Positions 1 through 64,000 of a stretch of DNA of 64,000 nucleotides are shown here, one piece after another. A program made the translations under genes and the position numbers. This DNA is from Burkholderiales bacterium (GTDB lineage: Bacteria; Pseudomonadota; Gammaproteobacteria; Burkholderiales; Burkholderiaceae_C). The DNA is taken from positions 99,306-163,305 of the forward strand of contig JACPUE010000066.1 of assembly GCA_016192425.1 (NCBI GenBank), given 5' to 3'. Each line of letters opens with the position of its first letter. Within the stretch, counting starts at the first letter, position 1. Under the pieces are notes generated by a model. It was not told where the DNA came from. It made no database searches and worked only from the letters and a program-made list of their open reading frames with translations.

Positions 1-839
1 CCAAGGACCGCATCCAGATGCGTTCGCTGACCGGCCCCAAGGCCAAGGATCAGCCTGCCGACCCCATCATCGTGCACCCCGACGTGCGCAAGATGCTGCT
101 CACTGCCAAGGCCTACGCCGAAGGCGGCCGCGCGCTGGAAACCTTCTGCGCCATGCTGCTGGAAAAAGAGCACCACCACCCCGACGAGAAGGTGCGCAAG
201 GACAGCGGCGATCTGCTCGCGCTGCTCACCCCCATTGCCAAGGCCTTCCTGACCGACAACGGCCACATCGCCACCAATGCCTGCATGCAGGTGTTCGGCG
301 GCCATGGCTTCATCAAGGAATGGGGCATGGAGCAGTATGTGCGCGACAACCGCATCAACATGATCTACGAAGGCACCAACACCATCCAGTCGCTCGACCT
401 GCTGGGCCGCAAGGTGCTGTCGAACAACGGCGCCACGCTGAAGAAGTTCGGCAAGCTGGTCGGCCAGCTGGTGGCCGAGGAAGGCGTGAACGAGAAGATG
501 GCCGAGTTCATCAACCCCATCGCCTACCTGGGCGACCAGATGACCAAGTTCACCACCGAGATCGGCTTCAAGGGCTTCCAGAACCCCGACGAAGTGGGCG
601 CCGCCGCCGTGGACTACCTGCGCGTGGCGGGCCACCTGGTGTTCGGCTACTTCTTTGCCCGCATGGCCCAGGTCGCGCTGCGCAAGATCGCAGAGGGCAA
701 CCAGGACCCGTTCTACCAGGCCAAGCTGCAGACGGCGCGCTTCTACTTCGCCAAGCTCTTCCCCGAGACGGCAACGGCCATGCGCACGGCCCGCACCGGC
801 AGCAAGGTGCTGATGGATACCGATCTGGCACTGGCATAA
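1..839 (+). CDS. acyl-CoA dehydrogenase, C-terminal part (5' end lies outside the window)
   Basis: The reading frame is open from base 3. The translation matches acyl-CoA dehydrogenase C-terminal helical domains (…IYEGTNTIQSLDLLGRKV…). Confidence 0.8.
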   Translation, partial: KDRIQMRSLTGPKAKDQPADPIIVHPDVRKMLLTAKAYAEGGRALETFCAMLLEKEHHHPDEKVRKDSGDLLALLTPIAKAFLTDNGHIATNACMQVFGGHGFIKEWGMEQYVRDNRINMIYEGTNTIQSLDLLGRKVLSNNGATLKKFGKLVGQLVAEEGVNEKMAEFINPIAYLGDQMTKFTTEIGFKGFQNPDEVGAAAVDYLRVAGHLVFGYFFARMAQVALRKIAEGNQDPFYQAKLQTARFYFAKLFPETATAMRTARTGSKVLMDTDLALA

Positions 840-868
840 ATTTATATATAAAAATCAAGGAGACGCCC

Positions 869-1306
869 ATGAATAAAGCGCTAGCAGCTATCATTTTTGC
901 AGTGACTTCCGCCCCTTCATGGGCACAGATGACGCCGGAAGGCCTGTGGCGCAACGTCGATGACAAAACCGGCGAGGCCAAGGCCGAAATCCGCATCCAG
1001 GCCAACAATGCGGGTGTGCTGACCGGCGCCATCGAAAAGCGCCTGAGCAAGGAAGCCAAGCCTGAGGACGTCTGCAAGGAATGCGATGACGACCGCAAGG
1101 GCAAGCCGCTCCTGGGCCTGGAGATCATCCGTGGCGCCAGGAAGGCCGATGGCAAGGACGTGTGGGAGGGCGGCAAGATTCTCGACCCCGAGAACGGCCG
1201 CAACTACACGCTGCGCCTCACGCCCATTGAGGGTGGCAAAAAGCTCGAAGTGCGCGGCTCCATTGCCTTCATCGGCCGCACGCAGACCTGGGTGCGGGTG
1301 CAGTAA
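869..1306 (+). CDS. DUF2147-like small secreted protein
   Basis: ATG at 869 preceded by an AAGGAG RBS. N-terminal signal peptide MNKALAAIIFAVTSAPSWAQ. Lys/Glu-rich mature part. Confidence 0.6.
   Translation: MNKALAAIIFAVTSAPSWAQMTPEGLWRNVDDKTGEAKAEIRIQANNAGVLTGAIEKRLSKEAKPEDVCKECDDDRKGKPLLGLEIIRGARKADGKDVWEGGKILDPENGRNYTLRLTPIEGGKKLEVRGSIAFIGRTQTWVRVQ
872..905 (+). repeat. AT-rich palindromic motif copy (AAGCGCTAGCAGCTATC-W5-…); intragenic, within a signal peptide
   Basis: AATAAAGCGCTAGCAGCTATCATTTTTGCAGTG. Confidence 0.6.
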
Positions 1307-1336
1307 GGCGCCCGCCGATCAACAAGGAATGAACCA

Positions 1337-3736
1337 ATGTCCCGATTTCAAGTGAAGAAAGTCGCCGTGCTCGGCGCTGGCGTGATGGGCGCGCAGATTG
1401 CCGCGCACCTGGTCAACGTCAAGGTGCCGGTGGTGCTGTTCGACCTGCCGGCCAAGGAAGGCCCCAAGAACGGCATCGTCACCAAGGCGATCGACAACCT
1501 CAAGAAGCTCAAGCCCGCACCGCTGGGCGTGGCCGAAGACGCCGCCCTGATCGGCCAGGCTAACTACGAAGAGCATCTGGAGCAGTTGCGCGATTGCGAC
1601 CTCATCATCGAGGCCATTGCAGAGCGCATGGACTGGAAGCTGGACCTGTACAAGAAGATCGCCCCCTTTGTCGGCGCGCAGACCATCGTTGCGTCCAACA
1701 CCTCGGGCCTGTCGATCACCAAGCTGTCCGAGGCGCTGCCCGATGCCATCAAGCCGCGCTTCTGCGGCATCCACTTCTTCAACCCGCCGCGCTACATGGC
1801 GCTGGTGGAACTGATCAACACCCCCACCACCGAGGCGCGCTACCTCGATGCGCTCGAAGCCTTTGTCACCAGCACGCTGGGCAAGGGCGTGGTGCGCGCC
1901 AAGGATTCGCCCAACTTCATCGCCAACCGCGTGGGCATCGCAGGCATGCTGGCCACGATGAAAGAGGTCGAGAACTTCGGCCTGAGCTACGACGTGGTCG
2001 ATGACCTCACCGGCAAGAAGCTGGGCCGCGCGTCGAGCGGCACCTTCCGCACCGCCGATGTGGTGGGCCTGGACACCATGGCCCACGTCATCAAGACGCT
2101 GCAGGACACGCTCTCGGCCGAGACCGACCCCTTCTACGCCAGCTTCGCCACGCCTGAAGTGCTCAAGACCCTGCTGGAAATGGGCAACCTGGGCCAGAAG
2201 ACCAAGGCCGGCTTCTTCAAGAAGGTGGGCCGTGACGTGCTGCGCTTCGACTTGGGCGAAAAGGACTATGTGCCCGCAGGCCAGAAGGCCGACGAGGTCT
2301 ATGCCCGCATGCTCAAGAAGCCCGCGGCCGAGCGCCTGAAGCTCCTGCGCAATGCCGAGGGCGCGCAAGGCCAGTTCCTGTGGGCCATCCTGCGCAACAG
2401 CTTCCACTACGCTGCCGTGCACCTGGCATCGATCGCCGACAACGCCCGCGATGTGGACTTCTGCATGCGCTGGGGCTTTGGCATGAAGCAGGGCCCCTTC
2501 GAGCTGTGGCAAGAAGCTGGCTGGCTGGAAGTCGCCAAGATGGTCCAGGAAGACATCGACGCTGGCAAGGCGCTGTGCAAGGCACCGCTGCCCGAGTGGG
2601 TGTTCAAGGGCCCCGTGGCCGAGCGCGGCGGTGTGCACCAGCCCGAAGGCTCGTTCAACCCCACCACCGGCCAGTTCGTGGCACCGCGCAGCCTGCCGGT
2701 GTATGCACGCCAGCATTTCCCCGAGAGCGTGCTGGGCGCCAACGCCCCCAGCGCCAAGACGGCAGGCACCACGCTGTTCGAGGACGAATCCATCCGCCTG
2801 TGGACGCTGGACGAGGCGGTGCTCATCGCCTCCATCAAAACCAAGATGCATGCCATCGGCGGCGGCGTGATCGAGGGCCTGCTCAAGGCCCAGGCCATGG
2901 CCGAGGAAAGCTACCAGGGCCTGGTGGTCTGGTCGCCGGACGAGATGTTCTCTGCCGGTGCCGACCTGCAGTCCATGCTGCCCGCCTTCATGATGGGCGG
3001 CTCCAAGGCTGTGGAAGGTGCCGAGGCCGAGCTGCAGAAAGCCATGCTGGCGCTGCGCTACTCCAACGTGCCCGTGGTGTCCGCCATCCGCGGCATCGCC
3101 CTGGGCGGCGGCTGTGAGCTGGCCATCTATTCGAGCAAGCGCGTGGCGGCCATGGAAAGCTACATCGGCCTGGTCGAAGTGGGCGTGGGCCTGGTGCCCG
3201 GCGCGGGCGGCCTGACCTACATCGCCCGCCGCGCGGCCGAGAACATGGCCTTGTCCACCTCCAAGGACGTGCTGCCCTTCCTGACCGAAGGCTTCACCGC
3301 TGCGGCCATGGCCAAGGTGGGCACCAGCGCGCTGGAGTCGCGCAAGCTCGGCTACCTGCTGGAGAGCGACGTGGTCGTGGCGCACAAGGACGAGCTGCTG
3401 TTCGTTGCCATCAACGAGGCCAAGGCCCTGTTTGCCAGCGGCTACCGTGCGCCGCACAAGCGCCTGTTCCCCGTGGCAGGCCGCAGCGGCATTGCCACCA
3501 TCAAGGCGCAACTGGTCAACATGCGCGACGGCGGCTTCATCAGCGCGCACGACTTCCACATTGCCAGCCTGATCGCAGGCGTGGTCTGCGGTGGCGAGGT
3601 GGAGGCCGGCACCCTGGTGAACGAGGAATACCTCATGGCGCTGGAGCGCAAGGCCTTCTGCAGCCTGCTCGACCACCCCAAGACCCAGGAACGCATCATG
3701 GGCATGCTGTCCACCGGCAAGCCTGTGCGCAACTGA
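1337..3736 (+). CDS. fadB: fatty-acid oxidation multifunctional enzyme with reversed domain order (N-terminal 3-hydroxyacyl-CoA dehydrogenase, C-terminal enoyl-CoA hydratase)
   Basis: 799 aa. N-terminal Rossmann motif VAVLGAGVMGAQIA and 3HCDH motifs. C-terminal crotonase fold (…ALGGGCELAIY…). Confidence 0.85.
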   Translation: MSRFQVKKVAVLGAGVMGAQIAAHLVNVKVPVVLFDLPAKEGPKNGIVTKAIDNLKKLKPAPLGVAEDAALIGQANYEEHLEQLRDCDLIIEAIAERMDWKLDLYKKIAPFVGAQTIVASNTSGLSITKLSEALPDAIKPRFCGIHFFNPPRYMALVELINTPTTEARYLDALEAFVTSTLGKGVVRAKDSPNFIANRVGIAGMLATMKEVENFGLSYDVVDDLTGKKLGRASSGTFRTADVVGLDTMAHVIKTLQDTLSAETDPFYASFATPEVLKTLLEMGNLGQKTKAGFFKKVGRDVLRFDLGEKDYVPAGQKADEVYARMLKKPAAERLKLLRNAEGAQGQFLWAILRNSFHYAAVHLASIADNARDVDFCMRWGFGMKQGPFELWQEAGWLEVAKMVQEDIDAGKALCKAPLPEWVFKGPVAERGGVHQPEGSFNPTTGQFVAPRSLPVYARQHFPESVLGANAPSAKTAGTTLFEDESIRLWTLDEAVLIASIKTKMHAIGGGVIEGLLKAQAMAEESYQGLVVWSPDEMFSAGADLQSMLPAFMMGGSKAVEGAEAELQKAMLALRYSNVPVVSAIRGIALGGGCELAIYSSKRVAAMESYIGLVEVGVGLVPGAGGLTYIARRAAENMALSTSKDVLPFLTEGFTAAAMAKVGTSALESRKLGYLLESDVVVAHKDELLFVAINEAKALFASGYRAPHKRLFPVAGRSGIATIKAQLVNMRDGGFISAHDFHIASLIAGVVCGGEVEAGTLVNEEYLMALERKAFCSLLDHPKTQERIMGMLSTGKPVRN

Positions 3737-3737
3737 C

Positions 3738-4298
3738 ATGAACGCTGTAGCCACCCATTCCACCGCGCGGCCCAACCGGCTGGCCCGCACCATGGGTCAG
3801 CTCGACCGGGTGCCCGCCGTGGTGCGGCCCTGGGCGCGCAACCTGGTGCTGCGCCGCGCCGTGCCCTTCACCGGCACGGCAGGCCTGCAGTACCTGGAGC
3901 TCACGCCCCAGCGCGTGGAAGTGGCCGTGGCCAACCAGCGCCGGGTGCAGAACCATATCCACGGCGTGCATGCCGCCGCCATGACGCTGCTGGCCGAAAC
4001 CGCCACCGGCATGGTGGTGGGCATGAACGTGCGTGACGACTGCCTGCCCCTGGCCAAGGAGCTGCGCGTGGCCTTCAAGCGGCGCGCCCAGGGCGCCCTG
4101 CGCGCAGTGGCCACGCTCACCGACGAGCAGCGCGCGCTCATGCAGCAAAGCGACAAGGGCGAAGTCACCGTGGCCGTGCAGGTGAGCGACGAATCCGGCG
4201 CGCAGCCCATCGAGTGCGAATTCATCTGGGCCTGGGTGCCCGCCAGCAAGAGCAAAACCAGTGCCCCGGCGGCCCCTGCCGCCACACCCCAAAGGTAA
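3738..4298 (+). CDS. hotdog-fold thioesterase-like protein (DUF4442/YiiD_C-like)
   Basis: 186 aa. Lies between fadB and the thiolase gene. Composition is hotdog-like. Confidence 0.45.
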   Translation: MNAVATHSTARPNRLARTMGQLDRVPAVVRPWARNLVLRRAVPFTGTAGLQYLELTPQRVEVAVANQRRVQNHIHGVHAAAMTLLAETATGMVVGMNVRDDCLPLAKELRVAFKRRAQGALRAVATLTDEQRALMQQSDKGEVTVAVQVSDESGAQPIECEFIWAWVPASKSKTSAPAAPAATPQR

Positions 4299-4308
4299 GG
4301 ATCCCATC

Positions 4309-5502
4309 ATGAAACAAGTCCAAGACGCCTACATCGTTGCCGCCACGCGCACGCCCATCGGGCGTTCGGGCCGCGGCTATTTCCGCAGCACCCGTCCTGA
4401 CGAGCTGCTGGTCGCTGCCATCAAGAGCGCCATGCTGCAAGTCCCCACGCTGGACCCCAAGGCGATTGAAGACGCCATCATCGGCTGCTCTTTCCCCGAA
4501 GGCGAGCAGGGCATGAACATGGCGCGCATCGCCGTGGGCCTGGCGTTCGACCACCCGGTGGGCGGCGTCACCGTCAACCGCTTTTGCGCTTCGGGCGTCA
4601 CGGCCATCCAGATGGCCGCCGACCGCATCCGCGTGGGCGAGGCCGACGTGATGATCGCTGGCGGTGCCGAATCCATGAGCATGGTGCCCATGGGTGGTGG
4701 CAAGCCCTCGTTCAATCCCGCCATTTTTGAGCGCGACGAGAACGTGGGCATCGCCTACGGCATGGGCCTGACGGCCGAGAAGGTGGCCCAGCAGTGGAAG
4801 GTGACGCGCGAGATGCAGGACGCCTTCGCGCTGGAGTCGCACCTGCGCGCCATCAAGGCGCAGCAGGCGGGCGAATTCACCGACGAAATCACCCCCTTCG
4901 ACGTGATCGAGCGCACGCCCGACCTGGCCACTGGTGAAGTCATCACCAAGACCCGCACCGTCAGCCTGGACGAAGGCCCGCGCCCCGATACCTCGCTCGA
5001 AGGCCTGGCCAAGCTCAAGCCGGTGTTCGCCGCGCGCGGCAGCGTGACGGCTGGCAACAGCTCGCAGACCAGCGACGGCGCAGGCGCGCTGATCCTGGCC
5101 AGCGAGAAGGCCGTCAAGCAGTTCGGCCTCACGCCGCTGGCGCGTTTCGTGAGCTACGCCGCACGCGGCGTGCCGCCCGAGATCATGGGCATCGGCCCCA
5201 TCGAGGCCATTCCCGCCGCGCTGCGCTACGCCGGCCTCAAGCACGAGGACATCGGCTGGTTCGAGCTGAACGAAGCCTTCGCCGCCCAGTCGCTCGCCGT
5301 GGTCAACACCCTGGGCCTGGATCCCGCCAAGGTCAACCCCATGGGCGGCGCCATCGCCCTGGGCCACCCGCTGGGCGCTACCGGTGCTATCCGCGCCGCC
5401 ACCGTGGTGCACGCACTGCGCCGCCACAAGCTGAAGTACGGCATGGTGACCATGTGCGTGGGCACGGGCCAGGGTGCAGCAGGAATCTTTGAAGCGCTGT
5501 AA
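4309..5502 (+). CDS. fadA: acetyl-CoA C-acyltransferase / 3-ketoacyl-CoA thiolase
   Basis: The MKQVQDAYIVAATRTPIGR… N-terminus and the C-terminal GLATMCVGTGQGAA-type motif are diagnostic of a thiolase. RBS AAGGTAAGGA. Confidence 0.9.
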   Translation: MKQVQDAYIVAATRTPIGRSGRGYFRSTRPDELLVAAIKSAMLQVPTLDPKAIEDAIIGCSFPEGEQGMNMARIAVGLAFDHPVGGVTVNRFCASGVTAIQMAADRIRVGEADVMIAGGAESMSMVPMGGGKPSFNPAIFERDENVGIAYGMGLTAEKVAQQWKVTREMQDAFALESHLRAIKAQQAGEFTDEITPFDVIERTPDLATGEVITKTRTVSLDEGPRPDTSLEGLAKLKPVFAARGSVTAGNSSQTSDGAGALILASEKAVKQFGLTPLARFVSYAARGVPPEIMGIGPIEAIPAALRYAGLKHEDIGWFELNEAFAAQSLAVVNTLGLDPAKVNPMGGAIALGHPLGATGAIRAATVVHALRRHKLKYGMVTMCVGTGQGAAGIFEAL

Positions 5503-5544
5503 TCGGGTACTGCGCGGGCAACCGCGCGCAGCCCGTGCCACTGG

Positions 5545-5662
5545 CGCGGCCTGAGCCAGGGCCACCGCGCAAGGGCCGCCCCGCAGCGCTGGTGGCGTCC
5601 CCCTTCCCGGCTCGCGCAGCGAGGCGAGAGAAGGGGGAAGGCGCGTAGCGCCACAGGGGGTT
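5545..5662 (-). repeat. REP-like ~125-bp GC-rich hairpin repeat, copy 1 (inverted orientation)
   Basis: Reverse complement matches the other copies: …CCCCCTG.GGCGCT.CGCGCCTTCCCCC…GGGAAGGGGGACGCCACCAGCGC…GGCCCTTGCGCGGTGGCCCTGG. Confidence 0.8.
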
Positions 5663-5714
5663 GTTGTCTATTTTCAAGCTGGCGCAGACCAGCGTGATCG
5701 ACAGGAGACACAGC

Positions 5715-6587
5715 ATGAACAAGCAGACCTTGCGGGTCGATGAAGGCGCCAGCGTGGCGCTGTGCGTGTTCGAGCCCGCAGGCGCGGCGCGCGCCAGCGT
5801 GGTCATCGGCGGGGCCATGGGGGTGCGGCAGGACTACTACGCATCGTTCGCCCAGTGGCTCGCGCAGCAGGGCTTTCGCGTCACCACCTTTGACTACCGG
5901 GGCCATGGCGATTCGCTCGTGGGCCCGATGCGCGAGGTGCGCGCCGACCTGTTCGATTGGGCGCGCGACTACGAGGCCGTGATTGCCGCCGCGCGTGTGG
6001 CACTGCCCGGGCAACCCCTGTACCTGCTGGGCCACAGCCTGGGCGCGCAACTGCCCGGCCTGCTGCGCAACCCCGGCCAGGTGGACGGCCTGCTCAGCGT
6101 GGCCGCGGGCAGCGGCTACTGGCGCGACAACGCGCCACGCCTCAAGCGCATGGTGCCGTACTTCTGGTGGGTGCTGGTGCCGCTGGCCACGCGCCTGTAT
6201 GGCTACTTCCCGGGCCGCAAGTTGCGCAAGGTGGGCGACCTGCCCGCAGGCGTGATCCTGCAATGGCGCCGCTGGTGCCTCAACCCCACCTACAGCGTGG
6301 GCGCCGAAGGGCCCGAGGTGGCGCAGCGCTACAGCGCGGTGCGCTTTCCGGTGCTGGCGCTGTCGATGAGCGACGACGAACTCATGACGCTGCGGGGCAC
6401 GCACGCCCTCGTCAACCTCTACAGCAACGCGCCCACGCGCGTCGAGCGCATTGCGCCGCAGGACGTGAAGGCGCTGCGCATCGGGCATTTCGGCTTTTTC
6501 CGCGAGCAGTTCCGTCAGACGCTGTGGCCGCGTGCGGTGGCCGACCTGGGGGCCCTGGCCCATCCGGCGGCGCAGTCGCCGGCATGA
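5715..6587 (+). CDS. alpha/beta-fold hydrolase
   Basis: GHSLG nucleophile elbow. AGGAGA RBS at 5703–5708. Confidence 0.7.
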   Translation: MNKQTLRVDEGASVALCVFEPAGAARASVVIGGAMGVRQDYYASFAQWLAQQGFRVTTFDYRGHGDSLVGPMREVRADLFDWARDYEAVIAAARVALPGQPLYLLGHSLGAQLPGLLRNPGQVDGLLSVAAGSGYWRDNAPRLKRMVPYFWWVLVPLATRLYGYFPGRKLRKVGDLPAGVILQWRRWCLNPTYSVGAEGPEVAQRYSAVRFPVLALSMSDDELMTLRGTHALVNLYSNAPTRVERIAPQDVKALRIGHFGFFREQFRQTLWPRAVADLGALAHPAAQSPA

Positions 6588-6623
6588 CGGTGGACAGGCG
6601 CATTTCACGGCACACTGGACACC

Positions 6624-7448
6624 ATGACGACACCGCATTCCTTTGACCAGGCCCTGGTGCTCGACACCTTGGCCGAGGGCCACTACCGGGGCCAGACACA
6701 CCCAGCCTACTGGAACATGGTCGGGCCGTTCGGCGGCATCACCGCAGCCACGGCGCTGCGCGCCATTCTGTCGCACCCCCGGCTGCTGGGCGAGCCACTG
6801 TCGCTCACGGTCAACTACGCCGGGGCTCCCACCACCGGGCCGTTCACGGTCGATGCCACGCCGGTGCGCACCAACCGATCGACCCAACACTGGAACGTGT
6901 CCATCGTGCAGGCCGGTGCGGACGGCGAGCCCGTGGTCACCACCACGGCCACGGCGGTCACGGCGGCGCGCCGCGACACCTGGAGCCTGGCCGACATGCC
7001 CATGCCCGAGGTGCCCCGGCCCGACACGCTGCCGCCCGTGCCGCCGGTGCCGGGCGTCGAATGGTTCAACCGCTACGACCTGCGGCCCGTGGCCGGTGCC
7101 CTGCCCCGGCAGTGGAACGGCCAGGGCGACAGCAGCCTCACGCAGCTGTGGATGCGCAACACGCCCGAGCGTGCACTGGACTTCTGCGGACTGGCGGCGC
7201 TGGCCGACGTGTTCTTTCCGCGCGTATGGCTGCGCCGCGCCGTGCATGTGCCCGCGGGTACCGTGTCCATCACGGTGTACTTCCATGCCAGCGCGCCGCA
7301 ACTGCAGGCCACAGGCACGGGCTACGTGCTGGGCCAGGCGCGCGCGCAGGAATTTCGCAACGGCTTTTTCGACCAGACCGCCCAGCTGTGGAACGAGGCG
7401 GGCACCATGCTCGCCACCAGCCACCAGATCGTCTATTACAAAGAATGA
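6624..7448 (+). CDS. tesB: acyl-CoA thioesterase II (TesB-like)
   Basis: 274 aa with a double hotdog architecture. N-terminus is typical of TesB. Confidence 0.7.
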   Translation: MTTPHSFDQALVLDTLAEGHYRGQTHPAYWNMVGPFGGITAATALRAILSHPRLLGEPLSLTVNYAGAPTTGPFTVDATPVRTNRSTQHWNVSIVQAGADGEPVVTTTATAVTAARRDTWSLADMPMPEVPRPDTLPPVPPVPGVEWFNRYDLRPVAGALPRQWNGQGDSSLTQLWMRNTPERALDFCGLAALADVFFPRVWLRRAVHVPAGTVSITVYFHASAPQLQATGTGYVLGQARAQEFRNGFFDQTAQLWNEAGTMLATSHQIVYYKE

Positions 7449-7477
7449 GGGCCAGCGCGCCCTCGCAAGGATTTCCC

Positions 7478-8254
7478 ATGAGCGAACCGCAGAACGACAT
7501 CCTCGTGCACGCCGATGCAGGCGTCATGACCCTGACCTTCCACCGCGTGGACAAGAAGAACTCCATCACCCGCGCCATGTATGCGGCGCTGGCCGATGCG
7601 CTGGAAGCCGCAGCGCAGGACGCCAGCGTGCGCGTGGTGGTGCTGCAGGGCGACCCCACGGTCTTCAGCGCGGGCAACGACATTGGCGACTTCCTGCAGC
7701 AGCCACCGTCCTCGCAGGATTCGCCGGTGTTCCGCTTCCTGCGTGCCATTGCCAGCTTTCCCAAGCCCGTGGTCGCCGCCGTGTGCGGCCCGGCCGTGGG
7801 CATCGGCACGACCATGCTGTTCCACTGTGACCTGGTTTATGCGGGGGACAACGCGGCGTTTTCCATGCCCTTCGTCAACCTGGGCCTGTGCCCCGAGGCA
7901 GCGTCCAGCCTGCTGGCGCCCCAGTTGCTGGGCTACCACCGCGCCGCAGAGGCGCTGCTGCTGGGCGAGCCCTTCATGGCCGAGGCGGCGCTGGAGGTTG
8001 GGCTGGTCAACCGTGTGGTGCCGCCCACCGAATGCAACGCCGTGGCACAGGCGCAGGCGCGCAAGCTGGCCGCCAAGCCGCTGTCCGCCCTCGTCGAGAC
8101 CAAGCGCCTGATGAAGCTGGGGCAGACGGCCCCCGTGCTCGAACGCATGGCCACCGAGGGCGAGAGCTTCGGCCGCATGCTGGGGGAGCCCGCCGCCCGC
8201 GAAGCCTTCACCGCCTTCATGCAAAAGCGCAGGCCAGACTTCAGCCAGTGCTGA
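7478..8254 (+). CDS. enoyl-CoA hydratase/isomerase family protein
   Basis: Crotonase fold, including the FSAGNDIGDF motif. Confidence 0.8.
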   Translation: MSEPQNDILVHADAGVMTLTFHRVDKKNSITRAMYAALADALEAAAQDASVRVVVLQGDPTVFSAGNDIGDFLQQPPSSQDSPVFRFLRAIASFPKPVVAAVCGPAVGIGTTMLFHCDLVYAGDNAAFSMPFVNLGLCPEAASSLLAPQLLGYHRAAEALLLGEPFMAEAALEVGLVNRVVPPTECNAVAQAQARKLAAKPLSALVETKRLMKLGQTAPVLERMATEGESFGRMLGEPAAREAFTAFMQKRRPDFSQC

Positions 8255-8287
8255 AGGTTTTTGAACAAATTGGCCTCTGGGGCCCGT

Positions 8288-8326
8288 CAATAAAGCGTAA
8301 GCAGCTATCAAAATAATAGCAATTGC
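8288..8326 (+). repeat. AT-rich palindromic motif copy (intergenic)
   Basis: CAATAAAGCGTAAGCAGCTATCAAAATAATAGCAATTGC. Confidence 0.7.
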
Positions 8327-8353
8327 ATCATCAGGCACACGCCCGGCACTTCC

Positions 8354-8836
8354 ATGACCAAATCCGCCACCGCCCCGCAGCCGTTCGAGCCCGAGTTCAT
8401 CGCCGGACTCAAGGCGATTTTTGAAGAGCGCATCCTGTTCAATCAGATGCTGGGCCTGAAGATCGAGCGCCTGGAGCCCGAGCTGGTGGTGGGCCGCATC
8501 GACATGAAGCCCGATCTGGTGGGGCACTTTGCGTACAACCGCCTCCACGGCGGCGTCATCAGCGCCGGGCTGGACGCCATGGGCGGGCTGGCGGTGATGG
8601 CCGCCATCGGTGCCCGCCACATGGACGAAGAGCCCCTGCAGCGCCTGCACCGCTTTGCCAAGCTGGGCACCATAGACTTGCGCATCGACTACCTGCGCCC
8701 CGGCATCGGCAGCCATTTCGAACTGCGCGCCGAGGTGCTGCGCCTGGGCTCGCGCGTGGCCACCACGCGCATGGAGTTTTTGGGTGCCGACGGCAAACTG
8801 CTGTCTTCGGGCGCGGCGGCGTACATCGTGTCCTGA
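8354..8836 (+). CDS. PaaI-family hotdog thioesterase
   Basis: 160 aa. The …HGGVISAGLDAMGGLAV… stretch is typical of 4HBT/PaaI. Confidence 0.6.
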   Translation: MTKSATAPQPFEPEFIAGLKAIFEERILFNQMLGLKIERLEPELVVGRIDMKPDLVGHFAYNRLHGGVISAGLDAMGGLAVMAAIGARHMDEEPLQRLHRFAKLGTIDLRIDYLRPGIGSHFELRAEVLRLGSRVATTRMEFLGADGKLLSSGAAAYIVS

Positions 8837-8974
8837 CCCCGCCACAACTGTATGGGGCTGCAAGCGTTGCAAGTGCATGCAACGCCTGAACCACCTGGTT
8901 ACCGATCTTGCGCAATGCGCGGTGTTTTACCGGCGCGTGGCTCCTACGATGGACTTTTGTCCCAAGGAGAAACG

Positions 8975-9508
8975 ATGGCCGTGCAAAACCCCTTCTTCGG
9001 CAGGCGCGAACCCGACGCCCTGGTCCCCCGCTCACCCTCCACGGCGCAGCAGCACCACGGCAACGGCGCAGCACAGCCCACCAGCGCCGCAGCCCCCGCA
9101 CCGCTTTCCAGCAGTGTCCCCAAAAGCAGTACCGAGCCCGCAGGCAGCAAGCTCACCGTCGGCCCCAACATCAAGCTCAAGGGCGTGGAAATCACCGACT
9201 GCGACACCCTGGTCGTGGAGGGCACGGTCGAGGCCACCATGGATTCGCGCGTGATCCAGATCGCCGAGCAAGGCGCGTTCCGTGGCGCGGCAGAGATCGA
9301 CATCGCCGAGATCCGGGGCGAGTTCAGCGGCACGCTCACGGCACGCCACAAGCTCGTCATCCACGGTACCGGCAAGGTCAGCGGCAAGGTGCGCTACGGC
9401 AAGCTGGTGATCGAGGAGGGCGGCCAGCTCAGCGGCGAGGTGGAAATGGGCACCGGCGCCGCCCTGGCACGTGCCCGCCCTGAGCCTGCCAGCGTCCTGG
9501 CGGCGTGA
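8975..9508 (+). CDS. bactofilin (polymer-forming cytoskeletal protein)
   Basis: RBS AAGGAGA. Beta-helical repeats such as TLVVEGTVEATMDSRVIQIAEQGAFRGAAEIDIAEIRGEFSGTL. Confidence 0.7.
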   Translation: MAVQNPFFGRREPDALVPRSPSTAQQHHGNGAAQPTSAAAPAPLSSSVPKSSTEPAGSKLTVGPNIKLKGVEITDCDTLVVEGTVEATMDSRVIQIAEQGAFRGAAEIDIAEIRGEFSGTLTARHKLVIHGTGKVSGKVRYGKLVIEEGGQLSGEVEMGTGAALARARPEPASVLAA

Positions 9509-9518
9509 GGAGGTTTTT

Positions 9519-9536
9519 GCCAAGCATTTGCTTGCT
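9519..9536. promoter_or_regulatory. palindromic candidate TetR operator
   Basis: CAAGCA-TT-TGCTTG perfect inverted repeat 30 bp upstream of the TetR start. Confidence 0.4.
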
Positions 9537-9567
9537 GAAATCCTGAAACCCGGCTAAGGTGCCGGGC

Positions 9568-10266
9568 ATGGATGCGCAGGGCACAGATTTTCCCGAGGCG
9601 CCCCGGCGCGCCCGGGGGCGCCCGCGCAAGCTGCCCGATGCGCGCGACGAGGGCAACCGCCGCCGCGAACTGTTGCGCTGCGCGGCGCGCCTGTTCCGCA
9701 GCCGGGGCTTCGCCGCCGTCAGCACGCGCGACATTGCGGCTGCGGCAGGCATGCAAAGCGGCTCGCCCTTCTACCACTTCGAAAGCAAGAGTGCGCTGCT
9801 GCACGCCGTGATGCACGAAGGCATGGAGCACGCCGTACGCAGCCAGCAGGCGGCGCTGGGCGGCGTGCGTGCCGATGCGCCGCCGCAGGAGCGCCTGGCG
9901 GTGCTGGTGCGCCACCATTTCGAAATCCTGTTCGGCCCCGAGGGCGACTTCATCCCCGTGATGCTGTACGAATGGCGCTCGCTCACGCCCGAGCAGCGCC
10001 ACTCCATCGCCCGCCTCAAAGCCGTGTACGAGGCCCCCTGGATGCCCGTGCTGCAGGCCTTGCACCAGCAGGGGCGGCTATGCACCGCGCCGCCGCTGGC
10101 GCGCCTGTTCATCCTGGGGGCGCTCAACTGGTCGGTGCAGTGGTACCGGCCCGATGGCCCCCTGTCACTCGATGCGCTGGCGCAGCAGGCGTTGGCCTTG
10201 TTTCTGGGGCCACCCGCCGCAGAGCCCTTCCTCCCACCCGCCCAACCCTTGGAGACCCCGGCATGA
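9568..10266 (+). CDS. TetR/AcrR family transcriptional regulator
   Basis: N-terminal HTH (…RRELLRCAARLFRSRGFAAVSTRDIAAAAG…). The stop overlaps the start of the next gene. Confidence 0.8.
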   Translation: MDAQGTDFPEAPRRARGRPRKLPDARDEGNRRRELLRCAARLFRSRGFAAVSTRDIAAAAGMQSGSPFYHFESKSALLHAVMHEGMEHAVRSQQAALGGVRADAPPQERLAVLVRHHFEILFGPEGDFIPVMLYEWRSLTPEQRHSIARLKAVYEAPWMPVLQALHQQGRLCTAPPLARLFILGALNWSVQWYRPDGPLSLDALAQQALALFLGPPAAEPFLPPAQPLETPA

Positions 10267-11036
10267 GCCTTTCCTTCCAGACCACCACCGAGAACAAGAT
10301 CCTGCACCTGCGCTTTGGCCAGGCAGGCGTGCGCAACCTCATGGACGACGCCTGGTTCGATGTGCTGGAGGGCCATCTGGCCCGTGCGGAAGCAGACTCC
10401 GGCGTGCGCGTGGTGCTGCTCAGCGCCGAGGGTGACGCCTTCTGCTCAGGCGCCAACCTCAAGAGCGTGCAGCACGGCCTGCTCGCCGAAGGCTACGCGC
10501 AGTCTGCGCTCTCGCGCCTGCTGCGCCGCCTGACGTCGTTCGACAAGCCCATCGTGGCGGCGGTACACGGCCTGGCCATCGGCGGCGGCAGCACCTTGCT
10601 GCTGCATTGCGACTTTGTGCACGCGGCGCAGGGCACGCGTTTTCAGCTGCCCTTTGCGCGCCTGGGGCTGGTGCCCGAATTCGGCTCCAGCTACCTGCTG
10701 CCCTTGAATGCCGGCATGCGGCTGGCCAGCCAGCTCGTGCTGCTGGGCGAGCCGTTTGACGCCGACACCGCGCTGCGCGCCGGGCTGCTCACCACCGTGG
10801 AACCCGCAGGCCAGGAACTGGCCCGCGCACGCCAGACCGCCGAGGCCCTGGCACAGCTCGCGCCCGGCCCCGTGGCACGCGCCAAGCGCCTGCTGCGCCT
10901 GGGCCACCAGGCCGCACTGCAGGCGGCGCTGGCCGCCGAGGGCGAAGCCCTGCAGGACAGCGTGCAGTCGCCCGAACTGGCAGAGGCGGTGATGGCTTTC
11001 ATCGAGAAGCGCCCACCGGATTTTTCGCGGTTTTAG
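10263..11036 (+). CDS. enoyl-CoA hydratase/isomerase family protein
   Basis: Crotonase motifs (…AEGDAFCSGANL…). ATGA overlap with the TetR gene. Confidence 0.8.
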   Translation: MSLSFQTTTENKILHLRFGQAGVRNLMDDAWFDVLEGHLARAEADSGVRVVLLSAEGDAFCSGANLKSVQHGLLAEGYAQSALSRLLRRLTSFDKPIVAAVHGLAIGGGSTLLLHCDFVHAAQGTRFQLPFARLGLVPEFGSSYLLPLNAGMRLASQLVLLGEPFDADTALRAGLLTTVEPAGQELARARQTAEALAQLAPGPVARAKRLLRLGHQAALQAALAAEGEALQDSVQSPELAEAVMAFIEKRPPDFSRF

Positions 11037-11045
11037 GGCATTGCC

Positions 11046-11468
11046 TTACACAGAGCCCTGAGCCTGCGGCACCGGGCGCGGGCGGCCTTCGCTGTCGATG
11101 GCCACGTAGGTCAGGCGTGCCTCGGTGACCTTCACGTAGCGGCCCTGTTCGGCAAAGCGCTCGGCAAAGACTTCCACCTCCACGGTGATGGAGGTGTGCC
11201 CGATGCGGGTGACGCTGGCGTAGAACGACAGGATGTCGCCCACGCGCACGGGCTGTTTGAAGATGAATTCATTGACCGCCACCGTGGCCATGCGGCCTTG
11301 CACGTGGCGTGCGGGCAGTACGGAGCCCGCCAGGTCCACCTGCGCCATCACCCAGCCGCCAAAGATGTCGCCATTGCCGTTGGTGTCGGCGGGCACGGGG
11401 ATGACCTTGAGCACCAGTTCCTTGTCTGTGGGCAAGGGAGCGGCGGGGCGGCTGGAATGCTGGGACAT
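11046..11468 (-). CDS. yciA: acyl-CoA thioester hydrolase (YciA-like hotdog)
   Basis: 140 aa. Contains the …GDIFGGWVMAQVDLAGSV… motif. Confidence 0.7.
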   Translation of the reverse strand: MSQHSSRPAAPLPTDKELVLKVIPVPADTNGNGDIFGGWVMAQVDLAGSVLPARHVQGRMATVAVNEFIFKQPVRVGDILSFYASVTRIGHTSITVEVEVFAERFAEQGRYVKVTEARLTYVAIDSEGRPRPVPQAQGSV

Positions 11469-11510
11469 GGGCACAATCTCTGGTGTTGTTTGATCCTTGG
11501 ATTGTCTCCC

Positions 11511-13328
11511 ATGCGCCGCCACGGCGAATCTGTTCCTTCCCTTTCGCCCCTCGATCCCGCCCGCCCACGTTCCGACTGGGCCACCCTGGGCCGCCTGCTG
11601 CCCTACCTGTGGCAATACAAGGGCCGGGTGCTGGCGGCCATTGCCTTCATGGTGGGTGCCAAATTGGCCAACGTGGGCGTGCCGCTGCTGCTCAAGCAAT
11701 TGGTGGATGCCATGGATGTATCTGCGGATGCCGCCACGGCGCTGCTGGTGGTGCCGGTGGGCCTGCTGCTGGCCTATGGCTTGCTGCGCCTGTCCACCTC
11801 GCTGTTCACCGAGCTGCGTGAACTGGTCTTTGCCAAGGCCACGCACGGTGCGGCGCGCAATATCGCGCTGCAGACGTTTGCGCACCTGCACGGCCTGAGC
11901 CTGCGTTTCCACCTGGAGCGCCAGACCGGCGGCATGACGCGCGACATCGAGCGCGGTGTGCGCGGCATCGAGTCGCTGGTGTCGTTTGCGCTGTTCAACA
12001 TTCTGGCCACGCTGGTCGAGGTGCTGCTGGTGCTTACGGTGCTGGGTGCGCGCTTCGATGGTGGGTTTGCCGTCATCACGCTCACGGCGCTGCTGTGCTA
12101 CATCGCCTATACCGTGCTGGTGACCGAATGGCGTACCCAGTTCCGGCGCGAGGCCAACGAGTTCGACTCGGCCGCGCACACCAAGGCGGTCGATTCGCTG
12201 CTCAACTACGAGACGGTCAAGTACTTCAACAACGAACAGTTCGAGGCGCGGCGCTACGACGAGAGCCTGGAGCGCCTGCGGCGCGCGCGCCTCAAGAGCC
12301 AGAGCACGCTGTCGCTGCTCAACACCGGGCAGCAGCTCATCATCGCCGTCGGGCTGGTGGCCATGCTCTGGCGCGCCACGCAGGGTGTGGCCGAGGGGCG
12401 GCTGACGCTGGGCGACCTGGTCATGGTCAACGCCTTCATGATCCAGATCTACATCCCGCTCAACTTCCTGGGCGTGATCTACCGCGAGATCAAGCAGAGC
12501 CTGACCGACCTGGACAAGATGTTCACCCTGATGGACAGGGAGCGCGAAGTGGCCGACGCCCCAGGCGCCACGCCGCTGGCCGGGCTGGCGGCGCCCACGG
12601 TGCGTTTTGAAGACGTGCACTTTGCCTACGAGCCCAGCCGCCCCATCCTCAATGGAGTCAGTTTCGAGATTCCGGCGGGCAAGACGGTCGCCGTGGTCGG
12701 GCCCTCGGGCGCGGGCAAGTCCACGCTCTCGCGCCTGCTGTTCCGCTTTTATGACGTGCAGGCCGGGCGCATCCGCATTGCCGGGCAGGACATCCGCAGC
12801 GTGACGCAGGAAAGCCTGCGCCGCGCCATCGGCATCGTGCCGCAGGACACGGTGCTGTTCAACGACACCGTGGCCTACAACATCGCCTACGGTCGCCCGG
12901 ACGCCTCGCAGGATGAGGTGGAGCAGGCCGCACGCGCGGCGCACATCCATGGTTTCATCGCCGCCACGCCCAAGGGCTACGCCACCATGGTGGGCGAGCG
13001 CGGGCTCAAGCTCTCGGGCGGCGAGAAGCAGCGCGTGGCCATTGCGCGCACGCTGCTGAAGAACCCGCCCATCCTGATCTTCGACGAGGCCACCAGCGCG
13101 CTGGATTCGGCCAACGAGCGCGCCATCCAGGCCGAGCTGCGCCAGGTGGCGCAGGGCAAGACCACGCTGGTGATTGCGCACCGCCTCTCCACAGTGGTGG
13201 ATGCGCACGAGATCCTGGTCATGGACGCAGGGCGCATCGTCGAGCGCGGAAACCATGCTGCGCTGCTGGCGGCAGGTGGACGCTATGCGCGCATGTGGGC
13301 CTTGCAGCAGGCGGGGCAGGAGCCTTGA
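11511..13328 (+). CDS. ABC transporter, fused permease/ATP-binding protein (ABCB/ATM1-like exporter)
   Basis: Six-TM N-terminal half. Walker A GPSGAGKST, signature LSGGEKQRVAIAR, Walker B ILIFDEATSALD. Confidence 0.85.
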   Translation: MRRHGESVPSLSPLDPARPRSDWATLGRLLPYLWQYKGRVLAAIAFMVGAKLANVGVPLLLKQLVDAMDVSADAATALLVVPVGLLLAYGLLRLSTSLFTELRELVFAKATHGAARNIALQTFAHLHGLSLRFHLERQTGGMTRDIERGVRGIESLVSFALFNILATLVEVLLVLTVLGARFDGGFAVITLTALLCYIAYTVLVTEWRTQFRREANEFDSAAHTKAVDSLLNYETVKYFNNEQFEARRYDESLERLRRARLKSQSTLSLLNTGQQLIIAVGLVAMLWRATQGVAEGRLTLGDLVMVNAFMIQIYIPLNFLGVIYREIKQSLTDLDKMFTLMDREREVADAPGATPLAGLAAPTVRFEDVHFAYEPSRPILNGVSFEIPAGKTVAVVGPSGAGKSTLSRLLFRFYDVQAGRIRIAGQDIRSVTQESLRRAIGIVPQDTVLFNDTVAYNIAYGRPDASQDEVEQAARAAHIHGFIAATPKGYATMVGERGLKLSGGEKQRVAIARTLLKNPPILIFDEATSALDSANERAIQAELRQVAQGKTTLVIAHRLSTVVDAHEILVMDAGRIVERGNHAALLAAGGRYARMWALQQAGQEP

Positions 13329-13405
13329 GGGCTTGAGGCGCAGCACCAGCATGCATGCGCGCTTGCCCCTATAGCCAGCGCAGGGGCGGGGAAGATAATT
13401 CCCCG

Positions 13406-14344
13406 ATGGAAACCAAATGGCTTGAGGATTTTGTCAGCTTGGCCGAAACGCGCAGTTTCAGCCGATCCGCGCAACTGCGCCATGTCACGCAACCGGCTTT
13501 CTCGCGCCGCATCCAGGCGCTGGAAGCCTGGGCGGGCGCCGATCTGGTGGACCGCAGCTCTTACCCCACCCGGCTCACGGGCGCAGGCAAGACGCTGTAT
13601 GACCAATCGCTGGAAATTCTGCAGGCGCTGCAAAACACGCGGGCCATGCTGCGCGCGCACAGCGTCACCAGCCAGGACATGATCGAGTTCGCTGTGCCGC
13701 ACACGCTGGCGTTTACCTTCTTTCCGGCCTGGGTGTCCACCTTGCGCGCCAAGTTCGGGCCGTTCAAGAGCCGGCTCATCGCCCTGAACGTGCACGATGC
13801 GCTGATGCGCCTGGTCGAGGGCAGTTGCGATTTGCTCATCACCTACCACCACGATTCGCAGCCCTTCCAGCTCGATGCGGAGCGCTACGAGATGGTCAGC
13901 CTGGGCAAAGAGGTGCTGGCCCCCTACAGCCGCCCGGACGCCGAAGGCAGGCCCCTGCATTGCCTGCCTGGCAAGCCAGGCCAGCCACTGCCCTACCTGG
14001 GCTATGCACCAGGCGCATACCTGGGCCGGGTGACGGAACTGATCCTCAAGCAATCGGGCACACCCATCCATCTGGACCGGGTGTATGAAACCGATATGGC
14101 CGAGGGCCTCAAGGCCATGGCGCTGGAGGGGCAGGGCGTGGCCTTTCTGCCCTATAGCGCCGTAAAGAAAGAGCTGAGAGCGCGCCGCCTGGTCAGCGCT
14201 GTCCCTCCAGGCGGCGGGGAACTGCAAATGGTGATGGATGTGCGCGCCTACCGGGAACGGCCTTTGGGCAAGGAGCCCGCCAAGGGCACCGCCCAGGCTT
14301 TGTGGGAATACCTGCAGGCTCAGGCTGGCGCGGGACTTGTATAA
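13406..14344 (+). CDS. LysR family transcriptional regulator
   Basis: N-terminal HTH (METKWLEDFVSLAETRSFSRSAQLRHVTQPAFSRRIQALE). Confidence 0.85.
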   Translation: METKWLEDFVSLAETRSFSRSAQLRHVTQPAFSRRIQALEAWAGADLVDRSSYPTRLTGAGKTLYDQSLEILQALQNTRAMLRAHSVTSQDMIEFAVPHTLAFTFFPAWVSTLRAKFGPFKSRLIALNVHDALMRLVEGSCDLLITYHHDSQPFQLDAERYEMVSLGKEVLAPYSRPDAEGRPLHCLPGKPGQPLPYLGYAPGAYLGRVTELILKQSGTPIHLDRVYETDMAEGLKAMALEGQGVAFLPYSAVKKELRARRLVSAVPPGGGELQMVMDVRAYRERPLGKEPAKGTAQALWEYLQAQAGAGLV

Positions 14345-14514
14345 AAATATTTCATAGTTGTGCGCGGATTCGGCATTGGCAATGCCTGATAGGGGGACTT
14401 ACCATCCGCGCCTTGAAGATTTTCCGGGGACGGATGCGGGGGGCTTTTGCCCTGCGCCGGTACCCATTTCAGCGCCATGGCGCTGAACCATGAATGGATC
14501 GACCGGGAGCCCGC

Positions 14515-15399
14515 ATGACCACCATCAGAAGCTTTGCCGTTTGCCTGGCGCTGCTGTGCAGTGCGGCAGCGGTGTCTGCGCAAACGGTGCTCGAGCGTGT
14601 TGCCGCGGGCGGCAAGCTGGTGGTGGCGCACCGCGAATCGTCGGTGCCGTTTTCTTACATGGTGGATGGCAAGCCGGTTGGCTATGCCGTGGATCTGTGC
14701 CTGCGCATTGCCGATGCCGTGCGCAAGAAAACGGGCATGAAGGACATGCAGGTGGAGTTCCTCATGGTCACGCCGGCCAATCGAATGGTTATGGTCGAGC
14801 AGGGCAAGGCCGACCTGGAATGTGGCTCGACCACCAACAACGCCGAGCGGCGCCAGAAGGTTGGATTCACCATCCCCCATTTCATTACCGGAGCGCGCCT
14901 GCTGGTCAAGGCTTCCAGCCCGGTGGACCGTATTGAAGACCTCACGGGCCGAAAGCTCGTGTCCACCAAGGGCACCACGCCGCTCAAGGCAGTGGAGCAG
15001 GCCAACCGCGAGCGGCTCATGGGCCTGACCATCGAAGAGGCCCCAGACCATGCGCGGGGTGTTGAAATGGTCGAGAAAGGCGAGGCCGATGCCTTTTTGA
15101 TGGACGATGTGCTGCTGTTCGGCCTGGCGGCCAACCGTCCTGACCCCAAGGCACTGAAGGTGGTGGGGCGGTTCCTGACCACCGAGCCGCTGGCCATCAT
15201 GCTGCCCAGGAGCGACGCGGCGTTCAAGAAGGTGGTGGATGACGAGATGCGCCGCCTGGTCACCAGCCGCGAGATCTACGATATCTACGACAAGTGGTTC
15301 ATGCGCCCCATTCCGCCCAAGGGCACAGCCTTGAACATGCCGGTGAGTTACCTGCTGCGCGATTTCTGGAAGTACCCCACCGACCAAGTTCCTTTCTGA
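14515..15399 (+). CDS. gltI: glutamate/aspartate ABC transporter substrate-binding protein
   Basis: Signal peptide. Contains the LECGSTTNN motif. An alternative start is at 14494. Confidence 0.8.
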   Translation: MTTIRSFAVCLALLCSAAAVSAQTVLERVAAGGKLVVAHRESSVPFSYMVDGKPVGYAVDLCLRIADAVRKKTGMKDMQVEFLMVTPANRMVMVEQGKADLECGSTTNNAERRQKVGFTIPHFITGARLLVKASSPVDRIEDLTGRKLVSTKGTTPLKAVEQANRERLMGLTIEEAPDHARGVEMVEKGEADAFLMDDVLLFGLAANRPDPKALKVVGRFLTTEPLAIMLPRSDAAFKKVVDDEMRRLVTSREIYDIYDKWFMRPIPPKGTALNMPVSYLLRDFWKYPTDQVPF

Positions 15400-15519
15400 A
15401 TACGGGTGGCGCGCGCAGCGCGTTGCCGGTTACGATGGTGCGGCTTCGGTGCAGGCCCAGGGCCTGCGCTGATAATCGCACACCGTCCGTTTTTTTCGTT
15501 GACCCACAAGGAGACAATC

Positions 15520-16413
15520 ATGAAGAAACCCCTGCTCGCGGCTGCCATCACCCTCTTGGCCGCAGGCTCTGCCATGGCGCAAGCCAATGACACACTGGCC
15601 AAGATCAAGGGCGCAGGCAGCATTACCCTGGGGGTGCGCGAATCCTCGGGGCTGTCCTACACCCTGGGCGGTGGCAAGTACGTCGGTTTCCACACCGAGA
15701 TGGCTGAGGTCATCATTGCCGATCTGCAGAAGCAGGTGGGCAAGCTGGAAATCAAATACCAGCCCGTGACTTCGCAGAACCGTATTCCGCTGATGACCAA
15801 CGGCACGGTGGATCTGGAATGTGGTTCCACCACCAACAACGCTGCACGCCAGAAGGACGTGGCCTTCGCCGTGACCACCTATGTGGAAGAGGTGCGCATT
15901 GCAGTCAAGGCCAGTTCGGGCATTGCGTCCATTAAGGACCTGAACGGCAAGACCGTGGCTACCACCACGGGCACGACGTCGGTGCAGACACTGCGCAAGC
16001 ATGAGCGTGCCGGCGGTATCGACTTCAAGGAGGTGTTTGGCAAGGACCACGCAGACAGCTTCCTCATGCTGGAAACCGGCCGTGCCGACGCTTTTGTGAT
16101 GGATGGCTCCATCCTGGCCGCCAACATCTCCAAGGCCAAGCATCCGGCCGATTTCAAGATCGTGGGTGAGGTGCTGAGCGTCGAGCCGATTGCCTGCATG
16201 CTGCGCAAGGACGACCCCGCGTTCAAGAAGGCGGTGGACGATTCCATCAAGCGCCAGATCAAGGACGGTTCGCTCGCCAAGCTGTACGACAAGTGGTTCA
16301 TGCAGCCCGTGCCGCCCACCAACCTGGCCATTGGCCTGCCCTTGTCTGCTGCGACGAAGGATGCCTGGGCCAACCCCAACGACAAGCCCATGGAAGAGTA
16401 CGCCAAGAAGTAA
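15520..16413 (+). CDS. second polar amino-acid ABC substrate-binding protein (paralogue)
   Basis: Signal peptide MKKPLLAAAITLLAAGSAMA. Carries the same LECGSTTNN core as the upstream binding protein. Confidence 0.8.
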   Translation: MKKPLLAAAITLLAAGSAMAQANDTLAKIKGAGSITLGVRESSGLSYTLGGGKYVGFHTEMAEVIIADLQKQVGKLEIKYQPVTSQNRIPLMTNGTVDLECGSTTNNAARQKDVAFAVTTYVEEVRIAVKASSGIASIKDLNGKTVATTTGTTSVQTLRKHERAGGIDFKEVFGKDHADSFLMLETGRADAFVMDGSILAANISKAKHPADFKIVGEVLSVEPIACMLRKDDPAFKKAVDDSIKRQIKDGSLAKLYDKWFMQPVPPTNLAIGLPLSAATKDAWANPNDKPMEEYAKK

Positions 16414-16518
16414 ACCAGGGTAGGAGCCGCCCCTTCGGACCAACGGTTTGAAGGGGCTTTTTTGTTGGGTGCTGCGGCAAGCCGCCCAGCACATCTTGTT
16501 TGAGGAAGGAACCATCCT

Positions 16519-17274
16519 ATGAGCTGGGATTGGCAGGTGTTCTGCGAGGACACGCTGACAAGGGAGGCGACGCAAGGCTGCTTTGGAAAAGGCGGCGACA
16601 TCACCTACCTGGACTGGATGCTGTCGGCATGGGGCTGGACTGTGTCAGTATCGTTATTAGCGCTGGTGCTGGCATTGGTCGTGGGGTCGCTGGTCGGCAC
16701 CTTGCGCACCTTGCCGGACAGGCCCATGGCGGTGCGCCTGGGCAATGCCTGGGTGGAGCTGTTTCGCAACATCCCGCTGCTGGTGCAGATTTTTGTCTGG
16801 TACCACGTGGTGCCCACCCTGTTCCCGGTGATGCGGGGCGTGTCCGGCTTTGTGCTGGTGGTGCTGGCGCTGGGTTTCTTTACCTCGGCGCGCATTGCCG
16901 AGCAGGTGCGCTCGGGCATCCAGGCCTTGCCGCGCGGCCAGCGCTATGCGGGCATGGCCATGGGTTTCACCACCTTCCAGACCTACCGCTATGTGCTGTT
17001 GCCCATGGCGTTTCGCATCATCATTCCGCCGCTGACCAGCGAGACGATGAACATCTTCAAGAACTCCTCGGTGGCCTTTGCCGTGTCGGTGGCCGAGCTG
17101 ACCATGTTCGCCATGCAGGCGCAGGAAGAAACCTCGCGCGGCATCGAGGTGTACCTGGCCGTCACGGGCCTGTACGTTGTCTCGGCCTTTGCCATCAACC
17201 GCATCATGGCCTTCATCGAAAAGCGCTCGCGTGTGCCCGGCCTGATCGTCGCCGGTGGATCGGGAGGGCACTGA
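16519..17274 (+). CDS. gltJ: amino-acid ABC transporter permease
   Basis: Polar amino-acid permease fold with the EAA-like loop …ARIAEQVRSGIQALPRGQ…. Confidence 0.85.
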   Translation: MSWDWQVFCEDTLTREATQGCFGKGGDITYLDWMLSAWGWTVSVSLLALVLALVVGSLVGTLRTLPDRPMAVRLGNAWVELFRNIPLLVQIFVWYHVVPTLFPVMRGVSGFVLVVLALGFFTSARIAEQVRSGIQALPRGQRYAGMAMGFTTFQTYRYVLLPMAFRIIIPPLTSETMNIFKNSSVAFAVSVAELTMFAMQAQEETSRGIEVYLAVTGLYVVSAFAINRIMAFIEKRSRVPGLIVAGGSGGH

Positions 17275-17275
17275 C

Positions 17276-17947
17276 ATGAACCTCGCTATCGACTTTTCCT
17301 TCTACAACTGGGACCTGATCAGCAACTTCGTGCTCAAGGGGCTGTATTTCAGCGTGGTGCTCACCGTGGTGGCTACGCTGGGAGGTGTGTTCTTTGGCAC
17401 GCTGCTGGCGTTGATGCGCCTGTCGGGCAAGAAATGGCTGGACGTGCCCGCCACCATCTACGTCAATGGCATGCGCAGCATTCCGCTGGTCATGGTGATT
17501 CTGTGGTTCTTCCTGCTGGTGCCCTTGCTCATCGGGCGCCCCATCGGTGCGGAGCTGTCTGCCACGGTGACCTTCATTGCCTTTGAAGCAGCCTACTTCA
17601 GCGAGATCATGCGCGCGGGCATCCAGTCCATTCCGCGCGGCCAGGTGTTTGCGGGCCAGGCGCTGGGCATGACCTACGGCCAGAACATGAAGCTCGTGAT
17701 CCTGCCGCAGGCGTTTCGCAACATGCTGCCGGTGCTGCTGACGCAGACCATCATCCTGTTCCAGGACACATCGCTGGTTTACGCCATTGGCGCCTACGAC
17801 ATGCTCAAGGGCTTTGAAGTCGCGGGCAAGAACTTCGGCCGCCCCATCGAAGCCTATCTGGCAGCGGCGGTGGTCTATTTCATCATCTGCTATGCCTTGT
17901 CCTGGACGGTCAAGCGCCTGCACCAGAAGATCGCCATCATCCGCTGA
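17276..17947 (+). CDS. gltK: amino-acid ABC transporter permease
   Basis: Contains …AAYFSEIMRAGIQSIPRGQ…. Confidence 0.85.
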   Translation: MNLAIDFSFYNWDLISNFVLKGLYFSVVLTVVATLGGVFFGTLLALMRLSGKKWLDVPATIYVNGMRSIPLVMVILWFFLLVPLLIGRPIGAELSATVTFIAFEAAYFSEIMRAGIQSIPRGQVFAGQALGMTYGQNMKLVILPQAFRNMLPVLLTQTIILFQDTSLVYAIGAYDMLKGFEVAGKNFGRPIEAYLAAAVVYFIICYALSWTVKRLHQKIAIIR

Positions 17948-17973
17948 TGGCCCCCGCGTGAGGAATTTCAACA

Positions 17974-18711
17974 ATGATCGAACTCAAGAACGTTTCCAAG
18001 TGGTACGGCTCCTTCCAGGTGCTCAACGACTGCTCCACCAGCATCAGCAAGGGTGAGGTGGTGGTGGTGTGCGGGCCCTCGGGCTCTGGCAAGTCCACGC
18101 TCATCAAGACAATCAATGCGCTCGAACCCATCCAGAAGGGCGAGATCTGGGTGGACGGCACAGCCATCCACGACCCCAAGACCAACCTGCCCAAGCTGCG
18201 CTCGCGCGTGGGCATGGTGTTCCAGCACTTCGAGCTGTTCCCCCACCTGTCGGTGACGGACAACCTGACCATCGCGCAGATCAAGGTGCTGGGCCGCAGT
18301 GCCGACGACGCCAGGAAGCGCGGCCTCAAGATGCTGGAACGCGTGGGCCTGATCGCCCACAAGGACAAGTTCCCCGGCCAGCTCTCGGGCGGCCAGCAGC
18401 AGCGTGTGGCCATTGCGCGCGCTCTCTCCATGGACCCCATCGTCATGCTGTTCGACGAACCCACCTCCGCACTCGACCCCGAAATGGTGGGCGAAGTGCT
18501 GGACGTGATGGTGGGCCTGGCCCACGAAGGCATGACCATGATGTGCGTGACCCACGAAATGGGCTTTGCCAAGCGCGTGAGCAACCGGGTGATCTTCATG
18601 GACGTGGGCGGCAAGATCCTGGAGGATTGCTCCAAGGAAGAGTTCTTCGGCAACCCCGACGCACGCCAGCCGCGCACCAAGGACTTCCTCAACAAGATCC
18701 TGCAGCATTGA
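17974..18711 (+). CDS. gltL: amino-acid ABC transporter ATP-binding protein
   Basis: Walker [10 protein letters not shown]. Signature [15 protein letters not shown]. Confidence 0.9.
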
Positions 18712-18723
18712 GGTAAGGGGGCA

Positions 18724-18848
18724 TCCCCCTGAGGCGTTGCGCGCCTTCCCCCTTCTCTTGGCTGTCGCCGGGAAGGGGGACGCCACCAGCGCCTGCACGG
18801 TGAAATGCTGGCGGCCCTTGCGCGGTGGCCCTGGTCTGGGCCGCGCGA
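18724..18848 (+). repeat. REP-like repeat, copy 2
   Basis: Same consensus. Intergenic between gltL and pyrC. Confidence 0.8.
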
Positions 18849-18970
18849 TCATTGAGGCCGTCGGCTCTTCACAGCGCCTTTGGGCGCTTTTTTGTGCCTT
18901 TTTTGCCTCCAGGCTGCATGCAGAAAGCGCTGGATGTTATGGTTTTGGAAGTCGCCGGCTGGGTGGGACA

Positions 18971-20053
18971 ATGCTGCCCATGACTGCCTTCCCCGACACC
19001 CTCACGATCACCCGCCCCGACGATTGGCACCTGCATGTGCGCGACGGTGCGCCGCTGCACACCGTGGTGCCGCACACCGCCGCCCAGTTCGGCCGCGCCA
19101 TCATCATGCCCAACCTGCGCCCACCCGTGACCACGGCGCAGCAGGCGCTGGAGTACAAGCAGCGCATCCTGGCGGCCGTACCGCAGGGCCTGGCGTTCGA
19201 GCCGCTGATGACGCTTTACCTCACCGACAACCTGCCGCCCGCCGAAATCGTGCGTGCCAAGGAGGCTGGCGTGGTTGCCTGCAAGCTCTACCCCGCAGGC
19301 GCCACCACCAACAGCGACGCGGGCGTGACCGACATCCGCAAGACCTACCGTACGCTCGAAGCCATGCAGAAGGCCGACCTGCTGCTGCTGGTGCATGGCG
19401 AGGTGACCAGCCCCGACATCGACCTGTTCGACCGCGAGGCCGTGTTCATCGAGCAGCAGCTCATCCCGCTGCGCCGCGATTTCCCCGAACTGAAGATCGT
19501 CTTCGAGCACATCACCACCCAGGAAGCCGCGCAGTATGTGCAAGAGGCCGACCGCTTCACCGCCGCCACGCTCACGGCGCACCACCTGCTCTACAACCGC
19601 AACGCCATCTTCACCGGCGGCATCCGTCCGCACTACTACTGCCTGCCCGTGCTCAAGCGCGAGGTGCACCGCCAGGCCCTGGTGCGGGCGGCCACCAGCG
19701 GCAGCCCCAGGTTCTTCCTGGGCACCGACAGCGCGCCGCACCCCGCGCACCTCAAGGAGCATGCCAGCGGCTGCGCGGGCTGCTACACCGCACACGCCGC
19801 CATCGAGATGTACGCCGAGGCCTTCGACAACGCGGGCGCGCTGGACAAGCTCGAAGCCTTTGCCAGCTTCCACGGCCCGGCCTTCTACGGCCTGCCGCGC
19901 AACCAGGGCACCATCACCCTGCGCCGCGAAAGCTGGACGCCACCCGGGAGCTACGCCTTCGGCGAGGCCGAGCTCAAGCCGCTGCGTGCGGGCGAGGCGC
20001 TGCCCTGGCGCATGGAACCTGCAACATGCCCAACGCCGCGCGGGGGGCACTGA
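18971..20053 (+). CDS. pyrC: dihydroorotase (homodimeric type)
   Basis: Contains …[10 protein letters not shown]… and …GTDSAPH… metal ligands. Confidence 0.85.
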
Positions 20054-20131
20054 AGCCTGCCCTGCCTGGCAGAACTTTTACCCCTAAGATCGCCTCCCAT
20101 GCCCGTGTGAGCGCAGTACCTGCGGCACGGT

Positions 20132-20160
20132 CTTGAAGAGGCGGTTGCGCGCACCCATCT
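20132..20160 (+). promoter_or_regulatory. candidate sigma-32 (RpoH) promoter of htpX
   Basis: CTTGAAG-N14-ACCCATCT versus consensus CTTGAAA-N13-15-CCCCATNT. Confidence 0.4.
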
Positions 20161-20210
20161 TCCGGGCTGGCGAAAGCACTTTCGCCTCTATATCTTCTTA
20201 TGGGAGTACC

Positions 20211-21092
20211 ATGAAACGTATCGTCCTGTTCCTGCTGACCAACCTCGCCGTGGTGGTGGTTCTTGGCATCGTGGCCAGCCTGCTGGGGGTCAACCGCTAC
20301 CTCACCGCCAATGGGCTGAACCTGGGCGCGCTGCTGGGCTTCGCCTTTGTGATGGGTTTTGGCGGCGCCATCATCTCGCTGCTCATGAGCAAGCCCATGG
20401 CCAAGTGGAGCGCCGGGGTGCAGATCATTGACGGCACACGCTCTGCCGACGAGGCCTGGATCGTAGAAACCGTGCGCAAGTTTGCCGACAAGGCGGGCAT
20501 CGGTATGCCCGAGGTCGGCATCTTCGAGGGTGACCCCAATGCCTTTGCCACAGGCGCGTTCAAGAACTCGGCCCTGGTGGCCGTGTCCACTGGCCTGCTG
20601 CAGAACATGACGCACGAAGAGGTGGAGGCCGTCATCGGCCACGAGGTGGCACACATCGCCAACGGCGACATGGTCACCATGACGCTGATCCAGGGCGTGA
20701 TGAACACCTTTGTGGTGTTCCTGTCACGCGCCATCGGCTACGCGGTGGACAGCTTTTTGCGCCGCGGCGACGACCGTGACAGCGGCCCTGGCATCGGCTA
20801 CATGGTCACCACGGTGGTGCTCGACATGGTGCTCGGCTTCCTGGCTGCCATCATCGTGGCCTGGTTCTCGCGCCAGCGCGAATTCCGCGCCGATGCGGGC
20901 TCCGCCCAGCTCATGGGCCGCCGCCAGCCCATGATCAACGCGCTGGCCCGCCTGGGCGGTGTGCATCCGGCCGAACTGCCCAAGAGCTTGGCTGCCATGG
21001 GCATTGCAGGGGGCATTGGCCAGCTGTTCAGCACCCACCCGCCCATCGAAGAGCGCATCGCTGCCTTGCAGAACATGCAGAACCAGGGCTGA
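20211..21092 (+). CDS. htpX: zinc metalloprotease HtpX (M48)
   Basis: [10 protein letters not shown] motif and four TM segments. Confidence 0.9.
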
Positions 21093-21094
21093 TC

Positions 21095-21188
21095 GCGGCC
21101 CCGCCGCGCTGGCGTGCGTCGTCCCCCTTCCCGCATCGCGCAGCGAGGCGAGAGAAGGGGGAAGGCGCGCAGCGCCTCAGGGGGTTGT
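21095..21188 (-). repeat. REP-like repeat, copy 3 (truncated; overlaps the 3' end of the COG2509 flavoprotein gene)
   Basis: Same consensus in inverted orientation. Confidence 0.75.
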
Positions 21189-22895
21189 CAGAATCTTTCG
21201 CGCCACGGCCTCGCCCACCTTGATGCCATCCACCCCGGCCGAGAGGATGCCGCCTGCATAGCTCGCGCCTTCGCCCGCCGGGTACAGGCCGACGGTGTTG
21301 AGGCTCTGGAAGTCCTCGCCCCGGGCGATCTTGAGCGGCGAGGAGGTGCGCGTTTCCACGCCGGTGAGCACGGCGTCGTGCATGTCGAAGCCCTTGATCT
21401 TGCGGCCAAAGGCCGGCAGGGCCTCGCGCAGCGCCTCGGTGGCGTAGCCGGGCAGGGCCTCGCGCAGGTCGCACAGCGTCACACCGGGCTTGTAAGAAGG
21501 TTCCACGCCGCCCAGTGCCTGCGAGGCGCGGCCCGCCAGAAAATCGCCCACGAGCTGGCTTGGCGCGTTGTAGTTGCTGCCGCCCAGCACGTAGGCATGG
21601 GCTTCGAGCTGGCGCTGCAGCACGATGCCCGCAAGCGGGTGGTGTTCGCCAGCCTTCAGCGCCTCCACGCCATACGTGGCGCCGAGCTGTGCCTCGAAGG
21701 TGGCGGGGTCGCTAGGGTAGTCTTGCGGATCGATGCCCACCACCATGCCTGCGTTGGCGTTGCGCTCGTTGCGCGAATACTGGCTCATGCCGTTGGTCAC
21801 CACGCGGCCGGGTTCGCTGGTGGCAGCCACCACGGTGCCGCCGGGGCACATGCAGAAGCTGTAGGCCGCGCGGCCGTTGCTGGCGTGGTGCACCAGCTTG
21901 TAATCGGCCGCGCCCAGCAGCGGGTGCCCTGCGTGGCGGCCCCAGCGCGCGCGGTCGATCACGCCCTGCGGGTGCTCGATGCGCAAACCCACCGAAAACG
22001 GCTTGGCCTGCATGTGCACGCCGCGCCCGTGCAGCATGGCGAAGGTGTCGCGCGAACTGTGGCCCAGCGCCATCACCACGTGGCGGGCCTCCAGCTCGTG
22101 GGTCTGGCCCGTGGCCTGGTCGAGCACGCGCAGGCCGCGCAGTTGGCGCTGGCCGGTGCTGTCCTGTTCGATGAGCACGTCGGTCACGCGCTGCTGGAAG
22201 CGCACCTCGCCGCCCAGCGCGATGATCTGCTCGCGCAGCGTCTCGACCACTTTCACGAGCTTGAAGGTGCCGATGTGCGGGTGCGCCACGTACAGGATCT
22301 CGGGCGGCGCGCCAGCCTGCACGAACTCCTCCATCACCTTGCGGCCCAGGTGGCGCGGGTCCTTGATCTGGCTGTAGAGCTTGCCGTCGGAGAAGGTGCC
22401 TGCGCCGCCTTCGCCGAATTGCACATTGCTCTCGGGGTTGAGCTCGCGCCGACGCCACAGGCCCCAGGTGTCCTGGGTGCGCTCGCGCACCGTTTTGCCG
22501 CGCTCCAGCACGATGGGCCGAAACCCCATCTGCGCCAGCACCAGCGCTGCAAAAATACCGCAGGGGCCAAAGCCCACGACCACGGGCCGTTCTTGCAAAG
22601 GGGCTGATGCATGACCCGGCGGGCGCCACTGCATGTCGGGCGCAGGGTGGATGTGGGGGTGACCCGCAAAGCGCGCAAGCAGCGCAGCTTCCTGTGCAGG
22701 CTGCGCCAGCGTGAGGTCGATGATGTAAACCGCCAGCACATCGGCCTTGCGGGCGTCAAAACTGCGTTTGTGTACGCGTACTTGCGCAATGTCCGCTGCC
22801 TGCAGGCCCAGGACGGTGGCCGCAAGCGTGTGCAAGGCTTCTTCGGGGGCGGCAACGGCGGCAAGCGGCAGCCGGAGTTCTGAAAGGCGGATCAT
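21177..22895 (-). CDS. FAD-dependent protein (COG2509-like NAD(FAD)-utilising dehydrogenase)
   Basis: GFGPCGIFAALVLA dinucleotide-binding motif. The 3' end of the gene reads through a REP-like repeat copy. Confidence 0.6.
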   Translation of the reverse strand: MIRLSELRLPLAAVAAPEEALHTLAATVLGLQAADIAQVRVHKRSFDARKADVLAVYIIDLTLAQPAQEAALLARFAGHPHIHPAPDMQWRPPGHASAPLQERPVVVGFGPCGIFAALVLAQMGFRPIVLERGKTVRERTQDTWGLWRRRELNPESNVQFGEGGAGTFSDGKLYSQIKDPRHLGRKVMEEFVQAGAPPEILYVAHPHIGTFKLVKVVETLREQIIALGGEVRFQQRVTDVLIEQDSTGQRQLRGLRVLDQATGQTHELEARHVVMALGHSSRDTFAMLHGRGVHMQAKPFSVGLRIEHPQGVIDRARWGRHAGHPLLGAADYKLVHHASNGRAAYSFCMCPGGTVVAATSEPGRVVTNGMSQYSRNERNANAGMVVGIDPQDYPSDPATFEAQLGATYGVEALKAGEHHPLAGIVLQRQLEAHAYVLGGSNYNAPSQLVGDFLAGRASQALGGVEPSYKPGVTLCDLREALPGYATEALREALPAFGRKIKGFDMHDAVLTGVETRTSSPLKIARGEDFQSLNTVGLYPAGEGASYAGGILSAGVDGIKVGEAVARKILTTP

Positions 22896-23084
22896 GGCTG
22901 GCGGGCCCGTGGTCATCGGGCATCGAGTCGATGTGGCGCCGGATTGTATCGAGCCGCCATGCGTCGGTGTTACACACGGTTTCAATGATCTCTGCGGAGC
23001 CGTCATCTTGGCGGATGTGGGGGGCGTTGTAGTCACAAGTCCGACGCGTTGTCGGACTGCTTACCAAAGTTCAAAGGAATCACC

Positions 23085-23345
23085 ATGAACAAACTTCTCG
23101 CTGCCCTGGTTGCTGGTTTTTTTGCTGTGACCTCGTTCGCTCAAACCCCTGCACCGGCGGCCGCTCCTGCAGCACCTGCAGCCGCAACGGCGCCAGCCGC
23201 AGCGCCCGCAGCCGCCAAGGAAGAGGCCAAGGCCGCTCCTGCTGCAACCGAGAAGGCCCCCGCTGCCGCAGCAACCAAGAAAGCAGCCAAGAAAACGCAC
23301 AAGACCAAGAAGGCCCGCGCTGCTGACACCAAGCCTGCACAGTAA
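23085..23345 (+). CDS. small secreted Ala/Pro/Lys-rich low-complexity protein
   Basis: RBS plus signal peptide. Followed by a strong terminator hairpin. Confidence 0.55.
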   Translation: MNKLLAALVAGFFAVTSFAQTPAPAAAPAAPAAATAPAAAPAAAKEEAKAAPAATEKAPAAAATKKAAKKTHKTKKARAADTKPAQ

Positions 23346-23395
23346 GGGCATCCCCCGTACCCTGGGAATCCACTGCCCAGGGACGTGCCCCCAAA

Positions 23396-23430
23396 ACAAA
23401 GAGCCCGCAATGCGGGCTCTTTGTTTTGGG
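23396..23430. terminator. bidirectional rho-independent terminator
   Basis: AAAGAGCCCGC-AAT-GCGGGCTCTTT followed by a T-run on the plus strand and an A-run on the minus strand. Confidence 0.7.
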
Positions 23431-23447
23431 GGCAACGCCGTGGCTGT

Positions 23448-24368
23448 TCAGGCTGTAGGCAAGAAACCCTCAACCGACAGATAGCGTTCGCCCGTGTCGT
23501 AGTTGAAGCCCAGCACCTTGGCGCCTGCCGGCAGTTCGGGTAGCTTCTGTGCAATGGCGGCCAGCGTGGCACCGGACGAAATGCCCACCAGCAGCCCCTC
23601 TTCGCGCGCGGCGCGGCGGGCGTATTCGCGGGCGGGTTCGGCATCGACCTGGATCACGCCATCAAGCAGGCTGGTGTCCAGGTTCTTGGGGATGAACCCC
23701 GCACCCAGGCCCTGAAGCGGGTGCGGTGCAGGTTGGCCGCCCGAGATCACGGGCGAGAGTGCAGGCTCCACCGCAAACACCTTGAGCTGCGGGAACCGCG
23801 CCTTGAGCACGCGCGCGCAGCCCGTCAAATGGCCGCCCGTGCCCACGCCGGTGATAAGTGCGTCCAGCCCGTCGGGAAAGTCGGCCAGGATTTCCTGCGC
23901 CGTGGTGCGCACGTGCACGTCGATGTTGGCGGGGTTCTCGAATTGCTGCGGAATCCAGGCGCCGGGCGTCTGGGCCTTGAGTTCTTCTGCACGCGCAATG
24001 GCCCCCTTCATGCCCTTTTCGCGTGGAGTCAGGTCAAACTGCGCGCCGTAGGCCAGCATCAGGCGGCGGCGCTCAATGCTCATGCTGTCGGGCATCACCA
24101 GGATCAGCTTGTAGCCCTTGACGGCGGCCACCAGCGCCAGACCGATGCCGGTATTGCCGCTGGTGGGCTCAATGATGGTGCCGCCGGGCTGCAGCGCGCC
24201 CGACTTCTCGGCGTCTTCCACCATGGACAGCGCAATGCGATCCTTGATCGAGCCGCCGGGGTTGCTGCGCTCGGACTTCACCCAAACGTTGGCGCCCGCG
24301 CCAAACAGGCGGTTGATGCGGATGTGCGGCGTATTGCCGATGGTTTGCAAAACGTTTTCAACTCTCAT
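23448..24368 (-). CDS. cysK: cysteine synthase A (O-acetylserine sulfhydrylase)
   Basis: PLP-enzyme motifs …[19 protein letters not shown]… and …GISSGA…. Confidence 0.9.
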
Positions 24369-24460
24369 GGCGTCTCCTGTAAAGCCAAAGAAAAACCGTG
24401 GTGTGCATTCTGAACCAGTTGTTCTGCCGTGCGGGCCATATGGATATGCCTGCAGGGCCA

Positions 24461-25552
24461 TCAACCATGCGGCAGCACCTCTACCCGCAAGGCCCGCTCC
24501 ACCGGTGTGATCTGCACCTGCACGGGCAGCCCGAGTGCAATGGTCTGCGCATTGGTCTGCGTGTGCGGCGTGGCCTCGGTGCAGGTGTAGCTGGCGGCCC
24601 GGCCGCTGCGCCACACCGCCAGGGCCAGCGGAAGCATCCACTGGTCGGCCAGGTGCGGGCCCAGTGCGCCTTGGCTGCGCTGGTAGGCGTGCACCTCATT
24701 CGCCAGCCGCTTGGCCACCTGCTCGGCCGACAGGCTGCGTTCGCCCAATTGGCAGAAGACTTCGGTGATGTGGGCGTGTTCCAGTGTAGCGATCAGTGCA
24801 TTGCCCGGTCCTTCGTTTTGGCGTGTCGGCGGTTGGCGCAACTGGCCTGCCTCGCACGTCCAGCCCATGCGCTGGCCCAGCGTTTCCAGCTCACGCGGAA
24901 CAATGCTGCGCGCCAGGCCGGGTGCCACGGCTTCGCACCAGGCGTTTTGCAGCGGGCCGCGTTCCATCACATCCACAGGGGCCAGCGGCTGCGCGGTGGA
25001 TAAGGGGGGCGTGATGTGCGCCACCAGCTCGCCACCCCCTGCAGGGAAGAAGCCGCGCCGCAGCAGTTGCAACTCCAGCCCCACGCCCAGCCGCCGCACC
25101 AGCGGGGCAAAGGCGCGCTCCAGAAAATCAAACGGCGGTGCCATCGGGTTGTGCGTGCCACCCAGCAACTGCACGCGGCTCTCGCCATCGGCCAGCATCA
25201 GCGCAGGCAGCACGGTCTGCAGAACCAGCAGGCAACTGCCCGCCGTGGCAATCTGAAAGCGGTAGTCCCCGCCCCGCACCGTGCCAGGCGTGAACTGCAG
25301 CGCTTGCGAGTTCAGCTCAGCGCCATCAGCCTGCCCGCCACACACGGCCGCCGCTGCCTGTACGCAGGCCAGGTGCTGCCGCATCAGCCCTGGCTTGGGC
25401 CGTCCGGCGCGGATGCGCGTAATGTGCAACGGCCGCCCGGTGACCATGGACAGGGCCAGGCCCGTGCGCAGGATCTGGCCGCCGCCTTCGCCGGTAGAGC
25501 CGTCGAGGGTGAGGGGGAGCATGTTGTGAGAGGGGGAAAGTGTCAGGTTCAT
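24461..25552 (-). CDS. rtcA: RNA 3'-terminal phosphate cyclase
   Basis: Aligns with E. coli RtcA (…[24 protein letters not shown]…RAGRPKPGL…). The start overlaps the upstream stop codon (TGATG). An alternative start 30 nt downstream is possible. Confidence 0.9.
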
Positions 25553-27378
25553 CAGCTCATGTAAAAAACGTCGCCATGGGGCGTGAAGGGCAAACGCCGT
25601 CCAGGAGCCAGCAGGTAGGCGTGCGGACGGCGCACGCTCAGGTGGTCGCAGTCGGCGTCGGTAATGATCAGCAGGGGGCCGTCCTTCGGAAAGTTCGTGC
25701 TGGTTTCCAGCAGTGTGATGGCAGGCTGCAGCATCGTGCCGCCACGGCCTTTGATTTCTACGCGGTGCGCGATGTCTTGCGCAAGCAGGTAGCCCAGGTC
25801 GTAGGGCGCCGCATCGCAGCACACCACGCGCACGGCGGGCACTTCCTTGGCCTCGGCATAGCTGGCGATGCTGCCCAGGGCCTTGGCCAGGGTGTGTTTG
25901 TCCATCGATCCAGAGGTGTCCAGCACCACGCCAAAGGTGCGTCCTTCCAGCCAGCGCGTGTCGGGCCCTGCATACGGGCGTGGAATGTCTGGCGTGGCCG
26001 ACTGGCGGCGGCTCAGCCGCGCATAGGTTCGGCGGGTTTCGATCGGTGGAAAGTGGTGGTCAAACCACCGCGCCAGCTCTACCTCCCACGGAACGGGCGG
26101 CTGCAATAGTGCACGGATTTCTTCCAGCAAGCCCTTGGGCAACAGGCCACGGCCTTGGGTTTCATGCAGCATCAGGCCTTTGCCCAACTGCTCTTTGTAG
26201 AAGGCATCCAAGTCGGTAAAGGGCGCTCGCTCAGTAGAAATCTTTCTGTCCAGCATGTCGCCTTGCCGTCCCGCCAGGGTTAGCAGCTTGCGCATGCGGC
26301 GCAGATCTAACACGATGCGGTCATACACTTCTTCCGCCGACAGGCCGCGCAGGTTCAGGTCGTGCAGTAGCCCCAGCGCAGGGGCGCTGCCCACTTGCAT
26401 CTGGATCAGCCAGTCGTTGATGACGTAGTCGCACGCCACGTTCCACAGATACGGGTCGCGCCCTTGCCGTCGGCCCATGTGCCGCAGTGCTACGTGCAGG
26501 ATTTCGTGTGCCAGCACAAAGCGGGTTTCCTGCTCGGTTAGCCCGGCAGCCGGGTTGAGGTAGATGATGCGCAGGGTTTCGTCCACTGCGCCGACCATGA
26601 TTTCCTCGCAGCGGCACAGTTCGGCGTCTTCCTGAATCTCGAAGGCCGCCACCATGGAACCTAGCAGTGGAAAGCTGCTGATAAACCAGCTGCGGGCACG
26701 CTCCGTCACGCTGCGGGGCATGCTGCGTGTGTCAGTACCCAGGGCTGTACGGGTGCCCGCTGCGATCTCCACCGCCTGTGAGACTGAATTGGCAATGCCT
26801 GCGGCAAACACTTCGCTCCAGCTTTGCTGCGATGACAGGACGCCATGGCGGACAGCAGGGACTGTCTGTTGGAGCCACGCATCTGGGGTTTCCAGGCTGG
26901 TGGCCTTGGGGCCTGCCAGCCCCAGGCCTTCGGCCCAAGTGGGCACGTCGGCTTCGCAGAACTGGCGGTACCAGCGGTCTTCATCCCACGCAGGCGCGTC
27001 GGCAGGCATCTGCATGTCTTGCGGGCATGCGCCGAACTTGACAGACGCCAGAAAGCGCGTGGTCACAACATCGCACGCTGCGCACCATGACGCCCAGTTG
27101 CCCCGGTCACTCTGGAACAGTTCCATGGCGTAGCTAAGTACACCTCGTGCCAACACGAAGGCCCATTCGGGGGCCGTGGCGTGGCGCTTGGGGTGCACAT
27201 GGATGGTGCCGCTCTTGAGCACCACAATCCAGCCTGCAGCAGGGCACTGGGATGCTGCAGTGCGCACCCAGCTTGCGCGCCGTGCCAGCGGGCCGAAGAT
27301 GGGGTGTGCGAGCACCATGGCCATGCCTGCTTCGTAGGCCTGGGTGGCAGGGTTGGTCTTGTGGTGGGGCTTGGCCAT
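25552..27378 (-). CDS. VWA-domain protein with an N-terminal HExxH metallopeptidase-like domain (DUF2201-like; predicted MoxR partner)
   Basis: Carries an HEILHVALRH motif. C-terminal MIDAS motif VVLDTSGSM. 608 aa. Confidence 0.7.
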   Translation of the reverse strand: MAKPHHKTNPATQAYEAGMAMVLAHPIFGPLARRASWVRTAASQCPAAGWIVVLKSGTIHVHPKRHATAPEWAFVLARGVLSYAMELFQSDRGNWASWCAACDVVTTRFLASVKFGACPQDMQMPADAPAWDEDRWYRQFCEADVPTWAEGLGLAGPKATSLETPDAWLQQTVPAVRHGVLSSQQSWSEVFAAGIANSVSQAVEIAAGTRTALGTDTRSMPRSVTERARSWFISSFPLLGSMVAAFEIQEDAELCRCEEIMVGAVDETLRIIYLNPAAGLTEQETRFVLAHEILHVALRHMGRRQGRDPYLWNVACDYVINDWLIQMQVGSAPALGLLHDLNLRGLSAEEVYDRIVLDLRRMRKLLTLAGRQGDMLDRKISTERAPFTDLDAFYKEQLGKGLMLHETQGRGLLPKGLLEEIRALLQPPVPWEVELARWFDHHFPPIETRRTYARLSRRQSATPDIPRPYAGPDTRWLEGRTFGVVLDTSGSMDKHTLAKALGSIASYAEAKEVPAVRVVCCDAAPYDLGYLLAQDIAHRVEIKGRGGTMLQPAITLLETSTNFPKDGPLLIITDADCDHLSVRRPHAYLLAPGRRLPFTPHGDVFYMS

Positions 27379-27385
27379 GATGCAT

Positions 27386-28450
27386 TCAGGTGGTCTTGGC
27401 CTGTCGTTCCACCAGGCGCGGAAGGTCGCGTACCACTTCGATCATGTACCAGGCAGGCAGCGTTTGTCCGGACTCTTCGGCCACGGCAATTTGGGCCATC
27501 TCCAGGCTGATCTGGGCCAAGTCTTTTAACATGGCTTTGGATCGGTGTACCAGTGCCTGTAGCTCGCCGGTGCTCGTGTTCTTGTCCCGCGGCAGGGCCT
27601 TGAGCAGCCGGGCACGAAACGCCTGTGCCAAGAAGTACAGCACGTCGCGGTCCTCGGGTGCGTGGGGCCAGCGGGCATCGCCCTTGAAAATGGCTTCCAG
27701 ACGGTGCCGGTCTGCCGCCAGCTTGCCAAAGGCTTTGAACTGCGCTGCATGCTGGGGCGTGAGGCAGCCATGGGCCATGGCTTCCACCATCGAGGTGGGT
27801 GGCGCGTCGCCAAACGCATGCAGCGCATCGCTGAGCATGTGCCACGAGCGAGGCGTGGAAAACGGTTCCTCATGCTTGGGCGGAGCGCTCCACAGGTGAT
27901 CCGGGCGCTGCTGCAGGTACTCCAGCACCATGGGATGGATGGCGTTGGCCGTGGCCCAGTTCAGCCATTCCGAGGCCGATACCTTCATGTGCACATGCAC
28001 CATGCGGTTCATCAATGCCGACGACATGGGTTTGACGATAGCGGAGTCTTGCGCCCGGTTGCCTGCACCGATCACGATAGAGCCTTCAGGCAGCGTGTAT
28101 TCGCCCACGCGGCGGTCATGAATCAGGCTATAGAAAGCCTTTTGCACATCCTGGGAGCATGCGTTGAGCTCGTCTAGAAAGATGCAGTAAGGCTCCTTGC
28201 GCGCAATCATGGCGGGTGGGCAAAAGCGGCTCACGCCGTCGAGGATCTGGGGCACGCCCATCAGATCCTCAGGGGCCAACTGGCTTCCCAGCAGGGAGAC
28301 ACACTCCAGCCCTACGCTGCGCGCGAACTGCTCTACCAGAGCCGACTTGCCAACGCCTGGAGGGCCCCAGATGAATACGGGGCGGGTGATGGCAACGTTC
28401 AGCAGGAATTCGGTGAGCTGCGAAGGCGAAAGCGCGTGGACGGTTTGCAT
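27386..28450 (-). CDS. MoxR-like AAA+ ATPase
   Basis: Walker A GPPGVGKS. Walker B IFLDELN. Confidence 0.8.
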   Translation of the reverse strand: MQTVHALSPSQLTEFLLNVAITRPVFIWGPPGVGKSALVEQFARSVGLECVSLLGSQLAPEDLMGVPQILDGVSRFCPPAMIARKEPYCIFLDELNACSQDVQKAFYSLIHDRRVGEYTLPEGSIVIGAGNRAQDSAIVKPMSSALMNRMVHVHMKVSASEWLNWATANAIHPMVLEYLQQRPDHLWSAPPKHEEPFSTPRSWHMLSDALHAFGDAPPTSMVEAMAHGCLTPQHAAQFKAFGKLAADRHRLEAIFKGDARWPHAPEDRDVLYFLAQAFRARLLKALPRDKNTSTGELQALVHRSKAMLKDLAQISLEMAQIAVAEESGQTLPAWYMIEVVRDLPRLVERQAKTT

Positions 28451-28481
28451 GATGTTCTTGTCGTTATTTCGGTGAATGTCG

Positions 28482-29312
28482 TCAGCGGTGGTAGCGCAGC
28501 ACAGTGTCGTGCAACAGCGCATCCAGCGTGGCGTGACTGGGTACGGGCAGTGGCTGCACAGGCTCGGCCGCATTGCGGGCCAGCTCGGCTTCGATAAAGG
28601 CATGGATGCCGGACCAGCGGGGGCTGGTGGCAGCCTCGTCGGCGCGCATCTTTATCTCCAGCAGTGCGTTGATCTCATCGACCAGCGCAGCGTCGTGCAC
28701 GGGGTGCAGCGTGTGCTGGGCCAGCTCGGCAAAGCGCATGGGCGGCACGCCGGGTTGCGTGCGGATCCAGCGTGCGGCCAGCAGCGGGCGCAGCACGTAC
28801 AAGTACTTTTTGTAGCGCACCTCGTCAGCTTGCAAATGCTCGCGGAAGTTCTTCTTGGCCATGGCCGCGTAGTGGTGCCAGCCCTTGGCGTTGGAGAACA
28901 CCTGCGCCGCCAGCGTGCGGAACTGCGCCATCGTGTCACCCTCTTCGCGGTACACGATGGGCGAGCCCAGCCATTCGAGCAGCGTGGGGTTGGATTCGCG
29001 CAGCAGCCCCAGCGCCTTGCGCAGGTCCCAACCGTTCACATCCAGGTCCCCACTGATTGGCAGCTCGATCACATCACGCCCCGGCGCAATGGTCAGGTAC
29101 CAGGGCAGCCGGTGCACGTAGATAAAGCGCACGTCGTAGTCGCTGTCGGGTGAGGCAAAGCCCCAGCCCCGGCTGCCAGATTCGCAGGCGAAGAGGACTG
29201 TCACGCCGTGCGTGGACTCGATGCGCTGCAGCTCCTGCATCACCTGTGCGCGCATGTGGGGCTCCACCGGGTGGGAGGAGCGCAGCATTTCCTGTTGGTC
29301 TGTTTTTTGCAT
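28482..29312 (-). CDS. DNA polymerase beta-superfamily nucleotidyltransferase of the RNA-repair-associated family
   Basis: GS…D.D motif (ACESGSRGWGFASPDSDYDVRF). Confidence 0.65.
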   Translation of the reverse strand: MQKTDQQEMLRSSHPVEPHMRAQVMQELQRIESTHGVTVLFACESGSRGWGFASPDSDYDVRFIYVHRLPWYLTIAPGRDVIELPISGDLDVNGWDLRKALGLLRESNPTLLEWLGSPIVYREEGDTMAQFRTLAAQVFSNAKGWHHYAAMAKKNFREHLQADEVRYKKYLYVLRPLLAARWIRTQPGVPPMRFAELAQHTLHPVHDAALVDEINALLEIKMRADEAATSPRWSGIHAFIEAELARNAAEPVQPLPVPSHATLDALLHDTVLRYHR

Positions 29313-29317
29313 AAAAT

Positions 29318-29365
29318 GAGCTGTATCGCTTGTTGGATAAGCGCTTGAAGCTATCAAAAGTGTAG
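29318..29365. repeat. AT-rich motif, inverted pair (intergenic, between rtcB and the nucleotidyltransferase gene)
   Basis: GAGCTGTATCGCTT-GTTGG-ATAAGCGCTTGAAGCTATCAAAAG. Confidence 0.7.
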
Positions 29366-29408
29366 TGAGCCAATAGTGCGGTGCTGTCACCAGCGCCGCA
29401 CAGGGCGG

Positions 29409-30632
<1,224 letters not shown>

Positions 30633-30661
30633 ATCGTTTTTTCGTTCTTTCGTTTTTTTGT

Positions 30662-31402
30662 TCATTGAACCATTCCGCGCGCTGCGGCCTGGGCGTAGGT
30701 TTTCAGTTCATCGTCGTTCTTCACATTCCGGATGAAGGCATCCATGCGTGCCTGCAGTTCACCAGGGCGGTTCAGGTGCACTCCCTCGTGCCCGATCCCA
30801 TGCAACGCCGATACCTGTGCTTCGCGCCAAGGCATGGCCAGCATTGCGCAGAACACCTGCCACATTGCGTCGCGCCATTCGGGGATGTGCTTGGCATTCC
30901 AGAACGTGGGCCACACGTCAAACCACATGTAGCTCACGAAGTACAGCCGATCGCTTCGGCTTCCGATGGTGTTCGGCGCGGTGTCCAGGCGCGGGCCCAG
31001 GCAGTCGCGCCATAAAGTGGGCAGGGCCTGCACCATGCGCATCGCGTCGGCCAGGGGCACGGAAGGGTCGTTCACCATGTGCGGGATGTCTCCCGCGTTG
31101 TTGCTCATCACATGGTTCAGGCCCATGCCGACCTGATCGTCGCTGTAAGGCGCCAGGTCCGTTCCCGCATTGGCGAACAGCACGGTCTGGACGTGCGTCC
31201 ATTGCAGCGGCGTGGCTTCGAACTCCGGCTCGTCGATCAGCCAATACCACTCCTGCCCGCTCTTGTCGGGCACGGGGCGGTCGAACAGGTAGCGCAGGGC
31301 CGCGCTGTAGACCGCTGGATCCAGGCCGACAGATGCGCACGTGGCGGGTGTGGTGTCCCGCTGCAAACGCTTTTCTCTTGCAGTTGGTTTTTTGTTCTTC
31401 AT
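30662..31402 (-). CDS. hypothetical Trp-rich protein; no recognisable family
   Basis: 246-aa ORF directly upstream of rtcB on the same strand. Coding-like codon usage. Confidence 0.5.
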   Translation of the reverse strand: MKNKKPTAREKRLQRDTTPATCASVGLDPAVYSAALRYLFDRPVPDKSGQEWYWLIDEPEFEATPLQWTHVQTVLFANAGTDLAPYSDDQVGMGLNHVMSNNAGDIPHMVNDPSVPLADAMRMVQALPTLWRDCLGPRLDTAPNTIGSRSDRLYFVSYMWFDVWPTFWNAKHIPEWRDAMWQVFCAMLAMPWREAQVSALHGIGHEGVHLNRPGELQARMDAFIRNVKNDDELKTYAQAAARGMVQ

Positions 31403-31429
31403 GGCAGTTCTCTCTGCGTTTGTTTTTGC

Positions 31430-32572
31430 TCAGCGCATTTTCACCAGGCCATTGAGCACCTGATCCAGGCCGCCAAACACCGAGATCTTGTCGATCCGCT
31501 CGGCCACGCGCTCCAGCGTCTCCAGCTCCTTCATACGCAGGGCGACGGGGTTGTCTTCCATCACCTTGGCGGTGTTGAGCAGCGAGCGCGTGGCGGCGGT
31601 TTCCTCGCGGCGGCGGATCACGTTGGCCTCGGCCTGTTTCTGGGCCTGCACCACCTGGGTCAGGATGGTTTTCATCTCGCCGGGCAGCACGATGTCCTTC
31701 ACGCCCACGCTCTCCAGCTGCATGCCATAGGGCTGCAGCTTGGCGGCCATGTGCGCGGTCACCACCTCGTCGATCACCGTCTTGTTCTCCAGCAACTCAT
31801 CAAGCGTGCGGGTGCCCACGGCGGCGCGCAGCGCAAACTGCAGCTCGCGGTAGAGGTGGTCGGCAGGCTTTTGCAATTGGGCAAAGGCGCGCAGCACATC
31901 GGTGTAGCGGTAGGTGGCGCACAGGTTCAGGCGCAGGCTTACCTTGTCGCGGGTCATGATGTCCTGGCCCGATACCTCTACGGCTTGCAGGCGCAGATCC
32001 ACCAGCTCCACGGCGACGGTGCGGCCGTACTTCCAGAAGGCGTAGGTGCCTGCGGTCAGCAGGCGCTCGACCTTGCCGTCCACCGTCAGCAGCGCGCACT
32101 GGCCTTCGGGCACTTGCACCTGCAGCACGCCGGTCAGGCCCGTCACCGCACGCTGGCGCAGTTGGGTTTGGGTCAGGCGCGCCACCAGGTCGGCGGGCAG
32201 TTCGGCGCCCGCTTGCAGGTCCACCACCTGGACGGTCACCTGGACCAGGCCCTTCCAGTACAGGCGGCGGGTGCCAGGGGGCAGGATTTCCACCAGCACA
32301 CCGTTCTCGCTGCGCAGGCCCACTTCGGTTTCCGACAGATTCACCTGCACAAACTCGGCAGCCACTACGGCGGGCTCCTGCGCCATCAGGTACTCGGCCA
32401 GGCCGTGGGTGAAGGCGGGTTGTTCCAGGGCGAAAGTCTCCGCACGCAACTGATCCATGCCTGCAAACAGCCAGTAGGTGCCGCTGTGCAGCACGCGGTC
32501 AAAGCTGCCATTGCGCAGCAGCAGGGCGCGTTCGTTCTTTTTCACCGTGGTGCGTTGGAACAACTTCAGCAT
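31430..32572 (-). CDS. SPFH/Band-7 (stomatin-like) domain protein with a long N-terminal extension
   Basis: C-terminal SPFH signature …GVKDIVLPGEMKTILTQVVQAQKQAEANVIRRREETAATRSL…. Confidence 0.7.
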   Translation of the reverse strand: MLKLFQRTTVKKNERALLLRNGSFDRVLHSGTYWLFAGMDQLRAETFALEQPAFTHGLAEYLMAQEPAVVAAEFVQVNLSETEVGLRSENGVLVEILPPGTRRLYWKGLVQVTVQVVDLQAGAELPADLVARLTQTQLRQRAVTGLTGVLQVQVPEGQCALLTVDGKVERLLTAGTYAFWKYGRTVAVELVDLRLQAVEVSGQDIMTRDKVSLRLNLCATYRYTDVLRAFAQLQKPADHLYRELQFALRAAVGTRTLDELLENKTVIDEVVTAHMAAKLQPYGMQLESVGVKDIVLPGEMKTILTQVVQAQKQAEANVIRRREETAATRSLLNTAKVMEDNPVALRMKELETLERVAERIDKISVFGGLDQVLNGLVKMR

Positions 32573-32786
32573 TTTGTTTTCCTCTTTCTTCTTCGTTGTC
32601 GTATCGGGTTGCCGTTACAGCGATGGCGAGGTGCCAGGGGGCGCAGCCAGGGCCCTGCAGTGCGCCGTGGTTGCTGCCCCAATCCCCAGCGGGAAGGGCG
32701 GCAGCGTGGCTGGCTGCGGGTGCAGGCTGTGCCGGGTGCTGGCACAAACCGCCACCGGCTGACGGGGCGGGGCCTTGCGGCGGCGT

Positions 32787-32822
32787 CCAAAAAAACGCAA
32801 CCCTGGGGCCGCTCCCCGCGTT
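32787..32822 (-). terminator. rho-independent terminator / attenuator between the ncRNA and the rtc operon
   Basis: On the minus strand: AACGC-GGGGAGCGGCCCC-…GCGTT followed by TTTTTTT. Confidence 0.55.
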
Positions 32823-33125
32823 CGGCGGGTGGTCTTTCGACCGGTACTTCCAATCAAGGTCTTGCGACCGTGGGCAGGAATCGAACCTGCGACAGACCCC
32901 TTGCGGGGGTTGCTCTACCAGACTGAGCTACCAGTGGTGACACGCCTGGAGTCGCACCGGGCACGTCCTTTCGGAGTGGCTACTGCAGCCGTGCCGTTAT
33001 CCAGCGCTTGCGGTGTGCGGCATGCAGGGCATCGACAGGGACCGAAGGCCCCGGACTTCCGGCACCGGCGGGGCGGACTTCTGTCCCAACCCCGGCCTGT
33101 GAGCGGTCACCGCTTGCGCTGGATG
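32823..33125 (-). ncRNA. Y-RNA (YrlA)-like non-coding RNA containing a tRNA-like module, transcribed from a sigma-54 promoter
   Basis: No credible ORF. GC-rich and highly structured. Contains a canonical D-arm and T-arm (see the 32868–32945 feature). Confidence 0.4.
32868..32945 (-). other. tRNA-like module (canonical D-arm and T-arm, non-canonical anticodon region, imperfect acceptor pairing)
   Basis: Minus-strand read: …CCACTGG-TA-GCTC-AGTCTGGTA-GAGC-A-ACCCCCGCAAGGGGT-CTGTC-GCAGG-TTCGATT-CCTGC-CCACGGT…. Confidence 0.5.
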
Positions 33126-33136
33126 CCTTGTCTATT

Positions 33137-33152
33137 GCCAGATGCGTGCCAG
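33137..33152 (-). promoter_or_regulatory. sigma-54 (-24/-12) promoter
   Basis: Minus-strand sequence TGGCACGCATCTGGCA versus consensus TGGCACG-N4-TTGCA; only one mismatch in the -12 element. Confidence 0.6.
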
Positions 33153-33281
33153 GTGGGTAGCCAGGGTGCCGCGAACTCATAACTTGTTGATTTGTATTGA
33201 TAAAAATCTGAATGCGCGGATGTTTTAGTTCATGGGTTATGAAAATACTAGAATTAAAGCTAAATAAATAGATTGATTTCC

Positions 33282-34910
33282 ATGCGCAAAAACAAGGTGG
33301 TGATCGGCTTTCTGGGCACGCAGCTCGACTCCGGCCGGGGCGCGGGGCGGTGGGAGAAGTGGCGCCCCACCGTGTCGCTGGTGCAGCACGAAGACGTGGT
33401 GATCGATCGGCTGGAGCTGCTCTACACCCTTGCGCACCAAGACCTGGCCCAGCTCGTGCAGGCCGACATGGCCATTGCCTCGCCCGAGACCACGGTGAAC
33501 CTGGTGCCCATGCCCATTGCCGACCCGTGGGACTTTGGCGAGGTGTATGCGCAGCTCTTTGATTGGACGCAGGCCTACCGCTTCGACACCGAGCGCGAGG
33601 AGTACTGGACGCACATCACCACCGGTACGCACGTGGCGCAGATCTGCCTGTTCTTGCTGGTGGAGTCGCGCCGCATTCCGGGCGTGCTGGCGCAGACTTC
33701 GCCCCCGAAGCGCCAGCAGGCGGGCGACCCCGGCAGCATTGCGCTGATCGACCTGGACCTCTCGCGCTACGACGTGATTGCCCAGCGCTTTGGTGCAGAG
33801 CAGCGCGATGCGGTGCAGTTCTTGAAAAGCGGCATCGCCACGCGCAATGCGCGCTTCAACGCCCTGATCGACGAGGTGGAGCGCGTGGCCGTGCGCTCGC
33901 GCGCACCCATCCTGTTCACCGGGCCAACGGGTGCGGGCAAGTCGCACCTGGCGCGGCGCATGTTTGAACTGAAGAAAGCCCGCCACCAGGTGGCAGGCGA
34001 ATTCGTCGAAGTGAACTGCGCCACGCTGCGCGGCGACGGCGCGGCATCCACCCTGTTCGGCCACAAGAAGGGCGCCTTTACGGGTGCGGCGGCCGACCGG
34101 CCCGGCCTGCTGCGTGCGGCGCACCAGGGCGTGCTGTTCCTCGACGAAATAGGCGAGCTGGGCCTGGACGAGCAGGCCATGCTGCTCAAGGCCGTGGAAG
34201 AAAAGCGCTTTTACCCCATGGGCAGTGACCGTGAGGTGGAGAGCGACTTCCAGCTGGTAGCAGGCACCAACCGCGACCTGCGCACCGAAGTCGCGGCCGG
34301 GCGCTTTCGCGAAGACCTGTTTGCGCGCATCAACCTATGGAGCTATGTGCTGCCCGGCCTGGCGCAGCGGCCCGAAGACATTGAGCCGAATGTGGACTAT
34401 CTGCTCACGCGCGTCGCCGCCGAGCTGGGCGGCGCGGTGCGATTCACCAAAGAAGCCAAGGCCGCGTACCTGCGCTTTGCCACGGGCCCCGAGGCCCTGT
34501 GGAGCGGCAACTTTCGCGACCTGGCCGCCAGTGTGACCCGGCTGGCCACGCTGGCAGAAGCAGGCCGCATTGGCGAATCGCTGGTGCAGGCCGAAGTGGC
34601 ACGGCTGCGCTGGCTATGGCAGCCGCAGGGCGCGGGGGCAGCCGCTGCACCCGATGGCGAAGCGGCGCTGCAGGCCTTGGTGGGTGCCGCTGCGTGGGAT
34701 GCCATGGACCTGTTTGACCGCCTGCAACTGCAGGCCGTGGCCGGGGTGTGCCAGCGTGCGCGCAGCCTGTCGGATGCCGGGCGGGTGCTGTTCCAGGCCT
34801 CGCGCACGCAGCGCTCCGTGGTCAACGATGCAGACCGGCTGCGCAAGTACCTGGCGCGGTTTGGGCTGACGTGGGAGCAGGTGGCGCAGTCGATGGCCAC
34901 GGCCGAGTGA
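33282..34910 (+). CDS. rtcR: sigma-54-dependent transcriptional regulator RtcR (CARF–AAA+–HTH)
   Basis: Collinear with E. coli RtcR from MRKNKVVIGFLGT… through …NDADRLRKYLARFGLTWEQV. Carries a GAFTGA motif. Confidence 0.9.
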   Translation: MRKNKVVIGFLGTQLDSGRGAGRWEKWRPTVSLVQHEDVVIDRLELLYTLAHQDLAQLVQADMAIASPETTVNLVPMPIADPWDFGEVYAQLFDWTQAYRFDTEREEYWTHITTGTHVAQICLFLLVESRRIPGVLAQTSPPKRQQAGDPGSIALIDLDLSRYDVIAQRFGAEQRDAVQFLKSGIATRNARFNALIDEVERVAVRSRAPILFTGPTGAGKSHLARRMFELKKARHQVAGEFVEVNCATLRGDGAASTLFGHKKGAFTGAAADRPGLLRAAHQGVLFLDEIGELGLDEQAMLLKAVEEKRFYPMGSDREVESDFQLVAGTNRDLRTEVAAGRFREDLFARINLWSYVLPGLAQRPEDIEPNVDYLLTRVAAELGGAVRFTKEAKAAYLRFATGPEALWSGNFRDLAASVTRLATLAEAGRIGESLVQAEVARLRWLWQPQGAGAAAAPDGEAALQALVGAAAWDAMDLFDRLQLQAVAGVCQRARSLSDAGRVLFQASRTQRSVVNDADRLRKYLARFGLTWEQVAQSMATAE

Positions 34911-35290
34911 GGGAGAGTTGACGAGCGGGGCGGATTTTCGTTAGTATCGCGCCCCTTTTCCATTCTTCCCGACGCCTTTTGAACCGGTGCTCGCGGCGCA
35001 GTCCCCCCCTTTGTTGAATGCGGGTGCGGGCAGCGCAGGGAGGTGTTTGATGCTGAACTTCTTCGCAATCACTGTTTGAAGCCGCGCGCCGGCCACCACT
35101 ACGCCAAGTGTCTTTGCACCGCCCCCACGTGCCATGACGGGAGGGGCTGCTTGCCAGGAGTCTTGACGCAAGTGGCCTGCCATCGCCACCGCAGGCCCCC
35201 TTTGGGAGTGCGCCAGTGGCCGACCAAGAGACGTAGCCGGGCTTCGTGCCGAGCAATGCCCGCGATCCATTCGCGCTGAAGGCCCTGGGG

Positions 35291-35306
35291 TGGCCTGGCT
35301 GATGCA
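35291..35306 (+). promoter_or_regulatory. candidate sigma-54 promoter upstream of the RNA ligase gene
   Basis: TGGCCTGGCTGATGCA has GG and GC at the correct -24/-12 spacing. It lies ~60 bp upstream of the 35369 start. Confidence 0.35.
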
Positions 35307-35368
35307 CGCATGCGTGCGTTAGTGGCATGGCTTGTGATCGAGTCATCCCTGCAAGAAAGGAGTGCATC

Positions 35369-36325
35369 ATGACGACGCGCTCAATCGAACACGTGGCGGC
35401 AATGCACTCGTTGCCGCTGCTGCGCTACCCGCGCACGCCCCATCTGGAGGGCTCGCGTCACCAAAGCGGTGATGCGCCCGATGTACAGCCGCTGGCCCCG
35501 TTGGTGGGACAGCATGCAGTCATCGAGGAAAAAATGGATGGTGCCAACTGTGCGCTGTCGTTCACCGAAGGGGGCGAGCTGTGCCTGCAGTCGCGCGGGC
35601 ACTACCTCACGGGTGGCGCGCGAGAGCGGCAGTTTGCGGCGCTGCACCCTTGGGCACGCGTGCACGAAGCGGCTTTGCTGGCCTGCCTGCAAGACCGCTA
35701 CGTGCTGTATGGCGAGTGGATGTTCGCCAAGCACGCCATGTTTTACGACCGGCTGCCGCACTACCTGCTCGAATTTGACGTGTGGGATCGCGTGGAGCAG
35801 TGCTTTCTGTCCACACCACGGCGCCATGCGTTGCTGGCAGGTTTGCCGGTGGTGTCGGTGCCTGTGGTGTATGAGGGGGCAATGCCTGCACGGGCGGAGT
35901 GGCTGTGGTCGTTGGTGGGGGCTTCGCTGGCGCGCACGCCGCATTGGAACCAGACGCTGGACGATACCGTGCAGCGTCTGCAGTTGCCGCTGGATTTGTG
36001 CCGACAGCAAAGCGATCCGTCGTCACTGGCTGAAGGGCTGTATGTGAAGCTGGAGGATACGCACCAGGTGCTGGCACGGTTCAAGCTCGTGCGCTGGGAC
36101 TTTGTGCAACACATTCTGGATTCGGGCTCGCACCACAGCGAACGGCCCGTGGTACCCAATGCGCTGGCAGCGGGGGTGAACCTGTATGCCCCTACGCTGA
36201 ACGTGCAATGGGCGGACATGGGGCTGCACCGCGTGCTGGGGCTGGAGGCGCTGCAAGCGCACCATGCCCAGTGGGCCGCGGTGCAGCGCACACAGAAAGG
36301 AGGTGCCCTATGGCGCCGCAAATGA
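35369..36325 (+). CDS. ATP-dependent RNA ligase (Rnl family)
   Basis: Nucleotidyltransferase motif I (EEKMDGANCAL). N-terminal YPRTPHL. RBS AAAGGAG. Confidence 0.75.
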   Translation: MTTRSIEHVAAMHSLPLLRYPRTPHLEGSRHQSGDAPDVQPLAPLVGQHAVIEEKMDGANCALSFTEGGELCLQSRGHYLTGGARERQFAALHPWARVHEAALLACLQDRYVLYGEWMFAKHAMFYDRLPHYLLEFDVWDRVEQCFLSTPRRHALLAGLPVVSVPVVYEGAMPARAEWLWSLVGASLARTPHWNQTLDDTVQRLQLPLDLCRQQSDPSSLAEGLYVKLEDTHQVLARFKLVRWDFVQHILDSGSHHSERPVVPNALAAGVNLYAPTLNVQWADMGLHRVLGLEALQAHHAQWAAVQRTQKGGALWRRK

Positions 36326-37500
36326 TGGAGGCAGCGCCGTATGCGGTGCTGCGGGGGCTGGTGCCGGCCCCTCACCAGCTACTGGACTGGGCCGCGTGCT
36401 GCGAGGCTATCGGTGCGCTACGCGCACTAGATACGACGCCGCAGGATCCGGTGCACCATGCCGAAGGAAATGTGGGAACGCACACGCGCTGGGTGCTGGA
36501 GTGCCTGCGCGAGGATGCCTACTTTCAGCAGGCCGCGTCCGATCGGCAGTGGGTGATGTTCATGGCGGCTTTGCTGCACGACATTGCCAAGCCTGCCACC
36601 ACGGTGGTGGACGAGGCCACGGGGCGCATTCGCCAGCCGGGGCATTCCAGCCGTGGGGCAGTGGATGCCCGCGTGCTGCTGTGGGTGGCTGGATGCCCGT
36701 GGGCGCTACGTGAGGCGGTATGCCGCTTGATTGCGGTGCACCAGCAGCCGTTCTTTGTGTGGCACTCGCACCAAGGCGTTGCGCCCGAGTATGTGGTGCG
36801 CAAGCTGTCGTGGGGGGTGTGCTGGGCTGAGTTGCTGGCACTGGTACGGGCCGACATGCGCGGGCGTATTTGCCAGGATCAGCAGCGCCATCTGGACGAC
36901 CTGCAACTGCTGGAAGAGCTGGTGCGCGAAGAAGGCGCGTGGGAGCGGCCTCGCCCCTTTGCAGACGCGCATACCGCGCTGCGTTACTTCAGGGGTACCA
37001 ACCTGTACCCCATGGAGCCGCTGTATGCCAGCCCTGGCTCGACCGTGACGGTGATGTGCGGCCTGCCAGCGGCGGGCAAAAACCACTGGGTGGCCAGGCA
37101 CCGACCGCATTGGGCGGTAGTGTCGTTTGACGACGTGCGCGAGGCATTGGGCCTGGCGCATGGCGACAACGAGGGGCAGGTAGCGCACCACGCACAGGAG
37201 CAGGCGCGCGCCTTGCTGCGGGCGCGGCAGCCGTTTGTGTGGAATGCGACACACCTGTCGCAGTCCATGCGCGACAAGACGCTGGATCTGCTGTATGCCT
37301 ACGATGCGCAGGTCGAGATCGTGCACCTGGAGCAGCCGCTGCCCGAACTGCTGCGGCGCAACCACCGGCGCGACACCACGCTGACCAACGCGGCCCTGCT
37401 GCGCATGCTGCACCGCTGGGAGGCCCCGTGGCCGACCGAGGCGCATCGCGTGGTATACGAGGGAGGCAATACAGCGCCAGCGGGAAATCGCGTACGGTAA
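36310..37500 (+). CDS. HD-domain phosphoesterase fused to a P-loop polynucleotide kinase (HD-Pnk-like end-healing enzyme)
   Basis: HD motifs (…HHAEGNVGTHT…LLHDIAKP…). Walker A GLPAAGKN in the C-terminal half. Overlaps the ligase stop codon. Confidence 0.7.
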   Translation: MAPQMMEAAPYAVLRGLVPAPHQLLDWAACCEAIGALRALDTTPQDPVHHAEGNVGTHTRWVLECLREDAYFQQAASDRQWVMFMAALLHDIAKPATTVVDEATGRIRQPGHSSRGAVDARVLLWVAGCPWALREAVCRLIAVHQQPFFVWHSHQGVAPEYVVRKLSWGVCWAELLALVRADMRGRICQDQQRHLDDLQLLEELVREEGAWERPRPFADAHTALRYFRGTNLYPMEPLYASPGSTVTVMCGLPAAGKNHWVARHRPHWAVVSFDDVREALGLAHGDNEGQVAHHAQEQARALLRARQPFVWNATHLSQSMRDKTLDLLYAYDAQVEIVHLEQPLPELLRRNHRRDTTLTNAALLRMLHRWEAPWPTEAHRVVYEGGNTAPAGNRVR

Positions 37501-37512
37501 CCCCAGCCGTTC

Positions 37513-38124
37513 TCAGGGCTTGCGCGCCGTCAGCAAGAACAAGGGGTACTCCCGCCCATTGCGTTGCTGCACGCGCAGGATTTCGGTAAACGCCACGCCT
37601 TGCAGGCCTGCGTGCTCGGCCAGGGCCTGCAGGGCCTGGGGGGCAAAACCGAAGTGGTGTACGCCCTTGGCTTCGTTGTCGCCGTGGAAGCTCCCGTCTT
37701 CTTCGTACAGGTCGACCAGGGCCACGCGCCCGCCGGGGTGCAGGGCATCGGCAAAGGCCTGCATCAATGCCGCGGTGTCGGCCACATGGTGCAGGGCCAT
37801 GCAGCTGACGATGGCGTGGTAGCGCACAGGCAGGCCCTCAAAAATGTCGCCCTGGTGCGGTGTGATGTTGGCATGGCCCTTGTCGGCCAGCACCTGCAGC
37901 ATGGCGCCAGACATGTCCAGCGCCGTGACCTGCGCCACCAGCGGCGCAATCTGCGTGGATAGCAGGCCGGTGCCCGCGCCAAAGTCCAGCACCTGGTCGG
38001 TGGGGGCCAGGGGCAAATGCGCCAGCAGGCGCGGCGGTACGGCGGCCAGTTGCTGGGACATGGGGCGCTGGTCCCAGTCGCGGGCTGCGGCGTCGAAATG
38101 GGTGGGGGTGGGTGCTGCGGTCAT
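37513..38124 (-). CDS. class I SAM-dependent methyltransferase
   Basis: Motif I VLDFGAGTG. Confidence 0.7.
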   Translation of the reverse strand: MTAAPTPTHFDAAARDWDQRPMSQQLAAVPPRLLAHLPLAPTDQVLDFGAGTGLLSTQIAPLVAQVTALDMSGAMLQVLADKGHANITPHQGDIFEGLPVRYHAIVSCMALHHVADTAALMQAFADALHPGGRVALVDLYEEDGSFHGDNEAKGVHHFGFAPQALQALAEHAGLQGVAFTEILRVQQRNGREYPLFLLTARKP

Positions 38125-38181
38125 GGCGCAAGTATGTGCCAGGTGGCTTGGCCTGTTGCGCTCTGGGATAATCATGCCCGT

Positions 38182-38644
38182 GAAGCACGCCAGACCGCCG
38201 CTGGTGCAATCTGGGAAACCAGGCACTGGAGGAACGTCCGGACTGCACAGGACAGCGTAGCAGCTAACGGCTGCCCACCGTGAGGTGAGGATCAGAGCAA
38301 CAGAGACGAGTCCGAGCGTGGATGTGCCCATCGGGTGTTCTGCGGTTCGCCAGCGCAAGCTGGCGCGGCTGGCGCAAGCCAGACGGTGACGGGCGAAAGC
38401 CCGGCACGACGCAGCCACCCCGGGTGCGAAGCGCCCGGGGTGAAACGGGCAATCTCTACGCGCAGCAATACCAAGTAGGCCAGCCACGGGAGCAGGGCGA
38501 CCTCTCTCGACCTTGTGGATCCGCAGGGAGAGCTGGCGGGTAGGTAGCACCGAGCCGGGTGGGCGACCCCCGGCCCAGAGTAATGGCGGTCACGCTGCGG
38601 GCAACCGCAGTGCACAGAATCCGGCTTATCGGCGCGCTTCACAC
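38182..38644 (+). ncRNA. rnpB: RNase P RNA (bacterial type A)
   Basis: P4/universal elements are present: GGAGGAACGTCCGGAC…, GGGGTGAAACGGG…, ACAGAATCCGGCTTATCGG. A P1 helix pairs GAAGCACGCC with GGCGCGCTTC. Confidence 0.8.
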
Positions 38645-38664
38645 TTTACAAGCAAAAAATGGCT

Positions 38665-38709
38665 CCAACGCTTATGGAATAAGCGCTGGCAGCTATCATT
38701 TTTGAAATT
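38665..38709. repeat. AT-rich motif, inverted pair (intergenic, just 3' of rnpB)
   Basis: CCAACGCTTAT-GG-AATAAGCGCTGGCAGCTATCATTTTTG. Confidence 0.7.
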
Positions 38710-39898
38710 CTTGCGGGCAATGTGGCGCCTGCCCCTGCTGCAGCGCGCGGGCGCGCTCCACGGTGTCGGGGTGGCTGCTCAGCAGCGACCAGATCGGGTG
38801 CGCGGCCTCGGCGCGGCCCTGTTTTGGGGGCGCGGGCTGGCTGGCGCCGGGTGTCTTGCCCTTGCCTTCCTCTTCTTCGTCCTTGTCGTGCGCAATGGCC
38901 AGCAGCAGCGTGCCCATGGGCGCGGTGGGCAGGGCGGTGTGGCGCATGAGGCCGATGGCGAAGCAGTCGGCCTCGCGCTCGTGGTTGCGGCGGTAGTGCA
39001 GGCCGGTGAGCAGTGCGCTGCCCGTGGACAGCACGCCCGACACATCGCCCAGCGCCAGCCCCAAGCCCATTTGCAGCACGCCTTGCTCCACCACCATGCG
39101 CGTGGTGTGGCGGTGCACCACATGGCCGATTTCGTGCGCCAGCACGCCCACCAGCGCGTCGTCGTCCAGGCCCTGCCGGGCGGCGCTTTGCACCAGGGCG
39201 TCGGTCATCACCACCTGCCCGCCGGGCAGGGCGAAGGCGTTGGCGGGCATGCCGGAGCGGAACTCCAGCCGCAGCCGCGGCGCGTAGCCGGGGTAGCGCT
39301 GCAGCGCAGGCGGAATCTGCAGTGCCAGCGCATCAAAACGTGCACGCAGCTGGGCCTGGCGCTCGGGCGGCAGCTTGCTGGGCTTGAGCAGGCCATCGTC
39401 CATCTGCTGCAGGCCCTGGTCGGCCAGTGCGGTTTCCCAGCCCACAGGCACCCAGTGCGTGAGCTGCGTGGCCATCCACGGTGTGCCGTAGCGGTAGAAC
39501 AGGGTCAGCCCGATGGCGGCGGCCAGCAGCGCCGCCAGCAGCACGCTCCAGCGCGTCTGCATGTGCTGCGCCAGGCCGGGGCGTGCGCCCGCGGCGGCCA
39601 GGGCGGCGTGCCAGGCGGGCACGGCGTCAATCTCCAGGCTGCCGTGGTCGCGCAGGTCCACCACCACGCGCGCCTGGGGGCGGCGCGCGTTCCAGGCCTC
39701 GGGCCAACCCACGTCCTGGTGGGCAAACACCACCGGCGCCACGCCCGGCGCCGACAGCGGATGCAGGCTCAGCGACGGCCCCCGGGCCGTGGGCTGCAGG
39801 CCCACCAGCACCGGTCGAGCCTGGCTGCTGCGCCCATCAAACCAGTGCCCCGGCAGCAGGTCGCCGGGTGCGTTGGTGGATTGGTGAGAGCTGTTCAT
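38696..39898 (-). CDS. M48-family metallopeptidase
   Basis: HEIGHVVHRH motif with a downstream glutamate. Confidence 0.8.
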   Translation of the reverse strand: MNSSHQSTNAPGDLLPGHWFDGRSSQARPVLVGLQPTARGPSLSLHPLSAPGVAPVVFAHQDVGWPEAWNARRPQARVVVDLRDHGSLEIDAVPAWHAALAAAGARPGLAQHMQTRWSVLLAALLAAAIGLTLFYRYGTPWMATQLTHWVPVGWETALADQGLQQMDDGLLKPSKLPPERQAQLRARFDALALQIPPALQRYPGYAPRLRLEFRSGMPANAFALPGGQVVMTDALVQSAARQGLDDDALVGVLAHEIGHVVHRHTTRMVVEQGVLQMGLGLALGDVSGVLSTGSALLTGLHYRRNHEREADCFAIGLMRHTALPTAPMGTLLLAIAHDKDEEEEGKGKTPGASQPAPPKQGRAEAAHPIWSLLSSHPDTVERARALQQGQAPHCPQEFQK

Positions 39899-39994
39899 TT
39901 GCTTGCCTCCTCAGCGATGCGCATCACCCTCATCGCTTGAGGCGGGCGTGCCCCATCCCCAGGCGCCGCAGGCGCCACAGAGGGGTGTTCGTGA

Positions 39995-41275
39995 TCACCC
40001 AATCAGATCCAGCCCCGCCGCATCGGCCAGCGCATCGCCCAGCCCGCCTTCCTGGTGGCGCAGCATGTGGCCTGCCAACTGGTTCACGCCACCCTTGATG
40101 TGCAGCGTGACCGATTCGAGCTTCATGGCGTATTCGTTCACCCGCGCAAAGGGCCGGTAAAAGCCCAGCGTCAGCAGCGTGAGCATCAGGTTGCGCACGC
40201 GCAGCCAGACGAATGCGCGCACGCTCAGCGTGCAGCGAAAGCGGGCCACCTGGCTCACGCCGATGTTGTTCCACTGCAGCAGGAACATGCGCGCTTCGCG
40301 GTAGGCTCGCGCCGGGGCCGAGGCCAGCAGCAAGAGCATGAACAGCGCAATGAATCCGAACAGGAACACGAAGAACACCCACACCCCTGCGTTCTTGCCC
40401 AGGCCCGCCAGCAGTGCGACCGAGCCCCCCGCAGCCAGCGCCACCAGTGCTGCCATGCCCAGCACGCCCAGCACGCTCAGCAGGAACACGCCCACCGTGG
40501 TGAGCCAGATCTTGACGAAATCCATGTACACCGGCTTCCAGCGCCCGGCCTCGGCGCCCAGGTGGGTGCGCAGCACCAGCAGGCTTTTGTAGTTGTATTC
40601 CAGCCGGATGAAGCACAGCACAGAGAGCGCCACGCCCAGCAGCAGCAAACCCCACAGCGCTGGCGGCAGGGGCGGCATTGCGTGCCCTTTGCCGCCTTCG
40701 GCTGCGGGGGTGGCGCCATCCAGCGCCTCGGCCAGCGCTGGGGCCGCCCAACGCAGGCCAAAGACCACGCCAATCCACACCAGTGCAATGGCAAACACGG
40801 GCCAACTGGCGCTGTACACATCGCGCCACGAGGCCAGAAACTGCAGCCGCAGGCCGCGCCAGCGTGTGTTGCCCAGCCGGAACCGCATGGCGCTGGCCCA
40901 CAGGTAGGGTGCCAGCGCTGCGCCAGCCAGCACCAACAGAGCGGCGGCAGTGTCCTGCCGGGTGTTCACGGCGATCTTGTAGGCCAGCGTCAGCAGCACC
41001 AGCAGCACAAAGCCCTTGACCATCTTGCCTTGCGGGGCGGTGAATTCCAGCGGACTGTCGGCCACCAGGGTGTGGCCATAGAAGTACTGTGCCGTGCGGC
41101 GCCGCGCCCAGGGGGTGTACCACCCCAGGGTCACGATGCTCAGCAGCACGTTGACGATCCAGACGCGGAAATACTCCCCACCGCTGCCGGAAAACGCCAG
41201 CGGGTGGGCGTCGATCGATGCCGACGCCAAGGGTGCCGCCTGTGCCGAAGCATTGCTGCGGGGCTTGTGTTCCAT
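39995..41275 (-). CDS. DUF898 (YjgN-like) membrane protein
   Basis: Multi-TM protein. Typical partner of the M48 peptidase. Confidence 0.65.
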   Translation of the reverse strand: MEHKPRSNASAQAAPLASASIDAHPLAFSGSGGEYFRVWIVNVLLSIVTLGWYTPWARRRTAQYFYGHTLVADSPLEFTAPQGKMVKGFVLLVLLTLAYKIAVNTRQDTAAALLVLAGAALAPYLWASAMRFRLGNTRWRGLRLQFLASWRDVYSASWPVFAIALVWIGVVFGLRWAAPALAEALDGATPAAEGGKGHAMPPLPPALWGLLLLGVALSVLCFIRLEYNYKSLLVLRTHLGAEAGRWKPVYMDFVKIWLTTVGVFLLSVLGVLGMAALVALAAGGSVALLAGLGKNAGVWVFFVFLFGFIALFMLLLLASAPARAYREARMFLLQWNNIGVSQVARFRCTLSVRAFVWLRVRNLMLTLLTLGFYRPFARVNEYAMKLESVTLHIKGGVNQLAGHMLRHQEGGLGDALADAAGLDLIG

Positions 41276-41361
41276 GGTCTCCCTCCAGGATGGCCGGGCA
41301 GTGTAGCAGTGGAGGGTGGATTGTGATTTGAAAGCGCTCGCAGGGCATGTATCCACAGCGT

Positions 41362-41386
41362 GGGCAGCTATGGTTTTTGATGGTGC
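41362..41386 (+). repeat. AT-rich motif, half copy (intergenic)
   Basis: GGGCAGCTATGGTTTTTGATGG. Confidence 0.45.
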
Positions 41387-41394
41387 TGCCACGG

Positions 41395-41432
41395 CCCAGG
41401 CGCGCAGCGCCACAGGGGGGTGTCAGAATTTT
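41395..41432 (-). repeat. REP-like repeat, short terminal fragment
   Basis: Only …GCGCAGCGCCACAGGGGGGTG…. It sits next to an AT-rich motif copy. Confidence 0.5.
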
Positions 41433-42208
41433 TCCCAGGGCTGCAGGTAGCGCCACTGCCCTTCGGGCACCTTGGCCAGCGGCACGCGGCCGATGCGGAT
41501 GCGCTTGAGGGACAGCACCTGCAGGCCCACGGCCTCGCACATGGCCGGGATCTGGCCGGGGCGGATGCCCTTGAGTGCGAAGCGCAGCCGCGTTTCGTTC
41601 TGCCAGCTCACCTTGATGGGGGGCAGCGGCCGGCCGTTGAACGAGAGGCCATGGCAGAGCTTCTGCAGACCGCCTTCTGCGATCTGGCCTGCCACCTCGG
41701 CGATGCATTCCTGCTCCAGCGTTTCGATGTCCTCGGCCAGCTTGCGCGCGATGCGCTTGTCCTGCGTGTAGACCACGAGCCCGCTGGCCGGGGTGGGCAG
41801 CGGTGTGAAGCATTCAAGCTGCTTGAAATGGCGCAGCAGCACGCGGATGCCCGCGGCATCCTCGGGCAGGTGGCTCTGCGCGTTCAGCAGCGTGAGGGCG
41901 GAGGGTGCGCCCTGGCTGCGGCTGCCATGCGCGGCTGCGCCCGCGTCCAGCCCCAGCCCCGCTTCATAGCCCGGCGGCTTGTGCAGCAGCAGGGTGACGG
42001 GGGTGAGCGCCAGCAGGCTGGCGTCTTTCTCTACCGTCACCGCCTGGCCGGGGCGCACGCGTGCGCCAGGGAGTTCCACCACCTGGCCTTCCACGCGCAC
42101 AAAGCCGCCTTCGATGTACTGCTCGGCGGTGCTGCGCGAGCAGGCCAGTTGTTCGGCCACACGTTTGGCCAGGCGGATGTGGCTGGGGTCAGGGTTCTTG
42201 TCGGTCAT
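41423..42208 (-). CDS. rRNA pseudouridine synthase (RsuA/RluB family; S4 domain plus catalytic domain)
   Basis: S4-like N-terminus and the conserved …LLHKPPGY… segment. Confidence 0.75.
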   Translation of the reverse strand: MTDKNPDPSHIRLAKRVAEQLACSRSTAEQYIEGGFVRVEGQVVELPGARVRPGQAVTVEKDASLLALTPVTLLLHKPPGYEAGLGLDAGAAAHGSRSQGAPSALTLLNAQSHLPEDAAGIRVLLRHFKQLECFTPLPTPASGLVVYTQDKRIARKLAEDIETLEQECIAEVAGQIAEGGLQKLCHGLSFNGRPLPPIKVSWQNETRLRFALKGIRPGQIPAMCEAVGLQVLSLKRIRIGRVPLAKVPEGQWRYLQPWEKF

Positions 42209-42229
42209 CGAATGAAGAGGGTGGGGTGT

Positions 42230-43894
42230 TCAGTTGTTGCCGGGCTGCTGCGCGCGGATGCGCTCCACATGCGCGATCAGCGAGCGCTGGGCCAGCGGCC
42301 ACATGCGTGGCGGCACGTCGGCGTAAGCCAGTTCCACCCACTGCTCCACCGTGCCTTCGGGCAGTGCCTGCATGGCGGCGATGACCTTGGCCTCGCGCGC
42401 CAGGCGGTGGCCCTTGAGCTGGGCGATGGCGCCGCGTGCCTCGCCCAGCACATGGCCGTGCGCGGGCAGGATGAACGCCACGCCGTGTTCGGCGCAGAGC
42501 GCATCGAGCCGGTCGAGCGCGTCGAGGTAGTCGGCCATGTTGCCGTCGGGCGGGTTGATGATGGTGGTGCTGCCGTTGAGGATGTGGTCGCCACTGAACA
42601 GCAGGCCGTCCTCGCGCAGCAGCAGGCACACATGGTTGGCCGCGTGGCCCGGCGTGTGCACCACCTGCAGGGTGTGGGTGATTTCGCCGTCCAGCCCTTT
42701 GCCAGTAAGCGTGAGCAGCTCATTGTTTGATAGCGCCCGGTCGGGCGTGAACTGGCTGTCAGCGCGCGCCGTGGGGGCCGAGGGCAGGCCCAGGATGGGC
42801 GGCGTGGCGCGGCCCGCGCGCTGGCACATCTGCTGCAGCGGCTTGCTGCCTGGCGAGTGGTCGGGGTGCGAATGCGTGCATACGATCATGCGGATGTCGC
42901 CGCCCGCGGCGCGCCACAGGCGCTCCAGGTGCTCGACGTCTGCCGGGCCGGGGTCGATGGCGACGTAGCCCGTGGCCGGGTCGCCCACCAGGTAGCTGTT
43001 GGTGCCGGGGCCGGTCATCACGCCGGGGTTGGGGGCGGTCAGGCGCTGCACGTTCTTCAGCAGCGGCACGGCGCGCTCGCTCTGCCAGTCGAGCGGGTGG
43101 GCGATCTGCCCGTCGGGGCAAACCAGGGCCAGCTCGCCGAAGGGCATTTCGTCCTCCATGTAGCGCGCTTCCTTGCCATTGAGCAGGCCCGCGCGCGGGC
43201 AGCTCGTCCACAGCGGGGCTTCGCTCACGGCGCAGGCGGCCAGCACATCGTCCACGCGCGCGAAGGGCGCCAGCCGCTGCAGCGTGCGGATGGTCGGGAA
43301 GATCATGAAGAAGCCGCCGCCCGCGTGGCGCTCCAGGGCGTCCTGCGGGCGCACCCATTGGGGCTCGAACTGCTCGGCCTCGTCGGCCACGGGCGTCTGG
43401 CCTTCGGGCATGCGCGCCACCAGAAACGGCACATCAAAGCGCTTGGGCAGGTCGCGGTCGGTGATCCAGCGCGCCAGGGTGAACACCCCGTCGGCGGCCA
43501 GCCGCAGGCCGCGCGCCTGGCATTGTGCGGCGAACGGGGCCTGGCGGTCGAGCGCGGCGATGTCGTCGGCCCCGGCCCAGCGGCCATCGGCATGGCGCGC
43601 CAGCAGCACGCCCAGCTCCTCGAAGCTCTCGCGGATGGCGGCAATGGCCTCGGTGAGCTGTTCGTCGCCCTGCGTGGCGCGGCGTGCGGCGGCGTGGTGC
43701 GATTGTGTGTCCAGCGCGTCGATGCCGCCGCCGGGGAACACGTAGGCGCCCGGCGCAAAGCTGGCTTGCTGCGAGCGCCGCGTCATCAGCACCTCCAGCC
43801 CCTGCGCGCCATCGCGCAGCAGCAGCACGGTGGCGGCGTTCAGGGTGGGGACGGGGGGGCGGGGCGGGTGCAGGAGCTGGCTGGGGCGTGTCAT
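42230..43894 (-). CDS. NUDIX hydrolase fused to an MBL-fold metallo-hydrolase
   Basis: Nudix box …AIRESFEELGV…. C-terminal HSHPDH and HTPGH motifs. Confidence 0.7.
   Translation of the reverse strand: MTRPSQLLHPPRPPVPTLNAATVLLLRDGAQGLEVLMTRRSQQASFAPGAYVFPGGGIDALDTQSHHAAARRATQGDEQLTEAIAAIRESFEELGVLLARHADGRWAGADDIAALDRQAPFAAQCQARGLRLAADGVFTLARWITDRDLPKRFDVPFLVARMPEGQTPVADEAEQFEPQWVRPQDALERHAGGGFFMIFPTIRTLQRLAPFARVDDVLAACAVSEAPLWTSCPRAGLLNGKEARYMEDEMPFGELALVCPDGQIAHPLDWQSERAVPLLKNVQRLTAPNPGVMTGPGTNSYLVGDPATGYVAIDPGPADVEHLERLWRAAGGDIRMIVCTHSHPDHSPGSKPLQQMCQRAGRATPPILGLPSAPTARADSQFTPDRALSNNELLTLTGKGLDGEITHTLQVVHTPGHAANHVCLLLREDGLLFSGDHILNGSTTIINPPDGNMADYLDALDRLDALCAEHGVAFILPAHGHVLGEARGAIAQLKGHRLAREAKVIAAMQALPEGTVEQWVELAYADVPPRMWPLAQRSLIAHVERIRAQQPGNN
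42706..42738 (+). repeat. AT-rich motif copy inside the NUDIX–MBL gene
   Basis: AGTAAGCGTGAGCAGCTCATTGTTTGATAGCGC. Confidence 0.6.
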
Positions 43895-43907
43895 GAAGGC
43901 ATTATGA

Positions 43908-44034
43908 GCACCCCCCTGAGCGGCTGCGCCGCTTCCCCCCGCTCTCGCCTCGCGTTGCGAGGCGGGCAGGGGGACGCCGCCGGTGCGGCGGGGCGGCCCT
44001 TGCACGGCGGCCCTGGCCTGGAGCACGCCGGTAG
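43908..44034 (+). repeat. REP-like repeat, copy 5
   Basis: Same consensus. Confidence 0.8.
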
Positions 44035-44070
44035 CATGCGCTGTGGACGATGCGTGTCGATGGGCGGAAT

Positions 44071-44775
44071 TCAGCCTCGTGCCGGAATCTCCAGCCCGCG
44101 CTGCACGGCCGGCCGCTCGACGAAGGCCGCCAGCGCGCGCTGCACCTGCGGGAAGCGGTCGAACTCCACCAGTTCGCCCGCGCCATAAAAGCCCACCAGG
44201 TTGCGCACCCAGGGGAAGATGGCGATGTCGGCAATGGTGTATTCGTCGCCCATGACCCAGCGGCGGCCCGCCAGGCGCTGCTCCAGCACGCCGAGCAGGC
44301 GTTTGGATTCGGCCACGTAGCGGTCGCGCGGGCGCTTGTCCTCGTAGTCCTTGCCCGCGAACTTGTGGAAGAAGCCGAGCTGGCCGAACATCGGCCCCAC
44401 GCCGCCCATCTGCCACATCAGCCATTGCAGCGTCTCGAAGCGCGCGGTGGTGTCTGCGGGCAGAAAGCGCCCGCTTTTGCTCGCCAGGTACACCAGGATG
44501 GCGCCCGACTCGAACAGCGCAAAGGGTTTGCCGTCCGGGCCGTGCGGGTCGATGATGGCGGGGATCTTGTTGTTCGGGTTGAGCGAGAGGAACTCGGGCG
44601 AGAGCTGGTCGTTGGTATCGAAGCTCACCAGGTGCGGCTCGTAGGGCAGGCCGGTTTCCACCAGCATGATCGACACCTTCACGCCGTTGGGCGTGGGCAG
44701 GGAGTAGAGCTGGATGCGGTCCGGGTGCTGGGGCGGCCATTTGCGGGTGATGGGGAAAGCGCTCAGGTCATTCAT
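44071..44775 (-). CDS. glutathione S-transferase (Nu/YghU-like)
   Basis: GST N- and C-terminal domains. Confidence 0.8.
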
Positions 44776-44854
44776 CGGAAAGCTCCTTGCGGAAAAAACA
44801 CAGCCGGACAAGGCACCGTGCCACGGTGCGGCGACAGCTACGATAATCCAAGCC

Positions 44855-45733
44855 ATGCAGATCCGCTTTACCAAGATGCAGGGTGCGGGCAATGACTTTG
44901 TCGTGCTCGACGAGACCCAGGAACGCCTGGGGCTCACGCCCGCGCATTACCGCTTTCTGGCCGACCGCCACTTCGGCGTGGGGGCCGACCAGATCCTGAC
45001 CGTGCGCCCCGCGCCTGCGCCGGGCCTGGACTTTGAATACGTGATCCACAACGCCGACGGCGGCGAGGTGGAGCAGTGCGGCAACGGCGCGCGCTGCTTT
45101 GCGCGCTATGTGCGCGACAAGGGGCTCACCGCCAAGGACCGCATCCGCGTGCAGACGCTGTCGGGCGTGATCGCACCCGAACTCACCCCCGACGGCCGCG
45201 TCACCGTGGACATGGGCCGCCCGCAGTTCGACCCGGCGCGCGTGCCCTTCGACGCTGCAGGCCTGGTGCCCGTGCCCCAGGGTTTGGGGCAAAAATGGCC
45301 TCTTGCGCTGGATGGGCAAGCGCAGGCAGCTACTGTTTTGATAGCGGTTGTCTCGATGGGCAACCCGCATGCCGTGCAACTGGTGGAGGACGTGGACACC
45401 GCCCCGGTGGCGCAGACCGGCCCGCTCATCGAGTGCCACACCCGTTTTCCGCAGCGCGTGAACGCGGGCTACCTGCAAGTGGTGGACCGCAGCCATGTGC
45501 GCCTGCGCGTGTACGAGCGCGGTGCGGGCGAAACCCTGGCCTGCGGTACCGGCGCCTGCGCGGCCGTGGCGGCGGGCATCCGCCTGGGGCTGCTCGATGC
45601 GCGCGTGGACGTGCAGACGCGCGGCGGCCTGGTCACCATCGCCTGGAGCGGCCAGGAGGCCGACTCCGTGTTCCTCACCGGCCCCGCCGTGACCGTGTTC
45701 GAAGGCCAGATCGACATTCCCGACGCACCATGA
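44855..45733 (+). CDS. dapF: diaminopimelate epimerase
   Basis: Collinear with E. coli DapF (…GNDF…VVSMGNPH…CGTGACA…). Confidence 0.9.
45301..45347 (+). repeat. AT-rich motif copy inside dapF
   Basis: CTTGCGCT…CAAGCGCAGGCAGCTACTGTTTTGATAGCGG. Confidence 0.6.
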
Positions 45734-46455
45734 CCACCAGCAACGCCATCCCCCCCATCACCGAAGACGACATCGCCGAATACCTGCTGCGCACACCCGG
45801 CTTCTTCGAGCGCCATGCCGAGGTGTTGGCGGGCGTGCAGCTCACCAGCCCGCACGGCCAGCGCGCCGTGAGCCTGCAGGAGCGCCAGGCCGAAATGCTG
45901 CGCGAGAAGATCAAGGGCCTGGAGCAGCGCATCATCGAAATGGTGCGCCACGGCACCGAAAACGCCGCCATCGGCCAGAAGGTGCACCAGTGGACCGGTC
46001 GCCTGCTCGCCGTGCGCGACCCGTTCGACCTGCCCACCGAAGTGACCGAGAGCATCCGCGCCCTGTTTGACGTGCCCCTGGCCGCCGTGCGCGTGTGGGG
46101 CGTGGCCGGGCCCTACATCGACTGCGACTTTGCGCTGGGCGCCAGCGAAGATGCGCAGGCCTTTGCCAGCTCGCTGACCATGCCCTTCTGCGGCCCCAAC
46201 CTGGGCTTCGAGCCCACGCAGTGGCTGCCCCAGGCGCTGGTCACGCCCGAGGGCGAGACCGAACCCGTGGCGCACAGCGCCCAGTCCGTGGCCCTGCTGC
46301 CCCTGCGCGAAGGCCCCATCGACAGCGCCACCCCCGCCTTCGGTCTGCTGGTGCTGGGCTCGCCCGACCCCCAGCGCTTCGACGCCACCATGGGCACCGA
46401 CTTCCTCGCGCGCATGGCAGAACTCGCCAGCGCTGCCTTGCTGCGCTTGCGCTAG
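45730..46455 (+). CDS. yigA: DUF484 (YigA) family protein
   Basis: ATGA overlap with dapF. Conserved dapF–yigA–xerC synteny. Confidence 0.75.
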
Positions 46456-46462
46456 CGTGGAA

Positions 46463-46585
46463 CACCCCCCTGAGCGGCTGCGCCGCTTCCCCCCGCTCTC
46501 GCATCGCTGCGCGTTGCGGGCAGGGGGACGCCACCAGCGCGGCGGGACGGCCCTTGCGCGGTGGCCGCTGGCTTGGGCAGCGCTC
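46463..46585 (+). repeat. REP-like repeat, copy 6
   Basis: Same consensus. Between yigA and xerC. Confidence 0.8.
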
Positions 46586-46647
46586 ATGTTGCGGGTGGTT
46601 GGCGATGCTCCGTGTTGTGGAGCGATGAACCGATTGGCGCGAAAGGC

Positions 46648-47595
46648 ATGACCCCCGCGCCGCTGCCCCCCGAAGCCCTGCGCTACCTGGAGCATGTGCG
46701 CGTGGAAAAGCGCCTGGCCGCGCGCACCGTCACCCTGTACACGCTGGACCTGCAGCGCCTGCAGCAGGTGGCCGCGCAGGCGGGCCTGCCCCTGCTGCAA
46801 TTGCAGACCGCACACATTCGCCGCGCTGTGGCGCAGATGCATGCGGGCGGGCGCAGCGGGCGCGGCATTGCGCTCATCCTCTCGGGCTGGCGCGGCTTTT
46901 ACCTGTGGGCCGCACGCCAGGGGCTGACCGAGCACAACCCCGTGCAGGGTGTGCGTGCGCCCAAGGCCCCCAAGCCCTTGCCCAAGGCCCTGGACGTGGA
47001 TGATGCGGTGCGTCTGGCCGACCATGCCGAAGACGGCGCCGACCCCTGGCTGGAGGCGCGCGATGCCGCCATGGTCGAACTGCTGTACGGCTGCGGCCTG
47101 CGCGTGGGCGAGCTCGAAGGCCTGGACGTGGCCCCTGGCCCCGACACCGAGCGCCTGGGGCGCGGCTGGATCGACCTGCAGGCCGCCGAAGTGCATGTGC
47201 GCGGCAAAGGCAGCAAGCGCCGCAGCCTGCCCCTGGGTGCGGCGGCGCTGCAGGCGCTGCAGGCCTGGCTGGCACAGCGCGCCACGCCGTTTGCGCCCGG
47301 CCGGCTGGACGCTGCGCTGTTCCTGGGCCAGCGCGGCACGCGCCTGTCGGCCCAATCCATCTGGCTGCGCCTGCGCCAGCGCAGCCAGCAGGCCGGGCTG
47401 AGCACGCCGGTGCACCCGCACATGCTGCGCCACTCCTTTGCCAGCCACCTGCTGCAAAGCAGCGGCGACCTGCGCGCCGTGCAGGAGCTGCTGGGCCACG
47501 CCAGCATCACCACCACGCAGGTCTATACCCGGCTGGACTACCAGCACCTGGCCAAGGTGTACGACCAGGCGCACCCACGGGCGCGGCGCAAGTAG
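46648..47595 (+). CDS. xerC: site-specific tyrosine recombinase XerC
   Basis: R…HxxR…Y catalytic residues (…HMLRHSFASHLL…TTQVYT…). Confidence 0.85.
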   Translation: MTPAPLPPEALRYLEHVRVEKRLAARTVTLYTLDLQRLQQVAAQAGLPLLQLQTAHIRRAVAQMHAGGRSGRGIALILSGWRGFYLWAARQGLTEHNPVQGVRAPKAPKPLPKALDVDDAVRLADHAEDGADPWLEARDAAMVELLYGCGLRVGELEGLDVAPGPDTERLGRGWIDLQAAEVHVRGKGSKRRSLPLGAAALQALQAWLAQRATPFAPGRLDAALFLGQRGTRLSAQSIWLRLRQRSQQAGLSTPVHPHMLRHSFASHLLQSSGDLRAVQELLGHASITTTQVYTRLDYQHLAKVYDQAHPRARRK

Positions 47596-47620
47596 TCCAG
47601 GGGCAGGCGACAATCCGGCG

Positions 47621-48841
47621 ATGAAAACGATCCGACTCAAGCCCGGCAAAGAGCGCTCGCTGCAGCGCCGCCATCCCTGGATTTTTGAAAGCGCCATCGC
47701 CAAGGGCGGCGGCGACAGTGGCGAGACGGTGCGCGTGGAGTCGCACGAGGGCCAGTTTCTGGCCTGGGCGGCGTTCAGCCCGAGTTCGCGCATCCGAGCG
47801 CGGGTGTGGAGTTTTGACGAAGCGCAGCGTATTGATGCTCCGTTTTTTGTAGCTGCTTGCGCTCGTGCAGTAAGCGCTAGAGCCCGGTTTGATATACAAA
47901 GCGACGGTGTGCGCCTGGTGCACGGCGAGTCGGACGGTCTGCCCGGTCTGGTGGTGGACCGCTATGGCGACACGCTGGTCGCGCAGTTCACCAGCGCGGG
48001 CACGGAGCGCTGGAAGGGCGTGCTGGCCGATGCGCTCTTGCAGGCCACGGGCCTGGCGCGCCTGTACGAGCGCTCGGACGCCAGCGTGCGCCAGCTCGAA
48101 GGGCTGGAGAGCAGCACCGGCTGGCTGCGCGGCGGCCCGGCGGCCGGGGGTGAGGCGCCCCCGCTGGAGTTGGCGATCCACGAGCACCAGTGGCTTCTCA
48201 CGCTCAACATCGCCGAGGGCCACAAGACCGGTTTCTACCTGGACCAGCGCGACAGCCGCAAGCGTTTTGCCGACTGCGTGCAGCGCCTGGGGCTGCGCCG
48301 TGTGCTCAACTGCTATTGCTATACCGGGGGCTTTTCGGTGGCGGCGCTGGCGGGCCAGCGCGCGGCCGGGGTGGAGGACGGCGAGGTGGTGTCCATCGAC
48401 TCGTCTGGCCCGGCGCTGGAGCGCGCGCGCGCGCATGTGGCACTCAATGGCTTCGACGCCGCGCGTGCCACGTTTCTGGATGCCGACGTGAACGCCTCGC
48501 TGCGCCAGTTTCTGCGCGAAGGGCGGCGCTTTGACGCCATCGTGCTCGACCCGCCGAAGTTCGCCCCCACGGTCACGCACGCCGAACGCGCCGCGCGCGC
48601 CTACAAGGACATCAACCGCCTGGCGCTGCAGCTGCTGGAGCCCGGCGGTGTGCTCTACACCTTCTCGTGCTCGGGCGGCATCAGCGCCGACCTGTTCCAC
48701 AAGATCGTCGCATCGGCCGGGGCCGATGCCGGGGTGGATGGCTATATCCTGGAGCGCCTGGGTGGGGCGCCCGACCACCCCATGACACTGGAATTCCCCG
48801 AAGGGGAATACCTCAAGGGCCTGGCCGTGATGCGCAAGTGA
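47621..48841 (+). CDS. rlmI: 23S rRNA (cytosine1962-C5)-methyltransferase
   Basis: Collinear with E. coli RlmI (…HKTGFYLDQRD…RVLNCYCYTGGFSV…DPPKF…). Confidence 0.85.
   Translation: MKTIRLKPGKERSLQRRHPWIFESAIAKGGGDSGETVRVESHEGQFLAWAAFSPSSRIRARVWSFDEAQRIDAPFFVAACARAVSARARFDIQSDGVRLVHGESDGLPGLVVDRYGDTLVAQFTSAGTERWKGVLADALLQATGLARLYERSDASVRQLEGLESSTGWLRGGPAAGGEAPPLELAIHEHQWLLTLNIAEGHKTGFYLDQRDSRKRFADCVQRLGLRRVLNCYCYTGGFSVAALAGQRAAGVEDGEVVSIDSSGPALERARAHVALNGFDAARATFLDADVNASLRQFLREGRRFDAIVLDPPKFAPTVTHAERAARAYKDINRLALQLLEPGGVLYTFSCSGGISADLFHKIVASAGADAGVDGYILERLGGAPDHPMTLEFPEGEYLKGLAVMRK
47842..47897. repeat. AT-rich motif, inverted pair inside rlmI (in-frame)
   Basis: TTTTTTGTAGCTGCTTGCGCT-CGTGC-AGTAAGCGCTAGAGC…GGTTTGATATAC. 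Uses codons atypical for the host. Confidence 0.65.
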
Positions 48842-48846
48842 GCACG

Positions 48847-48897
48847 AATGCTATAAAAATAATAGCTGCTTGCGCATGATGTGAAAGCGCTAGAGGC
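48847..48897. repeat. AT-rich motif, inverted pair (intergenic, between rlmI and zigA)
   Basis: GCTATAAAAATAATAGCTGCTTGCGCATGATG…GAAAGCGCTAGAGGC. Confidence 0.7.
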
Positions 48898-48994
48898 ACA
48901 AATCACTCAAATTTCATACAGCCCCTGCGCACAGGGGCTTGACAGCTCGGCTACAGTTTTTGGGTTGTCTCCCGAATTTCTCCCAAGGCTTCTC

Positions 48995-50071
48995 ATGTCC
49001 CTCATCCCCGTCACCATCCTCACCGGTTTCCTGGGTTCGGGCAAGACCACCTTGCTCAAGCGTGTTCTGTCCGAAGTCCACGGCCAGAAGATCGCCGTCA
49101 TCGAAAACGAATTCGGCGAGGAGAACATCGACAACGACATCCTCGTGACCGACAGCGAGGAGCAGATCGTGCAGATGAGCAATGGCTGCATCTGCTGCAC
49201 CATCCGCGAAGACCTGCGCGAAACCCTGCAATTGCTGGCTGCCAAGCGTCGCAAGGGCATGCTGGCTTTTGACCGCGTGGTCATCGAGACCACGGGTCTG
49301 GCCGACCCCGGCCCGGTGGTGCAGACCTTCTTCATGGACGACGAGATCGCCGAAACCTACCTGGTGGACTCCATCCTCACCCTGGTGGACGCCAAGCATG
49401 CCCAGCAGCAGCTCGACGATCGCCAGGAGGCACGCCGCCAGGTGGGCTTTGCCGACCAGATCTTTCTGTCCAAGACCGATCTGGTCAGCGCCGAAGAGGT
49501 CGATGCGCTCACCCACCGCCTCAAGCACATGAACCCGCGTGCGCCGGTCAAGGCCGTGCACTTCGGCGAGGTGCCGCTCAGCGAGGTGCTGGACCTGCGT
49601 GGCTTCAACCTCAACGCCAAGCTGGACATCGACCCCGACTTCCTCAAAGAGGACGAGGACGACCACAGCCACTGCGGCCATGACCACGGACACCACCATC
49701 ACCACGACCATGCGCATGGCGAGCACTGCAGCCACCCCTCGCACCAGCATGGGCGCCACCACCACCACGATGACGACGTCAAGAGCTTCGTCTACCGTGC
49801 CGAGCGCGCCTTCGACCCGGCCAAGCTGGAAGACTTCCTGGGCGCCATCGTCAACATCTACGGCCCGCGCATGCTGCGCTACAAGGGTGTGCTGCACATG
49901 AAGGGCACCGAGCGCAAGGTCATCTTCCAGGGCGTGCACCAGCTCATGGGCAGCGACCTGGGGCCGCAGTGGGCCGAAGGTGAAAAGCGCCAGAGCAAGA
50001 TGGTGTTCATCGGCATCGAACTGCCGCGCGACATCCTGGAGCAGGGGCTGGACCAGTGCCTGACCGATTGA
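48995..50071 (+). CDS. zigA: COG0523 zinc-metallochaperone GTPase (ZigA/YeiR-like) with a His-rich tract
   Basis: GFLGSGKTTLL, CxCC (GCICCT), and a HCGHDHGHHHHHDHAHGEHCSHPSHQHGRHHHHDDD tract. Confidence 0.85.
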   Translation: MSLIPVTILTGFLGSGKTTLLKRVLSEVHGQKIAVIENEFGEENIDNDILVTDSEEQIVQMSNGCICCTIREDLRETLQLLAAKRRKGMLAFDRVVIETTGLADPGPVVQTFFMDDEIAETYLVDSILTLVDAKHAQQQLDDRQEARRQVGFADQIFLSKTDLVSAEEVDALTHRLKHMNPRAPVKAVHFGEVPLSEVLDLRGFNLNAKLDIDPDFLKEDEDDHSHCGHDHGHHHHHDHAHGEHCSHPSHQHGRHHHHDDDVKSFVYRAERAFDPAKLEDFLGAIVNIYGPRMLRYKGVLHMKGTERKVIFQGVHQLMGSDLGPQWAEGEKRQSKMVFIGIELPRDILEQGLDQCLTD

Positions 50072-50235
50072 TGCAGCACCTGCAGTGTGGGGAATGCACA
50101 ACGTCTGAACCCAAGCGGAGCTGTGCCTATACAATCGCGCCCCGGTAAAGCCAAGGGCGTACTACGATAAGACCTCCCGCAGGTGGCACCCCGCCGCCGC
50201 AGCAGCGGGGAGCCCGTACCGCGAGGAGACAGGAC

Positions 50236-50949
50236 GTGAACGCTGCACCCAGCAAACCCAAGGCCCCTGCAAAGGCGCCTTCCGCCGATGCCCCACAGGC
50301 CCCGGCAAAAGCCAGCGCCAAGGCGGCTGCGGCGTCGGCTGACGGCTTGCCCGTGCGCAGCGCTCGGCCTTCTTCCCGCCTGGCCCAATTGACCGTACCA
50401 TCCATGCAGCAGACCGTCGCATCGACGGCCGCCAAAGCGAGCTACACGAATACCATGCCCACCACCCTGCAAGCCCCGCGTACTGCGGCTCCTAAAAAGG
50501 ATCCCAAGCTGGCCAACCACTGGAAGACCAGGCCCCTGGAGGAGCTGACCGATGCCGACGTGCTGGCCATGCCCGACAGCGAGTACATGAACGACGTCCA
50601 GATGGCCTTCTTCCGCCGCAAGCTGGTGCAGCTCAAGCAGGACATGCACAACAACGCGGGCGAAACCACCGAGCACCTGCGCGAGGACACCGTGGTTGTT
50701 CCCGACCCGGCAGACCGCGCCACCATCGAAGAAGAGCACGCCCTGGAACTGCGCACCCGCGACCGCGAGCGCAAGCTGCTCAAGAAGATCGAGCAGTCCA
50801 TCGCCCGCATCGACGCAGGCGACTACGGCTACTGCGACGAAACAGGCGAACCCATCGGCGTGGGCCGCCTGCTGGCACGCCCCACGGCCACGCTCTCGCT
50901 CGAAGCCCAGCAGCGCCGCGAGCTCAAGCAAAAAATGTTCGGCGATTGA
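50236..50949 (+). CDS. DksA-family transcription factor lacking the C4 zinc finger (DksA2-like), with an Ala/Lys/Pro-rich N-terminal extension
   Basis: DksA core (…YMNDVQMAFFRRKL…ELRTRDRERKLLKKIEQSIARIDAGDYGYCDETGEPIG…) with only one of the four Cys residues. GTG start after a GAGGAGA RBS. Confidence 0.7.
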   Translation: MNAAPSKPKAPAKAPSADAPQAPAKASAKAAAASADGLPVRSARPSSRLAQLTVPSMQQTVASTAAKASYTNTMPTTLQAPRTAAPKKDPKLANHWKTRPLEELTDADVLAMPDSEYMNDVQMAFFRRKLVQLKQDMHNNAGETTEHLREDTVVVPDPADRATIEEEHALELRTRDRERKLLKKIEQSIARIDAGDYGYCDETGEPIGVGRLLARPTATLSLEAQQRRELKQKMFGD

Positions 50950-50994
50950 GAAAGCGCACCCTTTGAGTTTTTGCCGCGCAACACGCCAGCCATC

Positions 50995-52734
50995 ATGAGC
51001 AAGGACGACAATCCCTCCTCCGGCGGCGGCCTCCTGTCCAAGGTGGTGCGTTTCGTGCGCAACCCCACGGTCAACTGGTCCGAGCTGGACTCCATCCAGG
51101 ACGACAAGGAGAGCCAGTACAGCAAGCAGATGCTCAAGGAAATGATCGAGCGCAAGCGCCGCAACGACTTCGTGCGCCGCCGCGAATTCGATCAACTGCG
51201 CAAGCTGCGCCAGCGCGACGCGCTCAGCGGCCAGCGCACGGCCGACCTGGCAGCGCGCCCCTCGTTCTTCCAGAGCAGCCTCACCTCGCCCGGCGAGCGC
51301 GCCGTCACGATCAAGAAGATCGACGAGATCGAGGCGCAAATGTCCATGCAGTGGTGGAAGAGCAAGCAGGCGGGCGAAAACCCCGAAAGCACAGCCCCCA
51401 TGCAGGCGGGTGCTGCCCTGGCCAATGCGCCCACCATGCCCGCGCCGGCCAATGCCTATGCGCCAACGGCGCCCCTGGATCTGCAACCCACCCCTCCCGT
51501 GCGCACGGCGCCAGAGCCGCTGTTTGCGGGCGACAGCCTGGCCGCACAGGAAACCCCCGTTCCGCAGGAAGAGCCCGATGTGGCCACCTGGAACATGGGC
51601 GCGGGCAGCTCTGCACCTCGGGCCGCACCGGCCTTGGAGAAATTCGTGCACGAACCCGACCTCGAAGAAGCCGCCATCCGCTTTGCCAATGGCGACTACG
51701 CGGGCGCAGAGGCGGGCCTGCTGGAAGTGCTGGAGCGCCACAGTGCCGACGGAGCCGACGCCCAGTTCGACATCTGGATGACGCTGTTCGACCTGTACCG
51801 CGCCACCGGCCAGCAGGACCGGTTCGATGCACTGGCCATCGACTTTGCCGGGCGCTTTGCGCGCTCGGCCCCGCTGTGGTTCTCCATCCCCGAACAACTG
51901 GGCCTGCAGGCGGCCGTGCAGGCAGAGCCTGCCGCACCCAAGCGCGAATTTTCCTGGAACGCACCCGCCGCCATGGCGCTGCAGTCCGTGGCCGCGCTGC
52001 AGGCGTCCATCAACCGCTCGGCCTCCCCCTGGACGCTGACCTGGACGCGCCTCAAGTCCATTGAAGATGCGGCGGTCACCGCACTGGCCAACGAGTTCAG
52101 CCGCTGGGCCGACATGAAAGGGCAGTTCGTATTCACGGGCGCGCAAGCGCTGCTGACCCTGCTGCAGGAACACACCCAGTCGGGCGACCGCGAGGCCAAC
52201 CCCGAATGGTGGCGCCTGCGCATGGCAGTGCTGCGCTTCATGGGGCAGGCCGACGAGTTCGAGATGGTGGCGCTGGACTACTGCGTCACCTACGAAGTGT
52301 CGCCGCCGTCCTGGGCCAACCCCCTGTGCGGCTACAGCGACGACGCCACCCCCGAGGCCGCACCCGCAGCGCAGCCAGCGCAAGACCTGGTCGCGCGGCC
52401 GCACTGGAAAGACAGCACCACCCCGGCGCCGCTCACAGGCTTTGGCGATTCGGTACCCGCGCTGGCCGGGCTCACCGGCCACATCGAGGGCGACGCCACC
52501 CACCTGCTCGAAGGCATGCAGGACCATGTGCCAGCGGGCCATCCGCTGGCCATCCCGTGCGACAAGCTCATCCGCATCGACTTCACCGCGGCGGGCTCGG
52601 TGCTCAACTGGGCCGCCCAGCAGCAGGCCCAAGGGCGCGAGGTGCAGTTCCATAACCTGCACCGCCTGGTGGCCGTGCTGTTCAACGTGCTGGGCGTCAA
52701 CGAGCACGCCTGGGTGCTGCCGCGAAAAAATTAG
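50995..52734 (+). CDS. hypothetical protein (N-terminal charged/low-complexity region; two C-terminal repeats, possibly STAS-like)
   Basis: 579-aa ORF with good coding statistics. No confident family assignment. Confidence 0.5.
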   Translation: MSKDDNPSSGGGLLSKVVRFVRNPTVNWSELDSIQDDKESQYSKQMLKEMIERKRRNDFVRRREFDQLRKLRQRDALSGQRTADLAARPSFFQSSLTSPGERAVTIKKIDEIEAQMSMQWWKSKQAGENPESTAPMQAGAALANAPTMPAPANAYAPTAPLDLQPTPPVRTAPEPLFAGDSLAAQETPVPQEEPDVATWNMGAGSSAPRAAPALEKFVHEPDLEEAAIRFANGDYAGAEAGLLEVLERHSADGADAQFDIWMTLFDLYRATGQQDRFDALAIDFAGRFARSAPLWFSIPEQLGLQAAVQAEPAAPKREFSWNAPAAMALQSVAALQASINRSASPWTLTWTRLKSIEDAAVTALANEFSRWADMKGQFVFTGAQALLTLLQEHTQSGDREANPEWWRLRMAVLRFMGQADEFEMVALDYCVTYEVSPPSWANPLCGYSDDATPEAAPAAQPAQDLVARPHWKDSTTPAPLTGFGDSVPALAGLTGHIEGDATHLLEGMQDHVPAGHPLAIPCDKLIRIDFTAAGSVLNWAAQQQAQGREVQFHNLHRLVAVLFNVLGVNEHAWVLPRKN

Positions 52735-52737
52735 CAT

Positions 52738-52860
52738 GCTCCCCCCTGAGGCCCTGCGGGCCTTCCCCCCTCTCTCGAATCGCTGCGCGATTCGGGAGGG
52801 GGGACGCTCCCAGCGCGGCGGGGCGGCCCTTGCGCGGGAGCCCTGGTCTGGGGCGCGCCA
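52738..52860 (+). repeat. REP-like repeat, copy 7
   Basis: Same consensus. Upstream of hslV. Confidence 0.8.
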
Positions 52861-52939
52861 GTTTCACGCGGCACTGGAAGCGGCAGCACCACTAAAAACT
52901 GACTTGTATTGATGGTGGGCGCCCCCACCTACGCGCCCT

Positions 52940-53503
52940 ATGACCGCATCCAACGAATCCCCGGTGTTCCACGGGACCACCATCCTCAGCGTGCGCCGCC
53001 AGACCCCGCAGGGCGTGCAGGTCGCCATTGGCGGCGACGGCCAGGTCACGCTGGGCAACATCGTCGTCAAGGGCACGGCGCGCAAGGTGCGCAAGCTGCA
53101 CCATGGCAAGGTGCTGGCGGGCTTTGCCGGCGCCACGGCCGACGCCTTCACGCTGTTCGAACGCTTTGAAGCCAAGCTGGACAAGCACCAGGGCCACCTG
53201 GTGCGCGCCGCCATCGAGCTGACCAAGGACTGGCGCACCGACCGCGTGCTGCGCCGCCTGGAGGCCATGCTGGCCGTGGCCGACCGCGAGGCATCGCTCA
53301 TCATCACCGGCAACGGCGACGTGCTGGAGCCCGAGCAAGGCATCGTGGCCATCGGCTCGGGCGGGGCCTATGCGCATTCGGCCGCCAAGGCGCTGCTGAC
53401 CAACACCGAACTGGGCGCCGAAGACATCGTGCGCAAGTCGCTTGCGATTGCCGGTGAGCTGTGCATCTACACCAACATGCACCACACCATCGAAACCCTG
53501 TAA
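52940..53503 (+). CDS. hslV: ATP-dependent protease subunit HslV
   Basis: …[10 protein letters not shown]…[14 protein letters not shown]…. Confidence 0.9.
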
Positions 53504-53513
53504 GTACACTGAG

Positions 53514-53553
53514 TTGCTATTGAATTGATAGCTGCTTGCGCTTGATTGACGGG
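53514..53553 (-). repeat. AT-rich motif copy (intergenic, between hslV and hslU)
   Basis: Reverse complement CCGTCAATCAAGCGCAAGCAGCTATCAATTCAATAGCAAC is nearly identical to the copy at 8288. Confidence 0.75.
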
Positions 53554-53585
53554 CGCTATGTACCGATTTGATTGGAATTTTCTCC

Positions 53586-54908
53586 ATGTCTTCCATGACC
53601 CCCCAGGAAATCGTTTCCGAGCTGGACCGCCACATCGTCGGCCAGTCCAAGGCCAAGCGGGCCGTGGCCATTGCGCTGCGCAACCGCTGGCGCCGCCAGC
53701 AGGTGCAAGAGCCCCTGCGCCACGAAATCACGCCCAAGAACATCCTCATGATCGGCCCCACGGGCGTGGGCAAGACCGAAATCGCGCGGCGCCTGGCACG
53801 CCTGGCCGATGCGCCCTTCATCAAGGTCGAGGCCACCAAGTTCACCGAGGTGGGCTATGTGGGCAAGGACGTGGACACCATCATCCGCGACCTGATGGAA
53901 GTGGCCGTCAAGCAGGAGCGCGAGGTGCAGACGCGCCAGGTGCGCACGCGCGCCGAAGACGCGGCCGAGGAGCGCATCCTGGACGTGCTCATCCCCGTGG
54001 CGCGCGCCCCTGGCAGCGAGCCGCCGCCCGACAGCACCGCGCGCCAGGTGTTCCGCAAAAAGCTGCGCGAGGGCCAGTTGGACGACAAGGAAATCGAGAT
54101 CGAACTGGCCGAGGCCCGCCCGCAGCTCGAAATCATGGGCCCCGCAGGCATGGAGGACATGGCCGAGCAGCTGCGCGGCATGTTTAGCCAGATGGGGCAG
54201 GGTAAGCGCAAGGCGCGCAAGCTCAGCATTGCCGAAGCGCGGCGCCAGCTCGTCGAGGAAGAAGCGGCCAAGCTGGTCAACGAGGAAGAGATCAAGCAGC
54301 GCGCCCTGCTCAGCGCCGAGCAGAATGGCATCGTCTTCATCGACGAGATCGACAAGGTGGCCGCGCGCCAGGAGAGCAGCGGCGCCGATGTCTCGCGCCA
54401 GGGTGTGCAGCGCGACCTGCTGCCGCTGGTGGAAGGCACCACGGTGCACACCAAGTACGGCATGGTCAAGACCGACCACATCCTGTTCATTGCCTCCGGC
54501 GCCTTCCACCTGGCCAAGCCCAGCGACCTGATTCCCGAGCTGCAGGGGCGCTTCCCGATCCGCGTGGAGCTCGATTCGCTCTCGGTGCAGGACTTTGAAG
54601 CCATCCTCACGCAGACACACGCCTCGCTGGTGCGCCAGTACCAGGCGCTGCTGGCCACCGAGGGCGTGGCGCTGGAGTTCACGCCCGAAGGCATCACGCG
54701 CCTGGCGCACATTGCCTTTGAAGTGAACGAGCGCACCGAAAACATTGGCGCGCGCCGCCTGGCCACGGTGATGGAGCGTTTGCTCGACGAGGTGAGTTTT
54801 GACGCCGCGCACCGCGCGGGCCAGACGGTGGTCATCGACGCAGCCTACGTCGATGCGCGCCTGCAGGCCCTGTCGCAAGACGAAGACCTCTCGCGCTTCA
54901 TTCTGTAA
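53586..54908 (+). CDS. hslU: ATP-dependent protease ATPase subunit HslU
   Basis: …[21 protein letters not shown]…[17 protein letters not shown]…. Confidence 0.95.
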
Positions 54909-55144
54909 AGTGCCTTTTCGGTGCGGGCCGCCCGATCCCTTGGGGGAGCGGGCGGCCTGTGTCTTTGGAATGCTGCAAAAGGGCAGACCACCCGCATGCC
55001 TCAGGTGTTACTTTCATAGGCGCGTCTAACTGCTTTGCGCAAAAGGTTTTTTGCCTGACAGACACATGCAAAACAACACCTAAGTCCTTGATTTCATTGC
55101 AAGAAGTTGTTGCAAACCCTGTTGTGAACACTGCTTTTCCTGTT

Positions 55145-55185
55145 ACAGTGCAAAAAAGTGCAATTAGGTGGTGAAAAGTGCCATT
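55145..55185 (+). promoter_or_regulatory. candidate MraZ operator: three AAAGTGC(A/C)A direct repeats with 10-bp phasing in the dcw promoter region
   Basis: AGTGCAA at 55147 and 55157; AGTGCCA at 55177. Confidence 0.4.
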
Positions 55186-55239
55186 TTCGGCCCGTGGCAG
55201 GCCGGTGGTGGGTTCAATCAACAGCAAGGGGTCGGGGCA

Positions 55240-55668
55240 GTGTTTCAAGGGGCGTCTTCGCTCAGTCTGGATGCGAAGGGTCGGCTTTCTGTGCCGACCC
55301 GGCACCGTGACGTCCTGAGCGCAACCGCTGCGGGCCAGCTCACCATCACCAAACACCCGCATGGCTGCCTCATGGTGTTTCCGCGCCCCGAGTGGGAGAA
55401 GTTCCGCGGCCGCATCGCCGAGCTGCCCATGTCGGCCCAGTGGTGGAAGCGCATCTTCCTGGGCAATGCCATGGACGTGGACATGGACGCCACCGGCCGC
55501 GTGCTCATCGCGCCCGAACTGCGCCAGGCCGCAGGCATCACCAAGGACGCCATGCTGCTGGGCATGGGCCAGCACTTCGAGCTGTGGGACAAGGCCACCT
55601 ACGACGCCCAGGAGGCGTTGGCCATGCAGGGCGAAATGCCCGATGTGTTCAAGGACTTCTCTTTCTGA
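55240..55668 (+). CDS. mraZ: transcriptional regulator MraZ
   Basis: GTG start. …[14 protein letters not shown]… duplicated DXXXR-type domains. Confidence 0.85.
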
Positions 55669-56605
55669 GGCGCGCTTGAATCCCACGGCTGCACACACCA
55701 CCGTACTGCTGGACGAAGCGGTCGATGCACTCCTGGCGGGCGCGGGCGACGCGCCTGCGGGCCTGTGGGTCGATGCCACCTTCGGGCGCGGGGGGCATTC
55801 GCGGCGCATCCTCTCACGGCTCTCGCCCCAGGGGCGCCTGCTGGCCTTCGACAAGGACCCCGAAGCCATCCAAGAAGCAGCGCGCATCCAGGATGCGCGT
55901 TTTTCCATTCGGCACGAAGGTTTTCGCCATCTGGCCGACCTGCCGGTCGGCAGCGCCGCTGGCGTGCTGATGGATCTCGGCGTGAGTTCGCCCCAGATCG
56001 ATACCCCCGAGCGGGGTTTCAGTTTCCGTTTCGATGGCCCGCTGGACATGCGCATGGACACCACGCGCGGCCAAAGCGTGGCCGAGTGGCTGGCCAGTGC
56101 CGAAGTAGGGCAGATTGCGGAGGTGATACGTGAATACGGTGAAGAACGGTTTGCTGGCCCCATTGCAAAGGCGATTGTTGCTCGGCGGCAGGAACGGGGT
56201 CCTGTTGCATCCACCGCAGAACTGGCCGAGCTCGTGGCTGGCGCGGTCAAAACCCGCGAGCCGGGCCAGAACCCTGCAACGCGCACATTTCAAGCTCTTC
56301 GGATTTTCATCAACGCCGAGCTTGAAGAGCTGCAACAGGCGCTAGAGGCCAGCCTGTCGGTGCTGCAGCCGGGCGGCAGGCTGGTGGTCATCAGCTTCCA
56401 CTCGCTCGAAGACCGCATCGTCAAGCAGTTCATCGCGCAGCACTCCAAGGAGGTGTACGACCGCCGCGCCCCCTTTGCCGCGCCGCAGCCCATGCGGCTC
56501 AAGGCGCTGGCGCGCACCAAACCCGGCGCTGCCGAGGTGGCCGCCAACCCGCGCGCACGCAGCGCCGTGATGCGCGTGGCCGAGCGTACAGAGGTTCCGG
56601 CATGA
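55643..56605 (+). CDS. rsmH: 16S rRNA (cytosine1402-N4)-methyltransferase
   Basis: …[13 protein letters not shown]…[11 protein letters not shown]…. An alternative TTG start at 55676 is possible. Confidence 0.85.
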
Positions 56606-56898
56606 TCCGCCTGAACCTTGCCCTGTTGCTGGCGGTGATCGCCAGTGCGCTGTACCTCGTGCACACGCAGTACGCATCGCGCCAGCTCTATACCGAGCTG
56701 GACCGCGCCACGGCCGAAGCGCGGCGCCTGGAAACCGAGCACCAGCGCCTGCAGGTGGAAAAGCGCGCCCAGGCCACGCCGCTGCGGGTGGAGCAACTGG
56801 CGCGCGCGCGCCTGCAGATGCGCACCGCCACACCGGCCATCACGCAGTACGTGGTGGATCCGCTGCCAGCGCAGCCGGCATCGGAGGCGCGCCGATGA
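56602..56898 (+). CDS. ftsL: cell division protein FtsL
   Basis: Small single-TM protein between rsmH and ftsI. Confidence 0.8.
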
Positions 56899-58640
56899 GC
56901 CGCAGCGTGCTTTACGCCACCAGCCCGCTGCTGGCCAGCAAGACTCCGGTCTGGCGCAGCAAGTTCATCGTGGGCATGATCGCCCTGGGTTTCGTGGGCC
57001 TGGGCATGCGCGCTGCCTATGTGCAGGTGGTGGGCAACGAGTTCTTCCAGCACCAGGGCGAGGTGCGCTTTGCGCGCACCCTGGAGCTGCCCGCCAACCG
57101 GGGGCGCCTTCTGGACCGCAACGGCCTCATCCTGGCCTCCAGCGTGCCGGCGGCCAGCATCTGGGCCATCCCTGAAGACGTGGAGCACGACGACCCCCAG
57201 GTGCGCGCCAAGCTCAAGGATCTCGCGCGGCTCATGGGCATGCCGCCCAAGGACCTGATGGCCAAGCTGGCCGACGAGGACAAGAGCTTTGTCTGGATCA
57301 AGCGCCAGCTCGACTGGGACCTGGGCCAGCAGATCGTTGCGCTGGGCATCAAGGGCATCTACCTGCGCAAGGAATACAAGCGCGAGTACCCTGAGGGTGA
57401 ATCGGCTGCGCACATCGTGGGCTTCACCAACGTGGAAGACAAGGGCCAGGAAGGCATGGAGCTGGCCTTCAACGACCTGCTGGCGGGCAAGCCGGGCTCG
57501 CGCCGCGTGATCAAGGACCGCCTGGGCCGCGTGGTCGAGGGTGTGGGCGAGATCAGCCCCCCGGTCGATGGGCGCGACATGCAACTGTCCATCGACAGCA
57601 AGGTGCAGTTCTTTGCCTACCAGAAGCTGCGCGACCAGGTGCAGGCGCACAAGGCCAAGGCGGGCAGTGTGGTGGTGCTCGATGCCGTGACGGGCGAGGT
57701 GCTGGCTCTGGCCAACTACCCCAGCTATGCGCCCGACAAGCGCCAGAACCTCTCGGGCGAACAACTGCGCAACCGCGCGCTGACCGACACCTTCGAGCCG
57801 GGCTCGACCATGAAGCCCTTCACCATTGCGCTGGCGCTGGAGACCGGGCGCGTGCGGCCGCAGACGGTCATCGACACCACGCCGGGCCGCCTGACCATCA
57901 CCGGATCGACCATTTCGGACACGCACAACTACGGCGCGCTCACCGTGGAGGGCGTGATCCAGAAGTCCAGCAACGTGGGCACCACCAAGATCGCCATGCA
58001 AATGCCTGCGCGTGAGATGTGGGAGACCTTTTCTGCCGCAGGCTTCGGGCAAAAGCCCCAGCTCGGCTTTCCGGGCGTGGTCAGCGGCCGCCTGCGCCCC
58101 TACAAGACCTGGCGGCCCATCGAGCAGGCCACCATGTCCTACGGCTATGGCCTCTCGGCCAGCCTGTTCCAGATGGCGCGCTCCTACACCGTGTTTGCGC
58201 ACGAGGGGCAGATCATCCCGGCCACCATGCTCAAGAGCAGCGAACCCGCCGTGGGCGTGTCCGTGTTCTCGCCCAAGACGGCCGACGCCGTGCGCAAGAT
58301 GCTGCAGATGGCCGCAGGCCCTGGCGGCACGGGCCAGAAGGCGCAGACCGTGGGCTACTCCGTGGGCGGCAAGTCGGGCACCGCGCGCAAGCAGGTGGGC
58401 AAGAGCTACGCCAGCAACAAGTACCGCGCCTGGTTCACCGGCATGGCCCCCATCGACAAGCCGCGCATCATCGTCGCGGTGATGGTGGACGAGCCCAGCA
58501 ACGGTGTGTATTACGGCGGCGCGGTGGCTGCGCCCGTGTTCAGCGAAGTGGTGCAGCAGACGCTGCGCATGATGGGCGTGCAGCCCGACATGGACGTCAA
58601 GCCACAGATCGTGGCCGATGTGGTGGAGGAGCCGCTGTGA
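56895..58640 (+). CDS. ftsI: peptidoglycan D,D-transpeptidase FtsI (PBP3)
   Basis: STMKP, SSN and KSGT motifs. Confidence 0.9.
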   Translation: MSRSVLYATSPLLASKTPVWRSKFIVGMIALGFVGLGMRAAYVQVVGNEFFQHQGEVRFARTLELPANRGRLLDRNGLILASSVPAASIWAIPEDVEHDDPQVRAKLKDLARLMGMPPKDLMAKLADEDKSFVWIKRQLDWDLGQQIVALGIKGIYLRKEYKREYPEGESAAHIVGFTNVEDKGQEGMELAFNDLLAGKPGSRRVIKDRLGRVVEGVGEISPPVDGRDMQLSIDSKVQFFAYQKLRDQVQAHKAKAGSVVVLDAVTGEVLALANYPSYAPDKRQNLSGEQLRNRALTDTFEPGSTMKPFTIALALETGRVRPQTVIDTTPGRLTITGSTISDTHNYGALTVEGVIQKSSNVGTTKIAMQMPAREMWETFSAAGFGQKPQLGFPGVVSGRLRPYKTWRPIEQATMSYGYGLSASLFQMARSYTVFAHEGQIIPATMLKSSEPAVGVSVFSPKTADAVRKMLQMAAGPGGTGQKAQTVGYSVGGKSGTARKQVGKSYASNKYRAWFTGMAPIDKPRIIVAVMVDEPSNGVYYGGAVAAPVFSEVVQQTLRMMGVQPDMDVKPQIVADVVEEPL

Positions 58641-60127
58641 TCCGCACCCTGAGCAATACCCACGAGGCCGTGCAGTGGCTGCGCGCGCGCGTTACCGGCA
58701 CGCTGCAGACCGACAGCCGCCGCATCGCGCCGGGCGACGGCTTCATTGCCTGGCCCGGCGCCGCCACCGACGGCCGCGCCCATGTGCGCGACGCCCTGGT
58801 GCGCGGCGCTGCGGCCTGCCTGGTCGAGCACGAAGGCGTGCAGCCCTTTGCCCTGGCGGGCGACGAGATCGCCGCGCTGCCCCGTCTCAAGCAGGCCACG
58901 GGCGACATTGCCGCCGCCTGGTTCGGCCAGCCCAGCCAGGCGCTCGAGGTGGTGGCCGTCACGGGCACCAACGGCAAGACCAGCACCACCTGGTGGCTGG
59001 CGCAGGCGCTATCGAATCAGGAGCGATCTACGCACGGCCCGTGCGCCCTGGTTGGTACTTTGGGTGTGGGGCTGGCGGGGCGCCTGGAGCCCACGGGCAT
59101 GACCACGCCGGACCCGGTGCTGCTGCAGCGCGCCTTCCGCCGGTTTGCCGATGCCGGGGCGCGCTCGTGCGCCATCGAGGCATCTTCCATCGGCCTGGCC
59201 GAGCACCGGCTGGCGGGCACGCGCATTGCCGTGGCGGTGTTCACCAACTTCACCCAGGACCACCTGGACTACCACGCCAGCATGCCGGCCTACTGGCAGG
59301 CCAAGGCCGCGCTGTTCGACTGGCCCGGCCTGCGCGCGGCAGCCATCAACATCGACGACCCCCAGGGTGCCGCCTTGCATGCGGCCTTGCAGGGGCGCGG
59401 CATCGACCTGTGGAGCCTTTCGCAGCACACGGACGCACGCCTGCGCGCCACTGAGGTGGCCATGGGCGAGGGCGGGCTGCGTTTTCGCGTGAGCGAAGGC
59501 GCGCACAGCCTGCTGCTGCAGACGCAGGTGATCGGCAGCTACAACGTCTCCAACCTGCTGGGCGTCATCGCCGCGCAGCGTGCCCTGGGCGTGCCCTTGG
59601 AGCAGGCCGTGCACGCCTGCGAGCAATTGCTGCCCGTGCCGGGCCGCATGGAGCGCATCGTGCAGCCCGGCCAGCCGCTGGTGGCCGTGGACTACGCCCA
59701 TACCCCCGACGCCCTGCAGCAGGCCCTGCAGGCCCTGCGGCCTTTGGCGCAAGAGCGCGGCGGCCAGCTCTGGTGCGTGTTCGGCTGCGGCGGCGACCGC
59801 GATGCGGGCAAGCGCCCGCTGATGGGCGGCATCGCGCAGCGCCATGCCGACTGGGTGGTGGTCACCAGCGACAACCCGCGCAGCGAGCGGCCCACCGACA
59901 TCCTGCACCAGATCCTGCTGGGCACCATTGCCGGGGAAACCGTGCGCGCCGAACCCGACCGCGCGGCTGCCATTGGCCTGGCCCTGCAGGAAGCCGATGC
60001 GCGCGATGTGGTGCTCATCGCAGGCAAGGGCCACGAGGACTACCAGGAAACGGCGGGTGTGCGAAAGCCGTTTTCCGATATGGCACAAGCCATCGCAGCG
60101 CTCCAGCGCCGAGGAGACACCCCATGA
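58637..60127 (+). CDS. murE: UDP-N-acetylmuramoyl-L-alanyl-D-glutamate–2,6-diaminopimelate ligase
   Basis: GTG start overlapping the ftsI stop. GTNGKTSTT P-loop. Confidence 0.9.
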   Translation: MIRTLSNTHEAVQWLRARVTGTLQTDSRRIAPGDGFIAWPGAATDGRAHVRDALVRGAAACLVEHEGVQPFALAGDEIAALPRLKQATGDIAAAWFGQPSQALEVVAVTGTNGKTSTTWWLAQALSNQERSTHGPCALVGTLGVGLAGRLEPTGMTTPDPVLLQRAFRRFADAGARSCAIEASSIGLAEHRLAGTRIAVAVFTNFTQDHLDYHASMPAYWQAKAALFDWPGLRAAAINIDDPQGAALHAALQGRGIDLWSLSQHTDARLRATEVAMGEGGLRFRVSEGAHSLLLQTQVIGSYNVSNLLGVIAAQRALGVPLEQAVHACEQLLPVPGRMERIVQPGQPLVAVDYAHTPDALQQALQALRPLAQERGGQLWCVFGCGGDRDAGKRPLMGGIAQRHADWVVVTSDNPRSERPTDILHQILLGTIAGETVRAEPDRAAAIGLALQEADARDVVLIAGKGHEDYQETAGVRKPFSDMAQAIAALQRRGDTP

Positions 60128-61545
60128 CGGGCATGACCTTGCAGCAGGTTTTCGCCTGGATCGAGTCGCGCGAGCCGCGTGCGCGCCTGGTGGGCGATGG
60201 TGCCACGCCCCTGGCGCGCGTGCACACCGACACGCGCACCCTGCAGGCGGGCGACCTGTTCGTGGCCCTGCGCGGCGAGCGCTTTGACGCCCACGACTTC
60301 CTGGCCCAGGCCCGTACCAGCGGCGCCGTGGCCGCCATTGCCGAGCGCGGACTGCAGGCCGCTGGGCTGCCCGGCATCGAGGTGCCCGACAGCCTGCAGG
60401 CCCTGGGCCACCTGGCCGCCGCATGGCGCGCGCAATTCAGCCTGCCCTTGATCGCGGTGACCGGCAGCAACGGCAAGACCACGGTCACCCAGATGATTGC
60501 CGCCATCCTGCAGGCCCACGCGCAGCAGGCTGCGTTTGCCACGCGCGGCAACCTCAACAATGCCATCGGCGTGCCGCAAACCCTGCTGCGCCTGAACGCC
60601 ACGCACCGCGTGGGCGTGGTCGAGCTGGGCATGAACCACCCCGGCGAAATCGCCCTGCTGGCGCGCATCGCCCAGCCCACCGTGGCCCTGGTGAACAACG
60701 CGCAGCGCGAGCACCTGGAGTTCATGCACACCGTGCAGGCCGTGGCCGAAGAAAACGGCTCGGTGCTGGCTGCGCTGCCCATGGATGGCGTGGCCGTGTT
60801 CCCGGCGGGCGATGCCTACACCGCGCTGTGGCAGGGCCTGGCGGCCGGGCGGCGCTGCATCACCTTTGGCGGCGCGGGGGCCGACGTGCGCTGCACCCAG
60901 GCCCAGTGGCAGGGCGGCGCCTGGCAGGTCACCCTGGCCACGCCGCAGGGGCCGCTGGCCTGCGCGCTGCACATTGCGGGCCGCCACAACGTGACCAACG
61001 CACAGGCTGCCGCGGCCTGCGCACTGGCGGCCGGTGTGCCGTTGCAGGCCATTGCGCGCGGCCTGGGCGCGTTCGCGCCGGTCAAGGGCCGCTCGCGCGC
61101 GCTGGGCGTGCGCTGCGGCGAGCGCACCGTCACCGTGGTGGACGACAGCTACAACGCCAACCCCGACTCCATGCACGCCGCCATCGAGGTGCTGGCCGAA
61201 CTGCCCGCGCCGCGCCTGCTGGTGCTGGGCGACATGGGCGAGGTGGGCGACCAGGGGCCGCAGTTCCACGCCGAGGCCGGCGCCCATGCCCGCGCACGCG
61301 GCATCGAGCGGCTGTACGCGCTGGGCCCGTCGTCGCAGCACGCCGCGCAGGCCTTTGGAACGGCCACGCATTTTGACGACATGGCATCGCTCCTGGCGGC
61401 GGTGCGGCAGGCGCTGCCCGAGGTGGGCAGCGTGCTGGTGAAGGGATCGCGATTCATGAAGATGGAACAAGTGGTGGAGGCGCTGGCCCCCGCCGCGCAA
61501 GCCGCCGCAGCGGCGCAGGAGGCCGGCCATGGCACGACGCATTGA
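60124..61545 (+). CDS. murF: UDP-N-acetylmuramoyl-tripeptide–D-alanyl-D-alanine ligase
   Basis: GSNGKTT P-loop. Position after murE is conserved. Confidence 0.9.
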   Translation: MTGMTLQQVFAWIESREPRARLVGDGATPLARVHTDTRTLQAGDLFVALRGERFDAHDFLAQARTSGAVAAIAERGLQAAGLPGIEVPDSLQALGHLAAAWRAQFSLPLIAVTGSNGKTTVTQMIAAILQAHAQQAAFATRGNLNNAIGVPQTLLRLNATHRVGVVELGMNHPGEIALLARIAQPTVALVNNAQREHLEFMHTVQAVAEENGSVLAALPMDGVAVFPAGDAYTALWQGLAAGRRCITFGGAGADVRCTQAQWQGGAWQVTLATPQGPLACALHIAGRHNVTNAQAAAACALAAGVPLQAIARGLGAFAPVKGRSRALGVRCGERTVTVVDDSYNANPDSMHAAIEVLAELPAPRLLVLGDMGEVGDQGPQFHAEAGAHARARGIERLYALGPSSQHAAQAFGTATHFDDMASLLAAVRQALPEVGSVLVKGSRFMKMEQVVEALAPAAQAAAAAQEAGHGTTH

Positions 61546-61560
61546 TGTGGGAGGTGCCCC

Positions 61561-62739
61561 ATGCTGATGTGGCTGGCCCAATGGCTGCAGGGGCTGTCGC
61601 CCGAGTTCGGGTTCTTGCGCGTGTTCCAGTACCTCACGCTGCGTGCGGTGCTGGGCGCCATGACGGCGCTGCTCATCGGTCTTCTGGCCGGGCCTGCCGT
61701 GATCCGGCGGCTGACGGCGCTGAAGATCGGGCAGCCCATCCGCACCAACGGCATGGAAACGCACCATGTCAAAAGCGGCACGCCCACCATGGGCGGCGTG
61801 CTCATTCTGCTGGCCATTGCCATCTCCACCCTGCTGTGGGCCGACCTGTCCAACCGTTTTGTCTGGATCGTGCTCATCGTCACGCTGGGCTTTGGCGCCA
61901 TCGGCTGGGCCGACGACTGGCGCAAGGTGGTCTACAAAGACCCCAACGGCATGCCCTCGCGCGAGAAGTACCTGTGGCAGTCGCTCATCGGGCTGGCGGC
62001 GGCGCTGTACCTGGTGTTCAGCATTTCGGAAAGCTCCAACCTCAAGGTGCTGGAGCTGTTCTTTTCGTGGGTGCGATCAGGGTTTGACGTGAACCTGCCC
62101 CCCAAGGCGGGCCTGCTGGTGCCGTTCTTCAAGGAGGTCAGCTACCCGCTGGGGGTGCTGGGCTTCGTCATCCTGACCTACCTGGTCATCGTGGGCTCCA
62201 GCAACGCGGTCAACCTGACGGACGGCCTGGACGGCTTGGCCATCATGCCCGTGGTCATGGTGGGCTCGGCGCTGGGCGTGTTTGCCTACGTGGCGGGCAG
62301 CGCGGTGTATTCCAAATACCTGTTCTTCCCGCACATTCCGGGCGCGGGCGAACTGCTGATCTTCTGCTCCGCCATGGCGGGCGCGGGCCTGGCCTTCCTG
62401 TGGTTCAACACGCATCCGGCGCAGGTGTTCATGGGCGACGTGGGCGCGCTGGCGCTGGGCGGTGCCCTGGGCACCATTGCCGTCATCGTGCGCCAGGAAA
62501 TCGTGCTGGCCATCATGGGCGGCATCTTCGTGGTCGAGGCGCTGTCGGTCATGCTGCAGGTGAGCTGGTTCAAGTACACCAAGCGCAAGTACGGCGAAGG
62601 CCGGCGCCTGCTCAAGATGGCGCCGCTGCACCACCACTTCGAGAAAAACGGCTGGAAGGAAACGCAGGTGGTCGTGCGTTTCTGGATCATCACCATGCTG
62701 CTGTGCCTCATCGGCCTGTCCACATTAAAACTGCGATGA
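61561..62739 (+). CDS. mraY: phospho-N-acetylmuramoyl-pentapeptide transferase
   Basis: Ten-TM protein with …[13 protein letters not shown]…. Confidence 0.95.
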
Positions 62740-64000
62740 ATCCGCTGGACGAGCCGCTCCCCCCACCCGCCGAAGGCGTGCCTGCCGAGGCTGCGCCCGC
62801 CACGGCCCCGGCGCCCCAGCACGAGCTGCCGCAAACCCTGGACGCCGCGCGCGAGGCCGCGGCCTTTGTGGCGCGCATCTTTGCCGAGACGCCGGTGTCC
62901 GAACCCGGTGCAGACGCCGCCGAGCCCGCAGCGCCCGAGCCTGCGGCCGAGGAACAGACCGCTGCTTCAGACCCCGTGCCCGCAGGCTGGCCGTTGGGGG
63001 GCGGCAAGCTCCTGCAGGACCAGGCCGTGCTGGTGCTGGGCCTGGGCGCGTCGGGCCTGGCCATGGCGCGCTGGTGCGTGCGCTGCGGCGCCCAGGTCAC
63101 CGTGGCCGACACGCGCGAGGCGCCGCCGCAACTGGCGCAGCTGCACGCCGAACTGCCGCAGGCACGCTTTGTGGCCGGAGCCTTTACCGAGGCCTTGCTC
63201 GACGGCGCAGCCTACAGCGCGGTGTACCGCTCGCCCGGCCTGGCACCGCAGGCCATTGCTCCTATTTTTATAGCTGCTAGCGCACGTGGAATAAGCGTTG
63301 GCGGCGAAATTGACCTGTATTCCAGCGCCCTGCATGCGCTGCGCGCTGCCCATGGCTACGCGCCCGCCGTGCTGGCCATCACCGGCACCAACGGCAAGAC
63401 CACGGTGACCTCGCTCACCGGCAAGCTGGTGGCGCATGCGGGCAAGTCGGTGGCGGTGGCAGGCAACATCGGCCCCACGCTGCTGGACACCCTGGCCGAG
63501 CGCATCGACGCAGGCCAGCTGCCCGAAGCCTGGGTGCTGGAGCTGTCGAGCTTTCAGCTGGACGGCGTGCGCGGCTTCGAGCCCACGGCGGCGGCGGTGC
63601 TCAACGTCACCCAGGACCACCTGGACTGGCACGGCGACATGGCCGCCTACGCCGCCGCCAAGGCACGCATCTTTGGCGAGCAGGCCCTGATGGTGCTCAA
63701 CCGCGACGATGCGCTGGTGATGCACATGCTGCCGCCGCCCGGCCGCCCGAAGGCGGCAGCAGCCCCCTTGGGGGGCAGCGCAGCACACGCAGTGGCAAGC
63801 GTGGGGGCGCCGTCCATGCCGCCGCCAGTGAGGCAGAGGCTGCAAAAGGCACAGCACCGCGCCCATGTGACCTTTGGCGCAGACATGCCGCAGCGGCCGG
63901 GCGATTTCGGCATCGAGGCCGTCAACGGCATGGCCTGGCTGGTGCGCGCGCAGGAGGCCGACGAAACCCTGCGCCGCAGCAAGAACGCCGAGGAGGAGCT
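62736..64000 (+). CDS. murD: UDP-N-acetylmuramoylalanine–D-glutamate ligase, with a ~95-aa Pro/Ala-rich N-terminal extension (3' end lies outside the window)
   Basis: GTNGKTT P-loop. The ATG overlaps the mraY stop. Confidence 0.85.
63258..63305. repeat. AT-rich motif, inverted pair inside murD (in-frame)
   Basis: CCTATTTTTATAGCTGCTAGCGCA-CGTGG-AATAAGCGTTGGCGGC. Confidence 0.65.

Follow-up and report, generated by a model that had tools for sequence, protein, structure and literature searches.

An AAA+ ATPase gene and a zinc-protease gene lie side by side within an RtcR-controlled bacterial RNA-repair (rtc) operon, on the minus strand of the 64,000-nucleotide stretch of Burkholderiales DNA that was analysed as a whole (the window). 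We conclude that this pair is a self-contained two-gene module, that its family is ancient, very strongly conserved and usually found standing alone, that RNA-repair loci have captured it several times independently, and that it is an optional accessory of RNA repair, outside the conserved core of the rtc pathway. By analogy with related ATP-driven machines, it may serve there to clear protein from damaged RNA.

The operon and its gene junctions

The operon reads, in order, tRNA-like RNA, Band7, an orphan gene, RtcB, RlaP, MoxR, VWA and RtcA. An RtcB ligase, an RtcA cyclase and a divergent RtcR regulator are all present, as they are in an RtcR-regulated rtcBA operon. The features are listed below in window coordinates.

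33273..34910 (+): RtcR, divergent sigma-54 activator with an RtcR/CARF-type N-domain (PF06956 269 bits, Sigma54_activat 165.6 bits)
31430..32572 (-): SPFH/Band-7 protein, the first protein-coding gene of the operon (PF01145, E 1e-31)
29409..30665 (-): rtcB, RNA ligase, 418 aa (PF01139, E 9e-129)
28482..29390 (-): RlaP nucleotidyltransferase (PF10127, E 6.9e-93), directly upstream of the pair
27386..28450 (-): MoxR-like AAA+ ATPase, AAA_5 type, 354 aa; start ATG at 28450
25552..27378 (-): 608-aa three-domain partner (pseudo-zincin; active zincin, DUF2201_N; VWA/MIDAS, DUF2201), stop codon included
26734..27378 (-): N-terminal domain of the partner, residues 1-215, a duplicated, catalytically dead zincin core
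25996..26706 (-): zincin-like metallopeptidase domain, residues 225-461
26508..26479 (-): HEILHVALRH, residues 291-300
25555..25941 (-): VWA domain, residues 480-608
25920..25906 (-): MIDAS DTSGS, residues 487-491
25550..25554 (-): TGATG junction, VWA stop and rtcA start
24461..25552 (-): rtcA, RNA 3'-phosphate cyclase, 363 aa, the last gene of the operon (NF003246 385.5 bits, cutoff 352; PF01137)

The initial annotation had placed a MoxR-like ATPase and an HExxH/VWA protein inside the rtc operon, and every sequence feature that it described is found there. It had also held that the VWA gene is translationally coupled to rtcA, which is borne out by the junction TGATG, where the TGA of the one and the ATG of the other overlap by 1 nt. 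The MoxR stop is separated from the VWA start by 7 nt, and the RlaP stop from the MoxR start by 31 nt. The pair had further been said to sit between the ligase and cyclase genes. It does precede rtcA, but its neighbour on the other side is rlaP, and rtcB is not directly before it.

On the operon strand, in the intergenic region, there is a sigma-54-like TGGCACGCATCTGGC with 1 mismatch (33151..33137), such matches being no rarer in the window than chance would have them. A scan for sigma-70 promoters inside the operon found none. The Band-7 protein is weakly similar to HflK/HflC. SPFH/Band-7 modules with a novel tRNA-like RNA are reportedly described in the abstract of the 2016 survey by Burroughs & Aravind.

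The ATPase and its 608-residue partner

The ATPase matches Pfam AAA_5 at 51.1 bits (cutoff 22), while its scores for AAA_3 (MoxR proper, 19.2) and bpMoxR (24.4) both fall under the Pfam cutoff of 27. Related loci preserve both its Walker A (GPPGVGKS, residues 29-36) and its Walker B (FLDELN, residues 91-96), and mean column identity among 13 sequences from many phyla is 76%. The best solved relatives by sequence are the AAA modules of Midasin (PDB, E about 1e-13); at E<=1e-3 only these and other AAA modules appeared in the PDB search, RavA, CbbQ and NorQ remaining unmatched. NCBIfam holds no specific model for the ATPase or for its partner. Judged by its motifs, the ATPase appears to be a catalytically competent enzyme of the AAA_5 (MoxR-like) type.

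The 608-aa partner is 100% identical to a GenBank hypothetical protein of a Burkholderiales MAG. It matches PF13203 (DUF2201_N) at 75.6 bits (cutoff 23.2, residues 227-461) and PF09967 (DUF2201, VWA-like) at 28.0 bits (cutoff 26.4, residues 484-576), and precomputed assignments give its homologues the same two domains. The zinc-binding-like motif HEILHVALRH claimed by the initial annotation lies in the former, above cutoff; H291, E292, H295 and H300 are invariant in 80/80 loci, and we infer that H300 is the third zinc ligand. The C-terminal MIDAS, likewise anticipated, forms a complete metal site (D487-x-S489-x-S491, T548, D574), all five residues being invariant in 80/80 loci. The reading had been staked in part on the presence of a VWA or metallopeptidase fold, and both were found, the one Rossmann-like, the other a zincin. 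The VWA domain has structural kinship with the MIDAS domains of NorD and MDN1. In the AF2 model of the full protein the inter-domain geometry is uncertain (pTM 0.49).

A PDB sequence search with the profile of the 608-aa protein returned a short selecase match only. We compared the peptidase core with the minigluzincins (selecase MJ1213, proabylysin, projannalysin) and the minimal zincins 3e11, Wss1, Spartan and IrrE; unlike these, it lies inside a 608-aa protein, where a dead tandem duplicate precedes it and a VWA domain is fused to it.

What is the N-terminal region? An extra stretch of about 200 aa had been noted, and it exists (~215 aa), but instead of a new sensor domain it proves to be the peptidase domain over again, in degenerate form. 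Aligned with hhalign, residues 51-143 match residues 264-358 with a probability of 96.7% (E 3.6e-10), and in the AF2 model the two copies have a parallel order of secondary structure (pLDDT 90-98). The equivalent of HExxHxxxxH reads ARGVLSYAMEL (27150..27115, minus strand), the catalytic Glu being absent and, in the window's clade, all three His ligands too. Most family members keep H-[C/A/G]-x-x-H-x4-H in this domain, still without the Glu. We take this motif to resemble that of the YbeY RNase, and outside the window's clade the N-terminal copy might retain a metal-dependent, non-peptidase activity. Searched alone, the domain matched only about 216 clusters at 50% identity, many proteins matching twice. 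A dead and a live zincin in tandem make a clean case of a pseudo-enzyme domain kept beside its active paralogue. Overall, the partner is a cytoplasmic protein of three domains: first the dead zincin duplicate, next a zincin peptidase domain whose HExxH is intact, and last a VWA domain in which the MIDAS is complete.

Distribution of the pair and its association with RNA repair

How is the pair distributed? We examined a pair-centred sample of 80 genome loci (1.43 Mb in total), in 76 of which the ATPase lies immediately upstream of the homologue of the 608-aa protein. Neighbours were counted by tblastn because a simple ORF caller gave shadow ORFs in this high-GC DNA and missed the VWA ORF in 10 loci. 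About 80% of the pairs stand alone, with variable, unrelated neighbours and no RNA-repair gene nearby, and clustering the neighbours of the 80 loci yielded no conserved third or effector gene. The pair occurs in hundreds of bacterial species, and cyanobacteria, myxobacteria, Paenibacillus and Ktedonobacteria are richly represented in the family.

RtcB lies within 10 kb of the pair in 14 of the 80 loci, where we estimate that chance would give well under one. These loci belong to at least six separate clades, with differing RtcB subfamilies and gene orders; at least nine Fitch state changes are required on the VWA tree, or about eight once a short-contig artefact (L002) is removed. RlaP, RtcA, Ro60/TROVE, Tpt1 and RtcR are the further RNA-repair genes at the linked loci. 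L099 has a more distant version of the pair (56% and 39% identity) at the corresponding place between rtcB and rtcA, in a same-strand operon with the order RtcB-MoxR-VWA-RtcA, and L059 and L066 are same-strand operons of the form VWA-TROVE-RtcB.

Seen from the side of the ligase, the picture is different. Among 80 loci whose RtcB is 71-93% identical to that of the window, the pair is present in only 2; at L082, with an RtcB 93% identical, the order is RtcB-RlaP-RtcA and the pair is absent. Since so few close RtcB loci have the pair and relatives at 93% lack it, RtcB/RtcA can clearly function without it. Band7 tracks RtcB and not the pair. The co-occurrence of MoxR/VWA with RtcB, which the initial annotation had singled out for checking, thus has two sides: the link to RNA repair recurs, but the pair is not a conserved rtc component. 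Canonical RtcR-RtcB-RtcA operons, with their RlaP, Ro60/Y-RNA and Band-7 variants, have RtcR, RtcB, RlaP and RtcA in common with the operon described here, and in P. fluorescens and P. aeruginosa RlaP lies between RtcB and RtcA (PMC12776372). The rtc operons described from E. coli, Salmonella and Pseudomonas lack the ATPase/protease pair that here separates rlaP from rtcA, as do 78 of the 80 close RtcB loci.

Might the pair be a selfish or hitch-hiking cassette, functionally unrelated to the operon in which it was inserted? Its presence varies among close relatives, and rtc operons elsewhere hold unrelated cassettes in the interval that it occupies here. However, an association that recurs independently in at least six clades, start and stop codons coupled to those of the neighbouring genes, and borders at which no mobility genes or repeats were seen make chance insertion highly improbable.

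A rather better case can be made for an autonomous housekeeping or stress proteolysis-chaperone module with a non-RNA target, co-regulated with rtc in some lineages through a shared stress such as translation damage, or attack by phage or toxin. So many stand-alone pairs among unrelated neighbours, and the optional nature of the pair among close RtcB orthologues, would be expected of such a module, and an ATPase so extremely conserved from phylum to phylum suggests a target that is common to all cells and has nothing to do with rtc. Yet the repeated independent capture (L059, L066, L099 and the coupled junction here) exceeds what simple co-regulation predicts, and we consider this explanation plausible but on the whole somewhat unlikely.

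Proposed function and relation to known systems

What, then, might the pair do beside the RNA-repair genes? Our preferred answer, held tentatively and with slightly less than even confidence, is that it is an ATP-dependent, MIDAS-targeted protease accessory that clears protein obstructing damaged RNA. On the model of CbbQ-CbbO, NorQ-NorD, RavA-ViaA and Midasin, the ATPase would form a ring, and the MIDAS of the partner would dock an acidic residue belonging either to a target protein or to the ring. ATP hydrolysis would pull on or remodel the target and the fused zincin would cut it, the two proteins together making a functionally split AAA+ protease. The likeliest job in RNA repair would be to strip and degrade protein blocking damaged RNA, so that the ends are open to RlaP, RtcA and RtcB; candidate targets are the ribotoxin itself or, within a ribonucleoprotein, a protein that is bound to broken tRNA or rRNA or has become trapped there. 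The pair would widen the conditions under which RNA can be repaired and would not be an obligatory step.

That the pair is specifically an ATP-driven RNP-clearing protease, one that would extract and cleave proteins masking broken tRNA or rRNA ends or caught on them covalently, and would thereby gate the access of RlaP, RtcA and RtcB, we think unlikely. It would have a functional parallel in Midasin or in p97-plus-SPRTN/Wss1-type adduct removal, and a universal target within the translation apparatus would then account for the strong conservation. Midasin/Rea1, the eukaryotic ribosome-assembly remodeller, carries its six AAA modules on one giant polypeptide and lacks a protease, whereas the pair is encoded by two genes; the homology is at the superfamily level only, and that the bacterial pair acts on an RNP is our inference. 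FtsH, an AAA+ zinc protease under the control of the SPFH proteins HflK/HflC, offers another likeness: here too an AAA+ motor and an HExxH zinc peptidase are accompanied by an SPFH/Band-7 protein, all three in one operon. In contrast to FtsH, motor and peptidase are here separate polypeptides, of AAA_5 and minimal zincin type in place of the classic AAA and M41, and no membrane anchor is evident in the pair.

Could the pair instead be an activase or assembly chaperone of RtcB (or of Band7 or an RNP), in the style of NorQ-NorD, CoxD-CoxE and CbbQ-CbbO? It would then load metal or reset inhibited RtcB, replacing archease, and the part left to the peptidase would be minor or one of autoprocessing. 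RtcB is a metal-dependent ligase and the VWA domain resembles NorD, both of which count in favour. So does the fact that characterised MoxR-VWA pairs are maturation or activation factors (PMC3893208). In CbbQ-CbbO, NorQ-NorD, RavA-ViaA and CoxD-CoxE the partners, which act as activases or maturation factors, have no peptidase domain. However, the catalytic residues of the zincin here, for which an activase has no need, are invariant in 80/80 loci. Most pairs, moreover, are without a nearby RtcB and most RtcB operons without the pair. We regard an activase as distinctly unlikely.

An abortive-infection-like response had been a further suggestion. The pair would then be a conflict effector related to the vWA-MoxR ternary systems: a MoxR-vWA sensor that releases a protease on infection, so that the cell dies or is arrested. 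Such conflict systems exist, occasionally with metallopeptidase effectors (PMC7159879); the four bacterial groups in which the family is rich, and the existence of phage homologues, are consistent with this. But nothing in PADLOC-DB v2 passed E 1e-3, the search giving only faint ATPase-domain matches for the ATPase (E>=2e-3), while the 608-aa protein drew none, and immunity genes, which evolve fast, are not typically conserved so closely in sequence. The vWA-MoxR ternary conflict system of Kaur et al. 2020 was considered and rejected: no conserved VMAP, beta-propeller, FtsH-like or other third component and no defence-island context were seen at the 80 loci, and the bpMoxR score is below cutoff. 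With neither a PADLOC match at that threshold nor a conserved effector gene behind it, the suggestion finds no support, and we judge a conflict effector to be improbable.

The phage relatives themselves belong to the same two families, in the same order: N4 gp24 (ATPase) and gp25 (vWFA-metallopeptidase), and the jumbo-phage MoxR and metallopeptidase-vWA. The family phrog_1297 matches the ATPase (E 4e-73) and phrog_1314 the 608-aa protein (E 6e-46, residues 234-580), and homologues in phage Pollock are annotated as N4 gp24-like and gp25-like. These are core genes of N4-like phages, of unknown function (PMC4193335). Iyer et al. describe the phage pair as a chaperone and co-chaperone with an N-terminal metallopeptidase, and a role in virion assembly has been proposed (PMC7824862); such a role would have no connection with RNA, which counts against the function preferred here. 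The phage proteins differ from the 608-aa protein in being short (about 370-400 aa, without the pseudo-zincin), in sharing only 23-31% identity with it, and in lying among phage middle genes as opposed to an RNA-repair operon. A full-length homologue from a phage collection (MT835968, 'UNVERIFIED') was set aside as a stand-alone pair without RNA-repair genes, probably bacterial DNA.

A full-text literature search combining RtcB with MoxR, vWA or AAA+ found no description of the arrangement; its coverage excluded the survey of Burroughs & Aravind 2016, the likeliest to have recorded it. Neither Hughes et al. 2020 nor the RlaP preprint mentions the ATPase/VWA arrangement, and in the same literature 'DUF2201' appeared only in an unrelated gut meta-omics study.

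Widespread as the RtcB/RtcA system is, debate continues over which substrates it has in the cell and which accessory factors assist it. The repeated occurrence of a motor-plus-protease beside RtcB, Ro60, RlaP and Tpt1 suggests that removal of protein can be a step in RNA repair. Since the pair is represented among the core genes of N4-like phages as well as in hundreds of bacterial species, to assign its function would be to annotate a large family.

Position of the pair in the rtc operon

Where does the ATPase–VWA pair lie with respect to the RNA-repair genes? In a window of high GC content (about 62–70%), the minus-strand genes at about 24.4–33 kb form a single operon-like block, with an intergenic sigma-54-like element, TGGCACGCATCTGGC, on the operon strand and a divergent rtcR gene beyond it.

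Genes of the operon and its divergent regulator
33273-34910 (+), divergent: RtcR (PF06956, 269 bits, plus sigma-54 interaction domain)
32572..31430 (−): SPFH/Band-7 protein (Band7)
31402..30662 (−): 246-aa orphan, 4-nt overlap with the rtcB start
30665..29409 (−): RtcB, RNA ligase (PF01139, E 9e-129)
29390..28482 (−): RlaP, nucleotidyltransferase (PF10127, E 7e-93)
28450..27386 (−): AAA_5-type ATPase, 354 aa
27378..25552 (−): 608-aa protein
25552..24461 (−): RtcA, RNA 3'-phosphate cyclase (NF003246, 385 bits, cutoff 352)

The ATPase gene follows rlaP after 31 nt and is in turn followed, after 7 nt, by the gene for the 608-aa protein, which overlaps rtcA by 1 nt at a TGATG junction. Checked on the sequence, the coordinates of the pair in the initial annotation, its HEILHVALRH and DTSGS MIDAS motifs and its coupling of the VWA gene to rtcA were all right. 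The pair is inside the rtc operon, as had been claimed; the sole correction is that it is located between rlaP and rtcA.

The orphan finds no match in Pfam, NCBIfam, PADLOC or PHROGs, and is kept, at 68–91% identity, only in the nearest Acidovorax-type operons (L001, L003, L004, L083 and L093; such numbers denote loci from our homologue scans). Directly 3' of rtcR lies a gene for an ATP-dependent RNA ligase (35327-36325, +; PF09414, E 1.6e-32), followed by one for a 430-aa protein with an AAA_33 P-loop kinase domain (36208-37500, +). Together they look like a second RNA-repair cassette, of the 5'-phosphate type, so that 24.4–37.5 kb would be an RNA-repair island. On its distant flanks stand two M48-family peptidase genes (20133-21092, +, and 38696-39898, −), probably unrelated housekeeping genes.

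Between the sigma-54-like sequence and Band7 is a tRNA-like element (32866-32938, −), which has counterparts at L001 3972-4033, L003 2315-2376, L005 4332-4393 and L018 4920-4993. ARAGORN calls it 'tRNA-Cys', and the Rfam tRNA model gives it 37.4 bits, over model positions 5–66 only. Both the D and the T arm are conserved; in the anticodon stem there are compensatory changes, and a 4–5-nt loop of the GAAA/GCAA type closes it in place of the 7-nt anticodon loop. Since the acceptor stem does not pair, a functional tRNA is ruled out. A tRNA-like RNA associated with Band-7 modules has reportedly been described by Burroughs and Aravind; the window element may be this RNA, and might serve as scaffold or as decoy substrate. 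Some 55 nt downstream of it, with about 220 nt left to Band7, is a terminator-like hairpin with a T-run (GCGGCCCCAGGGTTGC GTTTTTTTGG; 32797-32812, −), through which the RNA may be freed as a separate small transcript, or which may be an attenuator site.

Domain composition of the two proteins

The 608-aa protein matches a hypothetical protein of a Burkholderiales MAG at 100% identity. The metallopeptidase-like and VWA domains claimed for it are borne out by Pfam, with DUF2201_N ('putative metallopeptidase') at residues 227–461 and the DUF2201 VWA-like domain at residues 484–576. They are also borne out by an AF2 model made from 18 diverse homologues (mean pLDDT 79), which has three well-defined domains joined by low-confidence linkers. 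Around the HExxH, M48 and M78 peptidase models match weakly (Pfam), and in a sequence profile search the zincin domain matches selecase MJ1213 across the strand and the HExxH helix. Both the active copy, H-E-x-x-H...H, and the MIDAS, D-S-S-T-D, are present in 80/80 related loci.

What, then, is the 'extra' N-terminal region of about 200 aa? It exists, at about 215 residues, but is not a novel kind of domain, since it aligns with the protein's own zincin domain: profile–profile comparison places residues 51–143 on residues 264–358 (probability 96.7%, E 3.6e-10), and the order of helices and strands is identical in the two halves of the AF2 model. The Glu is missing from the N-terminal copy in all 80 loci; 62 of them read H-[C/A/G/N/S]-x-x-H-x4-H, while the window's clade has lost all three His, the window's equivalent of HExxHxxxxH being A-R-G-V-L-S-Y-A-M-E-L. 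This domain nevertheless has invariant residues of its own and is the highest-confidence part of the model (pLDDT 90–98). Searched alone against 1.84 billion representatives it yields only about 216 clusters, all of the ~600-aa architecture or fragments thereof, and many of these match twice. From the self-alignment, the parallel secondary structure and the lost active-site residues, we regard it as near certain that the protein consists of a pseudo-zincin, a zincin and a VWA domain.

Walker A and Walker B of the ATPase are intact and conserved across related loci. Its mean column identity, 76%, is unusually high for 13 sequences drawn from Proteobacteria, Actinobacteria, Firmicutes, Cyanobacteria, Chloroflexi, Acidobacteria, Planctomycetes and Spirochaetes. 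The nearest solved structures by sequence are Midasin AAA modules (E about 1e-13); RavA, CbbQ and NorQ are absent from the matches to solved proteins. AAA_5 passes its Pfam cutoff, whereas AAA_3 (MoxR proper) and bpMoxR fall below theirs. Judged from sequence, the accurate label is 'MoxR-like, AAA_5 type'. Inspection by eye shows no obvious signal peptide or membrane segment in the sequence.

Occurrence of the pair with and without RNA-repair genes

The 608-aa protein has over 4,000 database matches at E<=1e-5; the 120 top-ranking ones span many phyla and are nearly all full-length at ~600 aa, with a few fragments of ~370–415 aa. A pair-centred scan, limited to one genome per species, gave 566 confirmed loci, of which 80 were examined with 10-kb flanks (1.43 Mb in total). 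The ATPase gene stands immediately upstream in 76 of the 80, the exceptions being contig ends or interruptions. When all neighbouring ORFs were clustered, no further broadly conserved neighbour emerged; the largest neighbour cluster is RtcB. Within 10 kb of the pair we found RtcB in 14 loci, Band7 in 11, RlaP in 10 and RtcA in 7. With roughly one rtcB per several Mb of genome, well under one such RtcB would be expected by chance among the 80, an estimate rather than a computed test. In a neighbour-joining tree built from 83 VWA proteins the RtcB linkage needs at least nine state changes, one of them a short-contig artefact at L002. That the pair is a chance hitch-hiker we consider very improbable.

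The linked loci differ in content. Those of Comamonadaceae and Lautropia contain RtcR, Band7, RtcB, RlaP and RtcA, and L007 (an unclassified proteobacterium) has Ro60/TROVE. L027 and L042 (Paenibacillaceae) have Tpt1, RlaP and TROVE, with RtcB on the opposite strand and only 32–35% identical to the window's. L059 and L066 (Clostridia) have a same-strand operon of MoxR, VWA, TROVE, RtcB and a WYL/WCX regulator; L052 (Ammoniphilus) and L074 (Desulfatiglandales) also have RtcB-linked pairs. In the Firmicutes loci L059 (15071-17423), L066, L042 and L052, a WCX (WYL-associated) protein and a conserved partner of 270–334 aa replace RtcR, which suggests that the RtcB/TROVE/MoxR–VWA set there is under a different regulator. 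In a Phycisphaerales MAG (L072) the VWA-peptidase gene is followed, 1.5–5.5 kb downstream, by an array of 28 tRNA genes (13272-17095) and then by a Band7 gene.

Does RtcB in turn predict the pair? A metagenome scan with RtcB gave 593 confirmed loci, and among the best 80 (RtcB 71–93% identical to the window's) the pair occurs only in L093 and L099. In L082 (RtcB 93% identical) the order is RtcB–RlaP–RtcA, with a 50-nt spacer at the pair's expected place. The metagenomic L099 (10001-15212) runs in the order RtcB, MoxR-like ATPase (56% identity), long-form DUF2201 protein (39%) and RtcA, without RlaP; here a divergent pair appears to have been acquired a second time, independently, at the same place. 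In L094 (11309-16015), L095 and L098 the RtcB–RlaP–RtcA intervals hold other, unrelated cassettes (a treble-clef zinc-finger protein, a metallo-beta-lactamase-fold protein and a 788-aa protein without Pfam match); this interval looks like a hot spot for accessory genes. We conclude that the two genes form a self-contained module whose association with RNA-repair genes is recurrent but facultative. That the module carries out proteolysis autonomously and is merely co-regulated with rtc is unlikely, though far from negligible.

The pair also has phage relatives. In PHROGs the ATPase matches phrog_1297 (E 4e-73) and the 608-aa protein matches phrog_1314 (E 6e-46) over residues 234–580 only. By tblastn 212 phage records match at 23–31% identity, mostly N4-like podophages and jumbo phages, and nearly all encode a short form, to which the bacterial long form adds the pseudo-zincin domain. 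Phage Pollock is annotated with an 'N4 gp24-like ATPase' and an 'N4 gp25-like metallopeptidase'. According to Iyer et al., the jumbo-phage version is a MoxR–vWA chaperone/co-chaperone pair with an N-terminal metallopeptidase, for which they suggest a function in virion assembly (PMC7824862). For the bacterial pair, a defence or abortive-infection effector, one of the roles first proposed, has a slim chance of being correct.

A candidate split protease

How might the pair serve RNA repair? The model starts from an ATPase with intact catalytic motifs, invariant peptidase and MIDAS residues, and obligate gene pairing. By analogy with characterised MoxR–VWA systems and Midasin, the ATPase would assemble as a ring, the MIDAS would coordinate an acidic residue on a target or on the ring itself, and the target would be remodelled through ATP hydrolysis. 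The analogy draws on an overview of the MoxR–VWA family (PMC3893208) and otherwise on established knowledge of such systems. Since the adaptor carries a zincin predicted to be live, the simplest model would make the ATPase and its partner a split AAA+ protease. In RNA repair, a protein blocking broken RNA ends, or the offending ribonuclease, would be removed and degraded, and RlaP, RtcA and RtcB would act once the obstacle was gone. The SPFH protein of the same operon echoes HflK/C–FtsH, a parallel to which we give little weight because Band7 tracks RtcB, not the pair.

A genuine functional link between the pair and RNA repair is probable. The overall reading, a split protease module clearing a protein obstacle or ribonuclease for RNA repair, we hold tentatively, at a shade under an even chance; the specific step of clearing a protein obstacle is doubtful. 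An activase of RtcB or of an RNP, for which proteolysis would not be essential, is improbable, if slightly less so than a defence effector.

The protein families are already in Pfam and carry the GenBank annotations 'DUF2201 family putative metallopeptidase' and 'VWA-like domain-containing protein', and the phage pairing of MoxR with a metallopeptidase–vWA protein, like rtc operons with RlaP, Ro60 or Band7, is known. We found no searchable paper on the tandem dead/live zincin architecture, on the optional status of the pair among close relatives or on its recurrent independent embedding in RNA-repair loci, which the 2016 survey by Burroughs and Aravind may already list. The finding will be no surprise to specialists in MoxR–vWA systems or RNA repair; it is a good, testable lead.

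Follow-up and report, generated by a model that had tools for sequence, protein, structure and literature searches.

The rtcR/RNA-repair locus

The window, that is, the whole stretch of 64,000 nucleotides that was analysed, contains an RNA-repair operon read on the minus strand and, divergent from it, the gene of RtcR, a sigma-54 enhancer-binding activator whose N-terminal domain is of the RtcR/CARF type. The gene order is rtcR, a structured leader RNA, Band-7 and RtcB, with RlaP and RtcA farther downstream; the protein-coding genes are the following:

33282..34910, plus strand: rtcR (Pfam RtcR 2.1e-80, Sigma54_activat 1e-48; ATG at 33282)
31430..32572, minus strand: Band-7/SPFH (slipin) protein, 380 aa (Pfam Band_7 1e-31)
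30662..31402, minus strand: ORF of 246 aa with no Pfam or NCBIfam match
29409..30665, minus strand: RtcB RNA ligase (Pfam RtcB 9e-129)
28482..29390, minus strand: RlaP nucleotidyltransferase, RNA repair pathway pol-beta family (Pfam PF10127 6.9e-93)
27386..28603, minus strand: MoxR-like AAA+ ATPase (Pfam AAA_5 2e-13, bpMoxR 2.1e-5), ORF as listed, the real start being probably further in
25552..27378, minus strand: DUF2201 metallopeptidase-like and VWA-like protein (Pfam DUF2201_N 6.3e-21, DUF2201 2.6e-6)
24461..25822, minus strand: RtcA RNA 3'-phosphate cyclase (Pfam RTC 1.2e-73), ORF as listed, with a real start that probably also lies further in

The Band-7 protein has no hydrophobic segment (its maximum Kyte-Doolittle value over 19 residues is 0.97) and is predicted to be soluble. 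The 709-bp spacer between rtcR and the Band-7 gene had been described, in a previous reading of the sequence alone, as devoid of a credible ORF, and this holds: no conserved ORF is present, and of 80 related loci only 3-9 preserve the frame of the mechanical ORFs across 90% or more of their extent; hidden small ORFs were rejected on this ground. From rtcR towards Band-7, the spacer carries:

33180..33192, minus strand: IHF-consensus site AATCAACAAGTTA (WATCAANNNNTTR), a consensus match 41 nt upstream of the -24 element
33136..33151, minus strand: sigma-54 -24/-12 motif TGGCACGCATCTGGCA, one mismatch to TGGCAC-N5-TTGCW
33000..33123, minus strand: 5' domain, multi-helix, closed by UCCAGCG/CGCUGGA
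32935..32995, minus strand: tRNA-like module 1 (TLM1), with acceptor GGCACG/CGUGUC, D-like hairpin, GAAA-capped short arm, T-arm, discriminator A and CCA
32871..32933, minus strand: tRNA-like module 2 (TLM2), with 3-bp acceptor, U8-A9, canonical D-arm, anticodon-like stem and canonical T-arm
32858..32869, minus strand: variable GNRA hairpin GGTCGCAAGACC (RNA GGUCGCAAGACC)
32831..32842, minus strand: invariant hairpin GGTCGAAAGACC (RNA GGUCGAAAGACC)
32611..32826, minus strand: 3' domain, with nested long-range helices and internal hairpins
32789..32795, minus strand: T7 run, in a variable insert inside the conserved covarying helix GCGGGG/CCCCG
32573..32610, minus strand: A/G-rich linker that leads to the Band-7 ATG and holds the ribosome-binding site AAGAGGAAA

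The promoter region

The sequence-only reading had placed a sigma-54 promoter at the head of the RNA, and the motif is indeed found at 33151-33136 with its single mismatch; as four matches occur in the window against 5.15 expected, a single match is not above chance, and what makes the motif convincing is its conservation at a fixed distance across loci rather than the match in itself. It is present in 34 of 34 sigma-54-type loci (the clade having rtcR upstream), 48-49 nt ahead of a conserved CTCACAG block, as well as in the Citrobacter, E. coli, Burkholderia and Photobacterium loci; an IHF consensus lies 40-42 nt upstream of it in 34 of the 38 motif-bearing loci, Citrobacter included. Judged by sequence, the promoter elements, a nearby enhancer-binding activator and an IHF site are all in place, and the leader RNA is located downstream of a conserved candidate IHF and sigma-54 promoter facing rtcR.

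Extent and architecture of the leader RNA

A conserved structured RNA of 513 nt (33123-32611, minus strand) takes up the leader of the Band-7-rtcB operon over its full length; it is modular, supported by covariation and arranged as 5' domain, TLM1, TLM2, invariant GGUCGAAAGACC hairpin and 3' domain, and there is no conserved terminator between it and the Band-7 gene, whose start codon lies about 40 nt past the 3' edge of the conserved structure. Synteny and covariation of the RNA extend over more than 100 loci. Covariation in orthologous spacers, which had been proposed as a check, supports every domain, 92-95% of the cells of the leader RNA alignments being paired versus 31-52% in slid controls. 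A search for long-range helices between the 5' and 3' domains with at least four consecutive pairs, at least 85% pairing and at least two covarying columns returned none, and for this reason the modules look autonomous. Rfam 15 contains no family for the Band-7-linked leader RNA, whose multi-domain architecture is perhaps undescribed so far.

The 5' domain, whose invariant junctions read GCUCACAGG, CCGGUG and AUGCCGC, comprises 34 pairs, 22 of which are changed on both sides among the aligned sequences; 92.2% of its cells are paired (37-50% in slid controls), a level reached by none of 500 shuffles, and its single-sequence fold has a z-score of -2.95. With the covariance model of this domain (R2) the window obtains 124.5 bits and B. 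cenocepacia 55 bits; in Citrobacter the model falls in the right place at an insignificant score (11.8 bits, E about 0.9), and no match was obtained in Photobacterium, Subdoligranulum or E. coli. At the other end, the 3' domain is held by the long-range helices GCGGGG/CCCCG and CAG-CGGUGGCGG/UCGCCAUCG-CUG and is closed by the near-invariant block CUGUAACGGCA, about 40 nt from the Band-7 start; of its 36 alifold pairs 24 are changed on both sides, with 94.4% of cells paired versus 31-49% in slid controls. No alifold pairs are predicted in the linker that follows (32573-32610).

The tandem tRNA-like modules

TLM2 is the part of the leader in which a canonical D-arm and T-arm had previously been recognized, and both are confirmed: the D-arm TAGCTCAGTCTGGTAGAGCA lies at 32930-32911 and the T-arm GCAGGTTCGATTCCTGC at 32890-32874 (minus strand), and the Rfam tRNA model (RF00005) matches the module with 37.4 bits (cut-off 29), over model positions 5-66 only. 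The likeness to a canonical tRNA extends to U8-A9, the D-stem GCUC/GAGC, the GG of the D-loop, the variable loop (CUGUC) and the T-loop GGUUCGAUUCC, and in relatives the same model scores up to 55 bits (e.g., L037:3674-3747). The module differs from a tRNA in its short acceptor of 3-4 bp, in an unconserved "anticodon", in the lack of a CCA tail (the 3' strand of the acceptor happens to read CCA, at 32873-32871) and in being embedded in a longer RNA. The abnormal anticodon arm and the imperfect acceptor noticed earlier are real features of the window, where a 5-bp anticodon-like stem is capped by C+GCAA and the acceptor has three pairs; across loci, acceptor positions 1-3 are paired in 91-96% of cases, position 4 in 56% and the rest nearly at random (6-41%), and the loop is a GNRA tetraloop in 29 cases and a seven-nt loop with a variable triplet in 33. 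The stems of TLM2 are 84-100% canonical and covarying, and over the two modules together (71 aligned sequences) 95.2% of cells are paired, 22 of 33 pairs are changed on both sides, and none of 500 shuffles scores as high.

TLM1, which the sequence-only reading had missed, precedes TLM2 by one nucleotide. Its acceptor stem of 6-7 bp is followed by an encoded CCA (32937-32935); each acceptor position is 88-100% canonical and shows 4-6 types of pair, the stem is fully paired in 77% of sequences versus 13% when the 3' strand is shuffled, and the alignment of model R1 contains changes on both sides in helices 1 and 2. The N-CCA is found in 65 of 70 distinct sequences and is missing in 5 of 70 Burkholderiales sequences; it is lineage-limited, as neither B. 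cenocepacia nor Photobacterium has it. In the window the T-arm of TLM1 is degenerate (loop UGCGACU, one C:A mismatch) and, thus weakened, does not form in the single-sequence fold; single-sequence folding of the modules of the window is uninformative (z-scores of -0.7 to -1.2).

The tRNA-like part is followed by the two GNRA hairpins that had been reported at this place, both confirmed (32869-32858 and 32842-32831) and with opposite patterns of conservation: the former varies in length and sequence and is missing in several loci, while in the latter all 69 aligned sequences share one and the same stem, without covariation, the loop being GAAA, GCAA or GAGA.

Distribution and linkage to the Band-7 gene

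Every one of the 75 protein-first Burkholderiales loci whose upstream sequence is long enough carries anchors of the RNA; the search for homologous Band-7 proteins covered relatives of at least 77% identity only and the genome scan kept those of at least 74%, the wider diversity being sampled by tblastn on plasmids and chromids. The reverse approach, an RNA-first pattern scan of metagenomes, yielded 80 loci (51 apparent chance matches and 29 family members), and a Band-7 gene was found downstream in 23 of 24, with 357-495 nt from the AUGCCGC block (ATGCCGC in the DNA) to the start codon. The Band-7 gene follows the leader RNA in all four operon architectures, which can do without the VWA/MoxR genes, without RtcB and even without rtcR: the pair is kept with an HNH gene upstream and without rtcR, and, in Citrobacter and E. 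coli, with RlaP and without RtcB. This constancy speaks against the VWA protein, which had been put forward as a possible partner of the RNA.

The family ranges over Burkholderiales, Vibrionaceae, Enterobacteria and one Firmicute. Homologous tandem modules score 79.5 bits in Photobacterium and 75.6 bits in B. cenocepacia, genuine tRNA arrays giving at most 59 bits; the enterobacterial and Subdoligranulum variants contain T-arm-type pieces only, and about 30% of the complete E. coli genomes contain a reduced form that is not annotated.

Relationship to known RNAs

The RNA had been presented as a Y-like RNA with another set of protein partners, which as a novelty does not stand, since it matches a class already predicted. 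According to bioRxiv 10.1101/312249, Burroughs and Aravind predicted in 2016 the b7a-tRNA, a strongly tRNA-like ncRNA beside a Band-7 gene and RtcB, for which functional redundancy with YrlA was proposed, occasionally adjoining Rsr and described there as unvalidated. The present RNA has the adjacent Band-7 gene, the RtcB repair neighbourhood and the strong resemblance to tRNA (37.4 bits) that mark this class. Compared by description only, it exceeds the one sentence given in that preprint: here a 513-nt leader, which has 5' and 3' domains of its own, contains the tRNA-like part as one of a tandem pair of modules and, in the rtcR-linked clade, has a GNRA tetraloop in place of the anticodon loop.

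The comparison with YrlA/YrlB (RF02553; Chen et al. 2014, PMC4201824) is only in part favourable. Both are non-coding tRNA mimics with canonical D- and T-arm sequences, co-transcribed in an RtcR/sigma-54-controlled RtcB operon next to the gene of a scaffold protein; this part of the earlier Y-RNA/YrlA-like assignment stands, its analogy with rsr-rtcBA loci being already in the literature. The score, the topology and the lack of a Ro60 among the ORFs scanned led us to reject membership in the YrlA family, whose RNAs are encoded on the strand of a Ro60/Rsr gene and no more than about 4 kb away from it. An Rfam scan, suggested as a check, returned the tRNA match given above and, for RF02553, only 21.1 bits versus a cut-off of 69 (E = 0.095), locally, over model positions 28-81, a match that spans T-arm 1, the junction and D-arm 2. 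In YrlA the order is permuted (T, acceptor loop, D), while the modules of the leader RNA have the normal tRNA order; the junction consists of the 3' strand of the TLM1 acceptor, N-CCA and the 5' strand of the TLM2 acceptor, and these strands pair with distant partners and not with each other, so that the permuted topology is not formed. Moreover, the leader RNA is 4-5 times longer, has no Ro-binding stem and is linked to Band-7 instead of Ro60. Since T-arm 1, the acceptor strands and D-arm 2 follow one another at the junction in the order of the permuted YrlA domain, Y-RNA-type tRNA mimics may have derived from such tandem modules.

Two further systems offer looser parallels. As in the tRNA-like domain of tmRNA and in RNase P minihelix substrates, both well established, the acceptor stem of TLM1 is stacked on the T-arm, and TLM1 also shares with them a reduced D region with conserved GG, the lack of an anticodon and an encoded N-CCA; it differs in having no G3:U70, mRNA-like part or pseudoknots and in that its CCA is internal to the primary transcript, with TLM2 starting one nucleotide later. 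ARAGORN found no tmRNA at the leader RNA. The vault particle joins the major vault protein MVP, whose shoulder domain is related to SPFH, with TEP1, which has a TROVE domain, and with vault RNA; the likeness consists in an SPFH-type oligomeric protein together with a small structured RNA, and TROVE and SPFH partners appear to be interchangeable, all this being a pure analogy. A comparison with tmRNA is found in PMC4201824.

Proposed function and alternative explanations

The reading that we favour, at about an even chance, is that the leader RNA is an Acidovorax member of the b7a-tRNA class, namely a tRNA mimic induced through RtcR and sigma-54 that serves, with Band-7, as a cofactor of RNA repair; this last role is an inferred step, by analogy its most likely function. 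In Salmonella RtcR is activated by tRNA halves that carry a terminal 2',3'-cyclic phosphate and binds 5' tRNA halves (PMC7790460); the leader RNA would be made only upon activation of RtcR. It would then be excised by an RNase P cut on the 5' side of TLM1, predicted between 32996 and 32995 and proposed because of the classical minihelix-plus-CCA determinants of this module, and by a second cut inside the A/G-rich linker; there is a precedent in the YrlA of M. smegmatis, whose acceptor measures 7 bp and which is cut by RNase P and acquires CCA in vivo (PMC4201824). The tRNA-like pieces would bind an oligomer of the soluble Band-7 protein and act as scaffold or cofactor for RtcB and RlaP in the repair of broken tRNAs, that is, in the same role that has been proposed for Ro60-YrlA, at the equal operon position. 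Against the favoured reading count the lineage-limited CCA of TLM1, the weakened T-arm of this module in the window and the enterobacterial and Subdoligranulum variants, with their T-arm-type pieces only. A bolder version, possible but rather doubtful, is that the published b7a-tRNA is one module of an undescribed modular RNA of about 510 nt in Burkholderiales, with TLM1 as a mini-tRNA that has a selected N-CCA end, would be released by RNase P and might then be read by the CCA-adding enzyme, by RlaP or even by a synthetase; together with the oligomer of the soluble Band-7 protein it would form a Ro- or vault-like RNP for the repair of tRNA.

As to the identity of the RNA, that it is a decoding tRNA-Cys gene, a pseudo-tRNA or the remnant of a tRNA after integration is scarcely conceivable: despite the label "tRNA-Cys(gca)" given to TLM2 by ARAGORN and its Rfam tRNA score, the module has neither a 7-bp acceptor with CCA tail nor a 7-nt loop with a conserved anticodon, the alleged anticodon falls in the 5-nt C+GCAA cap and its triplet is not conserved, and compensatory evolution at a syntenic position in 71 sequences, together with the more than 100 covarying loci, rules out the integration scar that had been named as a caveat. 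A true YrlA-type Y RNA with Ro60/Rsr encoded elsewhere in the genome is highly improbable. Apart from the weak local RF02553 match, it could draw on the occasional b7a-tRNA beside Rsr mentioned in the preprint cited above and on GUCGAAAG in the invariant hairpin, 3' of the tRNA-like part, which fits the motif GNCGAAN0-1G linked to Rsr binding (PMC4201824), a putative contact that in YrlA lies close to the 5' end; however, the GCAA loop of about 40% of the family breaks this motif, the score is far from the cut-off, no TROVE domain was detected in the seven genes of the operon or in some 20 further long ORFs of the window, and the strict linkage is to Band-7.

As to its function, the alternative of most weight, though unlikely, is a cis-acting leader, i.e., a 5' UTR without any role in trans that regulates the Band-7-rtcB mRNA in its stability, processing or translation, for instance as a site where RNase P or RNase E enters or is blocked, or through a bound factor that recognises tRNA. 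The constant position immediately before Band-7 and on its strand, without a conserved terminator, and a 3' domain that stops at the near-invariant CUGUAACGGCA some 40 nt from the start codon would fit it equally well; yet the ribosome-binding site lies in the unpaired linker, where no conserved helix sequesters it, 513 nt and five autonomous modules far exceed the needs of known attenuators, and the Y RNAs of the Salmonella operon are co-transcribed too but act in trans. That the modules are sentinels or decoys, baits for tRNA-targeting ribotoxins, is clearly unlikely. The binding of cyclic-phosphate 5' tRNA halves by RtcR speaks for it, as does the clade without adjacent rtcR, which keeps a 7-nt anticodon-type loop in TLM2 (mostly C/U-U-NNN-A-A); but the triplet varies freely (GAU, CAU, GAA, CUC, AAC and others), so that no specific anticodon nuclease is mimicked, and the reading is further weakened by the GNRA tetraloop of the rtcR-linked clade, the window included, which is the opposite of what a bait in an RtcR feedback predicts. 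The sequence-only reading had instead seen an independent sRNA of about 330 nt ending at 32787 behind a strong intrinsic terminator, Y-like or an RtcR-controlled attenuator, and this is quite improbable. A stem followed by T7 does exist in the window (32789-32812), and partial termination in this strain is conceivable; the stem is nevertheless weak (six pairs, four of them G-C), terminator-like sites are not enriched (two found versus 1.5 expected from shuffling), just 3 of 75 orthologous loci have a T-run of at least five, and the run in the window is followed by some 180 nt of structure that covaries. Because the T-run is unconserved and lies within a helix-enclosed variable insert, both the proposed 3' end and the length are wrong, and a terminator-bounded sRNA was rejected by the comparison of orthologous loci in favour of the 513-nt leader.

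Significance

In practical terms, gene finders label the leader element tRNA-Cys, and the family is missing from Rfam; as its reduced form occurs in about 30% of complete E. coli genomes, easy genetics are at hand. The locus yields a precise map of the Band-7 version, supported by covariation, with its promoter, its five modules and a site proposed for RNase P, and this map separates the constant parts (T-arms, GGUC hairpin and junction blocks) from those that are free to vary (anticodon loop and variable hairpin). tRNA-mimicking RNAs are central to two alternative bacterial RNA-repair modules, Ro60-YrlA and Band-7-b7a.

Genomic context of the leader RNA

The spacer between rtcR (ATG at 33282, plus strand) and the first gene of the divergent operon (ATG at 32572, minus strand) measures 709 bp and, read on the minus strand, carries a structured leader RNA, whose elements are listed below. 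The minus-strand operon encodes, by Pfam, a Band-7/SPFH protein, a 246-aa ORF, RtcB, an RlaP nucleotidyltransferase, a MoxR-like AAA+ ATPase, a DUF2201 metallopeptidase/VWA-like protein and RtcA. The sequence-only reading had noted that an Rsr/Ro60 gene is missing; no TROVE/Ro60 domain was found in the operon genes or in some 20 further long ORFs scanned in the window. The mechanical ORFs of the spacer show no conservation across related loci.

Features of the spacer and its surroundings
33151-33136, minus: sigma-54 motif TGGCACGCATCTGGCA (sequence reading)
33123-33000, minus: 5' domain, closing helix UCCAGCG/CGCUGGA
32995-32935, minus: tRNA-like module 1 (acceptor stem, D region, short arm, T-arm, N-CCA)
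32950-32956 and ~32980-32988, minus: sites of the T-loop and D-like-loop changes in module 1, present also in the related loci L010 and L028
32933-32871, minus: tRNA-like module 2, beginning 1 nt past the CCA of module 1
32930-32911, minus: D-arm (sequence reading)
32890-32874, minus: T-arm (sequence reading)
32869-32858, minus: hairpin GGTCGCAAGACC (sequence reading)
32842-32831, minus: hairpin GGTCGAAAGACC (sequence reading)
32826-32611, minus: 3' domain, nested long-range helices with near-invariant CUGUAACGGCA at its end
32795-32789, minus: T7 run (sequence reading)
31430-32572, minus: Band-7/SPFH protein (Pfam)

The 246-aa ORF (30662-31402, minus), between Band-7 and rtcB, matches no Pfam or NCBIfam family and is missing from the sister-clade and enterobacterial operons. 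Downstream of rtcR and on its strand (35327-37500, plus), a gene for an RNA ligase (PF09414) is accompanied by one for a protein of 430 aa, which has an AAA_33 kinase domain and also matches Pnkp and CCA-nucleotidyltransferase weakly; the pair has the appearance of a second RNA-repair cassette of the heal-and-seal kind. The RNase P RNA gene (38182-38644, plus; RF00010, 165 bits) measures 463 nt, large insertions setting it apart from the model of 367 positions; in this window it is only about 5 kb from the leader with its candidate RNase P substrate.

Conservation and modular architecture

A Band-7 protein query retrieved 80 Burkholderiales loci (74-97% identity), an Acidovorax locus being closest to the window; their upstream DNA was aligned, 70 distinct sequences were parsed by anchors, covariance models were built (R1 for the tandem tRNA-like modules, R2 for the 5' domain) and pairs were counted. 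Conservation extends beyond the tRNA-like part: it begins at the predicted transcription start and stops about 40 nt short of the Band-7 ATG. Covariation in these orthologous spacers backs each of the domains: 92.2% of cells are paired in the 5' domain (34 pairs, 22 with changes on both sides; slid registers 37-50%), 95.2% in the tandem modules (71 sequences; both-sided changes in 22 of 33 pairs; slid 34-50%) and 94.4% in the 3' domain (36 pairs, 24 with changes on both sides; slid 31-49%), figures in which the unslid register is favoured, as the alifold structures come from the same alignments, the compensatory changes being numerous and independent of this bias. None of 500 shuffles scored as high for either the 5' domain or the tandem modules.

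The leader RNA of the window is composed of five modules. The junction blocks of the 5' domain (GCUCACAGG, CCGGUG and AUGCCGC) are invariant. Module 1 has an acceptor stem of 6-7 bp, with positions 88-100% canonical and four to six pair types each, fully paired in 77% of the sequences versus 13% with the 3' strand shuffled; its D region folds into a small hairpin whose loop keeps a GG, whereas the sister clade, Burkholderiales loci with an HNH gene instead of rtcR, has there a single strand of 8-9 nt, also with GG. Next come a short arm with a GNRA cap and a T-arm containing GGUUCGANUCC, after which 65 of 70 sequences have a discriminator (A 41, G 14, U 7, C 3) and CCA. Module 2 comprises U8-A9, an invariant D-arm, a covarying anticodon-type stem of 5 bp, the variable loop CUGUC and a T-arm, with only 3-4 bp in the acceptor and no CCA tail behind it. 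The D-arm/T-arm module and the two hairpins behind it, as described from the sequence, are thus present; across the family the first hairpin is variable and the second, GGUCGAAAGACC, invariant, with a stem that never covaries, which suggests sequence-specific recognition. No covarying helix was found between the 5' and 3' domains.

The invariant hairpin (32831-32842, minus) also includes GUCGAAAG, a fit to the GNCGAAN0-1G motif tied to Ro60/Rsr recognition in YrlA and YrlB (Chen et al. 2014, PMC4201824), which may be a coincidence, since many relatives have GCAA in this position.

By R1 the window holds one copy (126.7 bits), in which module 1 is weakened: its T-loop reads UGCGACU, its T-stem contains a C:A mismatch and its T-arm is absent from the single-sequence fold. 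U55 is replaced by G in three sequences (the window, L010 and L028), in all of which the GG of the D-like loop has also become AG; the remaining 25 of the clade retain GG with UUCRA. This co-occurrence suggests compensation of an elbow contact more than decay, a possible tertiary covariation in two or three lineages. Module 2 of the window carries C+GCAA where the anticodon loop would be; in the family this loop has two main forms, a GNRA tetraloop in 29 sequences (those of the rtcR-linked clade plus a few more) and a loop of 7 nt, mostly C/U-U-NNN-A-A with a freely variable triplet, in 33, so that the module cannot be a decoding one.

Promoter and 3' end

The sigma-54 motif is not significant alone (four matches in the window, 5.15 expected), but TGGCAY-N5-TKGC or TCGC is kept 48-49 nt before CTCACAG in 34/34 sigma-54-type loci (the clade with rtcR upstream of the RNA). 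An IHF consensus is found 40-42 nt further upstream in 34/38 loci (33192-33180 in the window); with the sigma-54 motif and the neighbouring sigma-54 activator gene, it is the standard architecture for the predicted promoter, and the predicted start (~33125) adjoins the first helix. Another consensus match with one mismatch, TGGCACATCTGCTGCA, occurs at 42822-42837 (plus), the number of matches in the window being that of chance.

The sequence-only reading ended a transcript of ~330 nt at a strong intrinsic terminator; neither feature survives comparison, the conserved structured RNA being 513 nt long (33123-32611, minus). The stem at the T7 run, of six pairs with four G-C, is weak, sites resembling terminators show no enrichment, and a T-run of at least five is present in 3/75 loci; the run lies inside a variable insert that the conserved GCGGGG/CCCCG helix encloses, and the structure stays conserved for 180 nt beyond it. 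A terminator at this site was rejected on these grounds, and an sRNA bounded by it is very unlikely.

Identity of the RNA

At gathering thresholds Rfam returns a single tRNA match in the spacer (32871-32933, minus; 37.4 bits, cut-off 29), and ARAGORN calls a tRNA-Cys(gca) at 32866-32938 (minus); the Rfam match spans model positions 5-66 only, with a 4-nt insert at the place of the anticodon loop, and the "anticodon" is part of the GCAA tetraloop cap. That the element is a tRNA gene or its scar has a negligible probability; automatic annotation will nonetheless mislabel the family as tRNA or pseudo-tRNA. The YrlA model (RF02553) did not hold, its 21.1 bits at relaxed threshold falling short of the 69 required; the spacer matched no other family of Rfam 15, and a true Y RNA serving a distant Ro60 is highly improbable.

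The relevant passage of a preprint from the Wolin laboratory (bioRxiv 10.1101/312249) describes a Band-7-linked RNA with strong resemblance to authentic tRNA, the "Band-7-associated tRNA", or b7a-tRNA, which Burroughs and Aravind (2016) proposed as functionally redundant with YrlA, and which according to that passage is without experimental validation. The configuration described there is exactly that of the present locus, and the leader RNA is very probably a member of this class; the suggestion of a Y-like RNA with a different protein set was thus anticipated in 2016. A literature search returned no later paper mentioning b7a-tRNA.

Distribution and the Band-7 partner

More distant Band-7 loci were sought by tblastn on plasmids and chromids. 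In B. cenocepacia and Photobacterium these loci combine sigma-54 motifs with a tandem of tRNA-like modules that lack the CCA (R1, 75.6 and 79.5 bits; genuine tandem tRNA genes, at most 59 bits), and R2 finds the 5' domain in B. cenocepacia (55 bits). In Citrobacter and E. coli the order is (rtcR), sigma-54 leader, slipin and RlaP, with RtcB not adjacent; the reduced leader is shorter, with one T-arm and then a closed acceptor-like hairpin, which is the order of YrlA, and in E. coli it is present, without annotation, in 1632/5426 complete genomes. In a Subdoligranulum locus, 24 nt separate two T-arms. In the sister clade an HNH endonuclease gene replaces rtcR upstream, and only RtcB follows Band-7.

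Features of related loci
L085:5680-6000: reduced leader, E. coli
L081:5690-6000: reduced leader, Citrobacter
L037:134-2593: tRNA array of a sister-clade locus; arrays also in L036, L050, L053, L056 and L064
L037:2710-3483: HNH endonuclease gene (PF14279)

In these sister-clade loci up to 12 canonical tRNA genes precede the HNH gene, the structured RNA, Band-7 and RtcB, which puts a back-up array of tRNA genes in physical linkage with a module for tRNA repair.

An RNA-first metagenome scan with the 5'-domain pattern yielded 80 loci, 29 of which truly belong to the family; where at least 900 nt are available downstream (24 loci), 23 carry a same-strand Band-7 gene 357-495 nt away, and the exception looks like a chance match. 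With the wider loci, this linkage makes the RNA-Band-7 pair the invariant unit, to the exclusion of the VWA protein earlier proposed as partner. No hydrophobic segment is present in the Band-7 protein (maximum KD19 0.97), which is probably soluble; a weak repeat of the beginning of the SPFH domain shows up in its first 150 residues (BLASTP E = 0.002), and the protein looks like a possibly duplicated soluble SPFH protein, not a membrane stomatin.

Proposed function and significance

The classical minimal RNase P substrate consists of acceptor stem, T-arm and CCA. On the established anatomy, covariation, promoter architecture, lack of a conserved terminator and strict Band-7 linkage, a mechanism may be proposed in which the leader would be induced together with the operon, RNase P would cut at the 5' side of module 1 (32996|32995), further cuts would fall in the linker, and the tRNA-like pieces would act in trans with a Band-7 oligomer as scaffold or cofactor for RtcB and RlaP, a role likened to that proposed for Ro60-YrlA. 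RtcR, a sigma-54 activator, binds through its CARF domain those 5' tRNA halves that carry a 2',3'-cyclic phosphate end (PMC7790460); Salmonella Y RNAs belong to the rsr-yrlBA-rtcBA transcript (bioRxiv 10.1101/312249; PMC7790460), and M. smegmatis YrlA, with a 7-bp acceptor, undergoes RNase P cleavage and gains CCA in vivo (PMC4201824).

Such a trans-acting RNP has about an even chance of being correct. A leader acting purely in cis is unlikely, and a sentinel or decoy for tRNA nucleases rather more so, given that module 2 carries a tetraloop in the rtcR-linked clade.

The b7a-tRNA class is a prediction of 2016, unvalidated and absent from Rfam; beyond the preprint's account of it, the present analysis adds a 513-nt modular RNA with a second tRNA-like module and a selected CCA, 5' and 3' domains conserved across the order, and a reduced form in E. 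coli.

Follow-up and report, generated by a model that had tools for sequence, protein, structure and literature searches.

A LIG/HD-Pnk end-repair cassette beside rtcR with a putative promoter of its own and a candidate translation-sensing leader

Directly downstream of rtcR, the 64,000-nt stretch of DNA analysed here (the window) carries genes for an RNA-ligase-like protein (LIG) and for a fusion of an HD phosphoesterase with a polynucleotide kinase (HD-Pnk), which raises the question of whether these genes answer to RtcR or to an input of their own. A preliminary description of the locus had placed them next to rtcR, which was confirmed, and had proposed that RtcR co-regulates RtcB-type and classical ligase pathways, which was not. 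RtcR/sigma-54-controlled rtcBA-type operons are found in E. coli and Salmonella (PMC7790460), and the divergent rtcB operon next door in the window (SPFH, RtcB, RlaP, and a MoxR-type ATPase) is such an operon, with a conserved sigma-54 promoter and a tRNA-like RNA in its leader. The cassette is separated from rtcR by a spacer of 458 nt and has, besides rtcR, a convergent methyltransferase gene as neighbour. As argued below, positions 34918-37500 are best read as one self-contained cassette of the LIG/HD-Pnk type, in which two genes serve the repair of RNA (or nucleic-acid) ends.

33273-34910, + strand: rtcR (RtcR CARF domain, E 2e-80; Sigma54_activat, E 1e-48), directly upstream of the LIG spacer and co-directional
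35369-36325, + strand: LIG, ATP-dependent RNA-ligase-like nucleotidyltransferase, 318 aa (PF09414, motifs, AF2 fold)
36310-37500, + strand: HD-Pnk, N-terminal HD phosphoesterase and C-terminal P-loop 5'-OH polynucleotide kinase, 396 aa (Pfam, invariant residues, AF2)

The two enzymes and their likely substrates

The earlier assignment of LIG as a KxDG-type RNA ligase is well founded: the ORF (35327/35369-36325) matches the Pfam family RNA_ligase (PF09414) with an E value of 1.4e-32 over model positions 3-171 of 171, motif I reads EEKMDGAN, and 55 homologues all share K55 (the adenylylation lysine), D57, and G58. Candidate motifs Ia, III, IIIa, IV, and V, assigned from order and conservation rather than by residue-level superposition, are likewise invariant or nearly so in these homologues (conserved residues are S75-R76-G77, G115-E116-W117, E135-F136-D137, E222-G223-L224-Y225-x-K227, and K239-x-x-R242), and a loss of motifs III-V is thus not seen. 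Translation probably begins at ATG 35369, preceded by the Shine-Dalgarno sequence AAAGGAG at 35356-35362. As a PDB sequence search with LIG returned no useful relative, a fold search was used instead; the AF2 model (pLDDT 89) matches RNA-ligase nucleotidyltransferase folds, with the Naegleria RNA ligase (Rnl5), T4 Rnl2, and archaeal Rnl3 as top PDB matches in Foldseek (best E values 1.6e-7 to 1e-5, identity 13-19 %, TM ~0.4 with the catalytic domain alone aligned). LIG hence shares its nucleotidyltransferase fold and motif set with Rnl2 (T4 Rnl2) and Rnl5 (Naegleria, Deinococcus). Rnl5, however, has an N-terminal domain, for which LIG leaves no room as its nucleotidyltransferase domain starts near residue 20, and for the last 75 residues of LIG, which are unassigned, no match to the C-terminal domain of Rnl2 was obtained. 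In the fold search, the flanking domains of LIG matched no characterised Rnl clade (these clades, Rnl1-Rnl6, are told apart by the domain next to the catalytic core).

The proposed fusion of HD and Walker A modules in the second protein likewise holds. Its kinase part matches AAA_33 (E 9e-20) and its HD part gives a weak Pfam match (E 0.0016; 19.1 bits, under the cut-off of 22); H50, H58, the HD dyad H90-D91, H112, and D182 do not vary among Proteobacteria, Planctomycetota, Chloroflexota, and Bacillota, the P-loop G251-x4-G256-K257 is likewise invariant across phyla, and D274, R304, R321, R350, and R354 are conserved. A PDB sequence search with HD-Pnk again gave no useful match, and a fold search was used in its place; with the AF2 model (pLDDT 92.5), the kinase domain found mammalian PNKP, the C. 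thermocellum Pnkp kinase, the Trl1 kinase, PSTK, and T4 Pnk as top structure matches.

HD-Pnk starts at ATG 36310, with the Shine-Dalgarno sequence AAAGGAGG at 36296-36303, and the LIG stop follows at 36323-36325; because the two ORFs thus overlap by 16 nt, they are taken to share one mRNA. The N-terminus (MAP..) is kept in homologues, and the overlap is conserved in relatives, with 4 nt in Variovorax, Comamonas, and Pectobacterium and 16 nt in the Acidovorax-like clade. HD-Pnk follows LIG in 113 of 125 related loci from many phyla, and homologue searches return thousands of LIG/HD-Pnk homologues, again from many phyla. With regard to the translational coupling claimed for the pair, the overlap of the ORFs stands, and coupling itself is plausible from the gene arrangement.

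Judging from their families, the HD domain would remove 2',3'-cyclic-, 3'-, or 2'-phosphates, the P-loop domain would phosphorylate 5'-OH ends, and LIG, once adenylylated on K55, would be expected to join the healed ends. The same combination of 3'-phosphoesterase, 5'-OH kinase, and ATP-dependent ligase serves 2',3'-cyclic-phosphate/5'-OH breaks in phage T4 Pnkp plus Rnl1 and in bacterial Pnkp/Hen1, and the kinase fold of HD-Pnk matches those of T4 Pnk and C. thermocellum Pnkp. In contrast to these systems, the 3'-healing module of the cassette is neither a DxDxT acid phosphatase nor a calcineurin-type phosphoesterase but an HD domain, the ligase is a protein of its own, and Hen1 is absent from the cassette.

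The closest described counterpart is the cluster of Runella slithyformis, where the ORF of the ligase directly precedes that of HD-Pnk and overlaps it (Munir & Shuman 2017, as described in PMC6097658); compared by description, gene order, overlap, and HD and P-loop kinase domains agree. Runella HD-Pnk has been characterised biochemically, whereas the Runella ligase self-adenylylates but sealed none of the tested 3'-OH/5'-PO4 substrates (PMC6097658). The statement that an Rnl plus HD-Pnk pathway is biochemically characterised in Bacteroidetes accordingly stands for HD-Pnk, and for the ligase it extends to self-adenylylation. The Runella genes are accompanied by Tpt1 and methyltransferase-HIT genes, in contrast to the rtcR and convergent methyltransferase genes of the window, and the available part of PMC6097658 describes no leader or uORF for Runella. 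Proteobacterial ligases (318 aa in the window) are longer than the relatives recovered with a Bacteroidota query, which are mostly ~260 aa; no Runella entry surfaced in this Bacteroidota-seeded homologue search.

It is conceivable that these enzymes act on DNA ends, alone or along with RNA ends, instead of on tRNA or rRNA breaks, in which case 'RNA repair' would be a mislabel. The best structural match of the kinase domain is mammalian PNKP, a DNA repair enzyme, and some sources annotate LIG homologues as 'DNA ligase'. Runella HD-Pnk is also said to dephosphorylate DNA 3'-phosphate ends. The title of the Runella study, as it appears in the reference list of PMC6097658, names a DNA/RNA end-healing enzyme. 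On balance we nevertheless consider this reading improbable, given that the fold of LIG is nearest to RNA ligases (Rnl5, Rnl2, and Rnl3) and its Pfam family is RNA_ligase, that the locus lies beside the RNA-repair genes for RtcR, RtcB, and RlaP, and that a translation-linked leader (see below) better fits an RNA or translation problem.

Promoter and leader RNA

The spacer between rtcR and LIG contains a putative promoter followed by a short upstream ORF (uORF) and a series of predicted RNA structures:

34918-34947, + strand: sigma-70-type promoter, TTGACG-18 nt-TAGTAT, 8 nt past the rtcR stop and followed by a conserved CGCGCC start region
35039-35043, + strand: Shine-Dalgarno sequence of the uORF, GGAGG, 6 nt 5' of its ATG
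35050-35079, + strand: uORF of 9 codons with conserved layout, ATG CTG AAC TTC TTC GCA ATC ACT GTT TGA (MLNFFAITV, then stop)
35077-35096, + strand: 5' strands of the long-range helices, UGAAGCC (P1, contains the uORF stop), then GCCGGCCAC (duplex prediction, lineage conservation)
35122-35146, + strand: GCCAUG-loop hairpin with covarying stems, loop at 35131-35136
35167-35182, + strand: GCAAGUGGCCUGCCA, predicted partner of 35084-35096; its minus strand is a sigma-54-like palindrome
35216-35246, + strand: 3' strand of the long-range helix, GUGGCCG ... GCCGGGCUUCG; the LIG start follows 121 nt further on

The sigma-70-type site is the only promoter-like site within 34800-35500, where shuffles predict 0.1. 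Its -10 box and the CGCGCC block also precede LIG in Variovorax, Pectobacterium, Acidovorax, and metagenome loci, a perfect TTGACA-17-TAnAAT is seen in some of them, and promoter and uORF leader also precede LIG in genomes without a nearby rtcR. Transcription of the cassette thus most likely starts just past rtcR. One might instead suppose that rtcR, LIG, and HD-Pnk form mainly a single mRNA by read-through and that the conserved spacer is only an internal region for processing or translational control; the genes lie on the same strand, only 8 nt lie between the rtcR stop and the -35 box, and a scan of the window found no canonical terminator after rtcR. We regard this as unlikely because the -35/-10 pair persists even in genomes where it follows unrelated genes or a clear terminator (e. 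g., in Variovorax L059), which argues for an autonomous start. Read-through and the leader mechanism discussed below are mutually compatible.

In most of the related leaders listed, a GGAG element is found ~6 nt from the uORF start. Four Acidovorax-like lineages contain 9-codon uORFs with differing peptides, and the in-frame 3' end of the uORF is kept in a fifth (L144, partial contig). Beyond this clade, 76 of 82 other proteobacterial loci show the leader layout, including the uORF, ahead of LIG; these 76 uORFs encode 43 distinct peptides, have 7, 8, or 9 codons with in-frame length changes, start only with GTG, ATG, or TTG, and stop only with TAA, TGA, or TAG. uORF codons show a strong third-position C bias, and Asp, Glu, Gly, Trp, and internal Met are absent. 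Taken together, this conservation suggests that the uORF is translated. A 78-aa ORF in the spacer (35043-35279), longer than the uORF, was also considered and was rejected, as it is broken in relatives while the nucleotide blocks remain conserved.

The best duplex partner of 35077-35096 is 35216-35246 (-23.3 kcal/mol), and the pairing UGAAGCC:GGCUUC is kept in all five lineages. The position of the 3' strand corresponds to that of a conserved ACG-UYGUCGG block in other clades, in which an equivalent 8-bp helix with compensatory changes is found: the helix abutting the stop codon, CCGACGAC:GTCGTCGG, is replaced by CCGACAAC:GTTGTCGG in 19 loci and by CTGACGAN:GTCGTCAG in six. Across 13 leaders, 92.7 % of helix cells are paired, as compared to 25-56 % with slid partners, and the covariation score of 0.135 (0.086 in shuffles) was reached by none of 500 shuffles. 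The 5' strand begins within the uORF stop codon or 0-3 nt past it, and 130-190 nt of structured RNA separate the two strands. Within this stretch, the GCCAUG hairpin occurs with 12 distinct covarying stems and an invariant GCCAUG/U loop, with pairs altered on both sides in both alignments tested. The segment GCAAGUGGCCUGCCA is conserved in all Acidovorax-like lineages and is paired with GCCGGCNAC by RNAalifold. A minus-strand sigma-54-like site at 35182..35167 that would drive an antisense or small RNA was rejected, as the segment is palindromic and pairs with 35084-35096; it is read as RNA structure because a promoter on the minus strand would point back into rtcR.

The whole element always lies directly 5' of LIG in the same orientation, 20-120 nt from the LIG start. 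A U-rich tract follows the 3' strand of the helix in Pectobacterium, L001-3, L083, and L136/139/142; it is absent in the window, unlike in these relatives, and many other clades also lack a terminator-like tract. An Rfam search of the window spacer and ten related loci gave no credible match even at permissive thresholds, and a literature search found no paper describing this leader. A sequence-only HMM built from the leaders of other clades matched neither the window leader nor other phyla, and the membership of the window leader therefore rests on the shared layout, i. e., promoter, uORF with Shine-Dalgarno sequence, stop codon within a helix, and GCCAUG hairpin. Its apparent relatedness to the other leaders is hence architectural, and we propose it as a candidate structured leader RNA without an Rfam entry.

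A possible translation sensor

The account that we hold to be probable, albeit far from certain, is that of a LIG/HD-Pnk repair cassette with its own promoter under the control of a leader that senses translation. The sigma-70-type start would yield a leader of ~420 nt with a translated 9-codon uORF, and the helix carrying the uORF stop would close a structured domain that holds the GCCAUG hairpin. The long-range helix would be kept open by any ribosome positioned at the uORF end or close to it. Upon quick termination and ribosome release, the helix would form and expression of the cassette would be low, either through a terminator at the U-rich tract (in some lineages) or through masking of the LIG ribosome-binding site (in others). 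Stalled or lingering ribosomes, as expected upon tRNA or rRNA damage, would leave the helix open and LIG and HD-Pnk would be made.

Leader-peptide switches that sense ribosome behaviour include those of ermC, the cat/cmlA leaders, tnaC, and the attenuators of amino-acid operons. As in these cases, a short ORF with a Shine-Dalgarno sequence is placed such that the ribosome footprint overlaps a helix strand upstream of the regulated gene. In contrast to them, the uORF comprises only 7-9 codons and contains no obvious regulatory codon run or known arrest motif, the helix is long-range (130-190 nt between its strands), and the regulated genes encode nucleic-acid repair enzymes.

The direction of the switch is a guess because folding with ribosome-sized masks barely alters the accessibility of the LIG start: with masks at the start, middle, or stop of the uORF, it shifts modestly in the Variovorax-type clade and almost not at all in the other three clades (equilibrium folding). 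In some clades, the 3' strand of the helix has an alternative partner in the LIG start region, and such pairing would invert the logic of the switch. Only tentatively may the leader be regarded as sensing, in cis, damage to the translation machinery: ribotoxins, stress, or antibiotics would break tRNAs or rRNA, ribosomes would stall on the uORF or fail to be released, and the cassette would be switched on by the helix being held open.

A different use of the spacer would be to encode a separate small RNA, for example, a decoy or substrate of repair enzymes resembling the Y-RNA-like RNAs of rtc operons, with the mini-ORF being incidental. The strong structure, the conserved hairpin loop, and the tRNA-like RNA elements of the adjoining rtcB operon would fit such an RNA, and the U-rich tracts after the helix in several lineages may end a short transcript; the window and many other clades, however, are without a terminator-like tract. 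RNA structure alone also hardly explains why start, stop, frame, and Shine-Dalgarno spacing of the mini-ORF are held across 43 peptides, nor does it account for an element that is invariably upstream of and co-oriented with LIG, so that we see little prospect for this explanation.

RtcR and the neighbourhood of the cassette

There remains the proposal that RtcR drives LIG and HD-Pnk from a sigma-54-like -24/-12 element and thereby co-regulates both ligase pathways. Two sites have to be compared:

35291-35306, + strand: TGGCCTGGCTGATGCA, the earlier candidate -24/-12 string, judged a chance match; overlaps the 5' arm of a hairpin
33136-33151, - strand: TGGCACGCATCTGGCA, sigma-54 promoter of the divergent rtcB operon, the sole window match with at most one consensus mismatch

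The first site lies ~60 nt 5' of the LIG start on the correct strand, its GG/GC spacing is correct, and sigma-54 promoters may be degenerate. Of the 12 specified bases of TGGCACG-N4-TTGCW, however, it fails to match three, and it is absent from the window matches with up to two mismatches to the consensus. The window contains 19 copies of the core TGGC-N8-TGCW as compared to an expectation of 16.1 +/- 4.2 (pattern counts with shuffles). By an approximate weight matrix made for the present analysis, TGGCCTGGCTGATGCA ranks 12th of ~128,000 window positions, most of the better-scoring sites being intragenic. GG and GC are retained in the closest relative (L144) only; at the aligned positions of the other synteny-sharing lineages (L001-3/146-149, L150/151, and L152), GG and/or GC are lost. 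The site furthermore extends into the 5' arm of a hairpin specific to the lineage (35299-35322), in which wobble-to-Watson-Crick changes set the window apart from L144. The promoter of the rtcB operon, by comparison, is conserved in L001-L003.

rtcR adjoins LIG in all Acidovorax-like lineages whose contig reaches upstream, which could be taken to favour common control. Outside this clade, an RtcR CARF domain was found near LIG in none of 57 proteobacterial and none of 48 other-phylum loci whose upstream sequence exceeds 1.5 kb (105 in total), and the same cassette and leader are present without rtcR in more than 80 loci. The rtcR neighbourhood is specific to the Acidovorax-like clade. Unlike the RtcR/sigma-54 operons, LIG/HD-Pnk is without a conserved sigma-54 promoter and resides mostly in genomes without a nearby rtcR. 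With three mismatches, a core at chance frequency, loss in three of four synteny-sharing lineages, and a conserved promoter and leader of its own in the spacer, TGGCCTGGCTGATGCA was rejected as a sigma-54 promoter, and RtcR control of the cassette through it appears very unlikely. The adjacency of rtcR is best read as a clustering of repair functions in the Acidovorax-like lineage, not as common sigma-54 control, which corrects the attractive, but unsupported idea that RtcR co-regulates both ligase pathways.

The cassette is widespread, and its ligase has resisted assay (PMC6097658). The conserved and easily mutated mini-ORF leader offers a direct experimental handle on it, as whatever stalls uORF ribosomes or remodels the leader RNA would be the cell's call for repair and would point to the substrate. 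If the leader is indeed a damage sensor, it would represent the first known regulatory input for the orphan LIG/HD-Pnk cassette, and a leader class missing from Rfam. The repair island of the Acidovorax-like lineages would then possess two independent sensors, with RtcR reading broken tRNA ends and the uORF reading stalled ribosomes.

The ligase and healing enzymes

36325 is the last base of LIG, the RNA-ligase-like gene, and lies within the start of its partner HD-Pnk:

35369-36325, plus strand: LIG, RNA-ligase-like nucleotidyltransferase
36310-37500, plus strand: HD-Pnk, HD-phosphoesterase/P-loop kinase

The Pfam RNA_ligase family (PF09414) covers LIG end to end (E 1.4e-32), and the best start is ATG 35369, with AAAGGAG six bases upstream; no ribosome-binding site precedes the other candidate, ATG 35327. 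In 55 homologues (54-91% identity), K55 of EEKMDGAN is kept together with S75-R76-G77 (Ia), G115-E116-W117 (III), E135-F136-D137 (IIIa), E222-G223-L224-Y225-x-K227 (IV) and K239-x-x-R242 (V), where motifs Ia, III, IIIa, IV and V were assigned through order and conservation. The structures nearest to the AlphaFold model (pLDDT 89) are the nucleotidyltransferase domains of Naegleria RNA ligase (Rnl5), T4 Rnl2 and archaeal Rnl3, at 13-19% identity and a TM of ~0.4, with the alignment restricted to the catalytic core. Since the motif residues, III-V included, are conserved and the fold matches, the ligase call of the preliminary description stands; LIG itself cannot be placed in any named Rnl clade.

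HD-Pnk starts 16 nt ahead of the LIG stop, and its ATG 36310 has AAAGGAGG six bases upstream. The protein combines a P-loop kinase (AAA_33, E 9e-20) with a weak HD match (E 0.0016, under the Pfam cut-off). In an alignment of four phyla, residues H50, H58, H90-D91, H112 and D182 of the HD domain and G251..G256-K257, D274, R304, R321 and R354 of the kinase are invariant, and R350 is nearly so. In the model (pLDDT 92.5), the kinase domain comes nearest to mammalian PNKP, the C. thermocellum Pnkp kinase (TM 0.7 on target), the fungal Trl1 kinase, PSTK and T4 Pnk. Its architecture is that of HD-Pnk. HD-Pnk lies within 1.5 kb downstream of LIG in 113 of the 125 related loci with enough downstream sequence (Proteobacteria, Planctomycetota, Chloroflexota, Bacillota and others), and the pair sits amid unrelated genes in Variovorax, Comamonas and Pectobacterium genomes.

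A cluster of the same gene order, with overlapping ORFs, stands beside Tpt1 (AEI48611) and a methyltransferase-HIT gene in Runella slithyformis; its ligase is reported to make ligase-AMP but to have failed to seal any 3'-OH/5'-PO4 substrate on which it was tested (PMC6097658). "Complete and biochemically characterised" is therefore an overstatement for the pathway, of which healing is the step demonstrated, in one member of the family. Homology to the characterised Runella enzyme rests on architecture, and LIG and HD-Pnk are a further member of the already known LIG/HD-Pnk type. By analogy, the pair would work like the heal-and-seal systems T4 Pnkp+Rnl1 and Pnkp/Hen1, except that its 3'-healing module is an HD domain and its ligase is unclassified.

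Two related proteobacterial loci carry a 150-160-aa ORF with CxxC...HH...CxxxH spacing between LIG and HD-Pnk (L070 2341-2823, L073 6238-6693), and a similar gap is seen in L066, L076, L084, L094 and L130. This ORF, which has a weak Pfam HNH match (E 0.02) and is absent from the window, may be a third cassette component.

RtcR, the rtcB operon and the predicted promoter of the cassette

The neighbourhood upstream of LIG, and one RNA gene beyond HD-Pnk, comprise the following features:

27386-28450/28603, minus strand: MoxR-type AAA ATPase, RtcR-side operon
28482-29390, minus strand: RlaP nucleotidyltransferase, same operon
29409-30665, minus strand: RtcB, same operon
30662-31402, minus strand: unassigned 246-aa ORF, same operon
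31430-32572, minus strand: SPFH/Band-7, same operon
32866-32938, minus strand: tRNA-like element (ARAGORN "tRNA-Cys"; Rfam tRNA 37 bits, partial)
33273-34910, plus strand: rtcR (RtcR CARF domain E 2e-80; sigma-54 interaction domain E 1e-48)
34918-34947, plus strand: sigma-70-type promoter TTGACG-18-TAGTAT, eight bases past the rtcR stop
38182-38644, plus strand: RNase P RNA, bacterial class A (Rfam 165 bits)

Between rtcR and the two overlapping ORFs lies a spacer of 458 nt, in which a sigma-54 -24/-12 element at 35291-35306 had been proposed to drive LIG and HD-Pnk, with RtcR co-regulating both ligase pathways. The string is present with correct GG/GC spacing and has three mismatches to TGGCACG-N4-TTGCW; it is missing from the 18 window matches with at most two mismatches (23 expected), and the window has 19 copies of the core TGGC-N8-TGCW, where shuffles give 16.1 +/- 4.2. 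The weight matrix for sigma-54 was built on an approximate consensus, and the pattern counts (core, <=1 and <=2 mismatches) are independent of it. GG and GC are kept only in the closest relative, L144, and are lost in the three other lineages with the rtcR-LIG arrangement. Around the string, window and L144 differ by changes of G-U to G-C pairs in a hairpin at 35299-35322, which is the behaviour of an RNA structure and not of a promoter. At chance-level core frequency, with three mismatches and conserved no further than L144, the element is not upheld.

The sole window match with <=1 mismatch is TGGCACGCATCTGGCA (33136-33151, minus strand). It precedes the divergent SPFH-RtcB-RlaP-MoxR operon, and three Acidovorax genomes of the same synteny conserve it. 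Moreover, rtcR adjoins LIG only in the window's own Acidovorax-like clade (window, L001-3, L146, L148, L149, L151, L152), and the RtcR CARF domain was found in none of the 57 proteobacterial and 48 other-phylum loci outside it, each with >1.5 kb of upstream sequence. As the conserved sigma-54 promoter serves the rtcB operon and the rtcR adjacency is clade-limited, co-regulation of both pathways by RtcR finds no support; read-through from rtcR is a possible additional source of transcript.

The LIG cassette is shown to have an autonomous, conserved predicted promoter, the sigma-70-type site at 34918-34947, which is the single such site in 34800-35500 (0.1 expected from shuffles). Its -10 box and the subsequent CGCGCC recur ahead of LIG in beta- and gammaproteobacteria, and some related loci have a perfect TTGACA-17-TAnAAT. 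GGGGCG (34926-34931) and CGCCCC (34950-34955, then UUUUCC) form a potential hairpin around the -10 box, either a coincidence or perhaps a weak terminator of rtcR that overlaps the promoter. L001-3 have CCGCGCACAGCGCGG after rtcR instead, and the hairpin is not seen there in this form.

No RtcA was seen in the stretch examined. For the 246-aa ORF of the operon at 27386-32572, Pfam and NCBIfam gave no match; L002 has this ORF, and tblastn did not match it in either L001 or L003. A leader of ~550 nt (32573-33135, minus strand) separates the sigma-54 promoter from the SPFH gene, and the SPFH-rtcR spacer averages 85% column identity across Acidovorax genomes. In the tRNA-like element, a GNRA-tetraloop-capped stem replaces the normal anticodon arm and changes compensatorily (window CCCC-GCAA-GGGG, relatives CCGCC-GAAA-GGCGG), and a second T-arm-like GGTKCGACTCC lies near 32944-32962; the element looks like a Y-RNA/YrlA-style tRNA mimic in an rtcB operon without Ro protein. 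The RNase P RNA gene lies just downstream of the methyltransferase gene at 37513-38100 (convergent, minus strand), and the several long mechanical ORFs that overlap the RNA are spurious.

In four metagenome loci, LIG/HD-Pnk has beside it a distant paralogue of RtcB, 28-31% identical to the RtcB of the window:

L071 3167-4480, L075 3129-4394 and L140 3174-4205, opposite strand: upstream of LIG/HD-Pnk
L111 6993-8258, opposite strand: just downstream of HD-Pnk

No rtcR occurs in the available sequence of these four, and the arrangement hints at a recurrent, RtcR-free functional link between the RtcB-type and LIG/HD-Pnk ligase systems.

The mini-ORF and the leader RNA

Two elements of the leader ahead of LIG are placed as follows:

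35050-35079, plus strand: uORF, ATG CTG AAC TTC TTC GCA ATC ACT GTT TGA, with GGAGG six bases upstream
35122-35146: GCCAUG hairpin of the window leader

The Shine-Dalgarno site (SD) of the uORF, GGAGG, lies ~95 nt downstream of the sigma-70-type promoter. Full nine-codon uORFs are found in four Acidovorax-like lineages (MLNFFAITV, MHTFFFITC, MSNVFFFTT, MLTLFLFTV); the fifth, L144, has the in-frame 3' end only, as the contig end cuts the rest. An equivalent is present in 76 of 82 other proteobacterial loci, the six lacking it being mostly short or truncated contigs. These 76 encode 43 distinct peptides, of 7, 8 and 9 codons in 3, 42 and 31 loci, always with a GTG, ATG or TTG start, only TAA, TGA or TAG at the stop position and an SD ~six bases ahead of the start. 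Conserved frame, start and stop combined with peptide drift are the signature of a translated regulatory mini-ORF, which the uORF would be rather than a functional peptide or purely structural RNA. Across the window and ~80 loci, 84% of the codons are NNC and only 4% end in G, a pyrimidine-rich stretch; the peptides are devoid of Asp, Glu, Gly, Trp and internal Met, and no run of regulatory codons was seen in the uORFs.

In most clades, the eight bases directly past the uORF stop, CCGACGAC, pair with GTCGTCGG 20-60 nt ahead of the LIG start, and this helix is preserved by two independent double changes, CCGACAAC:GTTGTCGG (19 loci) and CTGACGAN:GTCGTCAG (6 loci). In a four-helix model of 13 diverse leaders, 92.7% of cells are paired, compared with 25-56% with slid partners; the model scores 0.135 for covariation, and shuffles score 0.086 (0/500 reach 0.135). 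The hairpin with the invariant GCCAUG loop has changes on both sides at every pair in these 13 leaders and is seen with 12 different stems. The leader of the window clade is of other sequence and the same layout: UGAAGCC (stop codon included) pairs with GGCUUC(G) at 35241-35246 in 5/5 lineages, and GCCGGCCAC pairs with GUGGCC(UGCC). By this pairing, the conserved minus-strand palindrome at 35167-35182, sigma-54-like in sequence, is accounted for as a helix strand. The Acidovorax-like leaders resemble those of other clades in architecture, without detectable sequence similarity, and related metagenome contigs are often short. Rfam holds no family matching the leader, permissive thresholds included, and a literature search found no description of it.

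CUUCUUC of the Acidovorax-like uORF complements GAAGGAG, the Shine-Dalgarno region of LIG. RNAalifold pairs the uORF 5' half (AUG...CUUCUUC) with the LIG SD/AUG region in the window clade, which is only a possibility because both sides are invariant. Additionally, L060, L062, L064, L066, L070, L072, L074 and L094 share a conserved CU-rich block, CCGCUUCCYCC...CGCGAC, placed after the GCCAUG hairpin and before the helix 3' strand (columns ~155-175 of A7, an alignment of related leaders); the block is similar to the 16S rRNA anti-Shine-Dalgarno end and might mask an SD.

A putative ribosome-dependent switch

Comparison of the leaders shows the predicted uORF to be conserved and its stop codon to lie inside, or directly abut, one strand of the conserved long-range helix. 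A ribosome with this stop in the A site would cover the helix 5' strand, so that the helix would form only after its departure. On the preferred model, quick termination on the uORF would allow the helix to form and keep expression low, and stalled or lingering ribosomes would leave the helix open, so that the repair genes are switched on. Directly past the helix 3' strand, a U-rich tract is found in Pectobacterium (CCCUCUUUUUUU), L001-3 (GGGCUUCUUCGUUUUUU), L083 and L136/139/142, as expected were the helix an attenuator stem.

The directional claim is weakened by three observations: the window leader has no U tract; in the Variovorax-type and VSCRIAAL-type clades the helix 3' strand can alternatively pair with the LIG start region, by which the switch logic would invert; and, on equilibrium folding with ribosome-sized masks, start-site accessibility shifts only modestly in the Variovorax-type clade and hardly elsewhere. 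All statements on expression derive from sequence conservation; on this footing, leader and uORF quite probably form a regulatory device, and the direction and signal proposed for the switch stay tentative and somewhat doubtful.

The control region would work like the leader-peptide switches of ermC, cat and tnaC and amino-acid attenuators. It differs from them in that the leader ORF is unusually short, the long-range helix encloses a structured domain, a GCCAUG loop is conserved and the genes concerned are repair enzymes. Control through the uORF and its leader is more testable than co-regulation by RtcR, and probably of more interest to those who work on this orphan repair system.
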